Assembly (NCBI GenBank): GCA_001818155.1
Contig: MHJU01000017.1
Coordinates: 1 to 63,475 of the forward strand
Source of the DNA: Candidatus Jacksonbacteria bacterium RIFCSPLOWO2_02_FULL_44_20
Lineage (GTDB): Bacteria > Patescibacteriota > Patescibacteriia > UBA9629
Direction: 5' to 3'
DNA: 63,475 nt
The position numbers were made by a program, and so were the translations under genes. Positions 1-63,475 of the stretch are shown here, in pieces (within the stretch, counting starts at the first letter, position 1; each line of letters opens with the position of its first letter). The notes under the pieces were generated by a model that saw only the letters and a list, made by a program, of their open reading frames with translations, was not told the origin of the DNA and did no database searches.

Positions 1-10
1 AAAGCGATAA

Positions 11-745
11 TCACGCAATGGTCTGGGTAATTTTTAACACATAACTCACGATCGTCCATGAAATACCAATGATCACCAAACCTATCAAACCGGCAACGAT
101 AGTTTTCTTTGCTTTCTCAACTTTCTCGTCATCTCCGGCTGAAGCCATCCATAAAGCGCCGCCGTACATCGTAACAATCACTCCCGCAACTCCCAAAAAC
201 CCAAGCGCGATGTTCAAAAGTTCCCGGATTTGGTCACGGATGTCGGAGGCGGCGTCGCCAAGTTTATCAGCCGGAACTTCACCTTGGCCAAAATCGTTCT
301 GGCAAAGCCCGCTCTCTTGAATATCGCACACAAGTCCGGTTGCGCATCGGTCGCTTTCCGGGATAGACGTTCCGAGCGTTCCAATGTCCTGGTCTTTATT
401 AAGACGCGCGAGTTCGTCAATGCACGCCACGCCGTTTACCGCGGCAACGCATATATTATTGTCCGTTTTACAGGTAAACTGCAATACGGATGTTTCGTCT
501 TCACAGTGGATGCCGGTACCACACCAAGTGCCGATAGCGACAAACTGTTTTGGCACAACGCACCGGTTGGAAACGCACTGAAGCGCCACATTTTGATCAG
601 GACCGTTCCATGGCGTAATAGTCATAGAGCCACAGTCTAACTGCTCCTGACAGGATTGGCCTATTGTTCCAGAGATTGCAAGGGCAGAGGTTGGAATAAG
701 TAACAGAGCGAAAAACGCGGTAATAATAGATAAATAATGTTTCAT
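11..745 (-). CDS. Secreted Cys-rich protein with C-terminal TrbC/VirB2-like (T4SS-pilin-type) two-helix membrane domain
   Basis: N-terminal signal peptide (MKHYLSIITAFFALLLIPTSALA). About 20 Cys in the ectodomain. C-terminal motif LNIALGFLGVAGVIVTMYGGALWMASAGDDEKVEKAKKTIVAGLIGLVIIGISWTIV is typical of TrbC/VirB2-like pilins. Close paralog of 804..1868. Confidence 0.6.
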   Translation of the reverse strand: MKHYLSIITAFFALLLIPTSALAISGTIGQSCQEQLDCGSMTITPWNGPDQNVALQCVSNRCVVPKQFVAIGTWCGTGIHCEDETSVLQFTCKTDNNICVAAVNGVACIDELARLNKDQDIGTLGTSIPESDRCATGLVCDIQESGLCQNDFGQGEVPADKLGDAASDIRDQIRELLNIALGFLGVAGVIVTMYGGALWMASAGDDEKVEKAKKTIVAGLIGLVIIGISWTIVSYVLKITQTIA

Positions 746-803
746 AGATTTATCAAACTTTCATGAACTTTATAATTTAATCCATGGAAGTTAAATGATT
801 TTT

Positions 804-1868
804 TTACGACACCTGTTCCGCGACTTTAAGGACGTAACTGACGATTGTCCACGCGACTCCGATGATGACAATGCCGATCATGCCGGCGACAATGGTTTTC
901 TTTGCTTTGCCGACTTTTTCATCATCTCCGAACGCGGTCATCCATGTAAAGCCGCCGTATAAGGTTACAATCACACCCGCGACTCCGAGAAAACCAAGCG
1001 CGATGTTTATGAGATTTCTGATCTGGTCGCGGATGTCTTGTGATGCTTCACCTAAACTCCCGGCTGGGACAGCTCCCTGGCCAATATCATTGACGCATGT
1101 CCCTTGTGTCTGATCGCAGAGCAATCCAATATCGCATCGTTCTGTTGAATCAAGTAGTAAATAATGTTCACCAAGCAGAAAAAAACGATTCAATGTTTGG
1201 CTTGTATTCAAACATTGAACATTTGCCACAGAGCCAACGCAGTGTTGATCGCTCCCGCAAGTAAAATCAAATTCAGCTGTGGTTCCGGTTTCGCATTGAC
1301 GATCAGAACCTGTGCCAGTTGTGCAAGTTGTGCCAATCGCTCGATTAATCGATTGTGGCACACATGCATTTTCTTCGCACTCTAAAGGAGTGGTGGAACC
1401 ATTTAAATTCAAAACCGCGCATTGAGATGTTTGCGAACACCCACCGCCAGTTAATGTTATATTCGTTGTTACATCAGAACGATTGACAGTGACCGCAGGT
1501 GAGTTAGATGTGGCGTCTGTAGCACTAATTGTGAAACTAGCACTCGCGGTTTGGTTACTAGTTAAACTTGTTTTAAAGTATACAATGTTCCCTTCTTTTG
1601 CAATTTGTGTGACTGTAGAAAATGCGCCCTCTCCAGATGGTGTGGTGGAAAAGGTAATTGGAGTCGTTGCGGTGCCGTTATCTGTGGTAGCTTGTAGAAT
1701 AATATCCACTCTATTCCCAACTTGTTTAGTGATTGCCATTGGTCCAAACTCCACTATTTTCAAACCATTTGTAAGCGTTACCGCTCCAGCCACATTCGGC
1801 GCAAGCGCGACAATCCCAAAAAGAGCAAACGCCGCCACGAGAAAAAATACTTTTTTGATAGAACGCAT
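804..1868 (-). CDS. Secreted Ig-like + Cys-rich protein with C-terminal TrbC/VirB2-like pilin domain
   Basis: Signal peptide. Thr/Ser-rich beta region, then a Cys-rich module. The C-terminus (INIALGFLGVAGVIVTLYGGFTWMTAFGDDEKVGKAKKTIVAGMIGIVIIGVAWTIV) is nearly identical to that of ORF 11..745. Confidence 0.6.
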   Translation of the reverse strand: MRSIKKVFFLVAAFALFGIVALAPNVAGAVTLTNGLKIVEFGPMAITKQVGNRVDIILQATTDNGTATTPITFSTTPSGEGAFSTVTQIAKEGNIVYFKTSLTSNQTASASFTISATDATSNSPAVTVNRSDVTTNITLTGGGCSQTSQCAVLNLNGSTTPLECEENACVPQSINRAIGTTCTTGTGSDRQCETGTTAEFDFTCGSDQHCVGSVANVQCLNTSQTLNRFFLLGEHYLLLDSTERCDIGLLCDQTQGTCVNDIGQGAVPAGSLGEASQDIRDQIRNLINIALGFLGVAGVIVTLYGGFTWMTAFGDDEKVGKAKKTIVAGMIGIVIIGVAWTIVSYVLKVAEQVS

Positions 1869-1941
1869 ATAATGAATGTTGAATCAAAGTTCATGGGTCA
1901 TGAGGGCTTTATCGCGCCGCATGAATCATGAGATGATTCGG

Positions 1942-2046
1942 TTATTTATTTTCTAACTCTCTTAATCGTTTATGAAAAATACGATCTACTATAATCGCCG
2001 CAATTATCTCTGCAAAAAATATAATCAATAAGATAGTTTTAAGCAT
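1942..2046 (-). CDS. Tiny hydrophobic peptide (34 aa), hand-translated
   Basis: MLKTILLIIFFAEIIAAIIVDRIFHKRLRELENK. Its ATG overlaps the stop of the preceding tiny ORF (AATGCTTAA). It is below the ORF-track size cutoff. Confidence 0.25.
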   Translation of the reverse strand: MLKTILLIIFFAEIIAAIIVDRIFHKRLRELENK

Positions 2047-2167
2047 TCTCTTTCTCTTTCTGCTTCATTTGGATAATACTCTTCACAGCGGAACTATACG
2101 CCCATAATCCAAAAGCAAGCAAAAGTATGTAGAATAATAATAGAGATGTCTCTATATTAAAAGTCAT
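2039..2167 (-). CDS. Tiny single-TM peptide (42 aa), hand-translated
   Basis: MTFNIETSLLLFYILLLAFGLWAYSSAVKSIIQMKQKEKENA. ATGA start/stop overlap with ORF 2164..2364. Confidence 0.25.
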   Translation of the reverse strand: MTFNIETSLLLFYILLLAFGLWAYSSAVKSIIQMKQKEKENA

Positions 2168-2364
2168 ATAGAAAATTGTAATAACCAAATGCCATTACGA
2201 AAAAACCACCAAGCCCCAAATAAACCTGCGATAAAAAGCCATACTGGAATATTCAAAGATGGAACAAAAAATCCGACAATAACTGAACCGACTAAAATTT
2301 TACCAAGATCAATGAATAAATCTGATAATCCTTTAACTTGTATTTTTGTTCTTAATTGAAGCAT
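2164..2364 (-). CDS. Small two-TM membrane protein (66 aa)
   Basis: Internal ATG (M32) of ORF 2164..2457, 5 nt after the stop of 2370..2846. Hydrophobic segments: ILVGSVIVGFFVPSLNIPVWLFIAGLFGAWWFF. Confidence 0.35.
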   Translation of the reverse strand: MLQLRTKIQVKGLSDLFIDLGKILVGSVIVGFFVPSLNIPVWLFIAGLFGAWWFFRNGIWLLQFSI

Positions 2365-2369
2365 ATTGC

Positions 2370-2846
2370 TTAACTTCCCACCACTCGCCCCGTATGCAGA
2401 ATAAACGACGTAACAGTCCACGCAACCGCGATCGCAACCGCGCCCACTGCGGCCCAAAGCATTGTGTCGCGACCCTTTTTTACTTTATCGTCGCTCCCCA
2501 TTGATGTCAGCCATTCAAACGCGCCGTATACTATCATCACAATCACAACGATACCAAGAAAACCGAAGATCACATTCAGCGCGATGCGGATATTAGAGCG
2601 GAGATCGGTTACTGGCTTGCCATAAGGGCAACCGTCTTTTACTTCTTGACAAGGAACAACGTCGGAGCCGTACAAACATCCTTCATAATAGATGATATTC
2701 CCATTTGAGTCATATACAGGCACAGCTACATCTCCTGGCGCGCAATTCGGTTTAGTTTGCGCTTTCGTGAAAAGAGGAATTACAGTGAAAAAAGCTAAAA
2801 ACAGAAAATATGCGATCCCGATCTTGCTTGTTAAATGATAAGCCAT
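2370..2846 (-). CDS. TrbC/VirB2-like pilin-domain protein with short Cys-containing ectodomain
   Basis: Signal peptide. C-terminal LNVIFGFLGIVVIVMIVYGAFEWLTSMGSDDKVKKGRDTMLWAAVGAVAIAVAWTV follows the same motif pattern as 11..745. Confidence 0.6.
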   Translation of the reverse strand: MAYHLTSKIGIAYFLFLAFFTVIPLFTKAQTKPNCAPGDVAVPVYDSNGNIIYYEGCLYGSDVVPCQEVKDGCPYGKPVTDLRSNIRIALNVIFGFLGIVVIVMIVYGAFEWLTSMGSDDKVKKGRDTMLWAAVGAVAIAVAWTVTSFILHTGRVVGS

Positions 2847-2909
2847 GCTTCAAAAACTTCTCCACAACGCGCCACCATTATACCACTACAGTAAAATAAC
2901 GGTCAACTT

Positions 2910-3281
2910 TCACGGCGTTCCGATGTTAAGGGAGCCGGCCAGGCGATCAATGACAAAGGCGAGAATAGCGTAAGCGCCGAAGAGAAGCGCGATTCCGATG
3001 ATTGTCCAAAGCATATTGTCGCGGTTTTTTTTGACCGCCTCCGGATTGCCCCGGGAAGCGATGAGCCCGACTCCGGCGATGACGAAATTCAAAAGCGCAA
3101 AAATGCCGACGGTTCCAAGAAACGCTTTGATGACGCGGGCGTAAATTTCCAAAGGGCTTCCGGCGCCTATGGGATCAGAAATTTTAATTGGAACGGCAAG
3201 GGCGGCAAGCGGCAGAAACAACGCCCAGACTGATATAATTTTAATGACTGTTTTCGCGCGCGATGAATAAGTCATAAGCAT
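2910..3281 (-). CDS. Short TrbC/VirB2-like pilin-domain protein
   Basis: IKAFLGTVGIFALLNFVIAGVGLIASRGNPEAVKKNRDNMLWTIIGIALLFGAYAI. Start moved to internal ATG (M8) to avoid a 17-nt overlap with the upstream gene. Confidence 0.55.
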   Translation of the reverse strand: MLMTYSSRAKTVIKIISVWALFLPLAALAVPIKISDPIGAGSPLEIYARVIKAFLGTVGIFALLNFVIAGVGLIASRGNPEAVKKNRDNMLWTIIGIALLFGAYAILAFVIDRLAGSLNIGTP

Positions 3282-3285
3282 AAAA

Positions 3286-4131
3286 TTATACTGACAATTC
3301 ATTTCCTACAGGAATTGAATCCGCAGGCGAAGTTCCTTTATTTTTATACGGATTTTCGCTTTCTTTCACCTCGCCGCAACAGAAATTGGTAGTATTGACA
3401 AAGCCGCAAAATGACGGATCCGGAAGGCAATCTATAAATTTTGTGTTATACACCGGATCACCTGTCTGCTCTGCATTTCTCTTCTTCTCAAGCTCTGTCT
3501 TATTAAAATTATCTACATTTTCTTTAGTTCTTTTGCAGTCATAACCGCTAAATTTATCTGGATACGTGCCTTTCAAATACTGGCAGGTCGTTGTGTAGGT
3601 CGTGTCCGTGCCACATTCCCCTTTCATGCATATCTGATCAACGCCACACGGCGTGCCGTCGCCGCGGCTAAAACACTGCTGTTGAGACGCAGGAAGCCCT
3701 GCTATCGCTCCCTCCGCGCATAGCCAGTTCCACGGATTTGCAAACAGCACTCCTCCTCGCTCGTCAGGGCCTTTTATCGCATTAAGTGGCTGGTTTGATG
3801 GAGTGGTAAGAATGTACACCGTAACGTTGATTACATGCCACGCTATGAGAACAAAAAGTAGCCCGAAAAGCGCGCCTTTCATCTCATTTTTTCCATGCTC
3901 AACTTTTTCGCTTTTCCCTCGCGCGATGATCAATTCAAACGCGCCCCATATAAAAACAAAAAAAATCGTCGCGCCAAGAAAGTATAACACGAATTCAAAC
4001 CCTCTGCTAATAACGTCCACAATGTCGCAAAAGCCGCAGTTTCCGCTCTCGGCGCAGGCGGGCAATAATGCTGGTTGGGCAGATGCGAGAGAAGGGATGA
4101 AAAGAATGAGTAGGACAATGATAAAATACAT
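3286..4131 (-). CDS. Pilin-like protein with inverted domain order (N-terminal TrbC/VirB2-like domain, C-terminal Cys-rich domain)
   Basis: Signal peptide, then FVLYFLGATIFFVFIWGAFELIIARGKSEKVEHGKNEMKGALFGLLFVLIAWHVINV, then a Cys-rich tail of about 170 aa. Confidence 0.55.
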   Translation of the reverse strand: MYFIIVLLILFIPSLASAQPALLPACAESGNCGFCDIVDVISRGFEFVLYFLGATIFFVFIWGAFELIIARGKSEKVEHGKNEMKGALFGLLFVLIAWHVINVTVYILTTPSNQPLNAIKGPDERGGVLFANPWNWLCAEGAIAGLPASQQQCFSRGDGTPCGVDQICMKGECGTDTTYTTTCQYLKGTYPDKFSGYDCKRTKENVDNFNKTELEKKRNAEQTGDPVYNTKFIDCLPDPSFCGFVNTTNFCCGEVKESENPYKNKGTSPADSIPVGNELSV

Positions 4132-4150
4132 GCAAAATCAAAATTTCAAA

Positions 4151-5569
4151 TCACCGCAGTGTAGCTGTAACCTTCTGCGCGCCGGAGGCAAGAGCGTCTT
4201 CAAGAGATTGTTTGCCGTTCACAACTGAAGCAATCATTTGAATCAGCGCATCTTCCGCATCTGGCGCGGATTTGCCAAAATACCACACGCGCGCCTGCGG
4301 AGCTTGGGAGGCAAACACGGAGAGTTCAGGATCGGTAATTTTTATCGCTTGTTCTTTTAACGGCGAAATTTTGCCGGCTGTTGACTGCAAAACAAGCAAA
4401 TTCTCCGGCTGGGAAAGAAAGTTCAAGAAATGCCATGCTTCGTTTTGATGCTTTGATTTTTTTGAAACCGCTTCAACCCAATAATTGGCGATTGTGGCGC
4501 TCCCGAGCGCTCCGACCGGCACAGGCAAAGGCGCGACTCCGAAATTCACACGGGAAGCGCGGATTTCTGGCAGGTTGTAGGAATATCCGAACATATAAGC
4601 AATCCGTCCCTGCTTAAATGCTTCAAGCGCGTGTTCCTGGGATTCGTTCCATGTGTACACTTTTTTCACCGGATCTGCAAAATCGGTGTAAAAACGAAGC
4701 GCTTCAAGCCCGATGTTGTACTTGTCCTCTTCGCGGATACTGTTATGGAATGTTGCAAACCCGCGTTCTTCATCAATCATAGTAACGCCTGTTTGAAGCA
4801 TGAGAGCAGAAAGAATATCGGTAGGACGAATAAGATTGACCGCTGTCCCAAAAGCCGCGCCTGCCTCTACAATCTCGCCGTCTTCGTTCACCTGCGCGAT
4901 TTTCATCACGTCCTCCTGAAATCTCTGCCACGTCTGCGGAGGATCGTAAATATCATTTTTTTCAAGAATGCTGATGTTGTAATAAAGCCCGAGCGTATCT
5001 ACGGAAAGGGGCACTGCCATTAATGACTCTTTTACCGCTACAGAAGAAGGCGCGTCCGGGCCTGCGCTCTCAATCTTTCGGAGAACGTCGTCTTTCACAA
5101 AAGAGTAGTAATTCCGCTTTATATCGCGCGCATTTATTATCGCCGCGCGATCGGTTACAACCTCTTTGATTGTGGGCTCCAATTCTCCTGGTTTTGGATC
5201 TTGTAAAATGGCGCGCTTGATTTCCACGCTCTCGGGCGCAGGCGCGATACTCTCTTCATAAAGCCCGACCCAGTCGTGAGGAATTGAAAATATGTCGGGC
5301 CCGCGATCCTCGGCAAGGGCTGTCAGCATCTCATGCTCATATTCTTCAAAACGCAAATTGCGGAAACGGACTTTGATAGTAGGATTTGCCTTTTCGTATT
5401 TTTCAATGAGCGTCTTCATATCAAAGGAATTATTCCACACCTGCCAGTATTCCAAAGTAACCGGTTCAATTGATTCAATCGGAATACGCTTGCGGCAACC
5501 AAAACCAAAAGACATGAGCATTGTAAAAATAATAATTATCTTGATAACAAAAGAATTGGGGGAAAACAT
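4151..5569 (-). CDS. Extracellular solute-binding protein (ABC family-1 sugar-binding type), possible lipoprotein
   Basis: N-terminal hydrophobic anchor ending FGFGC. Length and overall pattern fit a sugar-type SBP. No permease or ATPase genes are adjacent. Confidence 0.65.
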   Translation of the reverse strand: MFSPNSFVIKIIIIFTMLMSFGFGCRKRIPIESIEPVTLEYWQVWNNSFDMKTLIEKYEKANPTIKVRFRNLRFEEYEHEMLTALAEDRGPDIFSIPHDWVGLYEESIAPAPESVEIKRAILQDPKPGELEPTIKEVVTDRAAIINARDIKRNYYSFVKDDVLRKIESAGPDAPSSVAVKESLMAVPLSVDTLGLYYNISILEKNDIYDPPQTWQRFQEDVMKIAQVNEDGEIVEAGAAFGTAVNLIRPTDILSALMLQTGVTMIDEERGFATFHNSIREEDKYNIGLEALRFYTDFADPVKKVYTWNESQEHALEAFKQGRIAYMFGYSYNLPEIRASRVNFGVAPLPVPVGALGSATIANYWVEAVSKKSKHQNEAWHFLNFLSQPENLLVLQSTAGKISPLKEQAIKITDPELSVFASQAPQARVWYFGKSAPDAEDALIQMIASVVNGKQSLEDALASGAQKVTATLR

Positions 5570-5588
5570 AGTGATGAAAACTCAAAAT

Positions 5589-6446
5589 TTAAATTTGTTT
5601 GATAAAATCTAAAAAGTCTTTTCCTATCTCTTTGTCGCGTAATCCCAAGTGCACATTTGCCTTAAGCCATCCAAGTCTGTTGCCGCAGTCAAAGCGGAGC
5701 CCTGGAAATTTATACGCGTACACCGGCGTTTCTTTTATAGAATCCCTAAGCGCGTGGGAAAAACGGATTTCGCCGTCTTCTGCCGGAGTTTGCGCTAAAA
5801 GCGCGGCTATTACATGAGGAGTTGCGATATACATGCCGACAATGCCTAAGTTTGACGGCGCTAAAGAACGTTTTGGTTTTTCAATAATATGGGAAACTTT
5901 GTATACATTTTGCTCTATCGGAACTCCGGCGATGACGCCGTAGCGCTCAAGCGCCTCGCCTTCCAACTCCTGCACCGCCAAAATCGGAGCGCGATACTTT
6001 TCATGGAGCGAAAGCATGTGTTTCAAGGTCGGTTCACTGTGGAAAATAAGATCATCGCCCCACATTACGACACACGATTCATCGGGCGTTAAAAAATGCC
6101 GCGCGCGCAAAATCGCGTCTCCGTCGCCTAAAGGAGCCGGCTGGCGGATAAAATAAAAACGCGCCATTTCCCTGATGGAGCGCAGTTCGCAGTTAATTTC
6201 ATGTCTGCCTTTTTGTTCAAGCCTGTATTCCAGTTCAAAGTGCGCGTCAAAATAATCTTCAACAGCTTTTTTATGCGCCGATGTAACGAAAATAATGTCA
6301 GTTATCCCGCTTTTCACAGCCTCCTCAACAATATAATGAATGACCGGCTTATCCAAAAGCGGAAACATTTCTTTTGGAATTGACTTAGCCGCCGGGAGAA
6401 ACCTCGTTCCCATGCCGGCAACCGGAATAATCGCTTTCGTAATCAT
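5589..6446 (-). CDS. galU: UTP--glucose-1-phosphate uridylyltransferase
   Basis: KAIIPVAGMGTRFLPAAKSIPKEMFPLLDKPVIHYIVEEA is the canonical GalU N-terminus. Confidence 0.85.
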   Translation of the reverse strand: MITKAIIPVAGMGTRFLPAAKSIPKEMFPLLDKPVIHYIVEEAVKSGITDIIFVTSAHKKAVEDYFDAHFELEYRLEQKGRHEINCELRSIREMARFYFIRQPAPLGDGDAILRARHFLTPDESCVVMWGDDLIFHSEPTLKHMLSLHEKYRAPILAVQELEGEALERYGVIAGVPIEQNVYKVSHIIEKPKRSLAPSNLGIVGMYIATPHVIAALLAQTPAEDGEIRFSHALRDSIKETPVYAYKFPGLRFDCGNRLGWLKANVHLGLRDKEIGKDFLDFIKQI

Positions 6447-6497
6447 ATCGTAAAAACTTTGTCCTGTTTTAAAGTGTACGGATAAACAAAATGGGTG

Positions 6498-7217
6498 TCA
6501 ATGATTTTTGGCTTTTTGATACTCCCCCATCGGATATTTCACGCGATTTGCGGCAGAGTGGTCGTTCAGCGCAAAAAGAAATGCAAGTTTTGCGTACATA
6601 AGTCCGGTTCTCGTAAAGCCGTAGGTTTCAAATCTGCGGGGAGATACAACAAGCCGCCTGTAAAGCATCCGAAATCTGTGCTCCTCGGCAATGCGGCGGA
6701 TGAGTTCAATATCCTCAAAACGAAATCTGGGATCAAAACCGCCGCTTTCGCGAAACACATCAGCAAAAACTATAAGAGAACCTGCGCCTGCCGGAGAAAA
6801 ATACTGGGCAATAAACAATACAAAATTGAAACACGCATAAAAAAAAGCAAGCCGAGCTGAAGGAAAACGAGGAAAATAAAGAGGACATGCGATATCAAGC
6901 CCGCGGCGCAAAAACTCGCCAAGCGATTTTTCAAGAAAATCCGGCTTCAGACGAGTGTCTGCGTCCAGAAAAAAAAGAATTCTTCCTCGCGCTTCTTTTG
7001 CGCCAAAATTGCGCTGAAGAGCAACAGAGGGCTCTATGCAAAACAAACGAACGTTTGGAAATTGTCTGACAATCTCGCAAGTTTTGTCGCGAGAACCGCC
7101 GTCAACGACAATCACCTCGCGCGGACACATTGTTTGCGCGGCTATATCAGTAAGAAGGCTCGCGATGTAGCGCTCTTCGTTTAAGGTTGGAATTATAATA
7201 GAAACAGACGGCATCAT
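6498..7217 (-). CDS. Family 2 glycosyltransferase
   Basis: SIIIPTLNEERYI, VVDGGSRDKT and FLDADT (DxD) motifs. Confidence 0.75.
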   Translation of the reverse strand: MMPSVSIIIPTLNEERYIASLLTDIAAQTMCPREVIVVDGGSRDKTCEIVRQFPNVRLFCIEPSVALQRNFGAKEARGRILFFLDADTRLKPDFLEKSLGEFLRRGLDIACPLYFPRFPSARLAFFYACFNFVLFIAQYFSPAGAGSLIVFADVFRESGGFDPRFRFEDIELIRRIAEEHRFRMLYRRLVVSPRRFETYGFTRTGLMYAKLAFLFALNDHSAANRVKYPMGEYQKAKNH

Positions 7218-7816
7218 GTCATTATCTTTTTTGAATTTATAAGAGGAATGATTATTACCGCGAGGATCGCGCCGACAAAATCGCCGAAAAGATCAAGTAA
7301 AGTATTTTCATATCCTCCGATGTCGGCTGTCGGGAAAATTGCAATAGTAATAAATTCAACCATCTCGTTTATGGCTCCAATGCCAAGCCCGGCAAGCGCA
7401 ATGACTAATAGAATAATCGCGGAATTACGCGCGCCGTCCGGAACGCGAGAAGCGATTATATGATATATAAGAGCTGTCGCAAAGCCAAATCCGATTGCGT
7501 GGACAATTTGATCGTAGCGGATAATCGGAAGCGAACTTGCGACTGGAAAAATTACGCGATCATAAAGCGCGGATCCGCCGACAATGACATTGCTTCCAGC
7601 TAAATGCAGAAATGCCCACGCTGTAAGGCCGGAGAGAATGACTGGAGGATAGCGAACTTTTTTGTTTGTCGCAAGAACAAGAATCGTGAACCCGATAATC
7701 ATCCCTAAGTGAGCCATAAGCTCGTAGTTTGTCGGCGTGAAATACGCAAAACCAAAACCAATGAGAATAAGTACGATGAGGATGAGAAATGGTGCTTGAG
7801 CGCGGGAGAGTGGCAT
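7214..7816 (-). CDS. Polytopic membrane protein of unknown function
   Basis: About 6 hydrophobic helices. 4-nt overlap with the downstream GT2 gene. Confidence 0.5.
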   Translation of the reverse strand: MPLSRAQAPFLILIVLILIGFGFAYFTPTNYELMAHLGMIIGFTILVLATNKKVRYPPVILSGLTAWAFLHLAGSNVIVGGSALYDRVIFPVASSLPIIRYDQIVHAIGFGFATALIYHIIASRVPDGARNSAIILLVIALAGLGIGAINEMVEFITIAIFPTADIGGYENTLLDLFGDFVGAILAVIIIPLINSKKIMT

Positions 7817-7828
7817 GTGGGTAAAAAA

Positions 7829-8959
7829 TTAAAAACGAGTATTCTTTAATATGTTATCAACAGTCACTGACTCAAATCTTGCTTCAGGATAGATTCTAGT
7901 AAACTGCGCGGGAGCAGAAGTAACGTCTTTCCATTTGCACTCAAAGGCGGAAATACTGGCGCCGCTTTTTTCTATCACGTCAATCTCAAGCCCGGTGCGT
8001 GATCTCCAAAACATAATTTCGGAAGAGAAAATTTCAAGAGAACCCTTTTTCATGCGCTCGCTGACAAAAAAATTTTCAAAAATCGCTCCCCGGTCGGTGC
8101 GCGTTTCCATTGGAGATATGATATCCACGAGAGCATTGCGCACACCCATATCAAGAAAATAAACTTTGAATCCTTTTTTAATTTCATTGCGAGGATTGTT
8201 TGAAAAAGAATATATCCGTTTTATGATGAAAGACTGCTCAAGCAATGTTAGGTAGCGGTTGACAGTTGCTCGTGTCACGCTAAGCCCCTGCGCCAATTCA
8301 TTTACGGACACTATCGCACCCACTTGAAGAGCGAGCATTTTGAGCAAATCCTCAAATGTCTTTGGGTTGCGAATCGTTTCAAAAACAAAAATATCTTTGT
8401 AGAGATAGTTCGTGGCGATATTTTTTATAACAAACAATTTTTCTTCCACTGTTTCCGCGGCGACGACAGCCGGGTAGGAGCCAAACTGCATAAGAGGCAA
8501 AAGGTCATGCCGCTCTAAACAAGGGTAGGCTGAAGTTATTTCATGCAATGAAAGCGGCAATAGGGTAAACTCGTACGCCCGTCCCGTCATCGGCTCTTTG
8601 ATTTTGTTGGCGAGATCAAACGACGACGATCCTGTTGCGACAATCTGAACTTCCGGATAGGTGTCGTGATAGGCCTTTAGAATACTGCCAATATCTTGAA
8701 TAGTCTGCGCCTCATCAAACACGACAATTTTTTTGTTCCGTGTAAGCGATAGGAGTTGATCCGGATGCCCAAACGCAAAATGCGCTCGTACGTCGGCAAG
8801 TTGGCAGTCGTAATACTCCGCAACAGAACCGTAGGAATCAATAATTTTTTTGGCAAGCGTTGTTTTCCCGGACTGTCTTGGACCTAAAATGACCACCATG
8901 CGGTCATTAAAAAGGACCGAGGCAATGCGATGTTCAAGGTCTCGTTGAAATATCTTCAT
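7829..8959 (-). CDS. AAA+ ATPase of the COG1373 type (AAA_14 + DUF4143-like)
   Basis: Walker A GPRQSGKTT. Walker B VVFDEAQ. C-terminal EIDVIE...FECKW is a PD-(D/E)xK-like motif. Start set at internal ATG (M17). Confidence 0.75.
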   Translation of the reverse strand: MKIFQRDLEHRIASVLFNDRMVVILGPRQSGKTTLAKKIIDSYGSVAEYYDCQLADVRAHFAFGHPDQLLSLTRNKKIVVFDEAQTIQDIGSILKAYHDTYPEVQIVATGSSSFDLANKIKEPMTGRAYEFTLLPLSLHEITSAYPCLERHDLLPLMQFGSYPAVVAAETVEEKLFVIKNIATNYLYKDIFVFETIRNPKTFEDLLKMLALQVGAIVSVNELAQGLSVTRATVNRYLTLLEQSFIIKRIYSFSNNPRNEIKKGFKVYFLDMGVRNALVDIISPMETRTDRGAIFENFFVSERMKKGSLEIFSSEIMFWRSRTGLEIDVIEKSGASISAFECKWKDVTSAPAQFTRIYPEARFESVTVDNILKNTRF

Positions 8960-9049
8960 GTTTACAGTATAGCAAATTGCTACTAAACAAGCAATTTGTA
9001 AAAACACTCAAAAAACTGGTTTTTATAAGGGTTTTCTGCGGTAATTTTT

Positions 9050-9343
9050 TTAAGGAATTGTTGGGCTAGTGAAGAATGTAACCAGCGCGGAAAGGACGAT
9101 TTTCATAACCGGTAAAATTTGAGTTGTTGTGAGAGCAACACCAACGATCGTTAGCCAAAAAATTCTTTTCTGCAATTTCTCATTTTTTTCATCAAGATTA
9201 ATGATGGTCTCTCGCAACTTATTTAATGTACGTCTGGTCAGTTCATCAGAGGCAAGGTTGCCACCACGAAAATCAAGTTCATTTATCATGTACATCAAGT
9301 GCTCATCCGTATCGTCTTGTAATTTGGGGTGAAAATTACTCAT
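9050..9343 (-). CDS. Hypothetical protein with C-terminal TM helix
   Basis: ORF only. Coiled-coil-like N-terminus. Hydrophobic segment WLTIVGVALTTTQILPVMKIVLSALVTFF. Confidence 0.4.
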   Translation of the reverse strand: MSNFHPKLQDDTDEHLMYMINELDFRGGNLASDELTRRTLNKLRETIINLDEKNEKLQKRIFWLTIVGVALTTTQILPVMKIVLSALVTFFTSPTIP

Positions 9344-9363
9344 CCAGACAATTTTTTGGTCGA

Positions 9364-9960
9364 TTACTCTCCATTTTCAAATCTTCTCCTGCGTTGATCA
9401 AGCGTTTCACCATCGTACATCCAATAAAGCGCTCCTGAAACTCGGCAATCATATCCGAGAATTTTTTGCGCGGAAAGCGCAAGACTTGTTCTTTCTCCAT
9501 TAAACTCAACCCACCTATTATCTAAAACTTTTGCTTTCTTACTTTCATCGCGCTTAAAGACAAGCTCCGCTCCAATAGGAATATCAACCATCTTAAAGTT
9601 AAATGCTGCTCGTCTTTCTTTGGCACGACTTAAGGCTTTCTGGTCTTCTTGCGATTCCGTATAAACTTGTCGCGGAGTGACATCTTTTATCGCCTTCGCG
9701 CGCAAAGCGGCCGCCACCGACTCAGGCGACACTTCAAAAAATTCACGTTCGCTACTTACTCGCCATTGATCAAAAATTTCAAAAAGCCACTCTTCAACAT
9801 CTTTACTATTAGGAACTGTACAGGCATAAAAACATTCAAACGGCAATGGCACCTGAGTCCTGTACAATGTCCGCATCCGTTGTTCAAGATTCTTTGTTTT
9901 GCCTATCTTCACATAGCCGGGCATCGCTTCGTTTATGAGAATGTAGATAATTTCATTCAT
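9364..9960 (-). CDS. GIY-YIG / T5orf172-type domain protein
   Basis: IYILINEAMPGYVKIGKTKNLEQRMRTL is the characteristic T5orf172 / GIY-YIG-like N-terminus. Confidence 0.6.
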   Translation of the reverse strand: MNEIIYILINEAMPGYVKIGKTKNLEQRMRTLYRTQVPLPFECFYACTVPNSKDVEEWLFEIFDQWRVSSEREFFEVSPESVAAALRAKAIKDVTPRQVYTESQEDQKALSRAKERRAAFNFKMVDIPIGAELVFKRDESKKAKVLDNRWVEFNGERTSLALSAQKILGYDCRVSGALYWMYDGETLDQRRRRFENGE

Positions 9961-10012
9961 ATTTCTCTATTTTTTTATTACTTCAAAAAAGTAGCCCTTC
10001 TTTTTGAAAATT

Positions 10013-10102
10013 TGGCGGAAGGGGTGGGATTCGAACCCACGTCCCGATTGCTCGGAAACGGCTTTTCGAGAGCCGCGCCTTCAACCGCTCGGCCACCCTT
10101 CC
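10013..10102 (-). tRNA. tRNA-Ser (anticodon CGA), long variable arm, encoded CCA
   Basis: The reverse complement folds as acceptor GGAAGGG/CCCTTCC, anticodon stem CGGCT/AGCCG with loop CTCGAAA, T-arm GTGGG-TTCGAAT-CCCAC and 3' GCCA. Confidence 0.9.
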
Positions 10103-10139
10103 ATTTCAATGAAAAACATACCGCTAAAGCATTAAAAAA

Positions 10140-12287
10140 TCAACGCTCCACGCGCAAAGTTCCCTCCCAAAAATCCTTGCCGTTTAAGTTTATAATCTCT
10201 TTTTTGTCAGTCATAAACAAAGAGAGGCGATATGTATGCGCGGCAAGAAGAGCGCGATCGGTTTTGAGAGTGAAACGAAAGACAGCAGTCTCGCCGGGGA
10301 GGATCGCGTCTTTTTTCGGATCCAAAGATACAGAGGCGGTTTCTATATCCAGCCAATCAGAAGCATCGTAAAACGGGCTTGCGCCGCCTTCGCTAGTTGA
10401 AACTTTCAAACCGGTTTTTCGCCTGATCCATGGTTTTGATCCATCGTTTTTAATCCGCACTTCAACTTTAACAGGCGTTTTCCCTTGTTTAATTTTTGAC
10501 GGAATCGTGTGCGAGACGATGCGCGCCTTGTAATCCGGTTCTTTTACAAAAACTCGCGTCTGATACAGCCCGCCTTTTACTTCAGAGCCGTCTTTTGTAT
10601 ACAATTGAAAAGTCAGGGTCGCGTCTCCTTTAGTTTCTAAAATTAAAGGCACGGCAAAGGTATGCGCGACGTCTTTGGGCACTATGTCGTTATTCTCTTT
10701 CCGAGTTTGCGTTTCTTTGATAAGCAGATACACATCGCCTTTTCCCCACTGCGCATCGCTTTTATTCTTAAAACGAACGGGAACAACAAAACTCGCTCCG
10801 GAAATGACTGATTGCGGAGATTCAGCGTTCACCCATAATGCGCGCGGAGTTGTCGCGACAACAGGTAGAGTTATAGGAACGATCTTACCGTTTCGCTCAT
10901 ATGATCCGGTTGCAATCGTCTCTCCTATCTTATGAAGCGCAATAACCTCCGTAGAAACTTCAACTACATCTGAAAGTTTTTGCTCGCCAAAAAGCGCGAT
11001 AAAATCCTGAACGCTTGCGATTGGCCGCAGAATGCCGCGCGATACGATGTAAAACACTCCTTCGCGCGACTTGATGAATTTTCCCTCATTGATTTTTTGC
11101 GGCGTTCCGGCGTAATATCGCGCGAGCTCCTCGCGAGTAATGTCGCCCGGCGCGAGGTTCGGATAATTTAACGCCGTGATCTCGGAATGCACCGGGTACT
11201 TAAATCCGTTTTGAATAAAATAAAACTCGCCATTTGTCGCTTTCACTAGCGCTCCTTGCGGATAGACCTCGTCTTTTGTAATTTGAACCGCGGGCGGATA
11301 CGAAGAGAGTTCATTTGAATTTACGGTTTCCACTTCTTCAGGATTAAATCCGAGAAGGCGGAATGTTTCATCGCCATCAATTTTTCTTTTGCGGCCGTTA
11401 ACGAGAAGGTACCGTTCACCAGTTTCATCCTGCACAAGAGAATAGTTTGAAAATTTAATTTCATGGCCGTCCGGATATTCTTCTAAAACTGCGCCTGAAA
11501 TCGTTATCGCGTCCCGGCTGTCTCGCTCCGAGAAAAATACAGAGGAAGAGCCGTACCGCCGTTTCGCGCCTCCGTCAATCAGCCAATACGAATTCCCGTC
11601 AGTCAAAACCGAGCCGTCCGGATACAAAAGCGATCCCCAGTACTGGTCCCAGAGTTTTGCGAAAAAATAGTTGCCGCCGATGTTATTGCCGGCGCCTCCG
11701 CGATACGGCGTATAATTATACAAGTTTGCGGTTGCCTGATTTACAGGCGTGATCGTAAAACCGTCTTGTGTCTTGAATATCTGCCCTTTCGCCCGGATAC
11801 CGCCTCTGCCTGCTTTGCGGATATAATCATTTTGGACACTGGCAAGAGCCTCAACCTGACGCGCAAACCCCTTGTATTTTTGAATTTTCGGATCTTTAAT
11901 ATTGCATCCGTCGCATACTCCAAACCCGGCGGCAAAATCAAGGGCTTTTTGAAGTTTCACAGGATCTTTATGATAACTACATCCGCGCACCAGGCATTGC
12001 TCATGATCAAGTTTTGTTAAAATAAACTTCGGGCTGATGCCGTTTACTTGCGCGGCGGTATGTATAATTTCAGCCGCGTTTTTTAGAACTCCGTCAACTG
12101 TATCGGAATAATTTTTGAGCGCGCTCTCATGTTTCTCTAAAAATGACTGTATCGCGCTTAGCGACATTGAATCTTTGTCTTTGAGCTCAAAATCGGTGAT
12201 GATGTTGTCGGGATTGAATGTAAAGGCGCGCGCGGAAAATACCGGAACAAAAATTAAAAAAAGAAAAAATACTATAAATCGTTTCAT
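10140..12287 (-). CDS. Secreted multi-domain surface protein (four ~55-aa repeats, C-terminal Ig-like modules)
   Basis: Start set at internal ATG (M98), which gives the signal peptide MKRFIVFFLFLIFVPVFSARA. The upstream extension overlaps the flippase gene. Repeat modules are shared with ORF 38165..39607. Confidence 0.6.
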   Translation of the reverse strand: MKRFIVFFLFLIFVPVFSARAFTFNPDNIITDFELKDKDSMSLSAIQSFLEKHESALKNYSDTVDGVLKNAAEIIHTAAQVNGISPKFILTKLDHEQCLVRGCSYHKDPVKLQKALDFAAGFGVCDGCNIKDPKIQKYKGFARQVEALASVQNDYIRKAGRGGIRAKGQIFKTQDGFTITPVNQATANLYNYTPYRGGAGNNIGGNYFFAKLWDQYWGSLLYPDGSVLTDGNSYWLIDGGAKRRYGSSSVFFSERDSRDAITISGAVLEEYPDGHEIKFSNYSLVQDETGERYLLVNGRKRKIDGDETFRLLGFNPEEVETVNSNELSSYPPAVQITKDEVYPQGALVKATNGEFYFIQNGFKYPVHSEITALNYPNLAPGDITREELARYYAGTPQKINEGKFIKSREGVFYIVSRGILRPIASVQDFIALFGEQKLSDVVEVSTEVIALHKIGETIATGSYERNGKIVPITLPVVATTPRALWVNAESPQSVISGASFVVPVRFKNKSDAQWGKGDVYLLIKETQTRKENNDIVPKDVAHTFAVPLILETKGDATLTFQLYTKDGSEVKGGLYQTRVFVKEPDYKARIVSHTIPSKIKQGKTPVKVEVRIKNDGSKPWIRRKTGLKVSTSEGGASPFYDASDWLDIETASVSLDPKKDAILPGETAVFRFTLKTDRALLAAHTYRLSLFMTDKKEIINLNGKDFWEGTLRVER

Positions 12288-12298
12288 AAAAAATAATC

Positions 12299-13735
12299 TC
12301 AAAACCTCATCACTTCTCTCACTGTCTCCTTCTTCACTCCTCCGATTGCGTATAAAATTCCTCCGTATAAAACTAATGAAAGCGGGAGGGCGATGAAAAG
12401 CGAAGCGTTGTGGAACACCCCGTTTGCGGGGCGGATAAAGTAGAGAGCGCCTGCCATTAGTATAGCAGAGATGATGGACTTCACCAACACGGAAACGCGC
12501 GGGACAAAATGAGTTTTTTTCCATACGACAACAAACGCCGCGGAAAACATGACTACCTCTCCTAATGCGGTGAGCCATGCGGCGGCAAAGTAGGAATAGC
12601 GCGGAATAAGCGCGATGTTAAGAACGATCATAAAGGCCGCCAAAATCGCGTAGTATTTTATCATTGTTTTTTGCGAGGAAACTGTGATAACTGTATGGGC
12701 AAAAATGGAGCCGATAAACATCATATACACTCCGATCATTAAAATAGAGAGCACCGGCGCTGACGGAAGAAACTCGCTTCCGCCCAAAAGAAGCACGATT
12801 GATTTTGCAAGAACCGGGGTGCCAAAAATGAGAGGCGCGCTCATAATAGCAAGCGCGTCAAACCCGCTTTGCATGTGAAAACGAAATGCCTCCTTACTTC
12901 CGCGTCCGTACGCGTCGTTCAAAATGGGAAAGAGAAGCCCCATAAATACGAGCGGCAAAGTAACGAGCGTTTCTATAATTCTATAAGGCATGCCGTAAAT
13001 GCCGACCTCGTAATCGGACACGTACCACGAAAGGATAATTGAATCTGCCTTAAAGTAGAGAAGATGAAACCAGATGCACACGGCAACCGGCCATGTGCGC
13101 GAGAGCACGCCTATAATGTATGAGGCGTCAACGCGCCATGTGAAGTCAATATATTTTCGCGCCAAAAGCCATGAGAGAAAAAATTGAGCGCAATTGCCGG
13201 CGACAACAGTGATGGTGAGCGGCACAAGCCCGACCTGAAAGCGCATCATGAGGATTGTCGCAAGAAGAAGAACGCCTCGTCCGATGATCTCGGAGAGGGC
13301 AGAGCGGGAGGAGACAAGATGTTTTTGAAAAACCGTCTGAAAAATCTGCGAAAGCCAGATAAATATATTGGAAAACGACATCAAAAATATCCCGAGCCGT
13401 ATCGCGGATTCGTACGGAGCGACGAGCGCAACCGCCGCCATGATAAGAAGATACATCGCGTTTAAGTACATCCTGAACATGAAATGCTGGCTTAGAACGT
13501 GATTTGATTCGCGCTTCGGGTGCGAAATGTCGTTTAAGACGATTAAGTATAGCCCAAGGTCGCCGATAATGCCTGAAAGCTGAACTATCGTGAGGATAAT
13601 GTGAAACTTGCCGTACTCGGAGGGTCCGAGGTATCGGAAAAGAAGCGTTGAGGCAAAGAGAGCAAGCACAGTGCCGACTGCCTTTCCGATAAATTGAATG
13701 AGCGTGTTGTGGGCAAGCGCGCGCGTGGTGGACAT
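12299..13735 (-). CDS. Polysaccharide/oligosaccharide flippase (MOP/Wzx family)
   Basis: About 12-14 TM helices. The N-terminus NTLIQFIGKAVGTVLALFASTLLFRYLGPSEYGKF is typical of Wzx-like proteins. Confidence 0.7.
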   Translation of the reverse strand: MSTTRALAHNTLIQFIGKAVGTVLALFASTLLFRYLGPSEYGKFHIILTIVQLSGIIGDLGLYLIVLNDISHPKRESNHVLSQHFMFRMYLNAMYLLIMAAVALVAPYESAIRLGIFLMSFSNIFIWLSQIFQTVFQKHLVSSRSALSEIIGRGVLLLATILMMRFQVGLVPLTITVVAGNCAQFFLSWLLARKYIDFTWRVDASYIIGVLSRTWPVAVCIWFHLLYFKADSIILSWYVSDYEVGIYGMPYRIIETLVTLPLVFMGLLFPILNDAYGRGSKEAFRFHMQSGFDALAIMSAPLIFGTPVLAKSIVLLLGGSEFLPSAPVLSILMIGVYMMFIGSIFAHTVITVSSQKTMIKYYAILAAFMIVLNIALIPRYSYFAAAWLTALGEVVMFSAAFVVVWKKTHFVPRVSVLVKSIISAILMAGALYFIRPANGVFHNASLFIALPLSLVLYGGILYAIGGVKKETVREVMRF

Positions 13736-13749
13736 AAGTTTTGCAAAGA

Positions 13750-13778
13750 ATCATAGGATAAAAGCGCAGAGTTCGCAA
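13750..13778 (-). promoter_or_regulatory. Putative sigma70-type promoter of the flippase gene
   Basis: The minus strand reads TTGCGA-N17-TATGAT, ending 14 nt before the ATG at 13735. Confidence 0.3.
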
Positions 13779-13892
13779 CTTTTGTCCGATGTGGTATCAT
13801 GCATGGCTGTAGAATAAAATGAGTATAAAATTATATTTCTGTTTGACAGTTCGCTAGTTAACAAGTGAATTTTCAGACGGAATTGTTCAACT

Positions 13893-15170
13893 ATGTCAAA
13901 AGCGTTAATTCTAGCAATCGTTTTTGTGGCGATCGCCGTTATACTGAACGCCGGGTATCAATACCGAAAACCTGCCGAGAATAAAAAAACCGCCGACTCT
14001 TCCGTCTTCCAAAGCGCAAACGGCAAAGCATATAACGCGGGATTGAAAATCTTTGATTTCCCTTATGTGAATTCCAAAGGGAACAGGGAAAACATAACGA
14101 ACGCGGTTTGGTATCCAACAGAAGAAAAAGCAAAGCCGTACACGTATGAGACGTCGCAATCCTACAAGGGCTCGGTTGCCTTTAATGCGGCGACGATTGC
14201 AAAAGGCGGTCCGTATCCGCTCGTTATTTACGTCCATGGCGGTTTTGCAAGCGGATATTCCGCCGCGTATTTTGGAGAGCATCTTGCCCGCGCCGGCTAC
14301 ATCGTTGCCGCTCCTGATTTTATTGACACATTGCCTCCGTCCTACACCGAGCCGATCGCGTTTTCAACGATTAAGGGAGGCAAAGAGTCGTCTATGACGG
14401 AGGTGTTCGCGGCGGCAAAACAGTGGATTGCGGATATGAACAATGATCGCGAGTTTTTTCTCGCGTACTTGGCGGAGCATCGGCTGAATCATTTCTCGTT
14501 CGTGATTGACAAAATGATTGAAGAGAACAGAAAAAGCGGCGCGTTGTTTTATGGGGCAATCAATGAAAGCGCGATCGGCGCGTTTGGACATTCTGAAGGC
14601 GGCATCACGGTTCTTGGAAAAATCGGAGCGCATCCGACGAGCGCGTTTCGGGACAGCCGCGTGAAAGCCGCGTTAATTTTTTCAGCTCCAGCCGCGCCGT
14701 TTGAACAGACGCTGAACCAGATAGCGGTTCCGATTATGGTAATGGTCGGCGACGACGACCGCGCCGCGCTGGGACCCGACCTCCCGCGCCGCATCATTTA
14801 TAATGAAGCCAGCACGCCAAAATACCACATAGTGGTAAAAGACGCGGACCACTTCACCTTCGGCAATCCTTCGCGGTTGTCTGTTTTCAAAGGCGGCGGC
14901 AAAAAAACCGAAAGCATAAAACGCTACGGCACGGCGTTTTTTAACGTTTATTTAAAAAATGACGCGGCGTCGGAAAACGCGCTTCAAAAAACCGACCCGG
15001 CGTGGGCCTACTATATTAAAGAAGAAAAACTCGGGGATATAAAAGAATGGGGCGTTGAGCCGGAACAGCCAAGCGCAAACGAACCGCCTCTTGGCATCGG
15101 CGGCGGCGAAGCGCGCAACTCAATCCGCGAGCGCATCATGAAAAGGATACTGGAAAAATTTAAGAGATGA
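13893..15170 (+). CDS. Membrane-anchored alpha/beta hydrolase (lipase / PAF-acetylhydrolase / dienelactone-hydrolase-like)
   Basis: N-terminal TM helix. Nucleophile elbow GHSEGG. VYVHGG oxyanion-type motif. Confidence 0.6.
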   Translation: MSKALILAIVFVAIAVILNAGYQYRKPAENKKTADSSVFQSANGKAYNAGLKIFDFPYVNSKGNRENITNAVWYPTEEKAKPYTYETSQSYKGSVAFNAATIAKGGPYPLVIYVHGGFASGYSAAYFGEHLARAGYIVAAPDFIDTLPPSYTEPIAFSTIKGGKESSMTEVFAAAKQWIADMNNDREFFLAYLAEHRLNHFSFVIDKMIEENRKSGALFYGAINESAIGAFGHSEGGITVLGKIGAHPTSAFRDSRVKAALIFSAPAAPFEQTLNQIAVPIMVMVGDDDRAALGPDLPRRIIYNEASTPKYHIVVKDADHFTFGNPSRLSVFKGGGKKTESIKRYGTAFFNVYLKNDAASENALQKTDPAWAYYIKEEKLGDIKEWGVEPEQPSANEPPLGIGGGEARNSIRERIMKRILEKFKR

Positions 15171-15301
15171 ATTTTGCCGATATACGTTTTGACACGAGCG
15201 CCGCGGCTGTGATAAAAGAAGGATGAAAAACCGTTTTATAATCACTTCGATGTTGACAACCCATTTTATGCGATCTAGGATGAGATTGAGATAAAAATTT
15301 T

Positions 15302-15514
15302 ATGACTATCATTACAGCGCAAAAAATTAAAAACCAGGTGAAAACAGAACTGGTTGAAGAACTCATCAAACCGCTTCTTCTACATCTCCTCTATGATGCA
15401 AAAGATGATGAAGGAGAATATCGCCCTGAATTTGTTGAAGATGTCTTGCACGCCTTATATGAACCTAGATTAGGAAAATATAGCGCAAAAGAGCTGAATC
15501 AACTGATTGGCTGA
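15302..15514 (+). CDS. Putative antitoxin of the RelE-type pair
   Basis: 70-aa acidic ORF that overlaps the downstream RelE-like gene by 8 nt. A possible TTGACA-N17-TAGGAT promoter lies at 15253-15281. Confidence 0.45.
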   Translation: MTIITAQKIKNQVKTELVEELIKPLLLHLLYDAKDDEGEYRPEFVEDVLHALYEPRLGKYSAKELNQLIG

Positions 15515-15782
15515 TATGTACACACTTTCCCCGACGAGGAGATATGTCGATGCGGCAAAAAAATTCAACGAAAAAACAAAAGAAAAACTGAAGGCACAAC
15601 ACGAACTACTCGCAGAAAATCCTTTTCACCCATCACTGCGTACAAAACCGCTCAAAGGAAAGTTAAGAGGAATATTTTCTTTCCGTATTGGGAGAGACCG
15701 AAGAGGACTTTTTGCGATTAACACGCAAGACAAAATCATAGAACTGTTGCGCCTTGATTGGAGAAGTAGGATTTACCAGTGA
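15507..15782 (+). CDS. RelE/StbE-family mRNA-interferase toxin
   Basis: PSLRTKPLKGKLRGIFSFRIGRDRRGLFAINTQDKIIELLRLDWRSRIY matches the RelE/ParE pattern. Confidence 0.7.
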   Translation: MADMYTLSPTRRYVDAAKKFNEKTKEKLKAQHELLAENPFHPSLRTKPLKGKLRGIFSFRIGRDRRGLFAINTQDKIIELLRLDWRSRIYQ

Positions 15783-15850
15783 TATTAACTCGTTCTTTTC
15801 TCGCAAAACCCATATATCTGCGACAAAGGACGAGATTTTTATTTCTTCAC

Positions 15851-17200
15851 ATGACCTCGTTGTCCCTCCCGCAAAAACCAACCTATCTACCGTTCCGCGA
15901 TACAACCGATTTTTACGGGCTCTTTCAAAAGATACATGAGCACACTGATATGTGCTTTCTTTTTGAATCCCTCGGGGACGAAAGCGCGCTCTCGCGATAT
16001 TCTATTATAGGATTTTCGCCGGAACATATTCTGCGAGCCAGCGGAAATACTTTGACGACAGACCGAGAGACAACAAAAGTCGCAAACGCATATCACGCCC
16101 TTCGCGAAATAACGCCGCAAAATGTTCTCTCGCGCGCGTATTGCGGAGGGCTTGTCGGATACTTGGGATACGACGCGGTAAACTACTCTGAACCCGCGCT
16201 TAAAATCCGCTCTCATCCGTCATTCCCGACGCTTATTTTTGGCGCCTACACCGACGGGCTTGTTTCTGATAAAATGACCGGCGAAATTTTTTATTTTTTC
16301 TATACTAAAAATCGGCTACAGTTTATAAAACGCATCTCCAGACTCGGACTCAAAAAAACTCGCGTTCGTATCCGCAGTCTTGGAGATACTCTCACAAAAG
16401 AAGCGCACAAAAAACTTGTTCTAGCGGTGAAAGAAGAGATCGTCTCCGGCAATACCTTTCAGTGTGAAATCGGATTCAAGACAGAATATGAAATCCGCGG
16501 CTCTCCACTTCCCATCTATACGGCTCTTCGGGAGGTGAACCCATCGCCATACATGTTTTATCTGAAATACGATGACGTCGCTCTCCTTGGCGCAAGTCCG
16601 GAACTCCTTTTTAGATTGGGTGATCGGGAAATGGAAACGTTTCCGCTTGCCGGCACAATTCGCCGCGGCAAAAACGCGAAGCAGGACATCGCGCTCGCTC
16701 GCATTCTCTTAAATGACCAAAAAGAAATCGCGGAACACAATATGTTGGTTGATCTCCACAGAAACGATCTTGGCCGCGTTGCCGAGTTTGGCACAGTGAA
16801 AGTGCGGCGCTTGATGGACATCAAAAAATTCAGCCACGTTCAGCATATTTCAAGCGAAATCGCTGGCATTATGAGACGCGGCGAGGACATGTTCTCCGGA
16901 CTTGCGGCGAACTTTCCCGCAGGCACGCTCTCCGGCGCGCCTAAGTTTGAATCCATGAAAATTATTGATCGGCTGGAAAACGCGCCGCGCGGGCCTTACG
17001 GAGGCGCTGTCGGGCACTTTGGCTTTAACGGCAATTGCACGTTTACAATTCCTATACGATCTTTTTTTGTCTCGGGCTCGTATGGGTATACGCAAAATGC
17101 GAGCGGAATCGTGCATGATTCGTCTCCGGAGCAAGAGTATGAAGAAGTGAAACGGAAAGGAGAGGCTATGAATAAAGTATTAAATGAATTCAAAACTTAA
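15851..17200 (+). CDS. trpE: Anthranilate synthase component I
   Basis: Motifs FQCEIGF, NPSPYMFY, LAGTIRRG and GPYGGAVGHFGFNG. Start set at internal ATG (M25). Confidence 0.85.
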   Translation: MTSLSLPQKPTYLPFRDTTDFYGLFQKIHEHTDMCFLFESLGDESALSRYSIIGFSPEHILRASGNTLTTDRETTKVANAYHALREITPQNVLSRAYCGGLVGYLGYDAVNYSEPALKIRSHPSFPTLIFGAYTDGLVSDKMTGEIFYFFYTKNRLQFIKRISRLGLKKTRVRIRSLGDTLTKEAHKKLVLAVKEEIVSGNTFQCEIGFKTEYEIRGSPLPIYTALREVNPSPYMFYLKYDDVALLGASPELLFRLGDREMETFPLAGTIRRGKNAKQDIALARILLNDQKEIAEHNMLVDLHRNDLGRVAEFGTVKVRRLMDIKKFSHVQHISSEIAGIMRRGEDMFSGLAANFPAGTLSGAPKFESMKIIDRLENAPRGPYGGAVGHFGFNGNCTFTIPIRSFFVSGSYGYTQNASGIVHDSSPEQEYEEVKRKGEAMNKVLNEFKT

Positions 17201-17201
17201 T

Positions 17202-17819
17202 ATGAAAATTCTCATTTTAGACAATTACGACTCTTTCACATACAACCTGTATCAGTATGTCGGCGAAATTTTGGCGGAACGCGGTTCGGTATTCGCGCTT
17301 GAGGTAAAACGAAACGACGAAACGACGCTTGAAGCAATTAAACGCGCGCGTTACGACCGAATCATTATTTCCCCAGGACCAGGCGACCCGGCAGATAAAA
17401 AATACTTTGGCGTGTGCGCCGATGTGTTGCTTGAACTTCCAAAAACAACCCGCATTTTGGGAGTGTGTCTTGGAATGCAGGGCATGGCGCACTATTACGG
17501 AGGAAAAATCGTCCCGGCGCGCGTTCCTATGCACGGCAAAACTAGCGTGATAACACACGACGGAAAAGGCCTGTTCAGAGGGCTTCCAGATCGCCTTCTA
17601 GTAATGCGGTATCATTCGCTTGTCGTTCAACCATCCTCGCTCCCGAAAGACTTTGAAATCACAGCGCGGACGATCCACTCTAATAAAAAAACAGAGCCGG
17701 AAATTATGGGGCTCCGTCATAAAAAATTATTACTGGAAGGCATTCAGTTTCACCCCGAATCGTTTGCGAGCGAAGGAGGAAAGCAGATGCTGAAAAATTT
17801 TTTGACAAATAAAAAATAG
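17202..17819 (+). CDS. trpG: Anthranilate synthase component II (glutamine amidotransferase)
   Basis: ILILDNYDSFTYNLYQY, GVCLGMQ (catalytic Cys) and QFHPES. Confidence 0.85.
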   Translation: MKILILDNYDSFTYNLYQYVGEILAERGSVFALEVKRNDETTLEAIKRARYDRIIISPGPGDPADKKYFGVCADVLLELPKTTRILGVCLGMQGMAHYYGGKIVPARVPMHGKTSVITHDGKGLFRGLPDRLLVMRYHSLVVQPSSLPKDFEITARTIHSNKKTEPEIMGLRHKKLLLEGIQFHPESFASEGGKQMLKNFLTNKK

Positions 17820-17857
17820 AGCCATTTAAGCTCTATGTATGTATGCCGCTTTTCATA

Positions 17858-18118
17858 CTACCGATACCCGCGCCCGCGGTGGAAAAAATCGTAGATATAA
17901 ACGGTTTTTGTTTCGGTGTTCACGGTATATGCGATGCGATACGGATGCATTTTATAGCGGTATCCAATCAGCGGCTTTTCAAGTTTCTTGATTTTTATAT
18001 AGGGTGTAAAAGGATTTTGACGGAATGCTTCAACAACCTTTTCAAAATCTCTGCGTACCTGAATTGGATATTTCAATAATGTTTTTTTAACTGCTTGGTG
18101 TATCTTAATGGTGTACAT
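17858..18118 (-). CDS. RelE/ParE-family toxin
   Basis: KIKKLEKPLIGYRYKMHPYRIAYTVNTETKTVYIYDFFHRGRGY. Confidence 0.7.
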   Translation of the reverse strand: MYTIKIHQAVKKTLLKYPIQVRRDFEKVVEAFRQNPFTPYIKIKKLEKPLIGYRYKMHPYRIAYTVNTETKTVYIYDFFHRGRGYR

Positions 18119-18131
18119 ATTTGATTATCAA

Positions 18132-18410
18132 TCACTCATCTTTAAATAACTCTTGTTTCACACTATCCCAATCTTCAAAATCAGATTCACTGCTTTCTTG
18201 TACCAACTTTTCTAACCGTTCCCCAATATAGATATCTTCCAGCTCGTCCATAAGTTCCTCATAGATGTTTGGTTTCAGGACAACGCCAACTGTTCGATTA
18301 CGGCTTAACACCAACGTAGGCTCTGCGTCGTCAAGCTCTTCAAAAATCTGACGCGCCTTCCGTTGAAGGTCGCTAATAGAAACCATTCTTGGTATAGTTC
18401 TAATACTCAT
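18132..18410 (-). CDS. Phd/YefM-type antitoxin
   Basis: VSISDLQRKARQIFEELDDAEPTLVLSRNRTVGVVL, with an acidic C-terminus. Start set at internal ATG (M16). Lies 13 nt upstream of the toxin. Confidence 0.6.
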   Translation of the reverse strand: MSIRTIPRMVSISDLQRKARQIFEELDDAEPTLVLSRNRTVGVVLKPNIYEELMDELEDIYIGERLEKLVQESSESDFEDWDSVKQELFKDE

Positions 18411-18497
18411 ATTATAAAGATCGGCTATGCAAAGACCTCTCCCAAGTATCTGCACGGTTGATCATATTTTTCTTCATATTAAACTATACATTTAAAT

Positions 18498-19508
18498 ATG
18501 TCAAAATTTCTAAAAAAACTAACGGCGCGCCAAAATTTAACCCAAAAAGAGGCGACGATGCTTATGCGCGAGCTTGTGTCAGAAAAATTATCTGATGTTT
18601 CAAAATCCGCGCTCCTTACCGCTCTTGCTATGAAAGGCGAAACCATTGAAGAAATTACCGGAACGGCAGAAGCGATGCGGAAGCTCTCGGTTAAAATTCA
18701 TGTGAAAAATCCTCTGCTTGACACCTGCGGCACGGGCGGCTCTGGTTTACAACGCCTTAATGTATCCACCGCATCCGCGTTTATCCTTGCCGCTTGCGGA
18801 GTGCGCGTGGCAAAACACGGCAACCGAGCGGCTTCCGGGAGAGTCGGGAGTTTTGATGTCTTAGAATCGCTCGGCGCAAAAATAGAGCTAAATCCAAAGC
18901 AAGTAGCGCAAACAATTAAACAAACCGGCCTTGGTTTTATATTTGCGCCTTTGTATCACCCTGCAATGAAAAACATAATGCCGGTCCGAAAAGAGCTTGG
19001 CATAAAAACTATTTTTAACATCCTCGGGCCCCTGACAAATCCGGCCGGAGCGAGGTGTCAGGTGCTTGGAGTATCGGAAAAGCGGCTTGGGCCGATGATG
19101 ATTTCGGTTCTGAAAAAATTGGGAGCGGTGCGAGCGCTCGTAGTTTATGGAGAAGACGGCTTGGACGAAATAACCATAACCGCGCCAACAAAAATTTGGG
19201 AACTCAAGAACAAAGCCATTCGTTTCTACTCCATTACCCCGGAACAGTTCGGCATAAAACGCGCGCCCTTTTCAAAAATTAAAGGCGACGATGCCACATA
19301 CAATGCGCGCGCGATCAGCGGCGTATTTGACGGAAATATCATTGACGCGCGGCGCGACATCATTCTCTTAAACGCCGCGGCGGGCTTGTATGTATACGGC
19401 GCGGTCGTGTCAATTAAAAAAGGCCTTGCCCTCGCGCGCGAAGCGGTTTCATCAGGAAAAGCGAGAAGCAAACTTGCAGAATATATCATAACAAGCAATG
19501 CGGTATGA
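18498..19508 (+). CDS. trpD: Anthranilate phosphoribosyltransferase
   Basis: DTCGTGGSG, KHGNRAASG and NILGPLTNPA motifs. Confidence 0.9.
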   Translation: MSKFLKKLTARQNLTQKEATMLMRELVSEKLSDVSKSALLTALAMKGETIEEITGTAEAMRKLSVKIHVKNPLLDTCGTGGSGLQRLNVSTASAFILAACGVRVAKHGNRAASGRVGSFDVLESLGAKIELNPKQVAQTIKQTGLGFIFAPLYHPAMKNIMPVRKELGIKTIFNILGPLTNPAGARCQVLGVSEKRLGPMMISVLKKLGAVRALVVYGEDGLDEITITAPTKIWELKNKAIRFYSITPEQFGIKRAPFSKIKGDDATYNARAISGVFDGNIIDARRDIILLNAAAGLYVYGAVVSIKKGLALAREAVSSGKARSKLAEYIITSNAV

Positions 19509-20293
19509 ACATACTAAACGCGATCGTCGCGAATAAAAAAAAAGAAATCGCCAAACGAAAAAAAATGCGTCCGCTTGCGTCTTTTGTTAAAACTCTTGGT
19601 GCCAGCGACCGAAATTTTCATCGCGCGCTCAAGAAGGGAAGAAACGACGCCAACCCGCGCCTTATCGCTGAAATCAAAAATGCTTCGCCTTCAGAAGGCA
19701 TTCTGCGTCCTTGTCTTGAAACAGACTTCCCCGAAATAGTCGCGGTCTATAACCGTTACGCATCCGCAATTTCTGTAGTTACCGATGAACGCTTTTTCCA
19801 AGGACATCTTGAATGGATAAAAAAAATCCGCGCTCTCACCAATCTCCCGATTCTCTGCAAAGATTTTATTATTGACGAATACCAAATTTACGAGGCAAGG
19901 AACTACGGCGCAGACTCAATTTTACTCATCGCGTCTCCGCACTGCGTGGATGAAAAAAAACTCACCGAGTTTGTAAAAATCGCCGGCTCTTTGGGCATGA
20001 GCTCGCTTGTAGAAATTCATAATGAAAAAGAAATAAAAACAGCCCTTAATGCTGGGGCTGAAATTATCGGAATCAATAATCGCAATCTGGAAACATTTGA
20101 CGTATCTTTAGAAATCACGCTCGCGCTCGCTCCGCTCGTGCCTCCGGAGTGCGTAATTGTGAGCGAGAGCGGCTTCAAGACGAGCGAGGAGATAAAAAAA
20201 ATGCACGGGTTAGCGGATGCCGTGCTTATTGGAACAACGTTTATGAAAGCAAAAAATATCGCTTCGGCATGCGCTAAGTTATTCCATTGTTAA
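19505..20293 (+). CDS. trpC: Indole-3-glycerol-phosphate synthase (single domain, no TrpF fusion)
   Basis: IAEIKNASPSEG, LCKDFIIDEYQIYEAR, GINNRNL and ESG motifs. 262 aa. Confidence 0.85.
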   Translation: MNILNAIVANKKKEIAKRKKMRPLASFVKTLGASDRNFHRALKKGRNDANPRLIAEIKNASPSEGILRPCLETDFPEIVAVYNRYASAISVVTDERFFQGHLEWIKKIRALTNLPILCKDFIIDEYQIYEARNYGADSILLIASPHCVDEKKLTEFVKIAGSLGMSSLVEIHNEKEIKTALNAGAEIIGINNRNLETFDVSLEITLALAPLVPPECVIVSESGFKTSEEIKKMHGLADAVLIGTTFMKAKNIASACAKLFHC

Positions 20294-21126
20294 TTGGGAT
20301 TATAGAGCAACCGAACTAATTCCCGCACAAAACATTCCCGCGCGTGTTTGGAGATTAAAAGACGCACTATGCTGTCGTGGCCGTCAGACGTCCACTCGTC
20401 GCTTTTCTCGCTCAACCACTGGCATCCCCACTTCACCATACTTCCGTATTCCGGAATTTTTTTCTGCTCTTCCGGCTCAATGTGCCGAGCAGTGTCTTCT
20501 AAATACTGATCCAAAATTTCCTTTGATAAACCACCATGGAGTGTTGGCTCAAGATCAATATCGCAATCTTGCCGCAAACGCGCTATGACGCACATCGCAC
20601 GAGCGGTGCTGACCCCATATTCCCATGAAAATATTTCTGCCGCGCTGATGACATTTTGCGCGCGTTCCTCTTTTAATAAAGACTTATCTTCAAAATAAGG
20701 ATCCATCAATATCTTCTGCATAACCTCGGCCGGAGAACCTTCTTTACTGTCACTTAACGCGCTACTTGCCAACTTTCCCGACTGATCCGTCATCGTTTTT
20801 AGTGCAAGATGGGCAAGGTGGGTCATTAGTTCAAATCTGCCGCCTTCTTTGCCAACCGCCGCCTGATTATAGCAGATCCTTTTTTTATCCATATCAATGC
20901 CGCACATCTCTTTTAGAGGCACCTGCATAAATTCATATTCACTCTCTACTTGGTGAAGCGCGTCCGTTAAGTCAAAAATTTTTTCTTTACCCTTAAAAAT
21001 CAACGCGCGAACGCGATATTTCTCTGGAACCGTTAATTCCATTAAAGAGTGCGCGCCGTCTATGGCATATTCTTTTATCGTGTGCGTCTTTTCATGCCCT
21101 CCCAAGACACCTTCCAAGATGCGCAT
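20290..21126 (-). CDS. Hypothetical cytoplasmic protein
   Basis: Long ORF with no recognisable motif. Lies 5 nt downstream of hppA on the same strand. Confidence 0.45.
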   Translation of the reverse strand: MRILEGVLGGHEKTHTIKEYAIDGAHSLMELTVPEKYRVRALIFKGKEKIFDLTDALHQVESEYEFMQVPLKEMCGIDMDKKRICYNQAAVGKEGGRFELMTHLAHLALKTMTDQSGKLASSALSDSKEGSPAEVMQKILMDPYFEDKSLLKEERAQNVISAAEIFSWEYGVSTARAMCVIARLRQDCDIDLEPTLHGGLSKEILDQYLEDTARHIEPEEQKKIPEYGSMVKWGCQWLSEKSDEWTSDGHDSIVRLLISKHARECFVRELVRLLYNPN

Positions 21127-21131
21127 GAGTT

Positions 21132-23150
21132 TTATCCTCCTTGAATTTTTATCAACACACCGACAAGCAAGAGCGCCACGACATTGATGATTTTAATCAT
21201 TGGGTTGATGGCGGGGCCTGCGGTGTCTTTATAGGGATCCCCGACCGTATCGCCTGTAACCGCGGCCTGATGCGCTGGAGATTTTTTACCCCCATAATTC
21301 CCGGCTTCAATAAATTTTTTTGCGTTATCCCACGCGGCTCCGCCTGAAGTCATAGAAATTCCGACAAATAGTCCTGTGATAATACAGCCGATGAGCAATC
21401 CCCCAAGCGCTTGCGGCCCTAAAATTACACCTACTAAAATTGGCGCAACAACTGGAATAAGAGCCGGAAGTATCATCTGCTTTAATGCGCCGCTTGTAAC
21501 AATGTCAACCGCTCGGCTGTAGTCCGGTTTTGATGTTCCATCCATAATGCCCGCAATCTCGCGGAATTGCCGGCGCACTTCGTCCACCACGAGCCCCGCG
21601 ACTTTGCCAACCGCTTCCATTGCGTAAGCTCCAAAAAGGTACGGCAAGAGTCCGCCTATAAAAAGACCAACGATGACTTTCGGAGAGTCAAGAGAAAAAT
21701 CAAGAGAAACTCCACTGCTCTTGAATTCCTCAACATACGCGGCAAACAAGACGAGTGTTGCAAGCGCGGCAGAGCCGATTGCGTATCCTTTGGTAATAGC
21801 TTTGGTTGTGTTTCCTACCGCGTCCAATGGATCAGTAACTGCTCGCACATTCTCGGGAAGTCCTGCCATCTCGGCAATGCCGCCAGCGTTATCTGTGATA
21901 GGGCCATAAGCGTCAATCGCAACAATAATTCCTGTTAAAGAAAGCATCGCCACTGCCGCAATCGCAATGCCATAAAGCCCGGCAAGCGAATACGCTCCTA
22001 AAATTCCGGCGCAAATAACGATAATCGGAAGCGCGGTTGACTTCATACCGACGGCTAATCCCGCAATAACGTTTGTGCCGTGCCCTGATTCCGACGCTTT
22101 TGCGATTTGCTGAACTGGTTTATGTTTGGTTGATGTGTAGTACTCGGTAATACATACGAGAAGGCCGGTAACGGCTAAACCGATGATGGCCGAGAAAAAT
22201 ACCCTCCCGCCTTGTATGATATAAAAAAAATCAATACTTGTATCAAAAAAAACTTCTCCTAACCAAAAAAATCCAACTACAGACAATACACCACTCACGA
22301 TCAATCCTTTATAGATCGCCCCCATAATAGATTGTCTTTTGCCTAGTTTAATAAAAAAGGTTGCGATGATTGAACTGACAATGCCAATACTTCCCAAAAA
22401 AAGCGGATACAAAATAAACTCTGACTCGCCAGGAAATAGCAAACTGCCCAAAAGCATCGCCGCTACAATCGTAACCGCGTAGGTCTCAAACAAATCCGCG
22501 GCCATGCCGGCGCAATCCCCCACATTGTCTCCAACGTTGTCGGCAATCACCGCCGGGTTTCGCGGATCGTCCTCTGGAATGCCAGCCTCAACTTTGCCGA
22601 CCAAATCCGCGCCAACATCCGCGGCTTTTGTAAAAATTCCGCCGCCTAAACGCGCAAACACTGAAATCAAACTTGCGCCAAAACCAAGACCGATAAGAGC
22701 GTGTACATCACTTGTTAAGGCGTAAAATCCAGCAACTCCCAAAAGAGCTAAACTGACAACCAATAATCCGGTAACGGTTCCGCCTTTCAGAGCAACGTCC
22801 AGCGCCTCGCGTAAGCCTGTTTTTGCGGCTTCTGCCGTGCGCACGTTTGCTTTCACTGAAATCAGCATGCCGATCACGCCGGACGCGCCCGACAACACCG
22901 CGCCGACCAAAAATCCAAGCGCGGTTTTCACGCCCAAAAAAATGAGAAGAAGCGCAAATACCGCTATGCCGATAAACGCAATGGTCTGATATTGGCGTTT
23001 CAAATACGCCTTTGCGCCAGTTTCAATTGCGCACGCAATCAGAACCATTTTCCCATCGCCCTTTGGTTTGGCGAGAACTTTTTTGATGAGCCAGATGGAG
23101 TACAGAATGCCGATGGCACCGGCTATAAAAGGTATGAGTATTAGCGGCAT
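21132..23150 (-). CDS. hppA: Membrane-bound ion-translocating pyrophosphatase
   Basis: [30 protein letters not shown] and [17 protein letters not shown] motifs. Confidence 0.9.
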
Positions 23151-23218
23151 AATAGTTGTCTTTGATATGCCGCACGCATTTTACGCACACGGAATATCGT
23201 CTATTAGTTTTTTCTCTT

Positions 23219-23995
23219 TTAAGAAATACCGATCTTCTCTTTTAAAAAAGCAATCACTTTTCTTCGGACAAGCATTTCATGCACATTGTCTATCAACGCT
23301 CTTGGATTTATGCGGTTCTCTGCATCTTTTACTGATCTAAACTGGCGCAAAAAAAGATCTGCCTCATCTTTAATCTCCTCTTCAGTAACCTCAATTTTCT
23401 CTTGTTCAGCAACGTTATGAATAATCGCATCTAACTGAACTCTCCGCATGGCCGATTCTTTTGATTCGCCGGGGTTTTCTAAAAGCTCTTCGGCAATATC
23501 TGAAAACTTGCTCGCTTTTACGATTTTTTCAAACATCTCGGCTGATTGTCGCGCGTTCTCTCTCTCTTCCTCTTCCAGACGAATGTTCTCTGAAATGTGA
23601 ATTTTCAGTTTCTTTTCAACGCGAATCTCGGAAAGCAAAGGCAGAGTTACTGTCGGAGCAAATACGGATTCTGCGGAGTATTCAACAGATTTACCCATTT
23701 TAAGCTGTATAGGAGTGATTTTCGGCGGGAGGGCCGGATGCAGATCGCGCTCTTGCAGGATTTTAAGATAAGAATCGTGTACGATTGAAGGAAACGCCTC
23801 TGTAAGAATTTCTTCTTCGCCAATTCTCTGTTTGATAATTTCGTACGGCGCTTTGCCGCGGCGGAATCCCGGAACAGACAGTTTCGCTCCAATCCTGTTC
23901 AATGCTTTTTGTATATTCTTTTCGCATTCTTCAAACGGCACTGTTACGGTGAAGATAATTTTTGACTCGCGAGGTTGTGTGGTAGCGTAGGTCAT
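23219..23995 (-). CDS. tig: Trigger-factor-like chaperone lacking the PPIase domain
   Basis: Ribosome-binding signature GFRRGKAP in the N-domain. The remainder is a helical C-domain. Only 258 aa. Confidence 0.6.
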   Translation of the reverse strand: MTYATTQPRESKIIFTVTVPFEECEKNIQKALNRIGAKLSVPGFRRGKAPYEIIKQRIGEEEILTEAFPSIVHDSYLKILQERDLHPALPPKITPIQLKMGKSVEYSAESVFAPTVTLPLLSEIRVEKKLKIHISENIRLEEEERENARQSAEMFEKIVKASKFSDIAEELLENPGESKESAMRRVQLDAIIHNVAEQEKIEVTEEEIKDEADLFLRQFRSVKDAENRINPRALIDNVHEMLVRRKVIAFLKEKIGIS

Positions 23996-25272
23996 TGGGA
24001 AACATTCTCTGTATCATCGCCCGGCTCGTCATCCGAGATCTCAATAACCGCGTTTGTTTCACTCTGAACAATGTCAATCTTCCAAAGAGTAAGTTTCGCC
24101 GCAAGGCGCACGTTCTGGCCGCCTTTTCCGATGGCAAGAGACTGCTGTTCCGCCTTCACAGTGACCTTTGCGCGACGCTCATCTCTGTCAAGAATTTCAA
24201 CGCTATCAACCTTTGCTGGGGAAAGCGCCGAGGCGATAAACTTTTCATCGTTCGCGCTCCACTCAATAATATCAATCTTCTCTCCGTGGAGCTCGTCAAT
24301 CACAGCGTTTACGCGCGCCCCGCGCTGACCGACGCATGATCCGATCGGATCAATGTTCTCTTCGTTCGCCACTACAGCTATTTTTGAGCGAGACCCGGCC
24401 TCGCGCGCGACGGCTTTGATTTCCACAGTTCCGCTTTCAAGCTCCGGCACTTCAAGCTCAAACAATTTAGAAACGAGATCTCTGTGCGTGCGCGACACGA
24501 TCACCTCCGGCCCTTTCGGCGTCATCTCAACTCTCGCGATTACGAGTTTCAGGCGCCCTCCGATCCGATACTCATCGCCCGCCATTTGCTCTCTGTATGG
24601 AAGTATGGCGTTCACCCGGCCGATATCAATTATCACCACCGATCCCTCAACCCGTTGCACAACGCCGCTTACCATCTCTCCTTCCCGATTTTTATAAGTG
24701 TTAAAGACAATGGAACGCTCTGCTTCCCGTATTCTCTGAATAATAACCTGTTTTGCGGTTTGCGCCGCCATGCGGCCAAAGTCCCCGGGAACTTCAAGCT
24801 CCTCCTTATACTCATCTCCGACTTTAATATCAGGATATATTTTTTTCGCGTCTGAAATCGTGATCTGCGTTCGGGGATTGAATTTCAAAAGAACTTTTCC
24901 CTCTTCAATAAGTTTATCGTCGTCGTTCAAATCAACACCGTCCGCATTAAATTTTTCGTCATCGTGATCATGAAATTCCGGCATATATAACGCGGCTTTT
25001 TTCTTTTGACGGGCGAGTTTCAGGGCCTCTTCTTTAATGCGCGCCGACACATTTTCTAGAACCAGTTTCATGTCAAACACCCGGAAATTGCCGGTTTGCG
25101 CATCCAGTGTAACGTGGATATTTTGCAGTTTATCCGCAAAATCCTTGCGATATGCCGCCGCGAGCGCGAGTTCAACTGTGGAAACAACGGATTCTTCAGG
25201 AATCTGTTTTTCCTCGCAAATTTGTTTAATCACTGTATAAAGGTCCGGGGACATAGAAAATTCAAAGTTCAA
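23992..25272 (-). CDS. nusA: Transcription termination/antitermination factor NusA
   Basis: S1 region (GEMVSGVVQRVEGSVVIIDIG). KH motifs IGSCVGQRGARV and AIGKGGQNVRLAAKLT. Confidence 0.9.
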   Translation of the reverse strand: MNFEFSMSPDLYTVIKQICEEKQIPEESVVSTVELALAAAYRKDFADKLQNIHVTLDAQTGNFRVFDMKLVLENVSARIKEEALKLARQKKKAALYMPEFHDHDDEKFNADGVDLNDDDKLIEEGKVLLKFNPRTQITISDAKKIYPDIKVGDEYKEELEVPGDFGRMAAQTAKQVIIQRIREAERSIVFNTYKNREGEMVSGVVQRVEGSVVIIDIGRVNAILPYREQMAGDEYRIGGRLKLVIARVEMTPKGPEVIVSRTHRDLVSKLFELEVPELESGTVEIKAVAREAGSRSKIAVVANEENIDPIGSCVGQRGARVNAVIDELHGEKIDIIEWSANDEKFIASALSPAKVDSVEILDRDERRAKVTVKAEQQSLAIGKGGQNVRLAAKLTLWKIDIVQSETNAVIEISDDEPGDDTENVSQ

Positions 25273-25417
25273 AATGCAAAATTGTTGCCGAACCTCGCTT
25301 TTGAACTATTTTTACAAAAATGACTAGCCAGCTTTCGCTACTAGTCATCAGAAAAACTACGACTAGCCCAAGTATAGCAGAGGTTGAAAAAGATGACAAG
25401 AGGAGTATACTGATGAA

Positions 25418-25762
25418 ATGTTCAAGTATATTCTTCAACGTTTTATATTAGACATCCTCTATTTCCCCCTATGGTGGTACACGCGGGGATTTACGCGGAC
25501 TATTAAATTTGCGTTAAGATCAGTCGCGGACGCGGAGCGGCAGATCGCGCTTGGGATTTGGCTCAAGGCAATGTTCAAGCCGATGTTTCAGGATTACACA
25601 TGGGAAGGGCGCATGGTAAGTTTTTTCATGCGAATCATGCTTTTGATTTTTAAGATTGTGATGTTTGGAGCATGGGTTATAGGCGCGATTCTTATAATTA
25701 TCGCATGGACAGGGCTTCCGATTATCGCAGTGTGGCTCTTGTGGCTCGCATTTCGCATATGA
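25418..25762 (+). CDS. Small membrane protein
   Basis: Two or three hydrophobic helices. ATGA overlap with the ruvA start. Confidence 0.5.
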   Translation: MFKYILQRFILDILYFPLWWYTRGFTRTIKFALRSVADAERQIALGIWLKAMFKPMFQDYTWEGRMVSFFMRIMLLIFKIVMFGAWVIGAILIIIAWTGLPIIAVWLLWLAFRI

Positions 25763-26334
25763 TCTCATACCTCAAAGGCATTCTAATCGCCAAAACTTCT
25801 GACACCGGAACTGTGCTAATAAACGACGCGATCGGATACGATGTGCGTATGAATCCAGTAGAACTCTCCGGGCTTATTATGCAAACACCTCTCGCTCTTC
25901 ATTGCTATCATCATATTACAGATCGCTCGCAAGAACTATACGGATTTTTATCGCCCCAGACAAAAGAAATTTTTATTTTACTTATTGAAAACGTCGCCGG
26001 CATCGGACCGCGCTCCGCGTTAAAAATTATCGCAAAAATTAACTCGGAGACTTTGAATAAAGCGCTCGCAACCGGAAACGCAAACGCGCTTTCAGAGATT
26101 GGTATCGGGCAAAAAACAGCGGAAAAAATCATCGCCGGACTCAAGGGAAAAGTTAATACTGTGGCATCAGCATCAGATAGCGTAAAAATCGTCCCTCCCG
26201 TCATGCGCGAAACGCTAGACGCGCTTGTGTCACTTGGATATTCAAAATCAGAAAGCGAACATGCGCTTCAGCAAATTGAGGCAGGAACCAAAAAAACGGA
26301 AATACTTATAAAAGAGGCTTTGCATTTGCTGTAA
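25759..26334 (+). CDS. ruvA: Holliday-junction branch-migration protein RuvA
   Basis: MISYLKGIL N-terminus. HhH motifs GIGPRSALKI and GIGQKTAEKI. Start set at internal ATG (M30). Confidence 0.8.
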   Translation: MISYLKGILIAKTSDTGTVLINDAIGYDVRMNPVELSGLIMQTPLALHCYHHITDRSQELYGFLSPQTKEIFILLIENVAGIGPRSALKIIAKINSETLNKALATGNANALSEIGIGQKTAEKIIAGLKGKVNTVASASDSVKIVPPVMRETLDALVSLGYSKSESEHALQQIEAGTKKTEILIKEALHLL

Positions 26335-26338
26335 ATTT

Positions 26339-27403
26339 ATGTCCTTCACTCCAACACCGCACTCGGAACTCCTCCAAAGCCCATTATGGGGACAAGTGCA
26401 AACATCGGCTGGACGCCGTGTTTTTTATGTTAAAAATTGTTTAATCATAAAACACGCGCTCCCGTTTGGGAAAAGTTTGTTGTACTCGCCGCGGCCGATT
26501 ATTACTGACGAGAAAAAATTGAATGAACTCGCGCATAAGATCGCGGCAATCGCAAAACAAGAAAAGGCGATATTCTGGAAAATAGATGGGATACCAAAAT
26601 TACGAATTACTAATTACAAATTACTAAACTCTTCTACGCTCCAATATCCCGAGACATTTATTCTTGACTTGTCTAAAACGGAAGATGAACTCTTAAAAAA
26701 CATGAAACCCAAAACGCGCTACAACATCGGACTTGCGCGGAAAAAAAATATAACAATCAGGTGGTCGCAAAACTCTAGAGACATCCCGCTCTTTTATAAA
26801 TTACTTGATGAAACCGCGAATAGACAAAAAATCGCAATCCACAAAATGCAACATTATAAAAATATCCTCTCAATCTTTGCGAAAAAAAACGCGGCGGCTC
26901 TAGGCATTGCCTACTATGAAGACAAGCCAGTCGCCGCAAATCTTGTAACGTTTTACGGCGATGCCGCCACGTACCTCCATGGCGGAACCGAGCATTCACA
27001 CCGCAACCTCATGGCGCCGTATCTTCTACAATGGGAAACGATACAAGAAGCCAAACAGCGCGGACTGCGCTTTTACGACTTAGGCGGAGTTGCGGTACAC
27101 GGCGGCAAAATTAAAGAATGGGCGGGCATTACACGATTCAAAGAAGGATTCGGCGGCACGCTTACCGACATGGGCGAAACGTATGATGTGGTGTTTAATC
27201 GCGCGTGGTATGCGCTTTACAAATACTGCATCAGATTAAAGCGGATTAAATTCATGCATATGAAACAATGGATAGCATTGATCAATTACATAGGACAATT
27301 AAGACTCTATAGCACCATCGATATATTCATTATAATATGTTCACAATACCAATTGCTCTTGGGTTCAAACATAATCAAGTATGGGCTTTTTGGGCGCATC
27401 TGA
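26339..27403 (+). CDS. FemAB-family peptidoglycan bridge-forming aminoacyltransferase
   Basis: NMKPKTRYNIGLARKK, TYLHGGT, YDLGG and FKEGFGG motifs. The C-terminal ~40 aa look atypical. Confidence 0.7.
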   Translation: MSFTPTPHSELLQSPLWGQVQTSAGRRVFYVKNCLIIKHALPFGKSLLYSPRPIITDEKKLNELAHKIAAIAKQEKAIFWKIDGIPKLRITNYKLLNSSTLQYPETFILDLSKTEDELLKNMKPKTRYNIGLARKKNITIRWSQNSRDIPLFYKLLDETANRQKIAIHKMQHYKNILSIFAKKNAAALGIAYYEDKPVAANLVTFYGDAATYLHGGTEHSHRNLMAPYLLQWETIQEAKQRGLRFYDLGGVAVHGGKIKEWAGITRFKEGFGGTLTDMGETYDVVFNRAWYALYKYCIRLKRIKFMHMKQWIALINYIGQLRLYSTIDIFIIICSQYQLLLGSNIIKYGLFGRI

Positions 27404-27551
27404 CGATGGTTGTCTTCACAACAATGGTATGGTTTCAATTTTCACAGATCAAAGTACCGTACATAATAATAATCATTTTGGAAATACTGTCATATCCTCT
27501 AACGCCCCGCGCAAGCAATCCTCAAATGATAAATTTTTATAAACAGTCACC

Positions 27552-28202
27552 ATGATTTTTCAAAATCGCGCCGACGCTGGCGAACAGCTTGGGCAAAAAC
27601 TGAAACACCTTAAAGGTGATAAAAATCTGCTTGTTTTAGGTCTGCCGCGAGGAGGCGTTGTTACAGCGGCAGAAATCGCAAGATTCCTCAACGCCCCGCT
27701 TGAGGTGATTATCTGCCGCAAAATCGGCGCGCCAGGGAATGAAGAGTTTGCGATCGGCGCGATATCGGAAAATGGGGGCGAGTTTTTAAATCAAGATGTG
27801 ATCACGGCGTACGGCATTTCGCAAAATTATATTGATGCAACAATCGCGCGCGAAACAAAAAAAATCGCCGCGTATCAAAACACATTTCGCGGCAGCGGGA
27901 AATCGCCTAACATTAAAAACAAAACCGTCGTCATCGCAGACGACGGAGCCGCGACTGGCTACACTATAAAAGCCGCAATTGACGCGGCGCGAAAACAGAA
28001 TCCGGAAAAAATAATAATCGCGCTTCCAGTTGCTCCGCTGGATACCGCGCGTGAACTCCACGCCCTTACCGATGAAATCGTAATTTTAGAAACTCCGCCG
28101 CATTTTCAAGCAGTAGGGCAATTCTACGCCGAATTTACCCAAGTGGAGACAGAAGCAGTCAAGGCACTGCTTCTGGAGAGCCAAAAACAAAAACCCCATT
28201 GA
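27552..28202 (+). CDS. Phosphoribosyltransferase-family protein
   Basis: VLGLPRGGV, plus the PRPP-binding loop VVIADDGAATGYT. Confidence 0.7.
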   Translation: MIFQNRADAGEQLGQKLKHLKGDKNLLVLGLPRGGVVTAAEIARFLNAPLEVIICRKIGAPGNEEFAIGAISENGGEFLNQDVITAYGISQNYIDATIARETKKIAAYQNTFRGSGKSPNIKNKTVVIADDGAATGYTIKAAIDAARKQNPEKIIIALPVAPLDTARELHALTDEIVILETPPHFQAVGQFYAEFTQVETEAVKALLLESQKQKPH

Positions 28203-28239
28203 ATAAAGCATCGGGGCTTTTTAAGTCAATACCAATCCC

Positions 28240-29028
28240 TTACTCCACCTTGCTCAAAAGCCCCAACTCCCGCACGCGGCGGAACATGCGGGCGTAAAAA
28301 ATGGAGGCGAGAATAAGATAGACGAGGTTTAACACGAGCGCCCACCAAAAATGAAGCGCGGAGAAACCGCTTCCGGCAAACACGCCGCGCATGCCCTCAA
28401 ACACGTGTGTCGCGGGAATACTCCACGCTATGAACTGTAAAAATGAAGGCAAGATCGCAAGCGGATAAAATACCGCGGAGATCGGTTGCAATAAAAATCC
28501 AAGCGAAAACGCGAGTATCTGGGTTTCAGTGCCGTAGCGGAAAATAATCGCGGAAATAAAAATGCCGGCCGCAATTCCGAACAAAAACAGGTTCGCGATA
28601 AACGGTATGAGAGAAAATCCGAGCGTAAAAAGATTGAAGTGATAGAGCAAACCAGCAAGCGCGGAGATGTATCCGATGATAACGAATGTTTTCAGAACAC
28701 CGACAGCGATGCCCCCCAAAAGATACTCCCAAACTGTAAGCGGAGAGACGAAAAGATTAATGATATTGCGCGACCAAATGTCTTCCAAAAATGCAATCGT
28801 AACATCATGCTGTGACGTTATAAACACGCCCCACAAAATCACGCCGCCAAGAAGAAAGGAGGCGACGCCAGGCGCGTTCAACGCTGTTCTTTCTAAAAAT
28901 TGGCTCACAAATCCCCATAAGATAAGCTCCATCGTTGGCCAATAAAACACGTCCATCACCCGCGGGAGCGAGCGCTTTGAGTGGTACCAGTAGTGTAAAA
29001 TTATCGCGTTAATACGGTGGAGTTTCAT
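28240..29028 (-). CDS. ABC-2-type transporter permease
   Basis: Six TM helices in 262 aa, with an ABC-2 permease pattern. No ATPase gene is adjacent; the only ABC-2-type ATPase is at 37220..38143. Confidence 0.75.
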   Translation of the reverse strand: MKLHRINAIILHYWYHSKRSLPRVMDVFYWPTMELILWGFVSQFLERTALNAPGVASFLLGGVILWGVFITSQHDVTIAFLEDIWSRNIINLFVSPLTVWEYLLGGIAVGVLKTFVIIGYISALAGLLYHFNLFTLGFSLIPFIANLFLFGIAAGIFISAIIFRYGTETQILAFSLGFLLQPISAVFYPLAILPSFLQFIAWSIPATHVFEGMRGVFAGSGFSALHFWWALVLNLVYLILASIFYARMFRRVRELGLLSKVE

Positions 29029-29082
29029 GGTTTTTAGGATATATCACAATCGGCAGATGAACAAACAAAAATGCCTTAAAAA

Positions 29083-29934
29083 TTAGACAGCGCTTGTGCC
29101 GCTTTGCCGATTATACACCGCCTGAAAATAATAGAACACCCACTGATTTGCCGATTTTCGCCCTTTGAAAAACAGGAGAGGCACGTCTGGAAACTCGGCG
29201 CACAAATCGCCAATAACGCGGGCGATAAAGGCGCCTTGGTAAAACTCGTTTTTTTCGGAAACAAAATCAGTGTACGATCCTTCAAACACAACGACGCGGT
29301 GAGGAAACTTTGCCATCTCCTGCAATTTTGCGCGAAACACATCAAGGTGCCCAAGCTCATGGAGAAAATTCTCGCGCGTCTTTCGTTCAACAATCGCAAC
29401 GATCGCATCGCCAATGCAAAGCGCGTAATCGCCTGATTGAAGCGGCGCGCGTCTTGTCTCTATCGCGCCAAACTGATACGGATACCGCTCGTTTGAGTCA
29501 ATGAGCACTGTGTACTCGGCTCGTTTGGTTTTAGGAATATACGCGCCGCGCCGTTCGGCAATACTGGACGATTGGGTAATCCAAAACACCTGCGTGTAAA
29601 ATGTGCCCGGATATTTTTTATATTCTCTTTGAAGAAAAATAAACCACGAGCGTTTATTTTTTGGACGGTTAAGAATAACCGTAAGCCGTTTTCCGTAACG
29701 GCGAATGGAAAATATGGCGCATTCATCAACTGGTTTGACTTTCGGAACCGTTTTTGATCCAACTATACCCTCAAACTTGCAAAAGACATTTTTTCCAGGG
29801 CCGGGCCATTTCTCCGCTGTACGCAAAAAAACAAAACTCCCGTGCTTTTCCTCAATAAAAAGCGAGAAGGGATATTTTTTATCGTCATTGCTTTTATAAA
29901 TGCGCCAGCGTAAGGGCAAGTTATGGGTAGGCAT
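29083..29934 (-). CDS. ERCC4 (XPF/Mus81-like) nuclease-domain protein with unknown N-terminal domain
   Basis: VLIDSNE ... LQSGDYAL ... VERKTRENF follows the ERCC4 pattern D/E...GDY...ERK. The residue after ERKxxx is N, not the canonical D. Confidence 0.55.
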   Translation of the reverse strand: MPTHNLPLRWRIYKSNDDKKYPFSLFIEEKHGSFVFLRTAEKWPGPGKNVFCKFEGIVGSKTVPKVKPVDECAIFSIRRYGKRLTVILNRPKNKRSWFIFLQREYKKYPGTFYTQVFWITQSSSIAERRGAYIPKTKRAEYTVLIDSNERYPYQFGAIETRRAPLQSGDYALCIGDAIVAIVERKTRENFLHELGHLDVFRAKLQEMAKFPHRVVVFEGSYTDFVSEKNEFYQGAFIARVIGDLCAEFPDVPLLFFKGRKSANQWVFYYFQAVYNRQSGTSAV

Positions 29935-29968
29935 AAAGATAAAAGCGACTGCTTTACTTAACTAAATA

Positions 29969-31540
29969 CTATTCCTTATTTATAACCACCCGCACCTCCA
30001 GAATTCTATCCACCCGAAACACGCGTGTGTCGCGGCGGGTATGGCAGTAGGCTTCAGTGCCGATGTAAGATTTTCCCATGTATTCCATTTCTCCCACAGT
30101 TTTGGGCGTGATAACGCGGCGGGATTTTTCATCCTGCGCTTTGAGGTAGGTTATTTCAAGGTCGCGATTTTCGGCGATGGCGCGTTCAATGAGCTTCACT
30201 TTGTCTTTAAGCGACAATGCTTTTTCAGATTTGGCGTACTGATATTTGGTCAAGAATTTCACCACGCGCCAATCCATCCAGATATGCCCTTTTTTTATCG
30301 GCTTTTTCAAAACCAACCCTTCAAAATTTGTGCACCGCGAAAGCGCCACATAAAGCTGTCCGTGCGCAAATGTGCCGCGTTCAATGTCAACAATCACTTT
30401 CTCAAATGTTTTCCCTTGACTTTTGTGAATGGTGACTGCCCATGCAAGCATCATCGGATATTGCGTGAACGATCCAACCGTATCCGATTCAATCTCCCTC
30501 GTCGCTTGATTGTATCTAAAATTATAGAGATCCCATGTATACGGACTCACCTTCTCAACATCTCCGTCTTGAAGCTGAACTTCTATGCATTCGTTCTCGC
30601 TTTCCGCATCGTATGAGACATTAACGATAACGCCAATCGTGCCGTTTATCCATCGCCCTGCTGAATCGTTGTTCACCATCATCACCTGACTGCCGACTTT
30701 GAGAGATAAGTTTTCCGATGTCGGAAGGTGACTCTTGTCAAACGCGCCTCGCGCTACGCCTTGAAATGTGTACAACTTCCCTTTTAGTTTCGCAAGTTCT
30801 CGCGCGTTTATTGCTTCAGCGCCCGCGTTTGTCGTTGTGAGATATATGTACTGCTCGTGTTTTTGCGGCTCAAATTCCGGGTCATGGCGCTTGTTTAGCG
30901 TGCCGATCTCCTCAACCCCTGCGGTATTATTGCGAATTGCATTCAGAAGCGAGATAAAACGATCGTCAGTTTGGCGGTAAATTTTTTCAAGCTCAATGAT
31001 TTCAGGCTTGAGTTCAGAAAACACGCGCGCGTCAAAAAAATACGGGCTTTTGTAATGCCCGGCAAAAATTTCGCGCTCGCGCGATGTTACCACAGGGGGA
31101 AGTTGATACAAGTCGCCAAACGAGATCAGCTGTACGCCTCCAAACGGCGCGCGCTTTTTGGTCCCGTGCAGGCGTAAAAATATATCAATGCAATCCATCA
31201 AATCCGCGCGCACCATGGACATTTCATCTATCACAAGAGCTTGTAATTTTTTGTACGTCTCGCGATCTTTTGCGTGTACTGCAACATCTTTAACGCTCGC
31301 AGGGGTAATATCCGGCTTGAAACGAAAAAACGAGTGAATGGTTTGCCCCTTCACATTCACCGCCGCGACTCCTGTTGGCGCAAGCACCACAAGCGACTTT
31401 TTCGCGCGCTCCCGAAACACCTGCAAAAGCGTTGACTTTCCTGTTCCCGCTTTGCCAGTAACAAACACGTGCCTGTCGCCTTGCTCCATAAGCGCGAGAG
31501 CCTGCTTAAAATGCGGGTTGAGGTCTATTTTAAAACGCAT
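29969..31540 (-). CDS. Pif1/RecD-like SF1B helicase with C-terminal WYL-like domain
   Basis: Walker A GKAGTGKST. LVIDEMSMV. GDLYQLPPV. TIHKSQG. C-terminal ITYLKAQDEKSRRVITPKTVGEMEYMGKSYIGTEAYCHTRRDTRVFRVDRI. Start set at internal ATG (M10). Confidence 0.75.
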   Translation of the reverse strand: MRFKIDLNPHFKQALALMEQGDRHVFVTGKAGTGKSTLLQVFRERAKKSLVVLAPTGVAAVNVKGQTIHSFFRFKPDITPASVKDVAVHAKDRETYKKLQALVIDEMSMVRADLMDCIDIFLRLHGTKKRAPFGGVQLISFGDLYQLPPVVTSREREIFAGHYKSPYFFDARVFSELKPEIIELEKIYRQTDDRFISLLNAIRNNTAGVEEIGTLNKRHDPEFEPQKHEQYIYLTTTNAGAEAINARELAKLKGKLYTFQGVARGAFDKSHLPTSENLSLKVGSQVMMVNNDSAGRWINGTIGVIVNVSYDAESENECIEVQLQDGDVEKVSPYTWDLYNFRYNQATREIESDTVGSFTQYPMMLAWAVTIHKSQGKTFEKVIVDIERGTFAHGQLYVALSRCTNFEGLVLKKPIKKGHIWMDWRVVKFLTKYQYAKSEKALSLKDKVKLIERAIAENRDLEITYLKAQDEKSRRVITPKTVGEMEYMGKSYIGTEAYCHTRRDTRVFRVDRILEVRVVINKE

Positions 31541-31585
31541 AGTAAAAATATAAATACCCGAAATCAAAAATAAGTGGAATACTGT

Positions 31586-31804
31586 TTACATCACCGCCTC
31601 AAAAACATCCGATGGCTTTTCAAGCGCCTTAAACTCCCACACGCCAAAGTTGCTATTCAAATTCACCGCTCTAACCAACTCTTTTGCGGATGTCCATTTT
31701 GCGCTATCCTGATCTGTTTTCCTGCCCTTAACTTCTAAAATTAAATAACGATTATCCGCAAACTTAATTATGAAATCCGGAAAGATAGTAAATTTCAAAT
31801 TCAA
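31586..31804 (-). pseudogene. Remnant of the PD-(D/E)xK C-terminal module of a restriction/helicase-type gene
   Basis: FPDFIIKF...YLILEVKGRKTDQDSAKW resembles the nuclease C-terminus of type III Res-like proteins. No ATG (TTG only). In frame with, and 9 codons after, the TAG of the 1514-aa gene. Confidence 0.35.
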
Positions 31805-31828
31805 GGTGGTCGTTTTTTGCCCATGATA

Positions 31829-34800
31829 CTAAATAACCGGCTCTATTCCCATATCCTCCAATTTCACCCAAAGCGTCTTTAACCCTTGCTCTTTGTTTTT
31901 ATAAAAAGCACTGCCAGTAATTCGCCAAAACTCCCACCCCGCTCTTCTTAAAACATTTTCCCTCCTTAAGTCAGCCTCCCAATCCGTATGATATTGATCA
32001 CCATCGCACTCTACTGCCAACCGAGTGCTTTCTCCCTGTATAACCAAATCAATACTGTAACCTGCAATCTCAAACTCTGGAATAACTTTATACCCTTTAT
32101 TTAAGATGATATTCCCTACATCAAACGGAAATTCAAACGGTCCGTGTTTTCTTTGTTCAAGAGCTTGTTTTAATGCCTCACGACCCCATTTTATTTCCTC
32201 TTGTTGAGGATTGTAAAACCAATCAAGTATTTTTGCTCGTAAATCATCGGGGTTGGTTAATTCTTTTCGTACAAGAGAATGGAAGAGAATCATTTTGTCT
32301 CTAGCGCGCGACATAGCGACATTTACTCTTTGTTTATATTCTTTTTTATTGATAGTCAATGGCGAAATGCTGTTCTCTGGATTATTTTGATCAGGTGCCT
32401 TAACCATAGAAATGAACATTATATCTCTCTCATCTCCTTGGAACGCATAAGGATTTCCCGCAATAATCTTCCTTTTTTCTATTTCCTCTTCGCTAATTTT
32501 TTGTCTAATTAAATCAGTTATGAATCTACCCTGATCATTTCCTAAAAGCGTTACAACTCCAAAAGTTGTAGGGCGAGTGCCGTCTTTTCCATCAGGTCTC
32601 CCATCATATTGTGAATCATTTATCATCTCAACTAGTTTACTTACAAGCTCTTCTGCTTCTGGTTCATTCACTTCATTATTGATATTCATAAACCCGCTCT
32701 CAACATATATCGCCTCTAACGCAGGAGTTAATTTCCATTTCGATTGAGGATATCTTAACACTTTTAACTGGCCGTCATAGCACAGTTTATTGCTAAAACC
32801 GATAATTTGCTCTACAGATCTAAAATGCTCCAATAACCTTACTCCTTCAGACATCGTTACTTCTGCTACATCAAAGAGGCTTGAGGTTACAGAAAACTGT
32901 TCGCTGTGGGGTATATTTGAGAGATGTTTGGTGATAAGTCCTATAACATCCTCTTGATTGATAAAAGATGTTGGACTTATTTGTTCAGGATCGCCTACAA
33001 CTAAAACTTTTTTCCCTAGATATGCAATATTAACCCCTCGAACATCTACCTGACTCGCCTCATCAAAAATTACAACATCAAACATACCAGCTTTTGGTTC
33101 TGAAAACATATGCAGAACTTTTTCAAGCGGCATAATCCAGATTGGCACCGCATTTTTTGCTTCTTGTTCTTGTAATGCTTCTCGCGCTTTTTTCTCCCAG
33201 TAAGGCCAATATTTACCAGTTCTTTTTCCTATTTTTTTATCGCATTTTGCGTATGCCGCTAAAGCTTTGCGTTGGGATGGCGTAACCTTCTCTTTCTGTT
33301 TTTTCCACGCTGTTGTTGCGATCAGTTCTGCTTCCTGATTTTTTTCTTGATTTTCTGTACGATCCAGTTCTTTTTGAAGTTCTGTTACGCTTTTATCTGA
33401 ATGGATCTCTTCAAGCCAAGACGATATTCGCGCAAGCCCCCAAGCTGTTGCAAGGTTTCCTTGTATTTTATATTTTCCATACTCATCTATTATACTTTCT
33501 TGTATTTCATTGAACAATTTTGGAGCCAAGCGAGATATTTTTTCTTTTAGCTCGCGCAGTTTTTCGGAGTCCCTCTTCTTTTGGTGGAGTTCTGAAAGTT
33601 GTTCATAAAGTTCGCTTAGTTTTTTTTCATTGCGATTATCTATAGCTAAAGATATATCCGCGGCTATCTGATGTTTATTTTTCGCTTTTAGTTCATCCTT
33701 CCAGTTGGTAAAAATATGTTTATACTTGTCTAAATCAAAACTTGCCAATAATGATGTCAAAATAGCAATAAATTTTTCAACCGATTCTTTGTCGGTATAG
33801 GTAAAATTAGAAAAAATTTGATTTTGCTCTATAAATTCTCTTATATCACTGAAGATTTCTTCATAACGCAATATCCTTTCCATATTTTTCAAACGGTCAT
33901 CAAACTTATAAAGCACAAAAGGTTCTTCCAGTTCCTCAAAATCAGAAATATCAGATTGCTTAAATGCCTGATCCCATAAAATTTTGACCTCTATAACTAA
34001 CTGCTCAAGTGTGAGTTTTTTCTTGAGAAGTAAAATAGCTTCTTTTTTTCCAATATCTGAGGAATGAAAAGTAAAATTTTGTAAAATATCTTTTGCGTTT
34101 TTTGACAAGCCAATTTTTTGCAGGAAACCTAAAGACGATCGGTTCCCTGTCTTCTTTTCAATCTCATTAACCGCTTCTAATAAACTTTTAACTGGAAGAT
34201 TAGTATTGTACAAAATATTATGACCTAATAAATTAGCTTGCAGTTGGCGCATTTGAGCGCCTTTTTCTTTTAACCTTTCAAAAATTCCATTCTGCCATTT
34301 TTCTTTTTCCTCGCTATTGTTCAAAATCAACGCAAATAATCTGTCTTCCCATTTTTTATCCATTGCATTTAAAGCGGCATGCGCCGATCCCGCTCTTTGC
34401 AGTATCTGTCTGATCCTTTCTTCTTCAAAAATAGGTGCGCTGTTGAATTTCTTTTGCGCAAGATATTTTTCATAGCGTTTATTGAGAACAAGAGCTTCTT
34501 CATAGTGCTCAAAAAATTTCTTTACATCTTCTATTTTAGGGAGCCGTCCAATTTCCGGCATCCATTGTTCAAAATAACCGCGTTCTTCTTTGGTAAGTCG
34601 CGCAAGCAGATTCACTGTGTTTGTAATATCTTCTTCAGTAAAATCTAATTTTGCATCTTTTGTAATTTTGTCTTTTAACCACATTTTACCGCTTGCGCTT
34701 CCATCCGCCAATTCTTTAGCTCCTTGTGTTGGGGTAAGACACCTGTCTTCAATGAGAAATTTTTCTTCAATATCAAGGAGAACCCACTTTTTTATTCTTG

Positions 34801-36373
34801 ATAACAAGGCCGCCTTTTCTTTGCGTATTTCCTTCAACTGCGCTCTTATTTCTTCAATTTTTTTATCCGTAAATTTCGTAGTATCGTCCAAATTAGCGTT
34901 AATAGTTTTGACTGACATCTGTAGATCATCATGCCGTGAATTACTCTCAACCTGCGATACGATTAAATCTTTAATTTTCTCGGGGATTTTATCTTTTAGC
35001 ACTTCCAGTGCTTTCCCTGTTTGAGATGTTACCAATACGGATTTGCCTTGAGCTAAAAAACGCGAAAGAAGGTTTGCAATGGTATGGCTTTTACCAGTTC
35101 CGGGAGGGCCTTGTACTACAACGCCGTATCTTGCCTCAATTTTATTTACAATTTTTTTTTGGTCATCGTTCCATGTCAATGGAAAATATAGCTCCCCATC
35201 CGCAATAGAAACACTCTCTTCTCCCGCATGGTTTTCTGCGAGCGCAATTTCACCGCCGGCAAGTTCTGTGATAAAAGGGGGCAACTCATTAGCTTTCTCA
35301 ATATCTTGCTGAATTTTCTTTGCGTATTTTGCCCAATCAATATTGGATTTTTTACGCAATAGAATTGTGGGAAAGTGCCAATAGGTAGGCACTTCGCTCA
35401 TTTCAGGTTCAGGAATTTCTTCGGAAAAATTTTCTATTCCATTTGGTGAAAGGTATCCGACAATTTCACTACCTTTTAATTTAAGCGCCTGCTCACTCCA
35501 AACATCGTACCCATCAGAATTTAAAATTTTTGATTGTTCATGAATATCAAGGATATTTGGTATATCCAAACCATCTAAAAAAGAGGTTTCAAAGGCCGTT
35601 TTTAGCGAGTTATCTTTTCTGACCTCAATTTTTTTCTCTTCAGGAAAAAATTCTAAAGTAATAGGGGTAACAAAAAATGGGTGAAAAATCTTTTCGTTTT
35701 CTGTCTTCCATGTAAGTAAGTCATGAGTCCATAACAAATCAAAATTTTCCTGTTCTGTTTTTAGAAATGTTCTTAATCCGTATAAATCATCATAAACTTG
35801 ATTTGCCCTAAAAGTTGGCTCATTTTTTTGTCTCCATTCTTCCCATGATCCAGCTATGTAATTGTCGTACAACTCTTTAAGTTCTGGGAAATCTGTAAAG
35901 AAAAATTCTATATCCCTTTCATGTATTTTGCTCCAGTTTCCTTTTTCATCCTTTGTAATCCAACTATGTAGCATCTTTGGAATATCTTGCTTTTCCGCTT
36001 TTTGAAAATTTTCAAACGCCTTAACCCTCATGTTATCATCCGAAAATTGAATTTTTCTGAATATGGATTCTTTATATTTTGGTTGAGAAAATTCATGACT
36101 ATCAAGCACAACCCATTCCATTAGTTCTAGGGGAAGATTAGGCAAAGGTTCTAATTCATGCTTTTTTACAGAGAGAAAGAGATAATCATCTTGGTTTGAT
36201 TCATGAAAATTTTTAACGAAAAGATTGTCGCTTTGCGGGAAACTCCTAATTTGGCGCATCCATTCCTGTTCTGCCAAATTTCGAAAATCCCTTCTAGTAT
36301 CAATGTTAAGAGAGAATAACTCTTCAAGGTATTTGAAGATATTTATTGCGTTAGTTTTGATTTTTTCAAGCAT
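31829..36373 (-). CDS. 1514-aa SF1 (Upf1/DNA2-like) helicase fused to a C-terminal DUF559/Vsr-like endonuclease; candidate defence protein
   Basis: VVQGPPGTGKSH, VIFDEASQV, VGDPEQISP and VNVAMSRARDKM. C-terminus IDLVIQGESTRLAVECDGDQYH...RAGWEFWRI. The gene is visibly AT-rich relative to its neighbours. Confidence 0.8.
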   Translation of the reverse strand: MLEKIKTNAINIFKYLEELFSLNIDTRRDFRNLAEQEWMRQIRSFPQSDNLFVKNFHESNQDDYLFLSVKKHELEPLPNLPLELMEWVVLDSHEFSQPKYKESIFRKIQFSDDNMRVKAFENFQKAEKQDIPKMLHSWITKDEKGNWSKIHERDIEFFFTDFPELKELYDNYIAGSWEEWRQKNEPTFRANQVYDDLYGLRTFLKTEQENFDLLWTHDLLTWKTENEKIFHPFFVTPITLEFFPEEKKIEVRKDNSLKTAFETSFLDGLDIPNILDIHEQSKILNSDGYDVWSEQALKLKGSEIVGYLSPNGIENFSEEIPEPEMSEVPTYWHFPTILLRKKSNIDWAKYAKKIQQDIEKANELPPFITELAGGEIALAENHAGEESVSIADGELYFPLTWNDDQKKIVNKIEARYGVVVQGPPGTGKSHTIANLLSRFLAQGKSVLVTSQTGKALEVLKDKIPEKIKDLIVSQVESNSRHDDLQMSVKTINANLDDTTKFTDKKIEEIRAQLKEIRKEKAALLSRIKKWVLLDIEEKFLIEDRCLTPTQGAKELADGSASGKMWLKDKITKDAKLDFTEEDITNTVNLLARLTKEERGYFEQWMPEIGRLPKIEDVKKFFEHYEEALVLNKRYEKYLAQKKFNSAPIFEEERIRQILQRAGSAHAALNAMDKKWEDRLFALILNNSEEKEKWQNGIFERLKEKGAQMRQLQANLLGHNILYNTNLPVKSLLEAVNEIEKKTGNRSSLGFLQKIGLSKNAKDILQNFTFHSSDIGKKEAILLLKKKLTLEQLVIEVKILWDQAFKQSDISDFEELEEPFVLYKFDDRLKNMERILRYEEIFSDIREFIEQNQIFSNFTYTDKESVEKFIAILTSLLASFDLDKYKHIFTNWKDELKAKNKHQIAADISLAIDNRNEKKLSELYEQLSELHQKKRDSEKLRELKEKISRLAPKLFNEIQESIIDEYGKYKIQGNLATAWGLARISSWLEEIHSDKSVTELQKELDRTENQEKNQEAELIATTAWKKQKEKVTPSQRKALAAYAKCDKKIGKRTGKYWPYWEKKAREALQEQEAKNAVPIWIMPLEKVLHMFSEPKAGMFDVVIFDEASQVDVRGVNIAYLGKKVLVVGDPEQISPTSFINQEDVIGLITKHLSNIPHSEQFSVTSSLFDVAEVTMSEGVRLLEHFRSVEQIIGFSNKLCYDGQLKVLRYPQSKWKLTPALEAIYVESGFMNINNEVNEPEAEELVSKLVEMINDSQYDGRPDGKDGTRPTTFGVVTLLGNDQGRFITDLIRQKISEEEIEKRKIIAGNPYAFQGDERDIMFISMVKAPDQNNPENSISPLTINKKEYKQRVNVAMSRARDKMILFHSLVRKELTNPDDLRAKILDWFYNPQQEEIKWGREALKQALEQRKHGPFEFPFDVGNIILNKGYKVIPEFEIAGYSIDLVIQGESTRLAVECDGDQYHTDWEADLRRENVLRRAGWEFWRITGSAFYKNKEQGLKTLWVKLEDMGIEPVI

Positions 36374-36473
36374 ATGATCAATTTTAGTTTACGCTTTGCC
36401 CCGCTTCCTGCCCGCGTGCGAATACGCCTCAATGGATATTCTTTTATTTTTTGATGTTCTTCGTTGCATAAAA

Positions 36474-36761
36474 TTAGGCAAGCGGAAATCCGCCTGAAAT
36501 TTTATCAAGCATTTTTATAGTAAGGTCTACTGAAGGATTTTTTGTATTCCGAAAAAAAACTCGTTTTCCAAACTCTTTTACGATCGGCGTTAGAAACTCG
36601 TCGCCCCATGAAGGGGTAAAGGTGGTAACGCCTGTAAAATCTATTTCTACAGATTCTTGAGGCGCTAAAGCTCGAAGAGTTGGCAGATACGCCAAGTACG
36701 CTTCCCTGCCGTCCTGGCGCGATACAAGCAACGTGCCAAATTTTTTTATTTCTATGCGCAT
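36474..36761 (-). CDS. STAS-like (DUF4325-type) small protein
   Basis: 95 aa. VEIDFTGVTTFTPSWGDEFL is the pattern of STAS-like anti-anti-sigma-type domains. Confidence 0.55.
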   Translation of the reverse strand: MRIEIKKFGTLLVSRQDGREAYLAYLPTLRALAPQESVEIDFTGVTTFTPSWGDEFLTPIVKEFGKRVFFRNTKNPSVDLTIKMLDKISGGFPLA

Positions 36762-36765
36762 ATGT

Positions 36766-37173
36766 TTAAAATGAAATCATCGCAATACATCCGCGCAAGT
36801 ATGTGCGCGCGCTTGAGATACGCATAACCGGATCATTTTTTTCTAGCTTAAGAACCGCGCCGCCTGTTTGAAAAAAAAGTTTCAACGGATACTGAACCAC
36901 TGTCTCTCGCACAAATTTTAATCCGTTTCCCCGCGCTTCCGGCGCGCGGCCGGAAATAACTTCTGTAAACGCTATACGGAGCGCTTCTTTATCATCGCGT
37001 ATACCATTCATAACATTTCGCAATGTTTGCAAAATTCCACGGCCGCGATCCGCAAGCGCAATAATTCTTTGATCCAAGCGATAGCCAAAAAAAATACCAA
37101 GAATATCAGGCCAATTTCCAAGATTGTGATCAAAAGAGTTATTGCCTATTTCTCCTGCAACGGCAATGATCAA
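36766..37173 (-). CDS. GHKL (histidine-kinase-like) ATPase-fold protein, possibly 5'-truncated
   Basis: N-box-like EIGNNSFDH at residues 8-16. DRGRGI. GNGLKF. TTG start only. The reading frame is open upstream into the 3' end of the ABC ATPase gene, without any ATG. Confidence 0.5.
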   Translation of the reverse strand: MIIAVAGEIGNNSFDHNLGNWPDILGIFFGYRLDQRIIALADRGRGILQTLRNVMNGIRDDKEALRIAFTEVISGRAPEARGNGLKFVRETVVQYPLKLFFQTGGAVLKLEKNDPVMRISSARTYLRGCIAMISF

Positions 37174-37219
37174 GGGAAAATAATCCTGCGCGCCCTGTAA
37201 AACTATGCAAATACTATAT

Positions 37220-38143
37220 TTACCCCTTCGCCAACTTCAAAAACACCTCTTCCAAATCCGGTTTGTTAATGTCTAAATCATAAATGCCGAAATTTTCGCG
37301 GGAGATTGCCTGCATGGTTTCTCCCAAGTCGTCCGCGCTGGTTTTGATGTGCAAGTGCCCTGCGCTTTCAATTTCAAACTGCCATCCGCGCGTGTTTATA
37401 AATTCAACAAACGCGCTCTCTTTCCCGCTCGCAAAGGCTACTTCTACATAATAATCCCGCGCCGCGCGTTTCAATTCTTCCGGAGCGCCTTCTGCCACAA
37501 TCTTCCCTTTTTGCAAAAAAATCACGCGATCGCACATCTCCTCAACCTCCGACATATTGTGAGACGTGTATAAAAAAGAAACCCCGCGCTCACGGTGAAT
37601 ACGCCGCAAAATATCGCGTACCTTAAAAGCGATGTCCGGGTCCAAGCTTGCGGTCGGTTCGTCCAGAAGCAAAAATTCCGGATCGTTCAGAAATGTTTTT
37701 GCAAGAATCACGCGCGTTTTCTGGCCGCTTGAAAGTTTGTAAAACAAGGTATGCAAAAGATCAGAAATTTCAAGTTCATCCGCAACAGCGGCGATTTTTT
37801 TCCCGAGTCTACGGACGTTATACAATTTCCCGAAGAAATATAAGTTCTCGCGCACTGTGAGACGAGACATAAATTGAATATATGTTGAGGAATAATTGAT
37901 GCGCGAAAGAATTTCCCCGCGGTTCTTTACAAGGTCTTTCCCAAACACACTGATCTCCCCTTCTGTCGGAGAAATCAATCCTAAAATCATCTCAATCGTG
38001 GTTGATTTTCCCGCGCCGTTTGGGCCCAAAAGCCCGAGTATCTCGCCTTTTTTAATATCAAAACTGATGTCGGAAACAGCTGTTTTATCCTTAAATCGTT
38101 TGGTAAGGTTGCGAACAGTGAGAATCATAAAAGAATATGCCAC
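37220..38143 (-). CDS. ABC transporter ATP-binding protein (ABC-2 / DrrA-NatA-like subfamily)
   Basis: Walker A GPNGAGKSTT. Signature LSSGQKTRV. Walker B LLLDEPT. Confidence 0.85.
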   Translation of the reverse strand: MAYSFMILTVRNLTKRFKDKTAVSDISFDIKKGEILGLLGPNGAGKSTTIEMILGLISPTEGEISVFGKDLVKNRGEILSRINYSSTYIQFMSRLTVRENLYFFGKLYNVRRLGKKIAAVADELEISDLLHTLFYKLSSGQKTRVILAKTFLNDPEFLLLDEPTASLDPDIAFKVRDILRRIHRERGVSFLYTSHNMSEVEEMCDRVIFLQKGKIVAEGAPEELKRAARDYYVEVAFASGKESAFVEFINTRGWQFEIESAGHLHIKTSADDLGETMQAISRENFGIYDLDINKPDLEEVFLKLAKG

Positions 38144-38164
38144 TTCAATATATCATAACTCCAA

Positions 38165-39607
38165 TTACTCCACTATTCCGCCTGTCTCATAGTGAGAAAG
38201 TTCCGCCTCGCCGACCGCAACAACAACTGCGTCGCCGCGCGCGCGGATGCGAGTCCATGTTTCGCCGGAGCGCAGATGATATTTCTTGCCGCGCGAGATT
38301 AAAAATATCTTCTTGCCCGCCTCAATAGTAAGGTACACCTCATCAGGATACCCAATCTCTAACCCTTCCGGATACGAGTCCAAGTTCTCGCGGCTTGCAA
38401 ACTCAATTCTGCGTGGCGAGGGAAATCGCAGACCCAAAATGGTTTCGTTTGGAATCCACCGTTTTCGCCCATGCTCAATCATATACACGGTCGGGTCGTT
38501 TTCCTGCTTTACAAGCGTGCCGTCTGTAAAAGGCGCGACCAATTTTTGACCGAGCACTGCCGTGGCTGATGGCTCTTCCGGAAGCGGCTCTGGTTCTTTT
38601 TTGTCCTCGTTATCCTCTGTGTCTCGTTCCTCGCTTGTATCTTCCGGAATCGCGGGGCTGTTAGTGAAAGTTGGCGGAATAATCATTCCTGCCGGTGGCG
38701 GAGGCGGGGGTGGCGGCGCAGGCGGAGTGTAAACAATTTTTCGCACAGGATACGAGGCGCCGGCAAGCGCGATTGCCGTATAGGAGGTTGTATTAACCTT
38801 AAAGGCATTTTCAACGTTCTTCTCAGATTCAAACCAACCATCGGGTGTTTGAAGCGACTGCAAAAAGGCAATCGGAGTGTTGCCTACCTTAGACCACGCG
38901 GCGCTTTCGGGGTCTTCGCCAAGTTTATACAGCATACTAACTACCCATGCGGTGGTATCCGCGTTAGAATTCGTTCCATATGGACTTAGAGGATCAAACG
39001 GAAATCCTCCGTCAGCGTTTTGGGAAAGTTTAATATAGGAAACTGCGTTTTGAATTGCTGTGTCTCCCAATGAAACCCCGGCTTCTAGCATCGCCATCAC
39101 GGCCATTGCGGTGTCGTCAACGTCAGATGATCCGATCATAAACCCGAATCCGCCGTCGCTATTTTGATTGTTAAGAATAAATGTTTTGCTTTGTAGAATA
39201 GCCGAATCGTCTGCTGAAACGCCTGCGGCGATGAGCGCAAGGATGCCGAAAATATCGTCATTTAATGTTTGAGGATCCCCGAGTTGATTGTTTGCTGAAA
39301 ACGAAAGTAATTTTGCGACAAGGTCTTCTTTTGCAAATGAACGCGGGTCCCGCCCGAGCGCCGCAATCCCCAAAATTGGCCCGGCGCATGCGATTGCGAA
39401 ATCGCACTTTGCCTCTTTGAGATGATCCTCGGCGATGTCTTCTTCACCAAGAACGTAAAGCGCCTGCGTACTCCAATAATTTTGCGGGGCATTTCTAAGA
39501 TAAAGGCTGGCGAGTTGATTTTTTGACGGCGCCGCGCGAAGCGGTGTTACAAGTCCGGTTGCGATTGCGATAATCGCGAAAAAGGCGAGATGTGATTGTC
39601 GTCTCAT
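38165..39607 (-). CDS. Secreted alpha/alpha-toroid (prenyltransferase/terpene-cyclase-like repeat) protein with poly-Pro linker and two C-terminal surface repeats
   Basis: Signal peptide ending LRAAPS. Repeats QNSDGGFGF, QNADGGFPF and QTPDGWF. Linker PPAPPPPPPPPAG. C-terminal modules resemble those of ORF 10140..12287. Confidence 0.6.
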   Translation of the reverse strand: MRRQSHLAFFAIIAIATGLVTPLRAAPSKNQLASLYLRNAPQNYWSTQALYVLGEEDIAEDHLKEAKCDFAIACAGPILGIAALGRDPRSFAKEDLVAKLLSFSANNQLGDPQTLNDDIFGILALIAAGVSADDSAILQSKTFILNNQNSDGGFGFMIGSSDVDDTAMAVMAMLEAGVSLGDTAIQNAVSYIKLSQNADGGFPFDPLSPYGTNSNADTTAWVVSMLYKLGEDPESAAWSKVGNTPIAFLQSLQTPDGWFESEKNVENAFKVNTTSYTAIALAGASYPVRKIVYTPPAPPPPPPPPAGMIIPPTFTNSPAIPEDTSEERDTEDNEDKKEPEPLPEEPSATAVLGQKLVAPFTDGTLVKQENDPTVYMIEHGRKRWIPNETILGLRFPSPRRIEFASRENLDSYPEGLEIGYPDEVYLTIEAGKKIFLISRGKKYHLRSGETWTRIRARGDAVVVAVGEAELSHYETGGIVE

Positions 39608-39639
39608 AAAAATAAAAACTCTCTTGCGAACAAAGAGAG
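39608..39639 (-). terminator. Intrinsic terminator / RBS-sequestering hairpin of the riboswitch expression platform
   Basis: Minus-strand RNA reads CUCUCUU-UGUUCGC-AAGAGAG followed by UUUUUAUUUUU and then the AUG at 39607. Confidence 0.6.
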
Positions 39640-39835
39640 ATTTGCGATTTCTAATCGCCGATTATTAAAAATTAAAAATTGGAAATTAAAAATTTCTTAA
39701 ATGTCTCTCTGCTCGAAGAGAAGTATTACAAGCGAGTCCATAGACCTGGCTTATTCCAAAACTAGTCGGAAATCACAGTTGCGGCACAGCCGCGGATTTA
39801 AACCGCGTTCCTTGGACTGCTCTATTTGTCAATTG
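39608..39835 (-). promoter_or_regulatory. Cobalamin (B12) riboswitch, aptamer about 39731-39822 plus expression platform
   Basis: Minus-strand RNA GAGCAGUCCAAGGAACGCGGUUUAAAUCCGCGGCUGUGCCGCAACUGUGAUU matches the conserved GGGAA..GGUG.AAAUCC..GC.G.CCCGC.ACUGU core. It is followed by the B12-box-like AAGCCAGGUCUAUGG. Confidence 0.75.
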
Positions 39836-39964
39836 AAAACAGAGTAGTCTAAAAAGAGGATAGCGTCAAGCCTGAATATGCCACAATCTTCACAAGGAAT
39901 AAAGATGTTGTTATACTGTACTCTTAAACTCTTAAAAATTATAAATAATAAACGTACTTACTCT

Positions 39965-40999
39965 ATGGAAATACTATCACTTTTCAAGCTCGGTGTAGAA
40001 AAGGGCGCGTCTGACATACATATTATTGTGGGGAAACCTCCTGTAATACGAATTGACGGCGTGCTCAATGAAATAGAAGGCGCGGCCTTCACGAGGGGAA
40101 GCGCAAAAGAGAGTATTTATTCTCTTCTCACATCGTTCCAGCAAAAACTTTTTGAAACCGACCGCGAGCTGGATTTCTCATACGAAATTAAAAATGTCTC
40201 GCGCTTTCGCGTGAATATCCATTTTGAAAAAGAGTCGCCGGGGCTTGTCGCACGCATTGTATCTACTACAGTTCCCATATTGGACGAACTCCTTATGCCG
40301 CAGATTGTAAAAAAATTTCTCAAGATGCGCGAAGGGCTCATTTTGGTGACAGGCCCGACAGGATGCGGGAAATCAACAACTCTTGCGGCGATGATTAACG
40401 AAATCAACGAAACGCGCAACTGTCATATTATAACATTAGAGGATCCGATTGAATTTTTATTCACCGCTAAAAAAAGCATCATACGCCAGAGGCAACTCGG
40501 AAACGACATGAAATCCTTCAAAGAAGGGCTAAAACATGTGCTTCGTCAGGATCCGAATGTCATTATGGTCGGCGAAATGCGCGACCTTGAAAGCATTGCG
40601 GCGACCATTACGCTTGCGGAAACCGGGCATCTTGTGCTTGCGACGCTTCACACATTCTCCGCGGCGCAAACCGTTGACCGCATTATTGATTCCTTTCCGC
40701 CGTATCAACAACCGCAAGTCCGTCTTCAGGTTTCAATAACCTTGCGCGCAATTATCTCACAGCAACTTTTGCGGGGAGCGCGCGGGGGCAGAGTTTCATC
40801 GCGCGAAATTCTCATAAATAACAACGCTGTCTCAAATCTTATCAGAGAAAACAAAATTGCGCAGATAAAAACAGTAATACAGACATCGGCGGAAGAAGGC
40901 ATGATTACTATGGACAACGACTTAAAACGCCTGGTTGCTGAAGGACTCGTTGATATAGAAGACGCAAAGGCGCATATGTTGAATCCGGACCAATTATAA
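39965..40999 (+). CDS. pilT: Type IV pilus retraction ATPase PilT
   Basis: GASDIHI. Walker A GPTGCGKSTT. VIMVGEMRD. ATLHT. Start set at internal ATG (M30), giving a typical 344 aa. Confidence 0.85.
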   Translation: MEILSLFKLGVEKGASDIHIIVGKPPVIRIDGVLNEIEGAAFTRGSAKESIYSLLTSFQQKLFETDRELDFSYEIKNVSRFRVNIHFEKESPGLVARIVSTTVPILDELLMPQIVKKFLKMREGLILVTGPTGCGKSTTLAAMINEINETRNCHIITLEDPIEFLFTAKKSIIRQRQLGNDMKSFKEGLKHVLRQDPNVIMVGEMRDLESIAATITLAETGHLVLATLHTFSAAQTVDRIIDSFPPYQQPQVRLQVSITLRAIISQQLLRGARGGRVSSREILINNNAVSNLIRENKIAQIKTVIQTSAEEGMITMDNDLKRLVAEGLVDIEDAKAHMLNPDQL

Positions 41000-41002
41000 A
41001 GT

Positions 41003-41944
41003 ATGACGAACCGACATTTAAAAAAACTTTCAATTTTCCACGGATTCAAAAATATGGAACTGGAAATGTTTGTAGGCGGATCTCGCCAACAGGTTTTACA
41101 GCGCGGACATGAAATTTTCCGCTCCGGACAATCGCGAGATACATTTTTTATCATTCTTGAAGGAGAGGTGGAAATCGTAAAAGAACTAGGCGGCATGCGC
41201 GAAATTGTAACAATCGCATCCTCCGGCGAATACATAGCGGAAGAAGCTCTTTTTCAAAAATCGTCAAAACATTCGCACACGTGTTTTGTGCGGAGCGAAA
41301 CTGCAAGCGTGCTTGCGATCAAACGGCAAATCTTTGAAAAATTCCCGGAGAGTATGCGCCTCACATTTATTCTAAACCTGCTCCCGCTTATCTCGGAAAA
41401 CTTTGCTCACGCTTCAACTATTATTGTTACGCTCTCAAAAATCGGCGCGCTTCTTGGAGAAAACAGGGAAACCGTGCTCTCTTTGGGCACGCGCATACTT
41501 TCAATTCTTCGCGAGCCGACCAAAGCCGAACGCGGCATAATTCTCATGATTGAAAACGACGCGAGTCATGTGAAAATGCGGGCGATAACCGGATTTCAGG
41601 ACACTGCATATCTCAATAACAGAATCGGGCTTAATGAGGACTTCATCGCGGAACGGATCGTGCAAAAAGGCGAAACCGTAAATATACGGGAAGCAGAGTA
41701 TCTGCCTCGCACGCGTAAAGTTAGGTATGCCTCGCGCTCAATAATTGGTGTGCCGCTTAAAGTGCGGGGGCGTCAGATAGGCGCCATAATCCTTGCCGAC
41801 AGAAAAGGAGACGGCGGATTTACGCCAAACGACGAGGCATTGATCTCAATCGTCGCGCACACAGTTGGAATCGCGATTCACAATGCAGAGCACTTTGAAA
41901 TTCAGGAGGCTGAAGCGGAATTAAAAAGAGAATATGTGATGTAA
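41003..41944 (+). CDS. Cyclic-nucleotide-binding (CAP_ED) + GAF domain protein
   Basis: cNMP-binding beta-roll pattern FFIILEGEVEIV. C-terminal GAF-like IGVPLKVRGRQIGAIILADRK. Lies 3 nt after pilT. Confidence 0.65.
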   Translation: MTNRHLKKLSIFHGFKNMELEMFVGGSRQQVLQRGHEIFRSGQSRDTFFIILEGEVEIVKELGGMREIVTIASSGEYIAEEALFQKSSKHSHTCFVRSETASVLAIKRQIFEKFPESMRLTFILNLLPLISENFAHASTIIVTLSKIGALLGENRETVLSLGTRILSILREPTKAERGIILMIENDASHVKMRAITGFQDTAYLNNRIGLNEDFIAERIVQKGETVNIREAEYLPRTRKVRYASRSIIGVPLKVRGRQIGAIILADRKGDGGFTPNDEALISIVAHTVGIAIHNAEHFEIQEAEAELKREYVM

Positions 41945-41992
41945 GACTCTATTGTCCGCGTATTTTTTTTATGCTACTCTCCTCCCCATCAT

Positions 41993-42067
41993 GCCTCTGT
42001 AGTTTAATGGATAAAACGTCGGGCTTCGAACCCGAAAATGCAGGTTCGATTCCTGCCGGAGGCACCA
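41993..42067 (+). tRNA. tRNA-Arg (anticodon TCG), encoded CCA
   Basis: Acceptor GCCTCTG/CGGAGGC. Anticodon arm TCGGG-CTTCGAA-CCCGA. T-arm GCAGG-TTCGATT-CCTGC. Confidence 0.9.
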
Positions 42068-42089
42068 TCCCGTAAACAGGATGTTCCAC

Positions 42090-42166
42090 GCGCCCATAGC
42101 TCAATTTGGCAGAGCGGCTCGCTCTTAACGAGAAGGTTGCAGGTTCGATTCCTGCTGGGCGCACCA
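42090..42166 (+). tRNA. tRNA-Lys (anticodon CTT), encoded CCA
   Basis: Acceptor GCGCCCA/TGGGCGC. Anticodon loop CTCTTAA. T-arm GCAGG-TTCGATT-CCTGC. Confidence 0.85.
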
Positions 42167-42236
42167 GATAATACTTTCAATTATAAACCCGTGTCGAGCA
42201 TTTTTGATTTGGCAATAAAATTTGTGCGTCTCCTTG

Positions 42237-42617
42237 CTACTTCAAATACTTCTTCCGTATCCGATCCACAAGCTCGCTCGGCACAACGTCGGTCTTGATG
42301 ATTATCTCTATTGCGCCTAAATTTTCAGCTCTTTTCAAAACGTCCTCTTTAGTATAATTAGTGAAAATAATGATCGCTGTCGTCTTTGGAATGTTCGGAT
42401 TCTGCTTCATGCGTTCAAGCGTATCCACGCCGTCAATGCCGTTCATGAGAATATCAAGCAAAATCACATCCGGCTTTTCCCGCTCGGCAATTTTTATTCC
42501 GTCCTCGCCGTTTTGAGCCTGCAAAAATCTAACACCAGCCCGCTTAAAAACGAAGCTGTACATTTTTTGCTGATCCGGATCGTCCTCAATGAAGAGAACG
42601 GTTTTTTCGCGATCCAT
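42237..42617 (-). CDS. Stand-alone response-regulator receiver protein
   Basis: VLFIEDD and PDVILLDILMNGIDG (phospho-acceptor Asp region). 126 aa with no output domain. Confidence 0.8.
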   Translation of the reverse strand: MDREKTVLFIEDDPDQQKMYSFVFKRAGVRFLQAQNGEDGIKIAEREKPDVILLDILMNGIDGVDTLERMKQNPNIPKTTAIIIFTNYTKEDVLKRAENLGAIEIIIKTDVVPSELVDRIRKKYLK

Positions 42618-42628
42618 ACACTAAAAAA

Positions 42629-44827
42629 TTAAAGCGCCCTCTCCATCTCCACCCAAAATGTTGTGCCTTTATTAAGTTCGCTTGTAAAACCGACTTTTCC
42701 ATTTGGGTGCCCATCCATCAGCTCTTTTGTTATAAAAAGCCCAAGCCCAGAACCGTCTGTATACATACTGTTAGCGTTCGCCCCGCGCTTGAACTTCTCA
42801 AACAACCCAGGCTGATCCTCTTTTGGAATACCGACTCCAGTGTCTTCCACTTCAACTCTCACAACATCCTGAAAAGGCTTTACACGGACAACTATTTTAC
42901 CATCTCTCGGTGTGTAATGCAAGGCGTTTGTGATTAAATTGTCAAACACCACTTCCATATATCTCTCCGATGCGCGAACTAAAAGAGCGTCTCCGGGCGC
43001 TGAAAACGTCAGTGAAATATTTTTCACGCGCGCTTCGTCTTGGTGCATGGAAACGATTTTAGAAACATACGGAATGATCGGAAACCGCGCAATGTCCTGC
43101 TCCTTCAACGTAAACTCGCCGGTGTCGAGCTCCGAAGCGTACAAAATGTCGCGCACAATATGAGAAAGTTTTTCGGTTTTCTCCGCGATTGAGCGATACA
43201 CCTCGTCTTTTTCCGCCGGCGTTTGGCTGTCGTAATCGCCCTCGCGCAACATGGAAACATATCCTTTGATAACTGAAATCGGCGTACGCAGTTGATGCGA
43301 GGCGATATCAAGAAACTGGCCGCGCATCGCAAGAAGCTTTTCCAGATAAACGTTTTTCGCCTTAATTTCTTTTGTCTGATCTTCCACACTCTGTTCCATA
43401 TTTTCGTATAAAAGGGCGTTTTCAAGCGCAATTGCGGTTTGATTTCCGAGCGTTTCTAATAATTCTATATCTTCTTTTGTGTATGCGTCCCGCGATATCT
43501 TCGCGCCAAGAAGAAGAAATCCGATCAGTTCCCGCTTCACGACAAATGGAATGCAAACCTCGCCGCCTATTTTCTCCATATACTTCTGAATCTTTATGAA
43601 TTTTTCCGCGCCTTTATCTCTATGTCTATGCTCCATTGCCATGAACTGAAGCTCGTCTTTCACAACCGCCTTTTTGAAATGGCGGACCCATCTTGTAAAA
43701 AAACATTCCTCAAGATCGCACGACACATTTTTTTTACTCTCAAAGCCGACTGAATGAACAAGATGATAACAATGATTCGTTGAATTCTGCGCAAAAATCC
43801 TTACTGACTCAATATCCAAAACTTCATGCACCGTTTCAGTGATTAGCGAGCTGATTTTTAGAACGTCAACGATTCTAGTGAGCTTGCGTGTAAGAGATCG
43901 GAGTGTCTTTTGCGAATTATAGATGCTTGCGTAAAGATAACGGTTTGTGAGTTTAATGATACCCTTTTCCACAAGCGGCAAAACGAGCACAAACGCAATC
44001 GCAATGAATATCCCAGTGATAAGCGCGGGTTTCACCCACACGGACCCAAACGCCCGCACCATCGCCCATGTTACAAGATGAAACATTCCGTAGATAAAAG
44101 CCGCAAGAATAATTCGGATAGTTCCCCGGCGGACGACGAGATGGATGTCAAATAGGCGGTAGCGAATCATTGTATACGCATACATTGAAATATAGATAAT
44201 AACAATGGGATTACCGTATGGCGGTATATTAATATCATACCAAAAAGGAAAATTAGTAGAACCAAAAATGACCCCTAGTAGCAAACCGATAAATACATGT
44301 TTAATTTGTTGATGTTTTATCCCTTGATTCCTACGAAGGTGAACCAATAATTGATAAAAACCAATGATATGTAAACCAATAAAATTAATAAATAAATAGA
44401 TATGATATAACGGACCAGGTTTAGGCCAAAATGGAAATCCGTATGTAAGTTCAACATCTCGCACAAATAAAGAAGAATATGCAAACAGTAAAAAAATTAC
44501 ACTTGAAATATATCCATACCATAAAAGCCATTTATACTTTTTTTCAATACCGAGAAAAGAGAAAATCCAGTGTAAATGAAAAATTGGAATCAAAATAGAA
44601 CCAAGTCCTAGGCTACGGACTAAAAATAACGCTTCGTCATGATTATCTGCAAGTAACCATAACCCATAAAAAAAAGACCATGTCGCTATAGACAGACACA
44701 TGAAGAAAAAAATAAATTTTAATCTAGGATCGCCTTTACTTTTGAACAACGCAACAAAACCAACAAAACAGGTAATAATACTAATCGCAAAACCGGAAAT
44801 TGATAATAATCTTATAATAGAATCCAT
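42629..44827 (-). CDS. Sensor histidine kinase (N-terminal 7-TM region, GAF, HisKA, HATPase_c)
   Basis: H-box DIASHQLRTPISVIKGY. N-box NLITNALHYT. DTGVGI. GSGLGLFI. Confidence 0.8.
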   Translation of the reverse strand: MDSIIRLLSISGFAISIITCFVGFVALFKSKGDPRLKFIFFFMCLSIATWSFFYGLWLLADNHDEALFLVRSLGLGSILIPIFHLHWIFSFLGIEKKYKWLLWYGYISSVIFLLFAYSSLFVRDVELTYGFPFWPKPGPLYHIYLFINFIGLHIIGFYQLLVHLRRNQGIKHQQIKHVFIGLLLGVIFGSTNFPFWYDINIPPYGNPIVIIYISMYAYTMIRYRLFDIHLVVRRGTIRIILAAFIYGMFHLVTWAMVRAFGSVWVKPALITGIFIAIAFVLVLPLVEKGIIKLTNRYLYASIYNSQKTLRSLTRKLTRIVDVLKISSLITETVHEVLDIESVRIFAQNSTNHCYHLVHSVGFESKKNVSCDLEECFFTRWVRHFKKAVVKDELQFMAMEHRHRDKGAEKFIKIQKYMEKIGGEVCIPFVVKRELIGFLLLGAKISRDAYTKEDIELLETLGNQTAIALENALLYENMEQSVEDQTKEIKAKNVYLEKLLAMRGQFLDIASHQLRTPISVIKGYVSMLREGDYDSQTPAEKDEVYRSIAEKTEKLSHIVRDILYASELDTGEFTLKEQDIARFPIIPYVSKIVSMHQDEARVKNISLTFSAPGDALLVRASERYMEVVFDNLITNALHYTPRDGKIVVRVKPFQDVVRVEVEDTGVGIPKEDQPGLFEKFKRGANANSMYTDGSGLGLFITKELMDGHPNGKVGFTSELNKGTTFWVEMERAL

Positions 44828-44833
44828 GCCTTT

Positions 44834-46258
44834 TTATAAAGAAGGAAGGGGCGGATTGTTTTGTATCTGTGAGATATCTGCCTCCTTATTTGAAAACATA
44901 AATATATGATATATTTTTTTTGAATCTTCTTTCTCGGCGACAAGATGTACATGAGACGGTTGCCCCAAAGTTTTATTACTTGCTTCACTAAATGTCTGGA
45001 TCAATTCACCTCGGCTAGCGCCGTACATCTGTACTTTTAACTCTTTTGACCAGCGAAAAATAGATTCTAGCACATTTTGTTGTGGGTATGAATTCCCATT
45101 CGCCGCTTTGCCAATATGTGAAACAATATAAAAACTTTCCGGATGAGAAGCGAACATAGAGAAAATGTTAGCGTTAAAATTTTTCCGAATGCGCGACGAA
45201 AAATAATCATCCATACCAGCACATTCAATAATCACTGAAGTTCCGTCATCAACGACTACCCCATAAGAGCCAAGGAAGTCCTTAAGTATCTGTTTTCCTC
45301 CTATGACTTTGCTTAAATCATGCGGCAAAAATTTACACAATGATTGAACGCCGTACTCTTGGGCTTTCACCTGACTTTTAGCTACAGATTCCTGATCAAA
45401 GTCAATAAGAATCGCTTCTTTAATATAATCCTGTAATTCTTTTACTACATCTAATACCCCGCGCCCCATGCCTGAACCCAAACTGATAATGACCGGTTTC
45501 TTGCCTTTTTCACGATTTACAATAATCGCTTCATGTAATAATTGTTGGACAATATCCAGACGCTCGCGTGTCCCCTCACTTATAGGCAACTCTAAAGTAA
45601 TAATATCGGTTGCGATGTGTATTAATTCAGTAATGAGATCATTATTATTCTCTAATATCTTAGCATCACTAAAATCAATTGGGGAGCGATCTTTAATTGT
45701 CCCTGCAAAATCATCCAATTCTTTTTGAATCCAGTTTGGGTATCCGTAAATATGATCAAGTGTGACACCTGTTGCCGGAGACGTACGAATACGTTCTGTA
45801 TTTGGTGAACTGGTAACTAGTTCAAGCGAAACGTCATGCAAATTTTTTTTATTCGGCAATACATCAGAAAAGTAAATATACTCTGCGGCACGAGCTACAA
45901 TATTTTTTTTCAATTGCTCTATTGTAATAGTGCTGTCTGAAGCAATAATCTGCTCCGCAAACATTTGTAGCTCTAGCCGAAACCATTCATCAAATTGTGT
46001 AATCTCTTTCTGTGCATCAATGCTATTTGGATTCTCTAACACCGTAACAATATGGGGAGACATTTTAAAAAAACAATCCATCCACGATTCCGGTGTGTCA
46101 GGTTCACCTTCTCTCCAAAATAACTGATCCGTAACTTTTTCACGTCGTGGAAGCTCTAACCTTTCAACTAGCTGTTGTTCTACTGTTGTATTAGTAGGAA
46201 GGATGCGCATTAACCGCCCCTCATCAATAGAACCTTCCATTTTAGAACTATCGCTCAT
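44834..46258 (-). CDS. Hypothetical protein with C-terminal class-I SAM-methyltransferase-like fold
   Basis: VIISLGSGMGRGVLD (motif I-like), ILIDFD (motif II-like) and IIECAGMDDY. The N-terminal ~240 aa are unassigned. Ends 6 nt before the kinase start. Confidence 0.4.
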   Translation of the reverse strand: MSDSSKMEGSIDEGRLMRILPTNTTVEQQLVERLELPRREKVTDQLFWREGEPDTPESWMDCFFKMSPHIVTVLENPNSIDAQKEITQFDEWFRLELQMFAEQIIASDSTITIEQLKKNIVARAAEYIYFSDVLPNKKNLHDVSLELVTSSPNTERIRTSPATGVTLDHIYGYPNWIQKELDDFAGTIKDRSPIDFSDAKILENNNDLITELIHIATDIITLELPISEGTRERLDIVQQLLHEAIIVNREKGKKPVIISLGSGMGRGVLDVVKELQDYIKEAILIDFDQESVAKSQVKAQEYGVQSLCKFLPHDLSKVIGGKQILKDFLGSYGVVVDDGTSVIIECAGMDDYFSSRIRKNFNANIFSMFASHPESFYIVSHIGKAANGNSYPQQNVLESIFRWSKELKVQMYGASRGELIQTFSEASNKTLGQPSHVHLVAEKEDSKKIYHIFMFSNKEADISQIQNNPPLPSL

Positions 46259-46417
46259 ACTTTATAAGTTTCTCAAAACTAATCCAAGATACTCTTCTTT
46301 ACAAAAAAAAGCAAGGACGAGCGTTTTTTTACAAATATTTTCAAAACAATAAGCGCAAAAAAGACGGAAATGGCAGGAATGGTAATGGCGTCTGTTGTTC
46401 TAAAACTGAAACATCGT

Positions 46418-47080
46418 TTAAGATTTCAACTCTGCTATTAATGAAAACAAGCGAACCAAATCTTCTTTTGTTAAATTTTGATAGCGACCAAAATTTTTGA
46501 CAACCAAATGCGCTTCAGGACACATGTTAATCGCTCTGTCAGATAGTCTATATTTTACCTCTTCCGGTTTATCTTTTATTAAATCAGGAGATCTCTGCCG
46601 CATTCTTTCATCTCGCAAGTCATCAGGACTATACACCGCAATAATTAAAGATTGCTCAAGCAAATCAGACGGCATAACACTTTCTTTATTATTAATGATA
46701 GCATCATTCCCCGAAAAAATTGGAATTTTGCTTTTATCAACATTCAAGAAACCATATCGCTCTTCGCGATTTCCTTCCATTTTTCTCACCCAATGCAATC
46801 CGATATCTCCACATTGAACCATCTTCTCAAATTCATCGGCAGTTACAAATTGATTCTCTACGAGATTATCATTGGCTCTCTGCGGTCTAGTGATAACTCT
46901 TTTGGGAATTTGAAAAACCGAAGCGAGTGTCTCATTGGTTTTCATCGCGTTTCTAACCGCATCAACGAGTGTAGTTTTTCCAACAAGAGAAGAGCCAACA
47001 AAAATTATATCTGAAATCTGCTTGAGCTTTTCAAGATTTCTTGCTCGCAATCTGATGCTACTTAAATCTCTTGATTCCAA
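46418..47080 (-). CDS. Guanylate-kinase/PhnN-like P-loop kinase
   Basis: Walker A GSSLVGKTT. RVITRPQRANDNLVENQFVTADEFEKM parallels the Gmk/PhnN TTRPPR...Y.FVS.EEF segment. Confidence 0.5.
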   Translation of the reverse strand: MESRDLSSIRLRARNLEKLKQISDIIFVGSSLVGKTTLVDAVRNAMKTNETLASVFQIPKRVITRPQRANDNLVENQFVTADEFEKMVQCGDIGLHWVRKMEGNREERYGFLNVDKSKIPIFSGNDAIINNKESVMPSDLLEQSLIIAVYSPDDLRDERMRQRSPDLIKDKPEEVKYRLSDRAINMCPEAHLVVKNFGRYQNLTKEDLVRLFSLIAELKS

Positions 47081-47735
47081 AAGGTCGATTCAGACGATGG
47101 CCTTCTTCTTTGGGAATAGATTCTACACCCGTCTCTGTCCGATACAAAAATCTCATCAATGTAGCAACGCTTCTTTCTTCTGAAAATTTATCTGATTCCA
47201 AAATAAGTTTTTTGACTTCTTCTTCGGTAAACCAGACAACTTTAATATTTTCTCCTGTCTCCAATTCTTGTACACCCTGCTGGGATCTATTTACAGAGCC
47301 GACAAAATAATGTAAATCCCACTCTACTGTAGCACCTAATTTTGAAGTTGAATGATGCTCTAACACATCCGGAGCGAATCCCGTTTCTTCTTTTGCCTCC
47401 TTAAGCGCAGCCTGTTTTGCTTTTTCGATAATGTTTCCTTTACTCTGCTTAAACTTATTAAATTCATCCAAAGAATCAAAAACCTTTCCACCCGGCAAGC
47501 GGTAATCAAATTCTGAAAGTTCTCGTCGAAACTCTCGCGTAAGCATAATATTGCCCTGTCCGTCGCCTATAATCAATCTCACACCGGGACTTCTGCGCAC
47601 TTTTTCAAATGCAAAAGTTTTTCCATCTATTTCAACCGGCTCTGAAACCACTTCAAATAGTTTACCTTTATATCGAATCTCTTCTTTACTGACGACCTCC
47701 TCTTTATTTTTTTCATCGTGTTTACGTTTTTCCAT
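47058..47735 (-). CDS. Nudix hydrolase (ADP-ribose-pyrophosphatase-like)
   Basis: Nudix box GGKVFDSLDEFNKFKQSKGNIIEKAKQAALKEAKEETGF. Confidence 0.7.
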   Translation of the reverse strand: MEKRKHDEKNKEEVVSKEEIRYKGKLFEVVSEPVEIDGKTFAFEKVRRSPGVRLIIGDGQGNIMLTREFRRELSEFDYRLPGGKVFDSLDEFNKFKQSKGNIIEKAKQAALKEAKEETGFAPDVLEHHSTSKLGATVEWDLHYFVGSVNRSQQGVQELETGENIKVVWFTEEEVKKLILESDKFSEERSVATLMRFLYRTETGVESIPKEEGHRLNRPFGIKRFK

Positions 47736-47920
47736 ATAGTGAATGACTTGCCCCGCAACAAGCTACGAGGAATTATTTAATTAAAACGTATTACTGTACC
47801 ATTATTTCTAAAAAAGTCAAATTAAATTATTGAACATGTTTCTTTACCACCTCAATCAATTCACGCATCGGCGGCTCTGCCTGCGCGATAAACGCGCTGA
47901 TTTCCCGCCATCGCAAATCA

Positions 47921-48346
47921 CTATGATCGCCAATAAATCCGAGCATAATCCTTTGTAAATTCCCTAAAATCCTCCGCCTCTCCGGTTACTCGCAAGAGAA
48001 AAGAAAGGTACGTTTTTCTGTCTTTGATCACTAACGGAGAGCCTGCAAGCGCGGATGCGGCAAGTGTTGAGGGCACGCGATTGAGAACCAGTAGATCAAC
48101 GTTATCAGTTCCAAGTAGCTTGATCACGTCTCCCAATATCGCGTCTTCTACTGGATACGATTTTTGAACCTCCCATTCAATAGCTTGAGTTTCCGGCTTA
48201 AAATATACGCCGATATCCCAGTCAGACATCGCCTTCTCCCGCCCTTTTGATCGCGAGCCAAACAAAAATGCCATAAGCACATCATCACGATCTGTAACAT
48301 ACTTTTTAAGCATCGTAAGTTTTGGCGATTGCCGTCTCGGAGTCAT
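47921..48346 (-). CDS. MNT-type nucleotidyltransferase (antitoxin-like component of HEPN/MNT modules)
   Basis: LFGSRSKGREKAMSDWDIGVYF is the minimal nucleotidyltransferase GS...D.D motif. Confidence 0.6.
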   Translation of the reverse strand: MTPRRQSPKLTMLKKYVTDRDDVLMAFLFGSRSKGREKAMSDWDIGVYFKPETQAIEWEVQKSYPVEDAILGDVIKLLGTDNVDLLVLNRVPSTLAASALAGSPLVIKDRKTYLSFLLRVTGEAEDFREFTKDYARIYWRS

Positions 48347-48396
48347 AAATATGATCGTCGATTAAAGATAGCAAAAAATATCTTGTTCATCAATGT

Positions 48397-49662
48397 TTAA
48401 TCCTCCAGTAAAAATTTCCAAAGCGGCACTAGACGAATTCCTGATCTCTCATCGCGAAAAACATCACGAGTAACAAGAATGCCGCTTGAGATGGAAAACT
48501 TCTCCATAAATGCCTTAAGTTGAACTTCGTCCGGCTTTCCCCACTTTACTTCAATAGGAAGTATCTCCTGCCCGTCCTTGCGCACAAAGTCAATTTCAAA
48601 ACCATTCCGGTAATAATATTCTGCGTTCAGTTTCATCGCGACCGCCGATTCAGCGACTTTCGCAAGCAGAGCGTCAGTATAGAAATCACTGCGATACGCA
48701 AAACAGAAAGCAGGAGAAACAGGATAGTACTTTTTTCCTTTCCTGGAGGCGATGAGAAACCCCGGGCGCAAATTTCCGATTGCGCGAACCAGAAGTCCAT
48801 ACTGCAAATATCCAAGATAATTTCCGATCGTAATTTTACTCCGTCCGGTATCGCGAGCGAGCCGTTCCACGTTCACGATATTGCCCGGTTCGCGCACAAT
48901 ATATTCAAGGAGCGTTCGCAGAAGTTCAGCATCTTTAAGCGCAAATTCCTGCGGAAGATCTCTGTATATAATACGCTCAAGGATTAAGTTTTTGAGATAC
49001 TGGCGCACAGCATCGTCACTCTCTTCATGCGCAAGTTCCGGAAAACCGCCTTTGCGAAGATAATCCATTAATAACGGCTGAATTTCGCCTTGAGCAAGTT
49101 CAGGATTATCAAGCGCAACCTTATTGTTCTTCCAGTCAAGAAATTCTTTGAATGTCAGAGGAGCGGCATATATGTCAATCATCCGTCCAGCAAGACTTTC
49201 GCGAGCATTTTTCTCAAGCGTTACTGATGCGGAACCAGAAAGAAAAATTTTGACGTTTGGATGAAGATCATACAGTTGTTTGATTGCGGACTGCCAATCT
49301 GCGACTTTCTGGATTTCGTCAAAGAAAAAAAATATCCGATCAATATCGCCTAATTTTTTTTTGATAATCTTTTCCTCATATAGCGCAACAATGTTTTGAA
49401 TGGTCGCGGATTGATCGTCAAAAGAAAAGTATAAAACTTTGCGCTCATCGCTTCCAATACGCAAAAGATGTTTTATCAGCTGATAAAATGTAGTCGTTTT
49501 ACCCACACGCCGCAAACCAAAAAGCAGTACTGCGAAACGACTATCCAGATGCTTTATAAGTTCGCGCAGTATTGGCCGCTCATGTGAGCCGACAAACACT
49601 TTTGGCACCTCTTTCTGCGTCCACCACGGATTAAATTGCGCTAAAATATCAACAGTTACCAT
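48397..49662 (-). CDS. AAA+ ATPase of the COG1373 type (second copy)
   Basis: Walker A GLRRVGKTT. Walker B FFFDEIQ. C-terminal EIDFV...IEVKW. Confidence 0.75.
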   Translation of the reverse strand: MVTVDILAQFNPWWTQKEVPKVFVGSHERPILRELIKHLDSRFAVLLFGLRRVGKTTTFYQLIKHLLRIGSDERKVLYFSFDDQSATIQNIVALYEEKIIKKKLGDIDRIFFFFDEIQKVADWQSAIKQLYDLHPNVKIFLSGSASVTLEKNARESLAGRMIDIYAAPLTFKEFLDWKNNKVALDNPELAQGEIQPLLMDYLRKGGFPELAHEESDDAVRQYLKNLILERIIYRDLPQEFALKDAELLRTLLEYIVREPGNIVNVERLARDTGRSKITIGNYLGYLQYGLLVRAIGNLRPGFLIASRKGKKYYPVSPAFCFAYRSDFYTDALLAKVAESAVAMKLNAEYYYRNGFEIDFVRKDGQEILPIEVKWGKPDEVQLKAFMEKFSISSGILVTRDVFRDERSGIRLVPLWKFLLED

Positions 49663-49750
49663 GACATTAGTATATCAGAATATACGAATAAATCAACTAT
49701 TCGGTTAGTCAACCAAATATCATAAAATCATGATTGTAAACCCAAACCAC

Positions 49751-51058
49751 TCAAAACAACGCCGTTTGAGCTCCGAAAAACGCGGAGCGATCGGAATCGG
49801 AAAACACAGAAACCTTGCCGTAAACGCCGTCATAGCCGGGCTCAATGTGAATACGTCCCTCGCGAACTCTTTGTACCCCTTCGGCGATTTCAGGAAGCGT
49901 CAAATGCGCAAGCTCGTCAATTGAAATTTCCATAAGAATAGCATACTCGTTTTTGCATTCGTCTATGAGCTTATCATATTCCTCGCGCGCCTTCTTTGTT
50001 TCCGATTTAGTTCCAAATACATCTCTTATGATCTCGGAGAGCGGAACGATTTTTTTGAAAGGCGGACGGTGAAGTTCTCCGTAGACGCGCGCCTCGTCAG
50101 CGGTTCGCCCTGAAAGAAAATCAACGCGGTATTCAACTCCAAGAGTAAGAGGCTTCCTGCATTTGGGGCACAGCCCTTGTGCTCGCTTCGTTTCTTCAGG
50201 CGAAAACACAATACCGCACGCGCGATGGCCGTCGTAATGATACTTTCCTTCTTCCGGATAAAATTCAATTGTGTATAGAATATAATTTTTCGGGAAATTT
50301 TTTTTATCCAAGCGTCGGCTATTTTTTAAGGCATCTTTTATATTTTGATAACTCGCCGAGGCAAGTTCATACACTGTTGCTTCGCGCCCAACCTTTCCTA
50401 TAGAATGCGCGTCCCCATGCGAAACTATCGCGTACGAGTCCAGCTCCGGAACTCTCCAGTTCATTAAAGGGTCCGATGAAAGCCCTGTTTCAACCGCAAA
50501 AATATGTTGCGACATCTTGCCAAAGCATTCGCTCAATGAATCAAAACCGCTTTTAGATCCAAAAACTGAAAACCACGGAGTCCAAATATGAGCCGGAATT
50601 ACCATACACTCTCCACTTGCATCAAACACGATTTTTGCAAGTTCCTCCGACGACATCCCCAAAATCGGGCGCCCGTCAGAGGCGAGATTCCCAACTTTCC
50701 CAAGCCGCTCTGCGAGACGATCAACAGCTTTGAAATCAGGCGCCGTGATCAAAATATGATTTCTTCGCCCTCTGCCGTTTTCCGTATAAATACACGAAAT
50801 TTCTTGAGTCAGCATGAACATCGGAAATTGCTCCAGGGCGCAGTCTTTCAAAACAAAAAAACCTTCCAAATCGGAAGGAATCAATTTTTCTTTGAGTTCT
50901 CTCAAATACTTCGGATGCGTAAAATCGCCTGTGCCAATCACGTCTATCCCCTTCATTTTCGCCGCTTGTATCAACCCTTCCGGAGAGAGATTCTTGCTCG
51001 TCGCGCGAGAGTATTTGGAATGGACGTGGAGGTCGGTTACAAGACGCATAAAGTTCAA
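49751..51058 (-). CDS. PHP-domain nuclease, endonuclease Q-like
   Basis: DLHVHSKYSRATS and GIDVIGTGDFTHP. Zn-finger-like CPKCRKPLTLGVEYRV. Confidence 0.6.
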   Translation of the reverse strand: MNFMRLVTDLHVHSKYSRATSKNLSPEGLIQAAKMKGIDVIGTGDFTHPKYLRELKEKLIPSDLEGFFVLKDCALEQFPMFMLTQEISCIYTENGRGRRNHILITAPDFKAVDRLAERLGKVGNLASDGRPILGMSSEELAKIVFDASGECMVIPAHIWTPWFSVFGSKSGFDSLSECFGKMSQHIFAVETGLSSDPLMNWRVPELDSYAIVSHGDAHSIGKVGREATVYELASASYQNIKDALKNSRRLDKKNFPKNYILYTIEFYPEEGKYHYDGHRACGIVFSPEETKRAQGLCPKCRKPLTLGVEYRVDFLSGRTADEARVYGELHRPPFKKIVPLSEIIRDVFGTKSETKKAREEYDKLIDECKNEYAILMEISIDELAHLTLPEIAEGVQRVREGRIHIEPGYDGVYGKVSVFSDSDRSAFFGAQTALF

Positions 51059-51069
51059 AGTTATTTGCG

Positions 51070-52437
51070 CTATCCGTACAGCCTCTGTTTTATATTCTCC
51101 ACCTCCAGTCGCAACCGCTCTTCCGACTCAAGCATGCCGCCGATTTTGTCGCACGCGTACATAACAGTTGTATGATCTCGCCCTCCAAGATGCAGACCGA
51201 TCGTCGGAAACGAAAAATCCAGTTCCTGGCGCATCAAATACATTGTAATCTGCCGCGGAACCACAAACTCGCGTTTCCGGCATATCCCTAAAATGTCATC
51301 CAGGGACACAGAGTAAAACTCCGCAACAGCCTCCATAACGCGCTTTGGAGTTAGCGCGCGCTTGCTTGGATCTGCAAGAAAACTCGCAACAACATCTTTC
51401 ACAGAATTGATCGTCGGCGTTTTTCGCGAGAGTTCGTACCATGCGATGATCTTATTTAGAGCCCCTTCCAATTCTCTGATATTATTTTTAATGCTCTCCG
51501 CAATATACACGACCAGCTCCCGCTCAAGCGTGAACTGCTTCTCTTTGCATTTACTTTCTAAAATCGCAATTCTGGTTTCAACGTCCGGCATTTTGATGTC
51601 CGCAATCATCCCCCACTCAAACCGCGAAATCATGCGATCCTGCAATTCCACAAGCGCTTTTGGCGGGCGATCAGAGGTGATCACCATTTGTTTGTTCTTG
51701 CGATGCAGTTCTTCAAACGTATGGAAAAACTCGTCTTGCGTTTTTTCCTTGTCAATCATAAACTGCACATCATCAACTAAAAGAACATCAACTCCCCTGT
51801 ATGTAGCCCGAAACGCGTCAAATCCTCCGGAACGCGCGGCTGACACGTAGTCGTTTGTAAATCGTTCAAAATTTAGAGAGAGCACTTTTTTACCGGCGTG
51901 GTTTCTGCGTATAAACTGCCCGATTGCGTGCATGAGATGGGTTTTGCCAAGCCCGACATCGCCGTAGAGAAAAAGCGGGTTGTATCTCGTCCCGAGCTCT
52001 TCGCAAATAGCGCGGCTTGCGGAATACGCGAGTTCGTTGCCGCTACCGACAACAAAATTGTCAAAAGTATATCGCCTGTTAAACCCGAACTCGTCCACTT
52101 TTTCCTGTACAATCACTCCGCCTAGCTTTGGATTGGAAAGAGGATAAATTGTTGCATCCGGCGGTTTTATAACTTGGCGGGCAGTTTGAATCTGATATAA
52201 GATGCGTTTAATTTTATCCTGACAAACGTTATTCAACGCCTTCATGATGTACGCGTTGTAACGCTGTTCCATCCATGATTTTGTAAACGCGTTTGGCACC
52301 GCAATCGCAACTTCGCCGGTATCTTCCGCAATTGTGATAATAAAGGTATTCTGAAACCATGTTGTAAAATTCGCCTTGGAGAGCATGAGTTCCAATTCTC
52401 CAAGAGCGGACTGCCAAATTTTTTGTGGGTCAAGCAT
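51070..52437 (-). CDS. dnaA: Chromosomal replication initiator DnaA
   Basis: GDVGLGKTHL, LLVDDVQF and IGLHLGGRDHTTV. Start set at internal ATG (M17), which leaves the DnaA boxes upstream. Confidence 0.9.
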   Translation of the reverse strand: MLDPQKIWQSALGELELMLSKANFTTWFQNTFIITIAEDTGEVAIAVPNAFTKSWMEQRYNAYIMKALNNVCQDKIKRILYQIQTARQVIKPPDATIYPLSNPKLGGVIVQEKVDEFGFNRRYTFDNFVVGSGNELAYSASRAICEELGTRYNPLFLYGDVGLGKTHLMHAIGQFIRRNHAGKKVLSLNFERFTNDYVSAARSGGFDAFRATYRGVDVLLVDDVQFMIDKEKTQDEFFHTFEELHRKNKQMVITSDRPPKALVELQDRMISRFEWGMIADIKMPDVETRIAILESKCKEKQFTLERELVVYIAESIKNNIRELEGALNKIIAWYELSRKTPTINSVKDVVASFLADPSKRALTPKRVMEAVAEFYSVSLDDILGICRKREFVVPRQITMYLMRQELDFSFPTIGLHLGGRDHTTVMYACDKIGGMLESEERLRLEVENIKQRLYG

Positions 52438-52468
52438 TGGTGTGTCTGCAATATAGCATATCCTTTTT

Positions 52469-52520
52469 TTATCCACAAGTATCATTTTATCCCTATAATA
52501 TGGGGAAAAACTGTGTATAA
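52469..52520. promoter_or_regulatory. DnaA-box cluster in the dnaA-cca intergenic region
   Basis: Perfect TTATCCACA at 52469-52477. TTATCCCTA at 52487-52495. TGTGTATAA (reverse complement TTATACACA) at 52512-52520. The surrounding spacer is AT-rich. Confidence 0.5.
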
Positions 52521-52529
52521 TTTTTATTT

Positions 52530-53897
52530 ATGTTAAGCCAAATCAAAATTCTTGAACGCATCCTTTATAAAAAATACCCATCTTCAAAAGTATATCTTGT
52601 TGGCGGAGCCGTGCGCGATAAACTCATGAAACGCGTAGCTTGCGATTTGGATGTGGTTGTTACAGGAGTTCCGAAAGATCAACTGGAAAAAATTCTTGCT
52701 GGTCTCGGCGCTTTGCGGCTCGTTGGAAAATCGTTTGGCGTGTATAAATGGAACGATGTTGATATCGCCATCCCCCGCCGTGAAACAGGATGGGGCACTG
52801 GAGCGAGACGCGACGTAACCGTGCAATCGGACCACACGCTTTCAATTGAAAAAGATTTGGAAAGGCGGGATTTTACTATAAACGCCATTGCTTATGACAT
52901 GCGAAATAAACTTTACATTGATCCGCACGATGGGCGGCGCGATATTCAAAACAAAATCATCCGAACTGTCGGGGATCCGCACGAACGTTTTACAGAAGAT
53001 AATTCCAGGCTTCTGCGCGCGCTTCGCATAGCCATTGAATTAAACTTTGAAATTGAACCGAAAACGCGCAAGATTATCTCTCAAATGATCGCAAAGGCAA
53101 AAAACGTAACAAAAGAAATCGCCGCGACTGAAATCGTGAAGGCGATCAGCGCATCTCCAGAGGCCGCGTTGAAACTTTTTAATTCAACTCGACTAATCCC
53201 AGTATTATTTCCTGAACTCGCGCTCATGCAGAAATGCAAACAGCCGAAAAAATGGCATTCAGAAGGAACTGTATGGACTCATACACTCCTCGCGCTTCGC
53301 GAACTGGAAAAAAATAGGAAACATCCATACGACCCAACTCTTATATTAGCGCTAATCCTCCACGACAGCGGAAAAGTGCAAACAAGAAAGAGACGCGGAA
53401 ATAAAATTACTTTTTATAATCATGCGACTGTCGGAGCGCGAATTGCGCGGCGGATGATCAAACGGCTAAAACTGGAATCCGCGGGAGTAGAAAAAGAACA
53501 AGCCTCGTGGCTCATTAAACACCATATGATTGCGTTTAGCGGTGATCCGAAAAAACTGCGAAACACTACTATTGAGCGATATTTTTTAAGCGATCGTTAC
53601 CCGTCAGAACACCTGATGACGATGATTGAGTGCGATTCGCGCGCAAGCGTGCCATTAAGTCCTGATCGCGACAATCTCCATGGATTATCAATCATAAAAA
53701 AACGCATTGCGGAAATTAAAAAAAAGCCGCCGAAAGCGCTTTTGAATGGGGAGGAAATTATGACAATTTTGAATATCAAGCCCGGAGTAGAAGTCGGGAA
53801 AGTCATCGCGCGGCTCCGTGAAGCGCAACTGTCGGGACGCGTTAATACGAAATTAGAGGCGCGCAAATTTCTTCAAAAATTATCTGTGAAATCCTAA
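52530..53897 (+). CDS. cca: CCA-adding enzyme / poly(A)-polymerase-family tRNA nucleotidyltransferase with HD domain
   Basis: VGGAVRDKLMKRVACDLDVVV, RRDFTINA and HD motif ILHDSGK. Confidence 0.8.
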   Translation: MLSQIKILERILYKKYPSSKVYLVGGAVRDKLMKRVACDLDVVVTGVPKDQLEKILAGLGALRLVGKSFGVYKWNDVDIAIPRRETGWGTGARRDVTVQSDHTLSIEKDLERRDFTINAIAYDMRNKLYIDPHDGRRDIQNKIIRTVGDPHERFTEDNSRLLRALRIAIELNFEIEPKTRKIISQMIAKAKNVTKEIAATEIVKAISASPEAALKLFNSTRLIPVLFPELALMQKCKQPKKWHSEGTVWTHTLLALRELEKNRKHPYDPTLILALILHDSGKVQTRKRRGNKITFYNHATVGARIARRMIKRLKLESAGVEKEQASWLIKHHMIAFSGDPKKLRNTTIERYFLSDRYPSEHLMTMIECDSRASVPLSPDRDNLHGLSIIKKRIAEIKKKPPKALLNGEEIMTILNIKPGVEVGKVIARLREAQLSGRVNTKLEARKFLQKLSVKS

Positions 53898-54404
53898 CAT
53901 TGTTGACTCCGCGATATTCAATGACAATACATAAAGCGGAATCAGCAGTAAAACAGTAATCACTGAAAGCGCGATGTACGTGCTTTTTTGATTATGACGA
54001 AACACGAGCGCGAAAAAAATAATCACAAGCGTATACATAATAAGCGCAACTAATGCGACTACTCCATGGCCTAGATTATTTAAGACGCTCGTTGATGAAA
54101 TAAGCCACGGCAAAAATCCGAATGAAATAACAAACCACGCTTTTCCAAACGAAAACCCGCGCATAATCGCGCCAAAAAGAATCGGGAGAAGCACCGCGCC
54201 AATAACGATGCCAGCGCACACTGCCCGATGCTCATAGACTGGCGTCTGCTTTACGCGCTTCGGCAGTTCTTTCTCTGCCAAAATTTTTCTGTCAATGCGG
54301 ATGAGTTCGTACATCGCAAAAACCATTCCTCCGATAATGATAAACCAGACGATTGTGCCGATAATTGGGATAAACGGGTGCATAAAAAAATGTTGATACT
54401 CCAA
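53880..54404 (-). CDS. Polytopic membrane protein
   Basis: Five hydrophobic helices. Lies 3 nt downstream of rpe. Confidence 0.5.
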   Translation of the reverse strand: MEYQHFFMHPFIPIIGTIVWFIIIGGMVFAMYELIRIDRKILAEKELPKRVKQTPVYEHRAVCAGIVIGAVLLPILFGAIMRGFSFGKAWFVISFGFLPWLISSTSVLNNLGHGVVALVALIMYTLVIIFFALVFRHNQKSTYIALSVITVLLLIPLYVLSLNIAESTMLGFHR

Positions 54405-54407
54405 ATT

Positions 54408-55055
54408 TTATAAAAACTGCAATTCACGAATGGCTTTGCCGATGTTCTCTTGTTTCCATAAATACGATCCCAGGCACAAGTGAGTCGCGCCTGCGAGAAT
54501 TATCCGCGGAGCGGTTTCAAGATTTATCCCTCCGTCAACCGAAATCGGAATCGCGGGAGCTTTGGCGCGAAGTTCATGAATTTTTGAAAGAACGCCTTCT
54601 TTGAACAATTGCCCCGCAAACCCTGGATCAACTCCCATAAGTAACACCATGTCTATTTGTGGAAGCTCATCTATGATTGCGCTCACGGGAGTACTAGGAT
54701 TTAATGCGACTGCTAGCTCTTTTCCGGCTTTATGCGCGCGCATGGCGCACTCGCTTACATCTTTTCGAGAGCACGCCTCTTTGTGTATAATGATACGCTT
54801 TAGGCGCGATAACGCAAACCACTCATCTAAAATTCGCAATGGATTCTGCGTCATCAGATGAATCTCATAAGTGAGCGATGACGAAAACTCCGCAAGATCT
54901 TCCGCGCGCGACCATGTGATGTTCGGCACAAAAACGCCGTCCGCGATATCAATCTGCACTAATCCTATATCAGGCGCCTCTTTTTCAACGCGCCGTATTT
55001 TTTGTGCGATTGCCGAGAATTCTTTTTCAAGGATTGCGGGGATGATCTGGATCAT
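54408..55055 (-). CDS. rpe: Ribulose-phosphate 3-epimerase
   Basis: QIDIADGVFVPN, HLM and LMGVDPGFAGQ motifs. Confidence 0.85.
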   Translation of the reverse strand: MIQIIPAILEKEFSAIAQKIRRVEKEAPDIGLVQIDIADGVFVPNITWSRAEDLAEFSSSLTYEIHLMTQNPLRILDEWFALSRLKRIIIHKEACSRKDVSECAMRAHKAGKELAVALNPSTPVSAIIDELPQIDMVLLMGVDPGFAGQLFKEGVLSKIHELRAKAPAIPISVDGGINLETAPRIILAGATHLCLGSYLWKQENIGKAIRELQFL

Positions 55056-56326
55056 ATTTTTGAAATCGGCAGTTTATTTGTTAATTCCCACAATTGCGCG
55101 TGGTACGATTTGTCAAACTCTTGTATAATCGTATCCGAACTTACGCTAGGATAAAGTTTTTGAGCAGAAAACTGAACATCAAGATTATGGCGTTTTGCAA
55201 ACAAATTTATGTCTTCAAAAATTTTGTCCACTTCTTCTTTTTTTATATTTTTCATACTATCATCCAAGAGCTTTATTTCATGAACAATTTTTTTTAATTT
55301 TTCATATCTATGCGCATCAGCAACATTTACGCTACTGCCATAATTACTTCGCGCGTACACAGCGAGATTGTAATACCAGCTCTGTTGTAAACTCCATAAA
55401 TCCTGATATTTTTCAATAGATTGGCTTAGTGGAATTAACGACTTTTCAAGCGCCTGAACGTCATCATAATATATTCCGCGCGCCAAATTTTTGAATTCTT
55501 CATTGTCTCCAGCTTCCTGCAATTTCCACAAACGCGCATGGTATGCCTTTTCTAGTTTATCAATAATAAGATCAGGTGTTAGGATCATTTTAGCATCATA
55601 TTCCGGTCGTTTAAAAGTATAAAAATCAAGCCCAACCTCTTGCGAGAGTTTGTTCATCTCCTGAATTGTTCCATTCGCACTGTGTATTCTATTATCTTGA
55701 TATAGCGCATCATGCATTTCCTTCAATTCGTTCAATTTTTGATTTGTGATCAATGATTTATAATCACTATCGCTATTGAGCGCTTCATACAACTGTTTCC
55801 CCCATTTCGCCATCTCAAGATTTACATCTTCTTCTTTATCTAAAATTTCTTTATAGGTTAAAAGTTTTTTTCTTAAGGTTTCATATTTTTCAGTAAACTC
55901 TGGACTTATAAGAGTATTTATTCGTTCTAGACGCATTTTTTCTGCATCTTCACCATGATCAGATTGGTTGGTATAGATAGATAATTTTTGGTCGTCATGG
56001 GGCCGCTGCATCATTGCCGCAAACTTGTCAATTAATTTTTGCTCTTGCGGAGTATAAGGTTTTTCATAAAACTCTTGAGAGATATCTAAAGTTCCTTGAT
56101 TAAACTGGTGTATTCGTATTTGATCCATCATAATACGCTTAATTGGACCGGCAACTTTTGGATATCCTCTTCTTTCAGCCTCCTCAAATAATTGATTTAC
56201 TTGCCACGTTTTACCTCTTTGGTCGGATTCTTTTTCTTCCGTCTTGTCATTAGTTGTAGATTGTGCCGTGCTCTCTTCATTTTTAGTTTCACTATTTTGT
56301 TGAAACATTTTTCTAAAAAAATCCAT
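55052..56326 (-). CDS. Hypothetical K/E/Q-rich protein with internal repeat
   Basis: No TM helix or signal peptide. Repeat DKLEKAYHARLWKLQEAG / EFDKSYHAQLWELTNKL. AT-rich. 4-nt overlap with rpe. Confidence 0.45.
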   Translation of the reverse strand: MDFFRKMFQQNSETKNEESTAQSTTNDKTEEKESDQRGKTWQVNQLFEEAERRGYPKVAGPIKRIMMDQIRIHQFNQGTLDISQEFYEKPYTPQEQKLIDKFAAMMQRPHDDQKLSIYTNQSDHGEDAEKMRLERINTLISPEFTEKYETLRKKLLTYKEILDKEEDVNLEMAKWGKQLYEALNSDSDYKSLITNQKLNELKEMHDALYQDNRIHSANGTIQEMNKLSQEVGLDFYTFKRPEYDAKMILTPDLIIDKLEKAYHARLWKLQEAGDNEEFKNLARGIYYDDVQALEKSLIPLSQSIEKYQDLWSLQQSWYYNLAVYARSNYGSSVNVADAHRYEKLKKIVHEIKLLDDSMKNIKKEEVDKIFEDINLFAKRHNLDVQFSAQKLYPSVSSDTIIQEFDKSYHAQLWELTNKLPISKI

Positions 56327-56395
56327 AAAATAAAATTTGTTTAAGTGACAATTTCAGGTCTAGTTAAGCTAATCTAAACCGTCACATAAACTTTG

Positions 56396-56854
56396 TTAAA
56401 TTATCTCACTTTCCACCTCCCGCACCTTTCCAAATCTCCGTCTGTGCCGTTCGGGAATTAGCGATGAAGATGGTTTCAAAAATATATCAACTATTGCAAA
56501 TGCTTCCGCTGAATCAATATAACTAGCAGGCAAGGCAATCGCGTTTGGGTTGTTGTTGTGTTCGGAAACTCTTTTTGCAACCTCCCTGTTCCACACGAGC
56601 GCGCAATATACGCCTTTCACTTTATTTGCGGTGATTGAAACGCCGATGCCGCTTCCGCAAATCACGATTGCGCGATTTTCATCAGAATTCTCTGCAACTT
56701 TTTTTGCCGCGCTATAGGCAAAATCCGGATAGTCATCGTCTTTATCATAACTATACGCGCCCATATCCTCAAATGCAATACCGCGTTCTTTCAAAAACGC
56801 CTTAATTTTTTCTTTTAATTCAAAACCGGCGTGGTCGGCGGCGAGATAGAGCAT
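56396..56854 (-). CDS. rpiB: Ribose-5-phosphate isomerase B
   Basis: AADHAGFELK and ICGSGIGVSITANK. Confidence 0.85.
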   Translation of the reverse strand: MLYLAADHAGFELKEKIKAFLKERGIAFEDMGAYSYDKDDDYPDFAYSAAKKVAENSDENRAIVICGSGIGVSITANKVKGVYCALVWNREVAKRVSEHNNNPNAIALPASYIDSAEAFAIVDIFLKPSSSLIPERHRRRFGKVREVESEII

Positions 56855-56863
56855 AATTTTATT

Positions 56864-58396
56864 TTAACGCATAAATAATAGTGTTGAAAGTGGCAATGCA
56901 ACAATACGAGGATCATCTGTTTTTACTTCTTCTCCCAATGTTACTAAAAGCCCAAAAGGCGCATTATAGTGAGCTTTATCAATAAACGAACGTAGCCCAT
57001 GAGTATCTTTATAATCTATATGGCGGCTATATTTTACTTCTATAGGAATGCGCTGTTCGCCAATTGTTAAAATAAAATCTACTTCAGGCTCCGAATCTCT
57101 TGCTGGAAAATGTGCGACATCAAGACCTGTAATTGATTTAAGGAAGTATCCGGCGGCGCTTTCCGCAATATGCCCGGCAAGGTCAGAAAGGTGCGGTGAT
57201 TGTGCTAACCCTACTTCAGTAAGCGGTATTACTTCCTGAAGCCACGCGGCACGTAACGCATGATCGCATAAACAGAGTTTTGGCGGACCTTTCTTTTTTT
57301 TGAGGCGTAGTTCTAACGGTTCAATAAGACCAATCAACAACGTGCCATCCAAAAATTTGAGATAGGTTAAGACACGGTTCCAGCCAATATTTGCATTCAT
57401 AATATTTTTAAGTTCATTAACATAGAAGGCAGAAGATGGAGATTGTCCAATATAGCGACATACGAACCGAAAAACCTCTTCCAATAGATGCTCGTCGCGT
57501 TTTTGCCCTCTTACTCCCAATCGTAGATCATGCTGAATTGCTCGTTTTACAACTGTTTCATTTAACTGATCTCCGAGTTCTTCCCAAGAATGGTCGGCGT
57601 TGACTTGCGCTACTGGATATGCCCCTCTCTCGGAAAATGCTGAAAATGCCTGCTCTCGAAGTATCTGATTCTTTAGTCCAAATTGACGCAGGTCCAACCA
57701 AAAATCCTTTTTCTTTAACGGAGCTAGTCCGTTCAAAGGCAGAAATGGCTCTAACTTTCCAAATTGACGAATCTCTGCAATTTCGCGCAAAAACAGCGGC
57801 CCCATATCAAGAGTATGCACTCTTCCAGCCAAACTATCTTTACCGACCTCAAGACGCAATGCAGAACTTCCAGTGATAACTGCTCGCGGTTGATAAATAT
57901 CAATCAAATGCTTTAATTGCGGCCCCCAATTTGGCAAATTTTGCACTTCATCTAAAAAAATATACGCTGGCTCATTATCTAATGCCGCTTGATTGAGTGT
58001 TTTGTGAAGAACCTGTTGTGAATACCAGCGCGCTAGTTCAAGAATTGTATTACCTTCTAATTTAATGAGGTCCGGCAGTTCATCGAACTGCACGCGAAAA
58101 ATCCGCTCTTGTGCCACACCCTCATCTAAAAGCGAATGAATCACTTGAACGAGCAAGGTTGTCTTCCCAATTTGGCGTGGGCCGCGCAGTAGAACCGCGG
58201 GAGACAAACCTTCTTTTAACCGATTGTAAACGGGCTGATAAGCCCATCGGTGTATTGGGGGCACGTTTGCCACTCGTTCACCTCTCCACCAAGGATTGTT
58301 ATCACGGATTGTTCTTTCTAGACCTTGAGAGAGTAGTTGTAAGAGAGATTCTTGCTTCATGTTATATCGTGTTCGTATTAGCTGTTTAATTGACAA
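56864..58396 (-). CDS. AAA+ ATPase of the COG1373 type (third, larger copy)
   Basis: Walker A GPRQIGKTT. Walker B IFLDEVQ. C-terminal EVDFIL...IEVKY. An alternative ATG at 58360 would remove the 11-nt overlap with the PBP gene. Confidence 0.7.
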   Translation of the reverse strand: MSIKQLIRTRYNMKQESLLQLLSQGLERTIRDNNPWWRGERVANVPPIHRWAYQPVYNRLKEGLSPAVLLRGPRQIGKTTLLVQVIHSLLDEGVAQERIFRVQFDELPDLIKLEGNTILELARWYSQQVLHKTLNQAALDNEPAYIFLDEVQNLPNWGPQLKHLIDIYQPRAVITGSSALRLEVGKDSLAGRVHTLDMGPLFLREIAEIRQFGKLEPFLPLNGLAPLKKKDFWLDLRQFGLKNQILREQAFSAFSERGAYPVAQVNADHSWEELGDQLNETVVKRAIQHDLRLGVRGQKRDEHLLEEVFRFVCRYIGQSPSSAFYVNELKNIMNANIGWNRVLTYLKFLDGTLLIGLIEPLELRLKKKKGPPKLCLCDHALRAAWLQEVIPLTEVGLAQSPHLSDLAGHIAESAAGYFLKSITGLDVAHFPARDSEPEVDFILTIGEQRIPIEVKYSRHIDYKDTHGLRSFIDKAHYNAPFGLLVTLGEEVKTDDPRIVALPLSTLLFMR

Positions 58397-61286
58397 TTAT
58401 CTTAACTTCACTTCTATACGACTCTCCGTTTTTATCAATCAGAATCGCGTACATTGTATATGAACCAGGAGACGGAGACGTTTTCCATGAAACTCCTATA
58501 GGCTCCTCCGCAATACTTGTAACAGTCCCGATAAGCATCGGATTTCCATTTTTGTCATTATAATACACGTTCACGAGTTCTGCCAGTTCGCTTTTGTCCA
58601 CAAACAACCGCACTGTAAACGGAAACTGATCGCGCGCTATTACTGCGTCTTTTGTGGGAGCAAGAATCGTAACGCCTGGAGTCGCCGGAATAAGCGGACT
58701 TGTCTCTCCTGCTGACTTTCCGCGAGAAAGAGCAATCTCAACCTCTTGTTTGGCGCGATTCCCAGCGTCATCAAACGCTGTAACGGTAATAATATGCGCC
58801 CCATCCGGGATAGACCCAAAATACACTCTTCGCGAGTATGGTAGAAGCCCGGCGCTTTCACGGAACTGCCCGTCAAGCTCATACTCAACTTTTGCAAGAT
58901 GGCGCTTTGCGGTAACATCAATTTCAACTAGCACTGAATCCTCGTGGAGTTCCGCGCGTGGAGCCGGCGAAAGAATCGCTAAATATGGAATGTTTGCCGG
59001 AACATGCGCGTCGTCGTACTCGGTTGGCGGTTTGGTAAGTTTATCGGATGATCCTGATTTTTCCACCCATAGAGTTATGCCTTTCTCCCACTCCGAATAT
59101 TGAGGATCTAGAGATGGCTGCACTGGAGCGGGCCCAAGCGGCGCGGATTTATCTATGTAATGAAAAATGCTGTGAAACTCGGCAAATGACTGCTCTTCAA
59201 TGTATTCGGCTGGCGTGTATTCGGTCGCAAGCTTGCCGCTTACTTTATCAACCTTAACTTTTATCGCGCCATCAAGAGTACCATCCAGTATTGGCTTTCC
59301 TGTAACCGGAATCTCGGGCTTTGGAAACTGAATAACCTCTGTATTTTTGAGAGCGCCCTGCATAAATGCGTTCCATATAGGCGCCGCGGCGCGCGACCCT
59401 CCATCCCCTTTATTCATAGGCGAATTATCGTTATTCCCGGCCCAGACTCCAGCGACAATCTGCGGCGTTCCGCCGATGGTCCAAGCGTCGCGGTAATCGT
59501 TTGTGGTTCCGGTCTTTACAGCGGCCGGACGATTTTTGAGCACAAGCGGCCCGCCCTCTCCAAACACCTGCGCGCGAGCTGAATTATCTTGTAAAATATC
59601 AATTACCATACGCGCAGAGTTTATAGAAAACACGCGCTCGCCATCGCTTTCTTCCCACTCTTCCAAAACATTGGCATTATTTTTTTCAACCCGCATGATT
59701 GAAACCGTCTCTTCCCGCACTCCGTCGTTTATGAGTACCGCAAAGGCGAGAGTGTGTTCAAGGAGTTTCACGCCGCCTCCTCCAAGAGCAAGCGAAAGCC
59801 CGACTTTGCCCGGATCGGTAAGGGTTGTGTATCCAAGCCGAGCCGCGTAGTCCAGCACGGTTTCAACTCCGGCCAAATAGAGCGCCTTCACTGCCGGAAT
59901 ATTGAGCGATCCTGCAAGAGCCGCGCGAATTTTTACAGGGCCCCGAAACTTGCCGTCATAATTTTGGGGCTTGTACTCGGCTCCTTCGCGCGGATCAAAA
60001 TCAGTTTCAACGTCATAAAGAATCGTATCCGGGGTGTAGCCTTTTGTAAACAGCGTCGCGTACACGATCGGCTTAAACGATGAGCCCGGCTGGCGATTCG
60101 CAAGCGCAACGTTAAAATTCCCCTCATGATCAGTGTCAAAATAATCGCGTGAACCGACCATCGCGAGAATCTGCCCGGTTTTTGGATCAATCGCCACGAG
60201 TCCGGCGTTATCCGCGCCTTTTTGGTCATTTGTTTTCGCGCCTTCAGCAACCGCTTTTTCCGCGATCTTTTGCAAATCATAATCAAGCGTTGTGATTACA
60301 TTCAAACCATCGTGTTCCAGCGCAGAATCTCCGTAGCGATGCGCGAGAATTTCCCTGACATACATCACAAAATGCGGCGCCTCTATACGCTCCGGCGATT
60401 TCTTGAAAGCGATTTCCTCGGTGAGAGCTCGGTTCCATTCGTCTTCGCTTATATATCCTTCATTAAGCATTTGTTTTAATATGGCGCGCTGACGATCGAA
60501 AAGCTCATCAGTTTGAGAACCAAAAGGAGATAGTCTCGTTGTGGCTTTCGGGAGCGCGGCGAGAATGGCGGACTGTGAAAGCGTCAAATGTTTAGCGCTC
60601 TTTCCAAAAAATGTCTGCGAGGACTGTTCAATGCCGTACGCGTTTGAACCGTAAGGAATTTGGTTTAAGTAGAGCTCAAGGATTTCATCGCGCGTAAACG
60701 TTTTTTCAATGCGAAACGAAAGAATGATCTCCTTGATTTTGCGTGAGAGAGTTTTCTCGCGCGTTAAGATAAGGTTCTTCACGAGCTGTTGTGTGATTGT
60801 TGAACCCCCGGGACTGGACTCCAAACTATGAGTGCGCAGAAGCCCGAGAATCGCCCGCGCAATTCCTTTGAAATCAATCGCAAGATCGCGCCTGTAAAAA
60901 TCCTGATCTTCGGTTGCGATCGTCGCCCATTTCACAAAATCCGGAATCTCTGCCAAAGAAATGCGCGTTCTGTTCTCCTCGCCGTGAATCGTGTATAAAA
61001 GATGTTCACTGCTTCGGTCATAAATTTTCGTGCTTTCAGGGATTACAATCGAGCCTTTTCGTATTTCTTCAACAGCGGGAAGATCTCGTGAATATACGTA
61101 AAAAAATCCCGCTATCAGCACAACGGACGCAATGCCGCCGATAAGCGCCAAAAGAACCAGCCGACTGGGGAAAGACCCGCCGCTCCTCTTATGGGGAACG
61201 CGAAACTGCCGCGGCGCGTGAAGACGTTGCAAAGGTTTTAACGAGCCAATTTTTCTCGTTCGCCATGTGCGCTGAATAGGAGCCAT
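58386..61286 (-). CDS. Class A penicillin-binding protein (glycosyltransferase + transpeptidase) with C-terminal Ig-like extension
   Basis: ATEDQDFY, GGSTITQQLVKN, GSSFKP and KTGTT. Start set at internal ATG (M15). Confidence 0.85.
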   Translation of the reverse strand: MAPIQRTWRTRKIGSLKPLQRLHAPRQFRVPHKRSGGSFPSRLVLLALIGGIASVVLIAGFFYVYSRDLPAVEEIRKGSIVIPESTKIYDRSSEHLLYTIHGEENRTRISLAEIPDFVKWATIATEDQDFYRRDLAIDFKGIARAILGLLRTHSLESSPGGSTITQQLVKNLILTREKTLSRKIKEIILSFRIEKTFTRDEILELYLNQIPYGSNAYGIEQSSQTFFGKSAKHLTLSQSAILAALPKATTRLSPFGSQTDELFDRQRAILKQMLNEGYISEDEWNRALTEEIAFKKSPERIEAPHFVMYVREILAHRYGDSALEHDGLNVITTLDYDLQKIAEKAVAEGAKTNDQKGADNAGLVAIDPKTGQILAMVGSRDYFDTDHEGNFNVALANRQPGSSFKPIVYATLFTKGYTPDTILYDVETDFDPREGAEYKPQNYDGKFRGPVKIRAALAGSLNIPAVKALYLAGVETVLDYAARLGYTTLTDPGKVGLSLALGGGGVKLLEHTLAFAVLINDGVREETVSIMRVEKNNANVLEEWEESDGERVFSINSARMVIDILQDNSARAQVFGEGGPLVLKNRPAAVKTGTTNDYRDAWTIGGTPQIVAGVWAGNNDNSPMNKGDGGSRAAAPIWNAFMQGALKNTEVIQFPKPEIPVTGKPILDGTLDGAIKVKVDKVSGKLATEYTPAEYIEEQSFAEFHSIFHYIDKSAPLGPAPVQPSLDPQYSEWEKGITLWVEKSGSSDKLTKPPTEYDDAHVPANIPYLAILSPAPRAELHEDSVLVEIDVTAKRHLAKVEYELDGQFRESAGLLPYSRRVYFGSIPDGAHIITVTAFDDAGNRAKQEVEIALSRGKSAGETSPLIPATPGVTILAPTKDAVIARDQFPFTVRLFVDKSELAELVNVYYNDKNGNPMLIGTVTSIAEEPIGVSWKTSPSPGSYTMYAILIDKNGESYRSEVKIIVN

Positions 61287-61291
61287 AGTAA

Positions 61292-62551
61292 TTATGTTCT
61301 TACCTGTCCACTGCCTTCTATTACCCATTTATACGTTGTCATTTCTCTAATGCTCATTGGTCCGCGGGCGTGCAGTTTTTGGGTAGAAATGCCGATCTCC
61401 CCGCCTAAGCCAAATTGCGATCCGTCGGTGAATCGTATAGAAACGTTATGATATACACAAGCGGCATCCGCCGTCTCCAAAAACTTTTTGGCTTTCTCGC
61501 GGCTTTCGGTGATAATCGCCTCTGAATGTTTGGTGGAGTGTCTGTTAATATGCTCCAGTGCTTCGTCTATATTATTCACTGTTTTAATAGCCATCTTGAG
61601 AGACAAAAACTCACGATCAAAATCTTTTTTGAGAGCTCTTTTCAAAAAAGGATACTTTAATTTTTCCCAAATCTGATAATTGCTGCTATCGGCAAAAATT
61701 TCTACCTGTTTTAGTTCCAATAAAGAAGCTAGTTCGAACGCTAAACTATGAGCAACTTTTTTATGTACAAGCAGAGTATCCAATGTATTGCACACAGCCG
61801 GACGAGAAACTTTGGCATTATAGACAATTTTGCCCGCCATGTTTATGTCGGCATCTTCATCAACATAAACATGACAGACACCTGCCCCTGTTTCTATTAC
61901 CGGAATCTCGGCATGGACTCTCACAAAGTTGATGAGCCCCGGTCCACCGCGCGGGATTATTAAATCAATAAAATCCTTTGCGGAAAGCAGATGTTTCACT
62001 AATTGCCGCTCACCATGGCCTATGTTCAAAATAAGATCTCCGGAGAACCCCGCTTTTTTAAGCGCTTCTTTCATAATTCTCACAAGCACTTGATTGCTAT
62101 ATCTTGCTTCTTCACCCCCTTTGAGCACTATCGCACTGCCGGCTTTTAGGCAAATGCTCACCACGTCCACGGTAACATTGGGTCTTGACTCGTAAATCAC
62201 GCTTATCACTCCAAAAGGAACTGTGATTTTTTTGATTCTCAAACCGTTTTTTAATGTCCTTTGCTCTAAAATCAGATTCAACGGATCGGAAAGTTTGGCA
62301 ACTGTTTTAATGTCACTGATTATATTTTTTAACCGCTCTTTAGTTAAAAGCAAACGATCGCGTAAGGGATCTTCAGTTTCAACATTCTCTAAGTCCTTCT
62401 TGTTTGCCTCTAAAATGTCCGCTTGATTTTTCTGCAAGGCGCTTGCTATTCCAAGTAAAGCCATGTTTCTCTTTTTGGCTGTTGACAACGCCAGCTCGCG
62501 GCTTGCTTTTTTAACTTGCGCTAATTTTTGAAATAAAACTCGTTTGGACAT
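61292..62551 (-). CDS. proA: Glutamate-5-semialdehyde dehydrogenase
   Basis: VIYESRPNVTVD, IPRGG and NASTRFTDG-like VSIRFTDGSQFGLGGEIGIST. The ORF-track start is TTG; ATG at 62551 chosen. Confidence 0.9.
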   Translation of the reverse strand: MSKRVLFQKLAQVKKASRELALSTAKKRNMALLGIASALQKNQADILEANKKDLENVETEDPLRDRLLLTKERLKNIISDIKTVAKLSDPLNLILEQRTLKNGLRIKKITVPFGVISVIYESRPNVTVDVVSICLKAGSAIVLKGGEEARYSNQVLVRIMKEALKKAGFSGDLILNIGHGERQLVKHLLSAKDFIDLIIPRGGPGLINFVRVHAEIPVIETGAGVCHVYVDEDADINMAGKIVYNAKVSRPAVCNTLDTLLVHKKVAHSLAFELASLLELKQVEIFADSSNYQIWEKLKYPFLKRALKKDFDREFLSLKMAIKTVNNIDEALEHINRHSTKHSEAIITESREKAKKFLETADAACVYHNVSIRFTDGSQFGLGGEIGISTQKLHARGPMSIREMTTYKWVIEGSGQVRT

Positions 62552-62553
62552 AA

Positions 62554-63387
62554 TTAGCAACGCCTTAAACTTTTTTTCAGTTCTTGCGTCTTATCAAACG
62601 CCGCTTTTACCGCCTGTTTAAAAATTTCATCAAATTTTTGTTCTGTGAAAATTTTAATGGCGGAGGCGGTTGTTCCTCCTTTGGATGTTACGCCAGCGCG
62701 TAAAATTTTTGATTCTATGTCAGTTTGCCGCTCTAAACTCACCGCTCCGGAGATGGTCGTCATAACCAACTCACGAGCTAATTTTTTGGTTAAGCCCAAA
62801 CTCACGGCCGCTTCCTGAAATAACTCTTGGAATAAGAAGACATAAGCCGGACCTGATCCGGAAACGGCTGTCGCCTTGTCTATATCGCCTTCTTTCTCAA
62901 CTTCTATTTCCTTGCCCAAGCTCTGCAATATCTTTCGGACGTACTTTTTTTGATCGGCGCTGATTTCTTTGGCGGACTTCCAAACACTCACACCACAGCC
63001 AATTTGTGCCGGTAAATTTGGCATTGCCCTTACTATTGTCTGGACTCCTAATAATGCTTGAATGTATTTGATGTCAACGCCGGCCATGATAGAAATAATC
63101 AAGGATGATTTTTTAATAAGATATTTTTTCAGCTCTTCCGCTAGGTTTCTAAAGTCCTGCGGTTTAACCGCTAAAACTAAAATCTCACTGTTTTTTATTA
63201 CTTCTTTCTTGTCTAAACTGATATTGATTTTATAATTTTCACGCAGTTTTTTGAGTTTCTCTAAATTGCGGTCGTAAATAAAAATTTGCGATGAACGCAA
63301 AATGTTTGTAACAATCAATCGTTGCGCCAAAATTGACCCCATTACTCCCGCTCCTATTATTCCTACACAAAACTTCAAATTTTTCAT
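62554..63387 (-). CDS. proC: Pyrroline-5-carboxylate reductase
   Basis: Rossmann motif GIIGAGVMG. VRAMPN. VTSKGGTT. Confidence 0.85.
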   Translation of the reverse strand: MKNLKFCVGIIGAGVMGSILAQRLIVTNILRSSQIFIYDRNLEKLKKLRENYKINISLDKKEVIKNSEILVLAVKPQDFRNLAEELKKYLIKKSSLIISIMAGVDIKYIQALLGVQTIVRAMPNLPAQIGCGVSVWKSAKEISADQKKYVRKILQSLGKEIEVEKEGDIDKATAVSGSGPAYVFLFQELFQEAAVSLGLTKKLARELVMTTISGAVSLERQTDIESKILRAGVTSKGGTTASAIKIFTEQKFDEIFKQAVKAAFDKTQELKKSLRRC

Positions 63388-63475
63388 TTAAGCTGTAAGA
63401 TATCCTAGCGTTGTTTACACTTTTCCGCTAGCCTAAGACCATAGGTAGCGATAAAAGTTGTAAACACATATGACT

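Follow-up and report, generated by a model that had tools for sequence, protein, structure and literature searches.

An 8.2-kb composite variable region, probably built up in the spacer of a DrrAB-type ABC-2 operon of Candidatus Jacksonbacteria

Introduction

Why should the ATPase and the permease of an ABC-2 transporter be encoded 8.2 kb apart? This question is raised by contig MHJU01000017.1 of assembly GCA_001818155.1 (Candidatus Jacksonbacteria bacterium RIFCSPLOWO2_02_FULL_44_20), analysed here as one window of 63,475 nt. The host belongs to a groundwater lineage of Parcubacteria (CPR) with a small genome. Between the ATPase gene, ending at 37220, and the permease gene, starting at 29028, lies a segment (29029–37219) of six tightly packed ORFs on the minus strand, which is also the strand of the flanking genes and their leader. 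These coordinates, given in the initial annotation, were confirmed. The arrangement is 99.6–100% identical in the independent assemblies of the species that span the island, and the split is therefore real and no assembly artefact.

The split ABC-2 operon

The ATPase (37220–38143, 307 aa), forming the upstream flank of the island, matches Pfam ABC_tran (7e-33) and DrrA1-3_C as well as TIGR01188 drrA (212 bits), and is full length, with homologs aligning to residues 303–307 of 307. The permease (28240–29028, 262 aa) on the downstream flank is likewise full length, with Pfam domains ABC2_membrane and ABC2_membrane_3, and shows a dN/dS of 0.096 against relative L021, whose permease is 94% identical. 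Synteny bears out the premise that such genes are normally adjacent: of 76 informative genome loci, 70 have the two homologs side by side in the order ATPase–permease, and in all 17 informative metagenome loci the ATPase homolog is immediately followed by a permease homolog. Next to ATPase homologs elsewhere the permease starts 10–30 nt downstream. No further ABC ATPase or permease is encoded anywhere in the 63-kb window. The two genes are true cognate partners, split by insertion in their spacer. The inserted segment is probably a composite variable region that was built up in the spacer between the two genes of a DrrAB-type ABC-2 operon, which were ancestrally contiguous.

Composition and borders of the segment

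Third-position GC content (GC3) divides the segment in two. The genes of the GHKL-like, STAS-like and helicase proteins have a GC3 of 0.30–0.37, against 0.47–0.59 in the flanks (0.50–0.59 in the ABC genes) and a window mean of 0.449 (sd 0.068). This 5.4-kb block (31829–37195), consisting of a truncated GHKL gene, the STAS gene and the helicase-nuclease gene, is compositionally foreign, while the ERCC4 and Pif1 genes, at 0.48–0.53 (Pif1 0.53), are host-like. Both ends of the block abut or cut genes. At the ATPase-side junction (37174–37219) a spacer of ~24 nt is followed by a breakpoint near 37195. On the other side of the segment, at the junction between the permease and the ERCC4-like ORF (29029–29082), nucleotide homology to relatives L021 and L022 ends at the permease start codon (29028–29030).

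The reported lack of integrase, transposase and flanking direct repeats was upheld. Searches of the six ORFs against Pfam and NCBIfam gave no integrase or transposase domain, and the longest word shared by the boundaries, 9 nt, is at chance level (shuffled mean 7.9, maximum 12). No tRNA or tmRNA target adjoins the island, the nearest tRNAs being located at 41993–42166, and neither phage-structural PHROG matches nor relatives among viral contigs were found. These results, and block ends that fall inside genes with no att-like site, make it unlikely that the segment is a degraded integrative element (a remnant prophage or an integrative island) which entered by one site-specific insertion and has since been stripped of integrase and att sites. 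The low GC of the block and the truncated genes at its ends would fit such an element, and helicase-nuclease homologs elsewhere lie beside resolvase or integrase genes.

The GHKL/STAS cassette

The ORF next to the ATPase (36766–37173, 135 aa, TTG start) has no Pfam match; 1073 homologs were found. Compared with the family of 226–237-aa proteins that combine a MerR-type HTH with a GHKL domain, ~95 N-terminal codons (HTH and linker) are missing. As the initial annotation stated, its frame is open into the 3' end of the ATPase gene, running upstream to 37236, 14 nt inside. The residual homology starts mid-gene, ~25 nt past the ATPase stop: across the junction the in-frame translation reads GAQDYFP-LIIAVAGE, where residues 89–103 of the closest full-length homolog (P0002, 81% identical, with a MerR/HTH_17 domain) read SAQDYFPLIVAIAGE, and no match extends further upstream. 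The invariant GHKL residues are kept: E103, N107, D137xGxG141 and G177-N-G-L-K. Foldseek searches with the AlphaFold model of the 81%-identical homolog returned the ATPase folds of GyrB, ParE, Hsp90 and SiaB; 36766–37173 encodes a GHKL (Bergerat-fold) ATPase/kinase module. Its gene has a GC3 of 0.37. Other genomes have GHKL-only forms of ~134–141 aa that begin with a genuine Met at this very position, and the truncated copy may therefore still be functional. The ORF also contains a hypervariable patch (36816–36933), which holds all 12 differences between two strains compared over 13 kb and in which several assemblies break or have N-runs; no template-like repeat for it occurs in the window.

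The STAS-like ORF (36474–36761, 95 aa) starts 4 nt past the GHKL stop, a spacing equal to that of homologous cassettes. It is full length (Pfam DUF4325, 25.1 bits; cut-off 23) and 51–55% identical to partner genes of 95–97 aa at two other loci (L182 and L185). Elsewhere the cassette adjoins a methyltransferase in one case and an ECF sigma factor in another, and a GHKL gene is also found near a resolvase; in none of the three other neighbourhoods examined does the GHKL gene lie beside a helicase. GHKL/STAS is an independent two-gene cassette. It resembles the partner-switching pairs RsbW–RsbV, SpoIIAB–SpoIIAA and SiaB–SiaC, in which a small Bergerat-fold ATPase/kinase is likewise encoded directly upstream of a STAS-like protein of ~95 aa, and the structural matches include SiaB (6kko_B). 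In contrast to these pairs, (i) in the full-length GHKL family the kinase is preceded by a fused MerR/BldC-like HTH, which the island copy lacks; (ii) the STAS partner is of the uncharacterised DUF4325 type; and (iii) there is no obligatory sigma-factor linkage.

The helicase-nuclease and the restriction-enzyme stub

The largest product, a protein of 1514 aa (31829–36373), contains Pfam domains AAA_11, AAA_12 and MTES_1575/DUF559 (MTES_1575 at 1.6e-25), with intact motifs: Walker A GPPGTGKS at aa 422, DEASQ at aa 1104, VAMSRAR at aa 1352, and IDLVI/AVECDGD at aa 1441–1459. It is an intact SF1B (Upf1-like) helicase with a C-terminal Vsr/MTES_1575 endonuclease. The gene has a GC of 0.36 and a GC3 of 0.30. 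More than 4800 homologs were found, full length at ~40% identity, and the C-terminus is native to the family. At L188 the helicase-nuclease stands alone, and a 65% identical homolog lies among housekeeping genes; other homologs occur in mobile or defence contexts, as in L190 and on a plasmid beside type I restriction-modification and integrase genes. The protein is regarded as stand-alone and widespread, although two homologs are followed by a PDDEXK_1 gene, so the term may not hold across the whole family.

Its distant relatives are Hhe (NF042953), a single-gene anti-phage protein with a helicase and a Vsr-endonuclease, ProA (NF058533) and the PADLOC candidate PDC-S37. PADLOC gave 190 bits for PDC-S37 and 114 bits for Hhe. 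The helicase-nuclease shares with Hhe the construction as a large single polypeptide with an SF1 AAA_11/AAA_12 core and a C-terminal MTES_1575/DUF559 Vsr-like endonuclease, as well as the occurrence in variable or mobile contexts. However, its NCBIfam scores are far below the cut-offs (134 bits against 2000 for Hhe, 194 against 1500 for ProA), and it differs from Hhe in that (i) no DUF4011 or DUF3320 was detected; (ii) an N-terminal region of 390 aa has no detectable family; (iii) a K/E/L-rich stretch of ~570 residues lies between Walker A and motif II; and (iv) it belongs to a large family of its own. This putative defence protein is the only likely active defence component of the island. It would translocate on invading nucleic acid with ATP and cut it through the PD-(D/E)xK domain.

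The adjacent 72-aa ORF (31586–31804) corresponds to positions 901–963 of the 970 of NCBIfam NF046055 (BPTD_3080; E 8.8e-14) and shares 79% identity with the C-terminal end of the BPTD_3080 gene of L022. The homology begins at ~31785, at most 45 nt past the stop of the helicase-nuclease gene. This ORF is dead, a stub in which only the final 72 codons of a helicase-type restriction endonuclease of the BPTD_3080 family are left.

The same site in relatives

Two syntenic relatives were compared on the permease side only, their contigs ending before the ATPase side. In L021, where synteny downstream of the permease is kept, a DUF4143 C-terminus and a membrane ORF lie upstream of the permease. In L022 (permease 68% identical) a long BPTD_3080 fragment (model positions 699–961, 218 bits; the gene is cut by the contig end) is located 41 nt from it. 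The content of the segment is not conserved, the genes next upstream of the permease being different in both relatives. Since two close relatives carry different cargo beside the permease, the site looks like a long-lived variable hotspot flanked by core genes.

The Pif1-WYL helicase and the ERCC4/XPF-type nuclease

The helicase ORF at 29969–31567 has a TTG start; the ATG at 31540 is probably the true one, giving 523 aa. It matches Pfam PIF1 (4e-29) and, at ~29987–30199, WYL (4e-11), and PDB 8bns_A aligns at E 5.7e-197 over residues 14–527. The product of 29969–31540 is a bacterial SF1B helicase of the Pif1 family that carries a WYL domain at its C-terminus and is alike over its full length, WYL region included, to the solved proteins 8bns and 8bnv. 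The island copy, like that of one other genome, differs from these in being paired with a two-domain ERCC4 nuclease; the solved Pif1-WYL proteins are not known to be paired with a nuclease.

This nuclease (29083–29934, 283 aa; Pfam ERCC4, 27.3 bits, cut-off 24) consists of an N-terminal all-beta domain and a C-terminal ERCC4/XPF/Hef-type catalytic domain (~29134–29478). Residues D146, E149, D169, E183, R184 and K185 are invariant across 26 homologs, and the AlphaFold model (pLDDT 89) matches Hef 1j22 (TM 0.72, target-normalised) and XPF 2bhn in Foldseek. Although the D...E...D...ERK signature and the nuclease-domain fold are those of archaeal and eukaryotic XPF/Hef/Mus81, this bacterial protein is only 283 aa long, lacks the helicase domain, has a weakly p97-N-like all-beta domain at its N-terminus and shows no HhH2 among its Pfam matches.

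At L196 homologs of the two proteins adjoin (ERCC4 59.9%, Pif1-WYL 58.7% identical), have local GC and lie among housekeeping genes; elsewhere ERCC4 homologs are found near RadC, Smr, ExoVII and spore-photoproduct-lyase genes. The pair has a host-like composition and recurs, with matching divergence of its two members, among housekeeping genes; it is therefore probably a module for repair or replication rather than for defence, a defence role being conceivable. As it adjoins the permease in neither L021 nor L022, the pair, too, belongs to the lineage-specific cargo.

Extended to the whole segment, such a reading would make Pif1, ERCC4 and the SF1 helicase-Vsr protein a cluster mainly for genome maintenance in a reduced CPR genome. 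The canonical bacterial Pif1, the repair genes near ERCC4 homologs and the 65% identical helicase-nuclease among housekeeping genes suit it, but the helicase-nuclease block is foreign in composition, neither the 94% nor the 68% relative has kept the content, the middle of the segment is taken up by a restriction-enzyme stub and the helicase family recurs in mobile and defence contexts, which renders this explanation quite improbable.

Origin of the segment

The initial annotation regarded the segment as a defence island of six nucleic-acid-targeting or sensor genes. Its domain calls all held in Pfam, NCBIfam, PDB and Foldseek matches. The defence character applies to the helicase-Vsr nuclease and the restriction stub, both of defence type, and part of the segment is foreign in composition; it is not supported for the repair-like Pif1/ERCC4 pair or the independent GHKL/STAS cassette, and the idea of one active unit fails on the dead stub and on a GHKL protein that has lost its DNA-binding third. 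Neither PADLOC nor NCBIfam recognised a complete known system in the six proteins, and all island genes score below the thresholds that these resources set for experimentally validated defence families. A single coherent island whose six genes arrived together, with GHKL/STAS as sensors and helicases and nucleases as effectors, is very improbable, being largely refuted by composition and independent neighbourhoods, by two truncated remnants and by ERCC4–Pif1 as the sole module pairing that recurs in the other genomes examined, even though the ORFs are tightly packed on one strand, all encode nucleic-acid-acting or signalling domains, include partial matches to PDC-S37, Hhe and ProA, and are identical across the population.

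The composite variable region instead comprises three layers, probably of different age. The first is the co-inherited Pif1-WYL/ERCC4 pair, most likely serving replication-fork, flap or G4 processing, or repair. The second is the 72-codon 3' end left by a BPTD_3080-type restriction endonuclease that would formerly have occupied the site. As the third, the 5.4-kb low-GC3 block would have replaced most of the restriction gene, by illegitimate recombination or by insertion plus deletion; we infer such events because the block ends cut genes and neither integrase nor repeats are present. No close relative (>60% identity) with a contiguous ATPase–permease pair was found, and the timing and order of the insertions are therefore only inferred. 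The conserved flanking ABC genes could allow exchange of cargo sets via homologous recombination.

The variable hotspot is real, but of a fairly ordinary kind. It may be compared with core defence hotspots and flexible genomic islands that have conserved core genes on either side, such as cDHS1 and cDHS2 of Pseudomonas aeruginosa (Johnson et al., bioRxiv 10.1101/2022.11.11.516204). Common to both are a fixed position between conserved host genes, cargo that varies among relatives, partly lower GC, no tie to one mobile-element family, and much cargo of unknown function. In contrast to cDHS1 and cDHS2, the island lies inside an operon, in the spacer of cognate ABC genes, and not between independent core genes or beside a non-coding RNA; it contains no validated defence system and belongs to a CPR bacterium whose genome is small, and its site was compared in three lineages, on the permease side only.

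The first gene of the operon (38165–39607) encodes a 480-aa protein with Pfam domains Prenyltrans and SQHop_cyclase_C and a hydrophobic, signal-peptide-like N-terminal stretch, predicted to be a secreted prenyltransferase-like alpha/alpha-toroid protein. A probable AdoCbl (B12) riboswitch (39690–39838; Rfam RF01482, 52.9 bits, gathering score 50, full-length model match) sits 83 nt upstream of this gene, and likely leads the split operon of toroid protein, ATPase, island and permease.

Gene organization of the island

All eight genes of the initial annotation, six minus-strand ORFs and the ABC pair that flanks them, were found at the positions it had assigned to them, and its domain labels were upheld by Pfam, NCBIfam and PADLOC searches. 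The following genes, all on the minus strand, have been identified in succession: the ABC2_membrane permease (28240-29028), an ERCC4-like nuclease (29083-29934), a PIF1 + WYL helicase (29969-31567), a 72-aa fragment (31586-31804), a 1514-aa AAA_11/AAA_12 SF1 helicase with a C-terminal MTES_1575/DUF559 Vsr-like nuclease (31829-36373), a STAS-like protein with a DUF4325 domain (36474-36761), a GHKL-like ORF of 135 aa (36766-37173) and the DrrA-type ABC ATPase (37220-38143). The record names indicate a groundwater Parcubacteria/CPR population as the source. The arrangement is 99.6-100% identical across independent assemblies of the species and is therefore not a chimera. Two sets of gene calls (1514/72/523 aa and 1482/gap/506 aa) at first suggested variants within the population, but they turned out to be differing calls on DNA that is 99.8-100% identical. 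A promoter and terminator scan gave results at chance level and was uninformative.

The split ABC-2 transporter operon

The ATPase (ABC_tran with a DrrA C-terminal domain) and the permease constitute an ABC-2 transporter of the DrrAB type, the adjacency of which is broken here by 8.2 kb. That such genes are normally adjacent, as had been assumed, is borne out by the homologous loci. An ATPase homolog (43-58% identity) lies directly upstream of the permease in 70 of the 76 informative genome loci (permease 39-48% identical), and a homologous permease is located 10-30 nt downstream of the ATPase in each of the 17 informative metagenome loci, where the ATPase is 42-56% identical. Both genes align end to end with their homologs from adjacent pairs, so that the insertion falls precisely within the spacer. 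The 63-kb window contains no further ABC ATPase or ABC-2 permease. The dN/dS of the permease against L021, a locus with a 94% identical permease, is 0.096, thus purifying selection still acts on the permease. ATPase and permease are true partners which have been split. A variable or defence-type hotspot can occupy the interior of an operon, between a transporter ATPase and its permease, with purifying selection on the transporter genes maintained; such transporters in CPR genomes should not be scored as "orphan" or "broken".

A probable AdoCbl (B12) riboswitch has been identified at 39690-39838 on the minus strand (RF01482, full-length model match, 52.9 bits with the gathering score at 50). 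A distance of 83 nt separates it from the downstream gene for a 480-aa prenyltransferase-like alpha/alpha-toroid protein with a signal-peptide-like N-terminus, called secreted, which precedes the ABC ATPase and heads the split operon. Given this position ahead of the first gene, the split transporter seems to be part of a B12-regulated operon. At the gathering threshold, no B12 riboswitch was recovered in 18 related loci.

Composite structure of the island

The island is composite and is split by base composition. The GC3 values of the helicase-nuclease (0.30), STAS (0.365) and GHKL (0.37) genes are low at a window mean of 0.449 (sd 0.068), those of the ERCC4 (0.48) and Pif1 (0.53) genes lie beside the values of the ABC ATPase (0.50) and permease (0.59). 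The low-GC3 block extends from 31829 to about 37195, and its ends cut genes. At the helicase end, the helicase-nuclease has a family-typical C-terminus and homology to a restriction enzyme starts within 45 nt of it, so that the restriction gene has lost about 900 codons. What is left, the 72-aa fragment, matches positions 901-963 only of the 970-position BPTD_3080 restriction-endonuclease model (NF046055) with 50.4 bits, whereas a full-length member has about 970 aa and at least 800 bits; the stub would be inert.

Further low-GC stretches (35-39%) are present in the window at 44001-48000 and 55052-56326. One of them includes a 424-aa ORF without a Pfam match (GC 0.345), and another spans a 474-aa Methyltransf_20-like gene and a NUDIX gene.

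The helicase-nuclease

The 1514-aa protein is built as a fusion of an SF1B helicase and a Vsr-like nuclease, the motifs of both parts being intact; (i) a Walker A motif, GPPGTGKS, at residue 422; (ii) a Walker B motif, DEASQ, at residue 1104; (iii) a motif VI, VAMSRAR, at residue 1352; (iv) the nuclease residues IDLVI...AVECDGD at 1441-1459. MTES_1575 matches at 1.6e-25. Among solved structures, relatives are limited to the helicase cores of Upf1, Sen1 and Dna2. Against the known defence families the scores are far below the cut-offs where these exist: 133.6 bits versus 2000 for Hhe (NF042953; best stretch, residues 1093-1507), with no match to the DUF4011 domain expected of Hhe, and 194.2 bits versus 1500 for ProA (NF058533; residues 390-1507 on model positions 639-1705 of 1903). 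PDC-S37 (PADLOC PDLC05009), for which no cut-off is given, matches at E 1.2e-56 and 190 bits (residues 405-1507 on model positions 298-1340 of 1550), leaving the N-terminus unmatched. By sequence comparison, the protein is a distant relative of ProA, Hhe and PDC-S37; it is not a member of ProA or Hhe, and probably not of PDC-S37. A literature search for the origin of the name ProA found none.

The homologs found number more than 4800, with full-length matches at about 40% identity, and the named ones are annotated as Patescibacteria. Their surroundings differ. A 65% identical homolog lies between housekeeping genes; a 42% identical one lies among genes for SNase, PDDEXK/RNase H, S24 peptidase, DEAD helicase, AbiEii and resolvase; and a plasmid copy has a type I restriction-modification system and an integrase gene in its vicinity. 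Two homologs, in L197 (79%) and L190 (42%), are each followed after 17 nt by a PDDEXK_1-type gene, and these two genes are unrelated to each other, which may represent a recurrent pairing of helicase and nuclease. The gene in L197 (4642-5400) encodes a Cys-rich protein of 252 aa, Cas4-like by eye, and that in L190 (11613-13139) a protein of 508 aa with an RNase_H_2 domain. The 72-aa stub was considered as a remnant of such a partner and rejected, since it shows no significant similarity to these genes and is the BPTD_3080 C-terminus.

The helicase-nuclease is the likely active defence gene of the island, and we rate a defence role for it at an even chance or slightly better. It would be an ATP-driven SF1B translocase bringing a Vsr-like endonuclease to foreign nucleic acid. 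The gene stands as an intact candidate for a single-gene defence protein from a very large uncharacterised family, and because the immune repertoires of CPR bacteria are poorly known it is worth testing.

The GHKL/STAS cassette

The GHKL label of the ORF at 36766-37173, which has no Pfam match, proved right. The N, G1 and G2 boxes (E103, N107, D137xGxG141, G177NGLK) are invariant in the family, and the AlphaFold model of the closest full-length homolog (81% identical, pLDDT 90) matches the ATPase domains of GyrB, ParE, Hsp90 and SiaB in Foldseek. The ORF lacks an ATG, as had been noticed; it starts with TTG, and the open frame reaches up to 37236, within the 3' end of the ATPase gene. With this Bergerat-fold ATPase beside a DUF4325 neighbour, the two genes have the composition of a GHKL and STAS-fold partner-switching pair. 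A TPSWGDE motif in the STAS ORF is a candidate phospho-acceptor, by analogy.

Members of the GHKL family (1073 matches, the named ones from CPR) are proteins of 226-237 aa with an N-terminal MerR/HTH_17 domain. The window ORF begins at the N box, and the HTH domain and linker (about 95 aa) are absent; the homology starts at "AQDYFP", seven codons before the TTG and some 25 nt after the stop of the ATPase gene. Short forms starting with Met at the same point occur elsewhere, and the remaining kinase module of the window may still be made. The two genes would act by partner switching, with the output through DNA binding lost in the window copy.

In Vogelbacteria the cassette follows an N6_N4 methyltransferase gene with the same 4-nt spacing, in another lineage it precedes an ECF sigma factor gene with a spacing of 12 nt, and in a third lineage the GHKL gene lies near a resolvase. 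A helicase never stands beside the GHKL gene in these three contexts, which argues against the cassette as a dedicated sensor of the helicase-nuclease. The same follows from the helicase side, as the cassette is absent next to those helicase homologs for which upstream sequence was available; in L197 this amounts to 80 nt only.

A compact cassette of two genes, for the MerR-HTH+GHKL protein (about 230 aa) and the STAS-like DUF4325 protein (95-97 aa), is present in L182 (8001-8991), L185 (7001-8005) and, truncated as described, the window (36474-37173). The HTH-GHKL/DUF4325-STAS combination is essentially undescribed, and in the literature searched DUF4325 is mentioned by three papers only.

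A hypervariable patch of 118 nt (36816-36933) has been observed within the GHKL ORF. It contains all 12 SNPs that separate the window from another strain of the species (L181) over 13 kb, and these change LEKNDPVMRISS to LKKNDPALHIAS. Several assemblies break within the patch or a few nucleotides from it (L101 ends at 36902, L007 and L009 at about 36917 and 36935, and L018 starts at 36891), and two others, L006 and L016, show gaps or N-runs there. Gene conversion, a mixture of strains or diversifying selection may be the cause. A diversity-generating retroelement was rejected, as the region 36761-36960 has no repeat in the 63-kb window and no reverse transcriptase appears in the Pfam lists of the neighbouring genes.

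The Pif1-WYL and ERCC4 pair

The protein with Pfam PIF1 and WYL domains matches PDB 8bns at E 5.7e-197 over residues 14-527 and is a canonical bacterial Pif1. The ERCC4 protein carries the GDxn-ERKxxxD-type signature of the ERCC4/XPF/Hef nucleases with invariant D146, E149, D169, E183, R184 and K185, and its Foldseek matches (1j22, 2bhn and 2bgw, E 1e-5 to 1e-4) represent the XPF/Hef nuclease fold; an additional all-beta domain is located at the N-terminus. A word-index search returned 26 family members, and the impression of an extremely rare family was abandoned after a profile search (E <=1e-30) gave 110 representatives, hence the family is small but not tiny.

In L196 an ERCC4 homolog (59.9%) adjoins a Pif1-WYL homolog (58.7%) in the order opposite to that of the window. 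The two genes (7001-9410), possibly overlapping, are surrounded by FtsZ, ComEC, NDK and RadC genes at a local GC of 32-34%. Elsewhere, ERCC4 homologs have a type I restriction-modification system and Smr in their vicinity, or RadC-N and SPL. On account of the pairing among housekeeping genes and of these other contexts, the two genes look like a repair or replication module that was inherited jointly and has ameliorated; it would process forks, flaps or G4 structures. Together with the MerR-HTH+GHKL/DUF4325-STAS cassette, the pair adds a second little-studied module to the island. Of the four other contexts of the ERCC4 homolog, three include RadC or its N-terminal domain nearby.

Possible cargo exchange between conserved flanks

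The synteny of the flanks is kept in three relatives. In L021 the downstream PRT, FemAB and RuvA genes are conserved, nucleotide homology ends at the permease ATG, and a 129-aa membrane ORF and the C-terminus of a DUF4143 protein lie upstream. In L022 (permease 68%) the permease is preceded, at a distance of 41 nt, by the end of a BPTD_3080 restriction endonuclease gene; this gene is cut by the contig end and covers model positions 699-961 with 218 bits, and its C-terminus is 79% identical to the 72-aa ORF of the window. In L102 (ATPase 72%) the T2SSE neighbour is conserved and the contig ends 38 nt after the ATPase stop. The difference in cargo against syntenic flanks in L021 and L022 concerns the permease side, the ATPase side lying off their contigs. 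The identical six-gene set was found only within the window species. A conservation of the six genes between the ABC genes of relatives, which would have spoken against the island proposed initially, was accordingly not seen.

We consider it probable that the island is a composite hotspot. The closest known kind is the defence or flexible hotspot flanked by core genes, such as cDHS1 and cDHS2 of Pseudomonas aeruginosa (bioRxiv 10.1101/2022.11.11.516204), with which it would share conserved flanks and differing cargo. In contrast to these, the island is located inside an operon, between cognate transporter genes. Nothing in these findings is categorically new. The breakpoints within genes suggest illegitimate recombination or insertion plus deletion, and the conserved ABC flanks would make an exchange by homologous recombination possible.

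The reading of the whole as a defence island, proposed in the initial annotation, holds in part. It is favoured by the helicase-nuclease as a likely defence gene; against it stand the independence of the modules, the split in composition and the lack of a recognised system. PADLOC gave partial matches to candidate or validated families for some of the proteins and none for the ERCC4, STAS and GHKL proteins, the NCBIfam scores are far below their cut-offs, and the only clear restriction gene is the 72-codon stub. An origin from an integrative element or prophage was rejected: neither integrase, recombinase nor transposase domains (Pfam/NCBIfam) nor an adjacent tRNA were found, as the annotation had in part anticipated, att-like direct repeats at the ends of the island and of the low-GC block do not exceed chance, and there are no phage-structural PHROG matches and no relatives of the HTH-GHKL or helicase proteins in IMG/VR viral contigs.

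A bolder extension of the composite hotspot appears improbable to us. The spacer of the B12-riboswitch-led operon would be a long-lived cassette-exchange hotspot of Parcubacteria, where defence and DNA-processing genes are swapped via homology arms in the ATPase and permease and transcribed along with the operon. The HTH-GHKL/STAS cassette, widespread and CPR-specific, would represent a novel regulator of the partner-switching kind or an abortive module, and diversifying selection would act on its patch at 36816-36933.

Two minor observations concern L021. Its DUF4143 C-terminus (3-344) is non-orthologous to the DUF4143 genes of the window, which encodes two AAA_14-DUF4143 ATPases (48397-49662 and 56864-58396). 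Between its permease and phosphoribosyltransferase genes lie about 830 nt (1533-2365) with ORFs of 92 and 158 aa, where the window has a 37-nt spacer only; the downstream side of the permease is thus also variable.

Follow-up and report, generated by a model that had tools for sequence, protein, structure and literature searches.

A toroid-fold protein of 480 aa that is encoded behind a cobalamin riboswitch in Candidatus Jacksonbacteria (CPR/Patescibacteria), and that is probably anchored at the surface, makes its locus a probable B12-repressed surface component of corrinoid acquisition. A sequence-only reading of this DNA had proposed a surface protein that binds or scavenges B12, and we favor scavenging because relatives of the protein nearly always lie behind the same switch and usually carry DUF4430, the beta-domain of transcobalamin. 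The riboswitch, DUF4430 and a context of ECF, BtuR and NrdJ genes support this proposal, although the protein itself lacks DUF4430. The gene and its leader comprise the following features within the window, i.e., the whole stretch of 63,475 nucleotides that was analyzed:

39690..39838, minus strand: aptamer of an AdoCbl riboswitch (cobalamin clan, Rfam RF01482), located in the 5' leader ahead of the toroid coding sequence
39609..39639, minus strand: expression platform, a terminator-like hairpin CTCTCTTTGTTCGCAAGAGAG with a T-run reaching the ATG (terminator scan)
38165..39607, minus strand: coding sequence of the secreted toroid protein, 480 aa, an ATG open reading frame with the stop codon included
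39533..39607, minus strand: Sec signal peptide, residues 1-25, predicted cleavage between LRA and AP (read by inspection)
38738..39520, minus strand: alpha6/alpha6 toroid domain with QxxDGG repeats, residues ~30-290 (Pfam PF00432 and PF13243; AF2)
38528..38737, minus strand: poly-Pro and then acidic linker, residues ~291-360 (sequence; AF2)
38168..38527, minus strand: two EccB-repeat-like C-terminal repeats of about 58 aa each, residues ~361-480 (AF2, Foldseek)

The B12 riboswitch previously recognized ahead of the gene was recovered with the Rfam covariance model RF01482, which belongs to the cobalamin clan CL00101, at 52.9 bits (gathering score 50, E 7e-7) over the full model (positions 1-149), and the 3' end of its aptamer lies 82 nt upstream of the toroid ATG. 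Despite this marginal score the element itself is real. The orthologue loci L005 and L006 carry the same RF01482-type element (52.2 bits) and an alignment of 17 riboswitch elements shows compensatory changes at 9 of 12 predicted pairs. In the minimum free energy fold of the leader (z = -4.6), the aptamer 3' hairpin CUCUUCGAGCAGAGAG pairs with the terminator sequence, providing an antiterminator alternative, and the leader is a candidate OFF switch. At low intracellular AdoCbl the antiterminator would form and the toroid gene would be transcribed, probably together with the ABC ATPase gene described below; with AdoCbl on the aptamer, the terminator hairpin beside the ATG would form and transcription would stop. 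It is established that riboswitches of this type control B12 uptake, the synthesis of B12 or isozymes that do not need it. A -35/-10 pair seen by eye at 39869-39841 on the minus strand (TTGACG, 17 nt, TACTCT) is absent from the promoter-scan output and is not claimed as a promoter.

The association between riboswitch and toroid is close to universal in the family. It was surveyed in 80 related loci of GTDB species representatives, mostly CPR, by a search built on a 31-sequence alignment. At the Rfam gathering score, 31 of the 80 loci carry a cobalamin-clan riboswitch, which is always upstream of the gene and on its strand and is directly adjacent to the toroid gene in 28 cases, and no cobalamin-clan match occurs elsewhere in the 490 kb of survey loci. 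A search with an nhmmer profile of 17 riboswitches from this set added 40 loci, again all with the element upstream and on the same strand, which raises the count to 71/80; ten of 12 loci that were re-tested gave Rfam cobalamin-clan matches below threshold (37.7-48.2 bits). At these CPR loci, over half of the cobalamin riboswitches fall below the curated Rfam thresholds and are missed. Among orthologues of the same architecture, the AdoCbl riboswitch is present ahead of those of L005 (62% identity) and L006 (53%), two of the three other orthologue lineages, and the remaining lineage (P0007, loci L001 and L014) shows none even at E<=1. Variants that likewise lack DUF4430, in which the toroid is joined to PG_binding_1 (L043) or DUF11 (L075), lie behind the riboswitch too. 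The sequence-only reading had made its proposal depend on such an element standing ahead of orthologues, and this is what was found.

The protein, whose identical 480-aa sequence is recorded on 20+ metagenome contigs, has the domain order that had been described from its letters. The signal peptide, recognized by inspection, consists of MRRQSH, LAFFAIIAIATGLV and TPLRA before the cleavage site and AP after it; it contains no lipobox Cys on inspection (C68 and C74 are the only Cys of the protein), and its region is modeled by AF2 at a pLDDT of about 50. The alpha/alpha-toroid is matched in Pfam by Prenyltrans (6.8e-10) and SQHop_cyclase_C (3.1e-9) over residues 41-265, and AF2 models 12 helices across residues 31-281 with pLDDT >95, forming a single toroid of about 260 residues. 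The repeats of QxxDGGF type, of which at least three had been counted, begin at Q148 (QNSDGGFGF), Q196 (QNADGGFPF) and Q253 (QTPDGWF), with a degenerate copy at Q108. In a 69-sequence family alignment (A1), whose per-column counts cover residues 100-290, the near-invariant positions are kept in this toroid with one exception, S218, which is Thr. The poly-proline/acidic linker, PPAPPPPPPPPAGM...EDTSEERDTEDNEDKKEPEPLPEEPS, is modeled as disordered (pLDDT 45-58). An alpha-2-macroglobulin thioester domain (PF07678, TED) was rejected on a score of 15.6 bits, below the cut-off of 22, and on the absence of the CxEQ motif.

The two surface-anchor-like repeats at the C terminus also hold up in the AF2 model (pLDDT 79), which contains two units at residues ~361-418 and 419-480, each with the order strand-strand-strand-helix-strand-helix. 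Their fold is shared with the periplasmic repeats of EccB, a protein of type VII secretion, which give the best Foldseek matches (7np7_B4, E 3.8e-4, then 3x3n, 4kk7 and 5cyu); these matches are weak (E 4e-4 to 1e-2, TM about 0.35), and the repeats have no sequence similarity to EccB. The endolysin LysIME-EF1 (6ist) matches them at E 0.34, and the same repeat is present in another open reading frame of the window (10140..12578, minus strand). Wall binding by EccB is itself proposed and not known to be proven, and the repeats are best described as a putative cell-wall-binding anchor. Their interpretation as a cryptic SLBB or beta-grasp B12 domain was rejected, as hhalign against the DUF4430 profile gave a probability of 0.2% and Foldseek returns EccB repeats.

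In 62 of 72 complete relatives DUF4430 follows the toroid directly, and the DUF4430 region of the family profile gives a weak match, in the correct register, to the beta-domain of human transcobalamin-2 (5no0, E 0.034; 2bb5, residues 333-401). The toroid studied here is 40-50% identical to the toroids of such DUF4430-bearing proteins, and the DUF4430 HMM finds no match in the protein, in the whole 63-kb window or in the orthologue loci. As the protein lacks DUF4430, high-affinity binding of corrinoid by it without a partner is putative. In intrinsic factor, the beta-fragment is reportedly the high-affinity half, and the alpha-fragment alone is said by Fedosov et al. to bind weakly. The resemblance to the transcobalamin alpha domain that had been pointed out extends to the general alpha6/alpha6 fold, which is common to transcobalamin, intrinsic factor and haptocorrin (PF01122) and is seen in the 12-helix model, and no specific homology was detected beyond it: PF01122 (Cobalamin_bind) has no Pfam match at E<=0.1, a sequence search with the protein alone matched no TC chain, and the best 50 of 728 Foldseek matches of the full-length model against the PDB comprise cyclases and prenyltransferases and include no transcobalamin chain. 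Most relatives share the toroid-then-SLBB order of these carriers, whereas the present protein has no beta-domain and its toroid groups in sequence with terpene cyclases and prenyltransferases.

Proteins of this kind had been recognized before: in 2007, Burroughs, Balaji, Iyer & Aravind (PMC1796856) proposed a role in B12 scavenging for secreted bacterial proteins that combine a toroid with SLBB. This prediction was made without riboswitches or CPR genomes, and the reviewers of that paper cautioned that SLBB proteins may differ widely in what they bind. The literature searched contained neither an experimental follow-up of this prediction nor binding data for any family member. The proteins described in 2007 and the one described here have in common a signal peptide, a QW-type toroid, C-terminal modules for surface tethering and a B12-uptake context; the latter differs in lacking SLBB/DUF4430 and in having a DrrA-type ABC ATPase in its operon rather than CbiO/CbiQ (ECF). 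The kind of protein is thus already predicted and uncharacterized.

The distribution of DUF4430 also bears on an alternative that we hold to be rather unlikely, namely that the toroid is the accessory or docking half of a "split transcobalamin". A separate SLBB/DUF4430 protein, or a B12-binding protein of host or foreign origin, would capture the corrinoid first, and the wall-anchored toroid would close over the captured complex or receive the ligand. Three actinobacterial operons agree with such a division, each consisting of a cobalamin riboswitch (68-91 bits), a DUF4430 protein, EcfT, EcfAA' and an ECF-S::toroid fusion, so that DUF4430 and toroid are separate proteins of one riboswitch-controlled ECF operon; the two are fused in CPR, and the Jacksonbacteria form has the toroid only. 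That the two fragments of intrinsic factor assemble around cobalamin, the beta-fragment binding first, would fit as well. Nevertheless, neither the 63 kb of the window nor the orthologue loci contain a DUF4430 gene, and the other toroid-only variants are riboswitch-controlled and carry wall or surface modules, which an autonomous function of the toroid fits equally.

Downstream of the toroid gene lie the following features:

37220..38143, minus strand: DrrA/ABC-2-type ABC ATPase (Pfam ABC_tran 7e-33; NCBIfam drrA 1.4e-62)
29083..37173: low-GC island that splits the permease from the ATPase
28240..29028, minus strand: ABC-2 permease (PF01061, PF12698)

The ATPase gene begins 21 nt past the toroid stop, the terminator scan finds no terminator between the two genes, and the ATPase is probably co-transcribed with the toroid gene and so under the same riboswitch; the ABC-2 permease, 8 kb off, is its probable partner. 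An orthologue of the ATPase, 86% identical, also lies downstream of the toroid gene in L005, and a similar ATPase occurs at +2 in L053 and L057, but it is absent from L001, L006 and most loci, which leaves the ABC-2 transporter no more than a candidate for a conserved partner. In type the ATPase is an exporter component (DrrA/ABC-2) and not a known B12 importer, an observation that was counted against B12 capture. Across the 80 loci, a gene for an Ig-like TM-anchored protein lies near the toroid gene in 70 and one for a DUF6580/ECF-S-like membrane protein in 23, and the neighbors include the B12-dependent ribonucleotide reductase NrdJ (4 loci) and the adenosyltransferase BtuR/CobO (3 loci). 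Neither the Ig-TM protein nor DUF6580 is found in the window or in the Jacksonbacteria loci, and the absence of these partners of the wider family from the window was likewise counted against B12 capture; no ECF component or B12 importer is visible in the window. The literature searched held nothing relevant on DUF6580, on CPR cobalamin riboswitches or on B12 and ribonucleotide reductase in Patescibacteria.

The exporter-type ATPase and its conservation in L005 could also indicate that the protein is regulated by B12 and handles another molecule or task (for example, a ligand on the host surface, a lipid or isoprenoid, or a tetrapyrrole other than B12), while the ABC-2 system exports something. 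The closest relatives in sequence and fold, among the best 50 of 728 Foldseek matches, bind isoprenoids, and the caution of the 2007 reviewers about diverse SLBB ligands (PMC1796856) points the same way. We nevertheless regard this explanation as improbable, given a context that is B12-specific throughout (the near-universal riboswitch, DUF4430, ECF-S, BtuR and NrdJ) and the established targets of B12 riboswitches.

The toroid also resembles enzymes. Its best sequence and fold matches (again among the best 50 of 728 in Foldseek) are class II terpene cyclases and prenyltransferase beta-subunits, the family profile matches squalene-hopene cyclase (SHC) at E 2.5e-31, and QW-type repeats are shared with SsDMS (7xq4/8zg1) and squalene-hopene cyclase (1gsz/2sqc); D162-V-D164-D165-T166 lines up with the DxDD(T) motif that is catalytic in squalene-hopene cyclase and in drimenyl diphosphate synthase. 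A match to intact enzymes only had been named as evidence against B12 binding; cyclases and prenyltransferases do match best, but half of the family has Asn in place of the catalytic acid. Specifically, of 69 members, 35 have Asn and 34 have Asp at position 164, that of the general acid, and position 165 is Asp in 31, Thr in 19 and Met in 14. Because the family does not conserve the DxDD acid, an enzyme role of the protein is unlikely, and terpene cyclase activity was rejected: activity as a class II terpene cyclase or as an enzyme of prenyltransferase type is extremely improbable for a protein that has one toroid where cyclases form their active-site cleft from two domains, is secreted, away from prenyl diphosphate pools, is riboswitch-controlled and reaches 31.8 bits with the hopene cyclase model TIGR01507, far below its cut-off of 431.

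For the favored reading, B12-repressed corrinoid capture at the surface, the riboswitch, domain and operon context of the family suggest the following course. The toroid protein would be exported by Sec and its signal peptide removed; the two EccB-like repeats may hold it on the cell wall, and the Pro-rich/acidic linker would space the alpha6/alpha6 toroid from the wall. The toroid may then help to capture corrinoid, taken up from a host cell or the environment, and pass it to an importer that would be encoded outside the window. In most relatives it would work with the fused DUF4430/SLBB domain; in Actinobacteria it is fused to an ECF S-component, and another protein of the operon carries DUF4430. 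The Jacksonbacteria form would have lost the fused DUF4430, and its toroid would bind corrinoid alone or with a partner encoded elsewhere.

Among characterized B12-uptake systems, the proposed role, i.e., riboswitch-controlled capture of corrinoid ahead of a transporter, is the same as that of the Bacteroides lipoproteins BtuG and BtuH and of periplasmic BtuF. The folds of BtuG (a beta-propeller) and BtuF (a class III periplasmic binding protein) are unrelated to the toroid, and the anchoring of the present protein would use wall-binding repeats instead of lipid. In agreement with the sequence-only reading, the protein lies outside BtuF, BtuG, BtuH, CbrT and BtuM, with only toroid families listed for it by Pfam and NCBIfam. 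ECF-CbrT and BtuM as described lack an extracytoplasmic capture protein, whereas relatives of the toroid are fused to or lie beside ECF S-component-like proteins (PF07155, PF12822, PF20221). Such relatives also occur with EcfT/EcfAA' behind cobalamin riboswitches, whereas the window has no ECF component.

A broader proposal is offered tentatively, as one that we consider possible but doubtful: the toroid, and not SLBB, would be the constant core of a widespread and almost always riboswitch-controlled corrinoid capture in CPR and Actinobacteria. It would amount to a bacterial "split or fused transcobalamin" with Ig-like TM and DUF6580/ECF-S partners, in which the Jacksonbacteria toroid acts without SLBB and possibly feeds a non-canonical (ABC-2 or MFS) import.

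To our knowledge, little has been established about the routes by which Gram-positive-type and CPR bacteria obtain B12. The genomes of CPR organisms are tiny; the organisms are obligate auxotrophs, and a B12-dependent ribonucleotide reductase is what many of them rely on. The locus and its family, which numbers roughly 235+ clusters, offer a concrete system: a surface toroid, to which the transcobalamin beta-domain may or may not be joined, a cobalamin riboswitch and conserved uncharacterized partners. The names under which these genes are now recorded, "terpene cyclase/mutase family protein" or "prenyltransferase/squalene oxidase repeat protein", are almost certainly misleading, and corrinoid binding, if true, would annotate thousands of them. 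It would also put to the test the 2007 hypothesis that animal transcobalamin derived from such bacterial proteins. If the toroid is indeed the core, the family would provide the first experimentally tractable CPR B12-uptake system and a model, still living today, of the bacterial protein from which animal transcobalamin descends.

The open reading frame 38165..39607(-) encodes a 480-aa protein whose N-terminus reads as a typical Sec signal peptide (MRRQSH, then a hydrophobic stretch and LRA/AP), followed by a toroid that matches the Pfam families Prenyltrans and SQHop_cyclase_C and is modelled as 12 helices (pLDDT >95), a disordered linker that is first poly-Pro and then acidic, and two C-terminal repeats of ~58 aa each. 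Upstream, 39690..39838(-) is a full-length match to the Rfam AdoCbl model RF01482 and scores 52.9 bits, where the gathering score is 50. Thus, the sequence-only reading, which had described a secreted toroid protein under B12-riboswitch control, is confirmed in full as an observation, every element being present in the window. The same protein occurs in the same gene order on NCBI contig MHJV01000043.1 of MAG GCA_001818175.1, an identical protein is found on many groundwater metagenome contigs, and the closest named relatives are Candidatus Jacksonbacteria. The source organism belongs to the CPR/Patescibacteria, members of which are not known to carry out cofactor biosynthesis.

Features of the window around the toroid gene and beyond
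10140-12578 (-): 812-aa ORF from the listed ATG, with at least 3 copies of a ~56-aa repeat at residues ~333-515
28240..29028 (-): ABC-2 membrane protein, the likely permease for the ATPase, 8 kb from it
29083-37173: low-GC island (36% GC) between ABC ATPase and ABC-2 permease
37220-38143 (-): ABC ATPase, DrrA/ABC-2-type
39639..39619 (-): terminator-like hairpin between aptamer and ATG, from a terminator scan
within 39878-41944 (+) and 42237-44827 (-): PilT-like T2SSE ATPase, cNMP-binding/GAF protein, response regulator and 7TM-GAF histidine kinase
41993-42163: two tRNA genes, part of the same neighbourhood
48397-49662 (-) and 56864-58396 (-): two paralogous AAA_14/DUF4143 ATPase genes
51070-52485: DnaA

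The T-run that follows the terminator-like hairpin abuts the toroid start codon, and the minimum-energy structure predicted for the leader (z = -4.6) instead has the aptamer 3' hairpin CUCUUCGAGCAGAGAG paired with the terminator. This predicted alternative pairing is as expected for a transcriptional OFF switch, in which termination in the leader would depend on AdoCbl. Across the riboswitch from the toroid gene, the neighbourhood comprising the PilT-like ATPase, signalling and tRNA genes is conserved and syntenic in all orthologue loci.

The riboswitch association, which the sequence-only reading had proposed to follow among orthologues, recurs in most of the family. An AdoCbl riboswitch (52.2 bits in both cases) lies directly 5' of the orthologous gene at L005 (protein P0002, 62% identity) and L006 (P0004, 53% identity), whose products share the architecture of the window protein. 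Even at E<=1, none is found in the lineage of P0007 (L001 and L014; 43% identity), where the upstream gap to a divergent PilT gene is only 155 nt (L001:5845-6001 and L014); in this lineage (Jacksonbacteria RIFOXYB2/C2) the riboswitch is lost. GTDB species representatives provided 80 loci with genes for toroid relatives, most of them CPR and a few from Dehalococcoidia or archaea. In 31 of these, a riboswitch of the cobalamin clan (RF01482, RF00174 or RF01689) reaches the Rfam gathering score and is always upstream and on the strand of the toroid gene, which follows directly 3' in 28 of them; there are no cobalamin matches elsewhere in the ~490 kb of these loci. In an alignment of the 17 AdoCbl-type elements, 9 of the 12 predicted pairs show compensatory changes, and an nhmmer profile built from it recovers 33 of 34 known elements and adds 40 loci (e.g., L016, L029, L030, L052 and L079), all upstream and on the same strand, for a total of 71/80. 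Ten of 12 extra loci re-tested in Rfam E-value mode gave cobalamin-clan matches (37.7-48.2 bits, just short of the RF01482 cut-off of 50). Loci lacking a match are mainly archaeal and Dehalococcoidia. In these CPR loci, over half of the cobalamin riboswitches go undetected at the Rfam gathering thresholds.

By both sequence and fold, the toroid is closest among solved structures (for Foldseek, among the matches listed) to class II terpene cyclases and prenyltransferase beta-subunits, and its DVDD aligns with the cyclase DxDD motif. At the central general-acid position, 35 of 69 family members have Asn and 34 have Asp, and only 31 have Asp at the following position; moreover, the window protein has a single toroid, against two in cyclases, and scores far under the cut-offs of cyclase models. 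Because the general acid is unconserved, only one toroid is present, model scores are low and the protein is secreted, terpene cyclase activity was rejected, and an enzymatic role is unlikely. A match solely to catalytically intact enzymes, which had been named as counting against a binding role, is borne out in part: the nearest matches are enzymes, but their catalytic general acid is not conserved in the family. The suggested likeness to transcobalamin also stands in part, as only the fold class is shared with its alpha-domain; no transcobalamin chain is among the best 50 Foldseek rows, so that specific homology to this domain is not established.

Clustered at 50% identity, the toroid family comprises 235 clusters at E<=1e-30, rising to 1883 at E<=1e-10. 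DUF4430 (PF14478), which is the transcobalamin beta-domain, follows the toroid in 62 of 72 complete relatives, and this region of the family profile aligns in correct register with that domain of human transcobalamin-2 (5no0, E 0.034; 2bb5, residues 333-401). In 70 of the 80 loci, the gene directly 3' codes for a ~172-aa protein made up of a signal peptide, Ig-like domain and C-terminal TM helix. A DUF6580/ECF-S-like membrane protein, a candidate corrinoid S-component, neighbours the toroid gene in 23 loci, the B12-dependent ribonucleotide reductase NrdJ in four and the BtuR/CobO adenosyltransferase in three. Toroid-only variants elsewhere are also riboswitch-controlled (e.g., L043, toroid plus PG_binding_1; L075, toroid plus DUF11; L024).

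Associated genes in related loci
L020:4942-5463, an example from L014-L093: Ig-TM partner gene, Ig-like (Cep192/MSP-like) domain
L015:5860-6408, L036:5202-5762 and 21 other loci: DUF6580/ECF-S-like proteins (PF20221) at +2 or +3 of loci under riboswitch control
L098:3067-9590, L099:2613-9836 and L100:2588-9857: actinobacterial ECF-S::toroid operons

In the more distant homologues of Thermoleophilia-type Actinobacteria, the toroid is fused to an ECF S-component. Three such operons begin with a Cobalamin riboswitch (68-91 bits) and two genes, for products of ~370 and ~232 aa, that match no Pfam family; a DUF4430 protein, EcfT, EcfAA' and the fusion follow in this order, with a PduO-type adenosyltransferase near two of the three. 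Toroid proteins of the Jacksonbacteria clade lack DUF4430, and neither the window nor the orthologue loci contain DUF4430, Ig-TM partner or DUF6580 genes.

The C-terminal repeats show no detected relation to DUF4430. They recur at least three times in the product of 10140..12578(-), which makes them a shared module of this genome, probably with a wall-binding role. Modelled in isolation (pLDDT 79), they match in Foldseek the periplasmic repeats of EccB, a type VII secretion protein (7np7_B4, E 3.8e-4; also 3x3n and 4kk7), and far more weakly the endolysin LysIME-EF1 (6ist, E 0.34). EccB repeats have been compared to the wall-binding PlyCB subunit; on this basis, the two repeats are read, with moderate confidence, as a probable anchor to peptidoglycan. 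A class A PBP is likewise encoded in the window, so that peptidoglycan is present in this organism.

The DrrA/ABC-2-type ATPase gene, part of a system of exporter type, starts 21 nt past the toroid stop with no terminator between them, and the two are probably co-transcribed. The island beyond it holds an ERCC4 nuclease, a PIF1-WYL helicase, a 1514-aa SF1 helicase with MTES_1575/DUF559 and a gene pair of 135 aa and DUF4325 (STAS-like), and looks like a mobile, defence-type insertion; in sister strains (L008 and L013), an rve transposase takes its place. At L005, an MFS gene separates the toroid gene from the ATPase gene. The ATPases are 86% identical between L005 and the window, against 62% for the toroid proteins, indicating that the surface protein evolves much faster. 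The DnaA gene places the window probably near the replication origin.

Secreted bacterial proteins combining a toroid with SLBB, as DUF4430 was named, were described in operons with CbiO/CbiQ-like genes, predicted to scavenge B12 and put forward as the origin from which animal transcobalamin arose (Burroughs, Balaji, Iyer and Aravind, 2007; PMC1796856). The searchable literature yielded no experimental characterisation of these proteins and no mention of DUF6580, the riboswitch link or CPR members. The window protein is thus a variant of a kind already predicted in 2007 and still uncharacterised, from which it differs in lacking SLBB and in carrying putative wall-binding repeats as its anchor. 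The aptamer, terminator hairpin, secretion signal, toroid and repeat folds, and family-wide riboswitch, DUF4430 and ECF context are the observed basis of a mechanism in which the toroid would take part in corrinoid capture at the cell surface, and the corrinoid would be passed to an importer encoded elsewhere. That the toroid alone binds corrinoid is an even chance; that the protein is part of corrinoid acquisition, taking the best explanation jointly with its first rival, is highly probable.

What the first reader, a model, noticed from the sequence alone, without database searches (positions are those of the whole stretch)
39608..39835. Cobalamin riboswitch in the 357-bp gap between pilT and a secreted-protein gene
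The reverse complement of 39771-39822 reads GAGCAGUCCAAGGAACGCGGUUUAAAUCCGCGGCUGUGCCGCAACUGUGAUU. This reproduces the conserved cobalamin-aptamer core (GGGAA..GGUG.AAAUCC..GC.G.CCCGC.ACUGU).

The reverse complement of 39738-39752 gives a B12-box-like AAGCCAGGUCUAUGG. AGUCCA (39813-39818) can pair with UGGACU (39735-39740) as a closing helix.

Downstream there are three hairpins. The last (39619-39639) carries an 11-nt U-rich tract that runs directly into the AUG at 39607. AGAGAGA from the first hairpin (reverse complement of 39704-39710) can instead pair with the terminator 5' arm CUCUCUU, which is a classic antiterminator arrangement.

No ORF explains this region.
Basis: partly seen in the sequence, partly recalled or inferred. 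Interest (0 to 1): 0.7.

Follow-up and report, generated by a model that had tools for sequence, protein, structure and literature searches.

The report
Vitamin B12 riboswitch, confirmed
The 357-bp gap holds a genuine vitamin B12 (cobalamin) riboswitch of a known short class, which most likely shuts off a secreted, probably B12-scavenging, protein gene in a tiny-genome (CPR/Patescibacteria-type) bacterium; it is a correct but ordinary finding.

Summary
Rfam's RF01482 (AdoCbl) model hits 39838..39690 on the minus strand at 52.9 bits, just above its gathering score of 50. It is the only riboswitch hit in the window.

A covariance model I built finds the same element upstream of homologues of the downstream gene in nearly all of 85 related loci, almost all Patescibacteria. 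All helices covary strongly.

Its loop CGAGCA pairs with L5 UGCCG as the L5-L13 kissing loop, seen in eight Watson-Crick-compatible variants.

In the window and four orthologues, L13 plus the P13 3' arm can instead pair with the terminator's 5' arm and loop (12 bp here). The hairpin and U-tract end 11 nt before the AUG. The likely mechanism is a B12-dependent OFF switch.

The regulated gene encodes a secreted alpha/alpha-toroid protein. Most homologues also carry the transcobalamin-type DUF4430 domain; the window protein does not.

Verdict: interpretation supported; a new member of a known kind. Ligand selectivity and the read-through state remain untested.

The parts
39864..39869 (-). Candidate -35 box (TTGACG) of the riboswitch transcript
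   Evidence: CTTGAC is conserved at this position in orthologues L001, L081 and L083. Its role as a promoter is inferred.
39841..39846 (-). Candidate -10 box (TACTCT; TAnnnT in the orthologues), 17 nt after the -35. It puts the transcription start near 39835.
   Evidence: Alignment. It is weak against the E. coli consensus and was not listed by the scan. Inferred.
39690..39838 (-). Extent of the Rfam RF01482 (AdoCbl riboswitch) match
   Evidence: 52.9 bits (gathering score 50), E 7e-7, model positions 1-149.
39730..39822 (-). Aptamer. P1 is GAGC/GCUU with C39734 bulged. P3 is AGUCCA/UGGACU. It also holds J3/4 AAGGAA, P4, P5, P6 and the B12 box.
   Evidence: Rfam alignment. Own model R1 scores 106.8 bits. 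Covariation.
39791..39807 (-). P4/L4 (CGCGG-UUUAAAU-CCGCG), the T-loop-type hairpin
   Evidence: Four of its five pairs show compensatory changes; 93% of cells are paired.
39780..39788 (-). P5/L5 (UG-UGCCG-CA). L5 is 39786..39782, the kissing-loop partner.
   Evidence: The outer pair switches U-A (47 sequences) to A-U (30 sequences). L5 covaries with L13.
39746..39778 (-). P6: a CUG/CAG base plus a simple hairpin, with no P7-P11 extension
   Evidence: The middle pair of the base occurs as GC 36, UA 26, AU 7, CG 7. All 5 pairs of the hairpin covary.
39738..39752 (-). B12 box / J6/3 (AAGCCAGGUCUAUGG)
   Evidence: Aligns to the RF01482 consensus AAGUCAGGUCUUUug.
39704..39721 (-). P13/L13 hairpin (UCUCUU-CGAGCA-GAGAGA). 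L13 is 39715..39710. Proposed kissing pairs: U39786-A39710, G39785-C39711, C39784-G39712, C39783-G39714 and G39782-C39715, with A39713 bulged.
   Evidence: The loop CGAGCA recurs across the related loci while the stem covaries. Kissing-loop covariation.
39644..39658 (-). Second hairpin (GCGAUU-AGA-AAUCGC) in the AU-rich spacer
   Evidence: Present in the window but not conserved in the orthologues. Treated as spacer.
39619..39639 (-). Terminator-like hairpin (CUCUCUU-UGUUCGC-AAGAGAG). Its 3' arm is also the only purine-rich, SD-like stretch before the AUG.
   Evidence: An equivalent hairpin plus U-tract sits directly before the ATG in L001, L081, L082 and L083. Most of the 78 hits also have a terminator-like hairpin downstream of P13.
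39608..39618 (-). U-tract UUUUUAUUUUU running into the start codon
39627..39638 (-). 3' strand of the proposed antiterminator (UCUCUUUGUUCG: terminator 5' arm plus loop). It pairs with CGAGCAGAGAGA at 39715..39704.
   Evidence: This is the minimum-energy fold of the nascent RNA up to the terminator loop in the window, L001, L081 and L083, and more weakly in L082. Duplex energy is -16.8 kcal/mol against a mean of -7.8 with foreign terminators.
38165..39607 (-). Regulated gene: a 480-aa secreted protein. It has a signal peptide, an alpha/alpha toroid (about residues 30-290), a Pro-rich linker and a beta-rich C-terminal domain.
   Evidence: Pfam Prenyltrans and SQHop_cyclase_C. AlphaFold2 model with mean pLDDT 81.8. 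Foldseek toroid matches. Homologues carry DUF4430 or ECF S-component fusions.
37220..38143 (-). DrrA-like ABC transporter ATPase, 21 nt downstream, probably co-transcribed
   Evidence: The same neighbour is present in L001 (93% identity) and L081 (85%).

Best explanation
This is the 5' leader of the mRNA for a secreted alpha/alpha-toroid protein. It contains a short-form (Cbl-II architecture, RF01482-like) cobalamin riboswitch.

**Transcription start.** Transcription most likely begins near 39835 from a conserved TTGAC-17-TAnnnT promoter.

**Aptamer.** The aptamer (39822..39730) is the four-way junction P3-P4-P5-P6 with the B12 box. It has no P2 arm and no P6 extension.

**With corrinoid bound.** Loop L5 (UGCCG) kisses loop L13 (CG-A-GCA) of the weak P13 hairpin (39721..39704) and locks that hairpin. 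The downstream strand CUCUCUU is then free to form the hairpin 39639..39619. That hairpin abuts a U-tract and buries the only SD-like purine run 11 nt before the AUG. The result is termination and/or blocked initiation, so the gene is OFF.

**Without ligand.** L13 is free. L13 and the P13 3' arm pair over 12 bp with the terminator's 5' arm and loop. This antiterminator should allow read-through and expression of the toroid protein, and probably of the adjacent ABC ATPase.

**Shown here.** Family membership by score, the helices, the kissing loop by covariation, conservation of the two alternative pairings, and the gene association.

**Inferred.** Ligand binding, the direction of regulation (by analogy with all characterised cobalamin riboswitches on uptake genes), the promoter, and B12 binding by the protein.
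For: - **Rfam.** RF01482 scores 52.9 bits against a gathering score of 50 and is the only riboswitch hit in the window. It is still the best clan member on the core alone.
- **Own model.** R1 finds one site in the window (106.8 bits) and 77 sites in 85 homologue loci. Nearly all lie on the gene's strand just upstream of the gene.
- **Covariation.** 86% of cells are paired, 27 of 31 pairs show double changes, and the covariation score is 0.653 against at most 0.173 for slid partners. RNAalifold independently recovers P4, P6 and P13.
- **Kissing loop.** Eight L5/L13 combinations all keep Watson-Crick complementarity. Of 20 variant L5 sequences, 14 find a 5/5 partner in their own P13, against 4.5% in foreign P13.
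- **Expression platform.** The terminator hairpin is listed. P13, the terminator and the 2:3 alternative pairing are conserved in the orthologues. The window's own antiterminator duplex is -16.8 kcal/mol against -7.8 for foreign terminators.
- **Gene.** Homologues are toroid+DUF4430 proteins or ECF-S fusions. That architecture was predicted to bind B12 (PMC1796856). A kissing loop shared by all cobalamin classes, and a P13/P14-terminator layout, are described for B. subtilis yvrC (PMC7367189).
Against: - The Rfam score is only 2.9 bits above threshold, and Rfam's alignment of the P13 part is out of register (8 non-canonical pairs).
- No ligand-binding or expression data exist for this organism.
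- In the window, the P13 5' arm (UUCUCUU) can also pair with the terminator 3' arm (AAGAGAG). This extends the antiterminator into a 19-bp helix (MFE -35.8 kcal/mol) that still ends at the U-tract and still hides the SD-like run. Thermodynamics alone therefore does not show an ON state.
- In L001 and L082 the terminator is more stable than the antiterminator even without ligand.
- Only about 20 of 70 family members show strong direct L13/terminator complementarity.
- The window protein lacks the DUF4430 domain that makes the transcobalamin analogy strong.
Confidence: 0.85

Rival explanations
1. The riboswitch is the same, but control is purely translational. The hairpin 39639..39619 acts only as an SD-sequestering helix, and the U-rich run is just an AU-rich leader in a low-GC genome. 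No transcription termination is involved.
For: The only purine-rich run before the AUG (AAGAGAG; GAGG or AGGGG in the orthologues) is the 3' arm of that hairpin. From memory, Cbl-II riboswitches such as env8 classically hide the ribosome-binding site. The leader is very AU-rich.
Against: A stem followed directly by five or more U is kept in all five orthologues despite sequence change. Most of the 78 family members also have such a hairpin. The SD-like run lies 11 nt from the AUG, which is long for an SD.
Confidence: 0.25
2. The element is a riboswitch-terminated small RNA that acts in trans. By my recollection, the founding RF01482 examples in Enterococcus and Listeria eut loci sequester a regulator in this way. 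On this reading it is not a cis regulator of the toroid gene.
For: The best Rfam family is RF01482. The terminated product would be a discrete RNA of about 220 nt.
Against: The start codon follows the U-tract directly. The element sits immediately upstream of homologues of the same gene in nearly all of 85 loci across many Patescibacteria lineages. No ANTAR-type hairpins or eut genes are nearby.
Confidence: 0.04
3. It is a decayed or chance match with no function.
For: The Rfam score is barely above threshold.
Against: All core positions align. There is conservation with compensatory changes in 77 related sites, kissing-loop covariation, and a conserved platform.
Confidence: 0.02

Closest known systems
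Rfam RF01482 'AdoCbl' riboswitch (Cbl-IIb-type; by my recollection founded on the Enterococcus/Listeria eut-locus riboswitches)
   Same: It is the best-scoring family, both for the full element and for the core alone. The layout is the same short one: no P2 arm, P6 capped by a simple hairpin, and a downstream P13 whose loop carries CGAGNN. The model consensus pairs L5 CcCg with L13 CGAGG. The window pairs L5 GCCG with L13 CGAGC, a compensatory difference read.
   Different: The outer helix is much shorter than the model's 12 bp, and P13 is 6 bp against about 13 bp in the model. The element is cis-acting in front of an ORF in Patescibacteria. It is followed by a separate terminator rather than being part of a trans-acting RNA. 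Ligand selectivity is untested.
Cbl-IIa riboswitches (env8 HyCbl, PDB 4FRN/4FRG; Rfam RF01689)
   Same: The four-way junction core is the same, there is no P6 extension, and the L5-L13 kissing loop couples the aptamer to the platform (PMC7367189).
   Different: RF01689 scores lower than RF01482 here. By my recollection, env8-type platforms usually hide the RBS inside P13. Here P13 lies about 95 nt upstream of the AUG and a second hairpin does the terminating and occluding.
Bacillus subtilis yvrC cobalamin riboswitch (P13 + P14 terminator; PMC7367189)
   Same: A P13/L13 hairpin that kisses L5 is followed by a terminator hairpin and a poly-U run. The proposed apo state re-pairs elements of P13 with elements of the terminator. 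The paper likewise notes that the anti-termination structure is unclear.
   Different: yvrC has a Cbl-I-like P2 arm and stacked P13/P14 stems. Here there is no P2 arm, and a spacer of about 60 nt separates P13 from the terminator.
Bacterial transcobalamin-like proteins (alpha/alpha toroid + SLBB/DUF4430; Burroughs et al. 2007, PMC1796856)
   Same: The downstream protein is secreted and has the toroid. It shares 40-50% identity with toroid+DUF4430 proteins. Transcobalamin is among the significant fold matches (7qbe_A, E 5e-5).
   Different: The window protein has no DUF4430/SLBB domain. Its C-terminal beta-rich domain of about 125 aa is confined to close relatives. Terpene cyclases and prenyltransferase beta subunits are closer fold matches than transcobalamin.

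Membership tests
Cobalamin riboswitch clan CL00101 / RF01482 | Covariance-model score at or above the curated gathering score | tested here: met
   52.9 bits against 50, E 7e-7, full-length match. The margin is small.
Cobalamin riboswitch clan CL00101 / RF01482 | Four-way junction P3-P4-P5-P6 with a conserved core (J3/4 GGAA, L4 GGUnAAAUCC, GCCGCnACnGU, B12 box AAGyCnG) | tested here: met
   Alignment to the model. All four helices covary in 77 relatives.
Cobalamin riboswitch clan CL00101 / RF01482 | L5-L13 kissing loop linking the aptamer to the expression platform | tested here: met
   L5 UGCCG pairs with L13 CG(A)GCA. Eight compensatory types were seen. 14 of 20 variant L5 match their own P13, against 4.5% for foreign P13. 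This is comparative evidence, not structural.
Cobalamin riboswitch clan CL00101 / RF01482 | Binds a cobalamin derivative | not testable with these tools
   Needs in-line probing, ITC or a structure.
Cobalamin riboswitch clan CL00101 / RF01482 | Sits in the 5' UTR of a B12-related gene and carries a ligand-responsive platform | tested here: inconclusive
   Position and a terminator/antiterminator pair are present and conserved. The gene family is B12-linked only by domain architecture (PMC1796856). Regulation itself is untested, and the 1:4 pairing clouds the ON state.
Cbl-II architecture (as opposed to Cbl-I) | No P2 loop-stem-loop between P1 and P3; P6 capped by a simple stem-loop instead of P7-P11 (PMC7367189) | tested here: met
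   P1 and P3 are separated only by the bulged C39734. P6 is CUG/CAG plus one hairpin.
Cbl-IIb (AdoCbl-selective) versus Cbl-IIa (MeCbl/HyCbl-selective) | J1/3 form and P6 cap, which are taken to set ligand selectivity (PMC7367189) | tested here: inconclusive
   A short hairpin cap on P6 and the best match to RF01482 point to IIb. The same paper stresses that selectivity cannot be read reliably from the peripheral elements.
Transcobalamin-like B12 binders (downstream protein) | Alpha/alpha toroid domain | tested here: met
   Pfam PF00432 and PF13243. The model has block pLDDT mostly above 90 over residues 30-290. Foldseek gives toroid matches, including transcobalamin at rank 40.
Transcobalamin-like B12 binders (downstream protein) | SLBB/DUF4430 beta-grasp domain that sandwiches B12 with the toroid | tested here: not met
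   No DUF4430 hit in the window protein. Most homologues do have PF14478. The protein is therefore not filed as a transcobalamin-family member, only as a relative of such proteins.

The most novel reading that the evidence does not exclude
The riboswitch marks a Patescibacteria-wide B12-scavenging regulon built on secreted toroid proteins, and it is under-detected by Rfam: only 10 of 20 loci passed gathering, while my model found the element in nearly all. Within that regulon, the Jacksonbacteria-like lineage of the window has replaced the transcobalamin-type DUF4430 domain with an unrelated beta-rich domain. It has also re-wired the platform so that the terminator's loop imitates L5 and competes for L13, a kissing-loop-initiated strand exchange. 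If the toroid-only protein still binds corrinoids, it would be a new kind of bacterial B12 binder.
Probability: 0.3. Interest if true: 0.5.

Novelty: new member of a known kind. Interest (0 to 1): 0.3.

Why it matters
For the window, this settles the annotation of the gap. It also gives the hypothetical 'terpene cyclase/prenyltransferase-like' gene a functional context in corrinoid acquisition.

More broadly, CPR/Patescibacteria are thought to depend on other organisms for cofactors. A B12 riboswitch in front of nearly every homologue of this secreted toroid protein points to a widespread, regulated B12-scavenging system in these bacteria. My literature searches found no paper linking cobalamin riboswitches and Patescibacteria.

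The covarying L5/L13 pairs and the clear P13/terminator exchange make this a compact model for how kissing-loop riboswitches drive termination. That question is described as unresolved for B. subtilis yvrC (PMC7367189).

Tried and rejected
- **An alternative P13.** I first considered the hairpin UAAUC-GGC-GAUUA (about 39664-39652, loop GGC) as the L13 partner of L5 GCC. I rejected it because this stretch is absent or unconserved in the orthologues. The CGAGCA hairpin is invariant and covaries with L5.
- **Coding explanation.** Only antisense ORFs of 28-48 aa lie in the gap.
- **Other Rfam families.** PyrR, microRNA and sRNA models score 11-23 bits, far below their thresholds.
- **Regulation of pilT.** The riboswitch is on the opposite strand and reads away from pilT.
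- **Protein searches.** A PDB sequence search with the family profile gave squalene-hopene cyclases as top hits and transcobalamin only at E 0.06-0.7. Foldseek does not place transcobalamin first. The 'transcobalamin-like' label therefore rests on the domain architecture of the homologues, not on the window protein itself.
- **B12-dependent enzymes nearby.** None was found among ten large ORFs of the window.
- **Literature.** Searches for cobalamin riboswitches in Patescibacteria/CPR returned nothing relevant.
- **Family-wide antiterminator test.** It is only modestly significant overall (mean -8.8 against -7.5 kcal/mol, Mann-Whitney p 0.002) and is bimodal. The direct L13/terminator design therefore holds for a subset that includes the window, not for all members.

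Full report
**Observation**

I read the minus strand of 39400-40100.

- the 52-nt core (39822..39771);
- AAGCCAGGUCUAUGG (39752..39738);
- AGUCCA (39818..39813) and UGGACU (39740..39735);
- AGAGAGA (39710..39704);
- the hairpin 39639..39619, followed by UUUUUAUUUUU and the AUG at 39607.

The gap between the 480-aa ORF (39607..38165, minus strand) and the divergent pilT-like gene (most likely ATG at 39965, plus strand) is 357 bp. Only short antisense ORFs lie in it.

**Family test**

A gathering-threshold scan of the whole window against Rfam 15 gives four hits. Three are tRNAs. The fourth is RF01482 (AdoCbl riboswitch) at 39838..39690 on the minus strand: 52.9 bits against a gathering score of 50, E 7e-7, full model.

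A permissive scan of the gap shows nothing else near threshold. Two other families of the cobalamin clan match the same place with lower scores. With only the aptamer core as input, RF01482 is still the best clan member at 40.5 bits.

The margin over threshold is small. Rfam's alignment of the 3' hairpin is also out of register. I therefore looked for independent, comparative evidence.

**Relatives**

The downstream protein has a signal peptide and Pfam prenyltransferase / squalene-hopene-cyclase alpha/alpha-toroid matches.

- Its closest named homologues are from Candidatus Jacksonbacteria (62% identity).
- More distant ones (40-50% identity over the toroid) are mostly Patescibacteria proteins that add a DUF4430 domain.
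- Further ones are actinobacterial fusions to ECF-transporter S components.

A profile-guided scan of species-representative genomes returned 80 loci, nearly all Patescibacteria. Exact look-ups of three close homologues gave five more loci, with the same pilT / cNMP-GAF synteny as the window.

Rfam at gathering threshold finds a cobalamin-clan riboswitch upstream of the gene in 10 of the first 20 loci.

**Own covariance model**

I built a model from 18 compact examples, with a hand-drawn structure that includes P13.

- It finds exactly one site in the window (106.8 bits).
- It finds 77 sites in the 85 loci, nearly all on the gene's strand just upstream of the gene.

**Structure**

On the 78-sequence alignment:

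- 86% of cells form standard pairs, against 60% after shuffling and 38-47% with slid partners.
- 27 of 31 pairs show changes on both sides.
- The covariation score is 0.653, against at most 0.173 for slid partners.

This alignment was fitted to the model, which favours the structure. RNAalifold on the plain MAFFT alignment independently recovers P4, the P6 base, the P6 hairpin and P13, all with compensatory changes.

In the window the helices are:

- P1: 39822-39819 with 39733-39730, C39734 bulged.
- P3: 39818-39813 with 39740-39735.
- P4: 39807-39791.
- P5: 39788-39780.
- P6: 39778-39746, closed by a simple hairpin.

There is no P2 arm and no P7-P11 extension. This is the Cbl-II architecture as defined in PMC7367189.

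**Kissing loop**

L5 (UGCCG) is complementary to L13 (CG-A-GCA) with one bulged A. Where L5 differs, L13 changes to match:

| L5 | L13 |
|---|---|
| UGCCG (window) | CGAGCA |
| UACCG | CGAGUA |
| UCCCG | CGAGGA |
| AUCCG | CGAGAU |
| ACCCG | CGAGGU |
| GGCCG | CGAGCC |
| UCGCG | CGCGA |
| CCCCG | CGAGGG |

These are read. Of 20 sequences with a variant L5, 14 have a 5/5 partner in their own P13, against 4.5% when paired with a foreign P13. The tool count on the model alignment gives 97% of cells paired and 0 of 500 shuffles reaching the covariation score.

The Rfam consensus itself (L5 CcCg, L13 CGAGG) differs from the window (GCCG, CGAGC) in a compensatory way.

**Expression platform**

The window, L001, L081, L082 and L083 share four things:

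- a TTGAC-17-TAnnnT motif upstream, probably the promoter, which puts the transcription start near 39835 (inferred);
- the aptamer;
- P13;
- a hairpin followed by a U-run that ends 10-11 nt before the ATG.

P13 alone is weak, at 0 to -4.6 kcal/mol. That fits a hairpin that needs the ligand-dependent kissing loop to persist.

When the nascent RNA is folded only up to the terminator loop, the minimum-energy structure in the window, L001, L081 and L083 (and more weakly in L082) pairs L13 plus the P13 3' arm with the terminator's 5' arm plus loop. In the window this is 12 bp: CGAGCAGAGAGA (39715..39704) with UCUCUUUGUUCG (39638..39627).

The window's duplex is -16.8 kcal/mol, against a mean of -7.8 with terminators from other loci. 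About 20 of 70 family members show similarly specific complementarity.

This gives a four-strand switch:

- **Ligand bound:** the kissing loop holds 1:2 (P13), 3:4 (the terminator/occluder) forms, and the gene is OFF.
- **No ligand:** 2:3 forms.

The 3' arm of the terminator is also the only SD-like run (AAGAGAG; GAGG or AGGGG in the orthologues). Control may therefore be both transcriptional and translational.

**Caveat**

In the window, strand 1 (UUCUCUU) can pair with strand 4 (AAGAGAG). This extends 2:3 into a 19-bp helix, the global MFE at -35.8 kcal/mol, which still ends at the U-tract. Whether the apo state really reads through cannot be decided from thermodynamics.

The same uncertainty is stated for the B. 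subtilis yvrC P13/P14 riboswitch (PMC7367189). The direction of regulation is inferred by analogy.

**The regulated genes**

The AlphaFold2 model has a mean pLDDT of 81.8, with 10-residue block means mostly above 90 across the toroid. It shows a toroid (about residues 30-290), a disordered Pro-rich linker and a beta-rich C-terminal domain.

Foldseek's best matches are terpene cyclases and prenyltransferase beta subunits. Transcobalamin appears at rank 40 with E 5e-5.

The toroid+SLBB (DUF4430) architecture seen in most homologues was predicted to bind B12 by Burroughs et al. (PMC1796856). The window protein lacks DUF4430. Its C-terminal domain is confined to close relatives. I treat B12 scavenging as a reasonable inference, not a result.

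A DrrA-like ABC ATPase follows 21 nt downstream, and also follows in L001 and L081. L081 and L082 have an extra MFS gene in between.

**Verdict**

Both the observation and the interpretation are correct. The element is a new member of a known riboswitch class, detectable by Rfam, and so of modest interest in itself.

The wider pattern is a cobalamin riboswitch in front of almost every Patescibacteria homologue of this secreted toroid protein, half of them missed at Rfam's thresholds. That is the more interesting lead. I found no paper on it.

Noticed in passing
window 31829-36373 (-): A 1514-aa SF1 helicase (AAA_11/AAA_12) with a C-terminal REase_MTES_1575 nuclease domain. The best PADLOC matches are PDC-S37 (1e-56) and Hhe (8e-34). 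It is a candidate single-gene anti-phage defence protein lying shortly downstream of the riboswitch operon.
   Followed up: partly
window 29969-31567 (-): A PIF1/RecD-like helicase fused to a C-terminal WYL domain, with PADLOC PDC-S68 and RecD-like matches. Together with the neighbouring helicase-nuclease it suggests a small defence island.
   Followed up: partly
window 36474-37173 (-): A pair of small genes between the ABC ATPase and the big helicase. One is 135 aa with no Pfam or PADLOC match. The other is a 95-aa DUF4325 (STAS-like) protein. Function unknown.
   Followed up: partly
L081 4642-5823; L082 1730-2908, compared with window 38143-38165: The orthologous loci L081 and L082 carry an MFS_1 transporter gene between the toroid gene and the ABC ATPase. 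The window and L001 lack it, so the toroid gene abuts the ATPase. No ABC permease gene is seen next to the ATPase in the window.
   Followed up: partly
L001-L020 (Rfam) compared with L001-L085 (own model): Rfam gathering thresholds detect the riboswitch in only 10 of 20 homologue loci, split among RF01482, RF00174 and RF01689. A model trained on these sequences finds it in nearly all loci. Patescibacteria cobalamin riboswitches therefore sit at or below Rfam's thresholds.
   Followed up: yes
L080 2513-2656 and 3804-3963: Two riboswitch copies in one locus, both with L5 AUCCG and L13 CGAGAU. This may reflect tandem riboswitch-controlled toroid genes.
   Followed up: no
window 38165-38539 (C-terminal ~125 aa of the 480-aa protein): A beta-rich C-terminal domain, apparently two similar beta-strand/helix units by DSSP, with no Pfam match. 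It is found only in the Jacksonbacteria-like orthologues (L001, L081-L085), where it takes the place of the DUF4430 domain of other homologues.
   Followed up: partly
window 39889-39917 (+) and 39841-39869 (-): Back-to-back divergent promoter candidates for the pilT-like gene (TTCACA-17-TATACT, 10 of 12 matches, TG-extended) and for the riboswitch transcript. They lie within about 80 bp of each other.
   Followed up: no
L001 (record title): The closest relative of the window locus (82% protein identity, same synteny) is labelled 'uncultured Gammaproteobacteria bacterium' in its record. Its gene content and relatives look like Patescibacteria, so this is probably a binning or taxonomy mislabel.
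   Followed up: no
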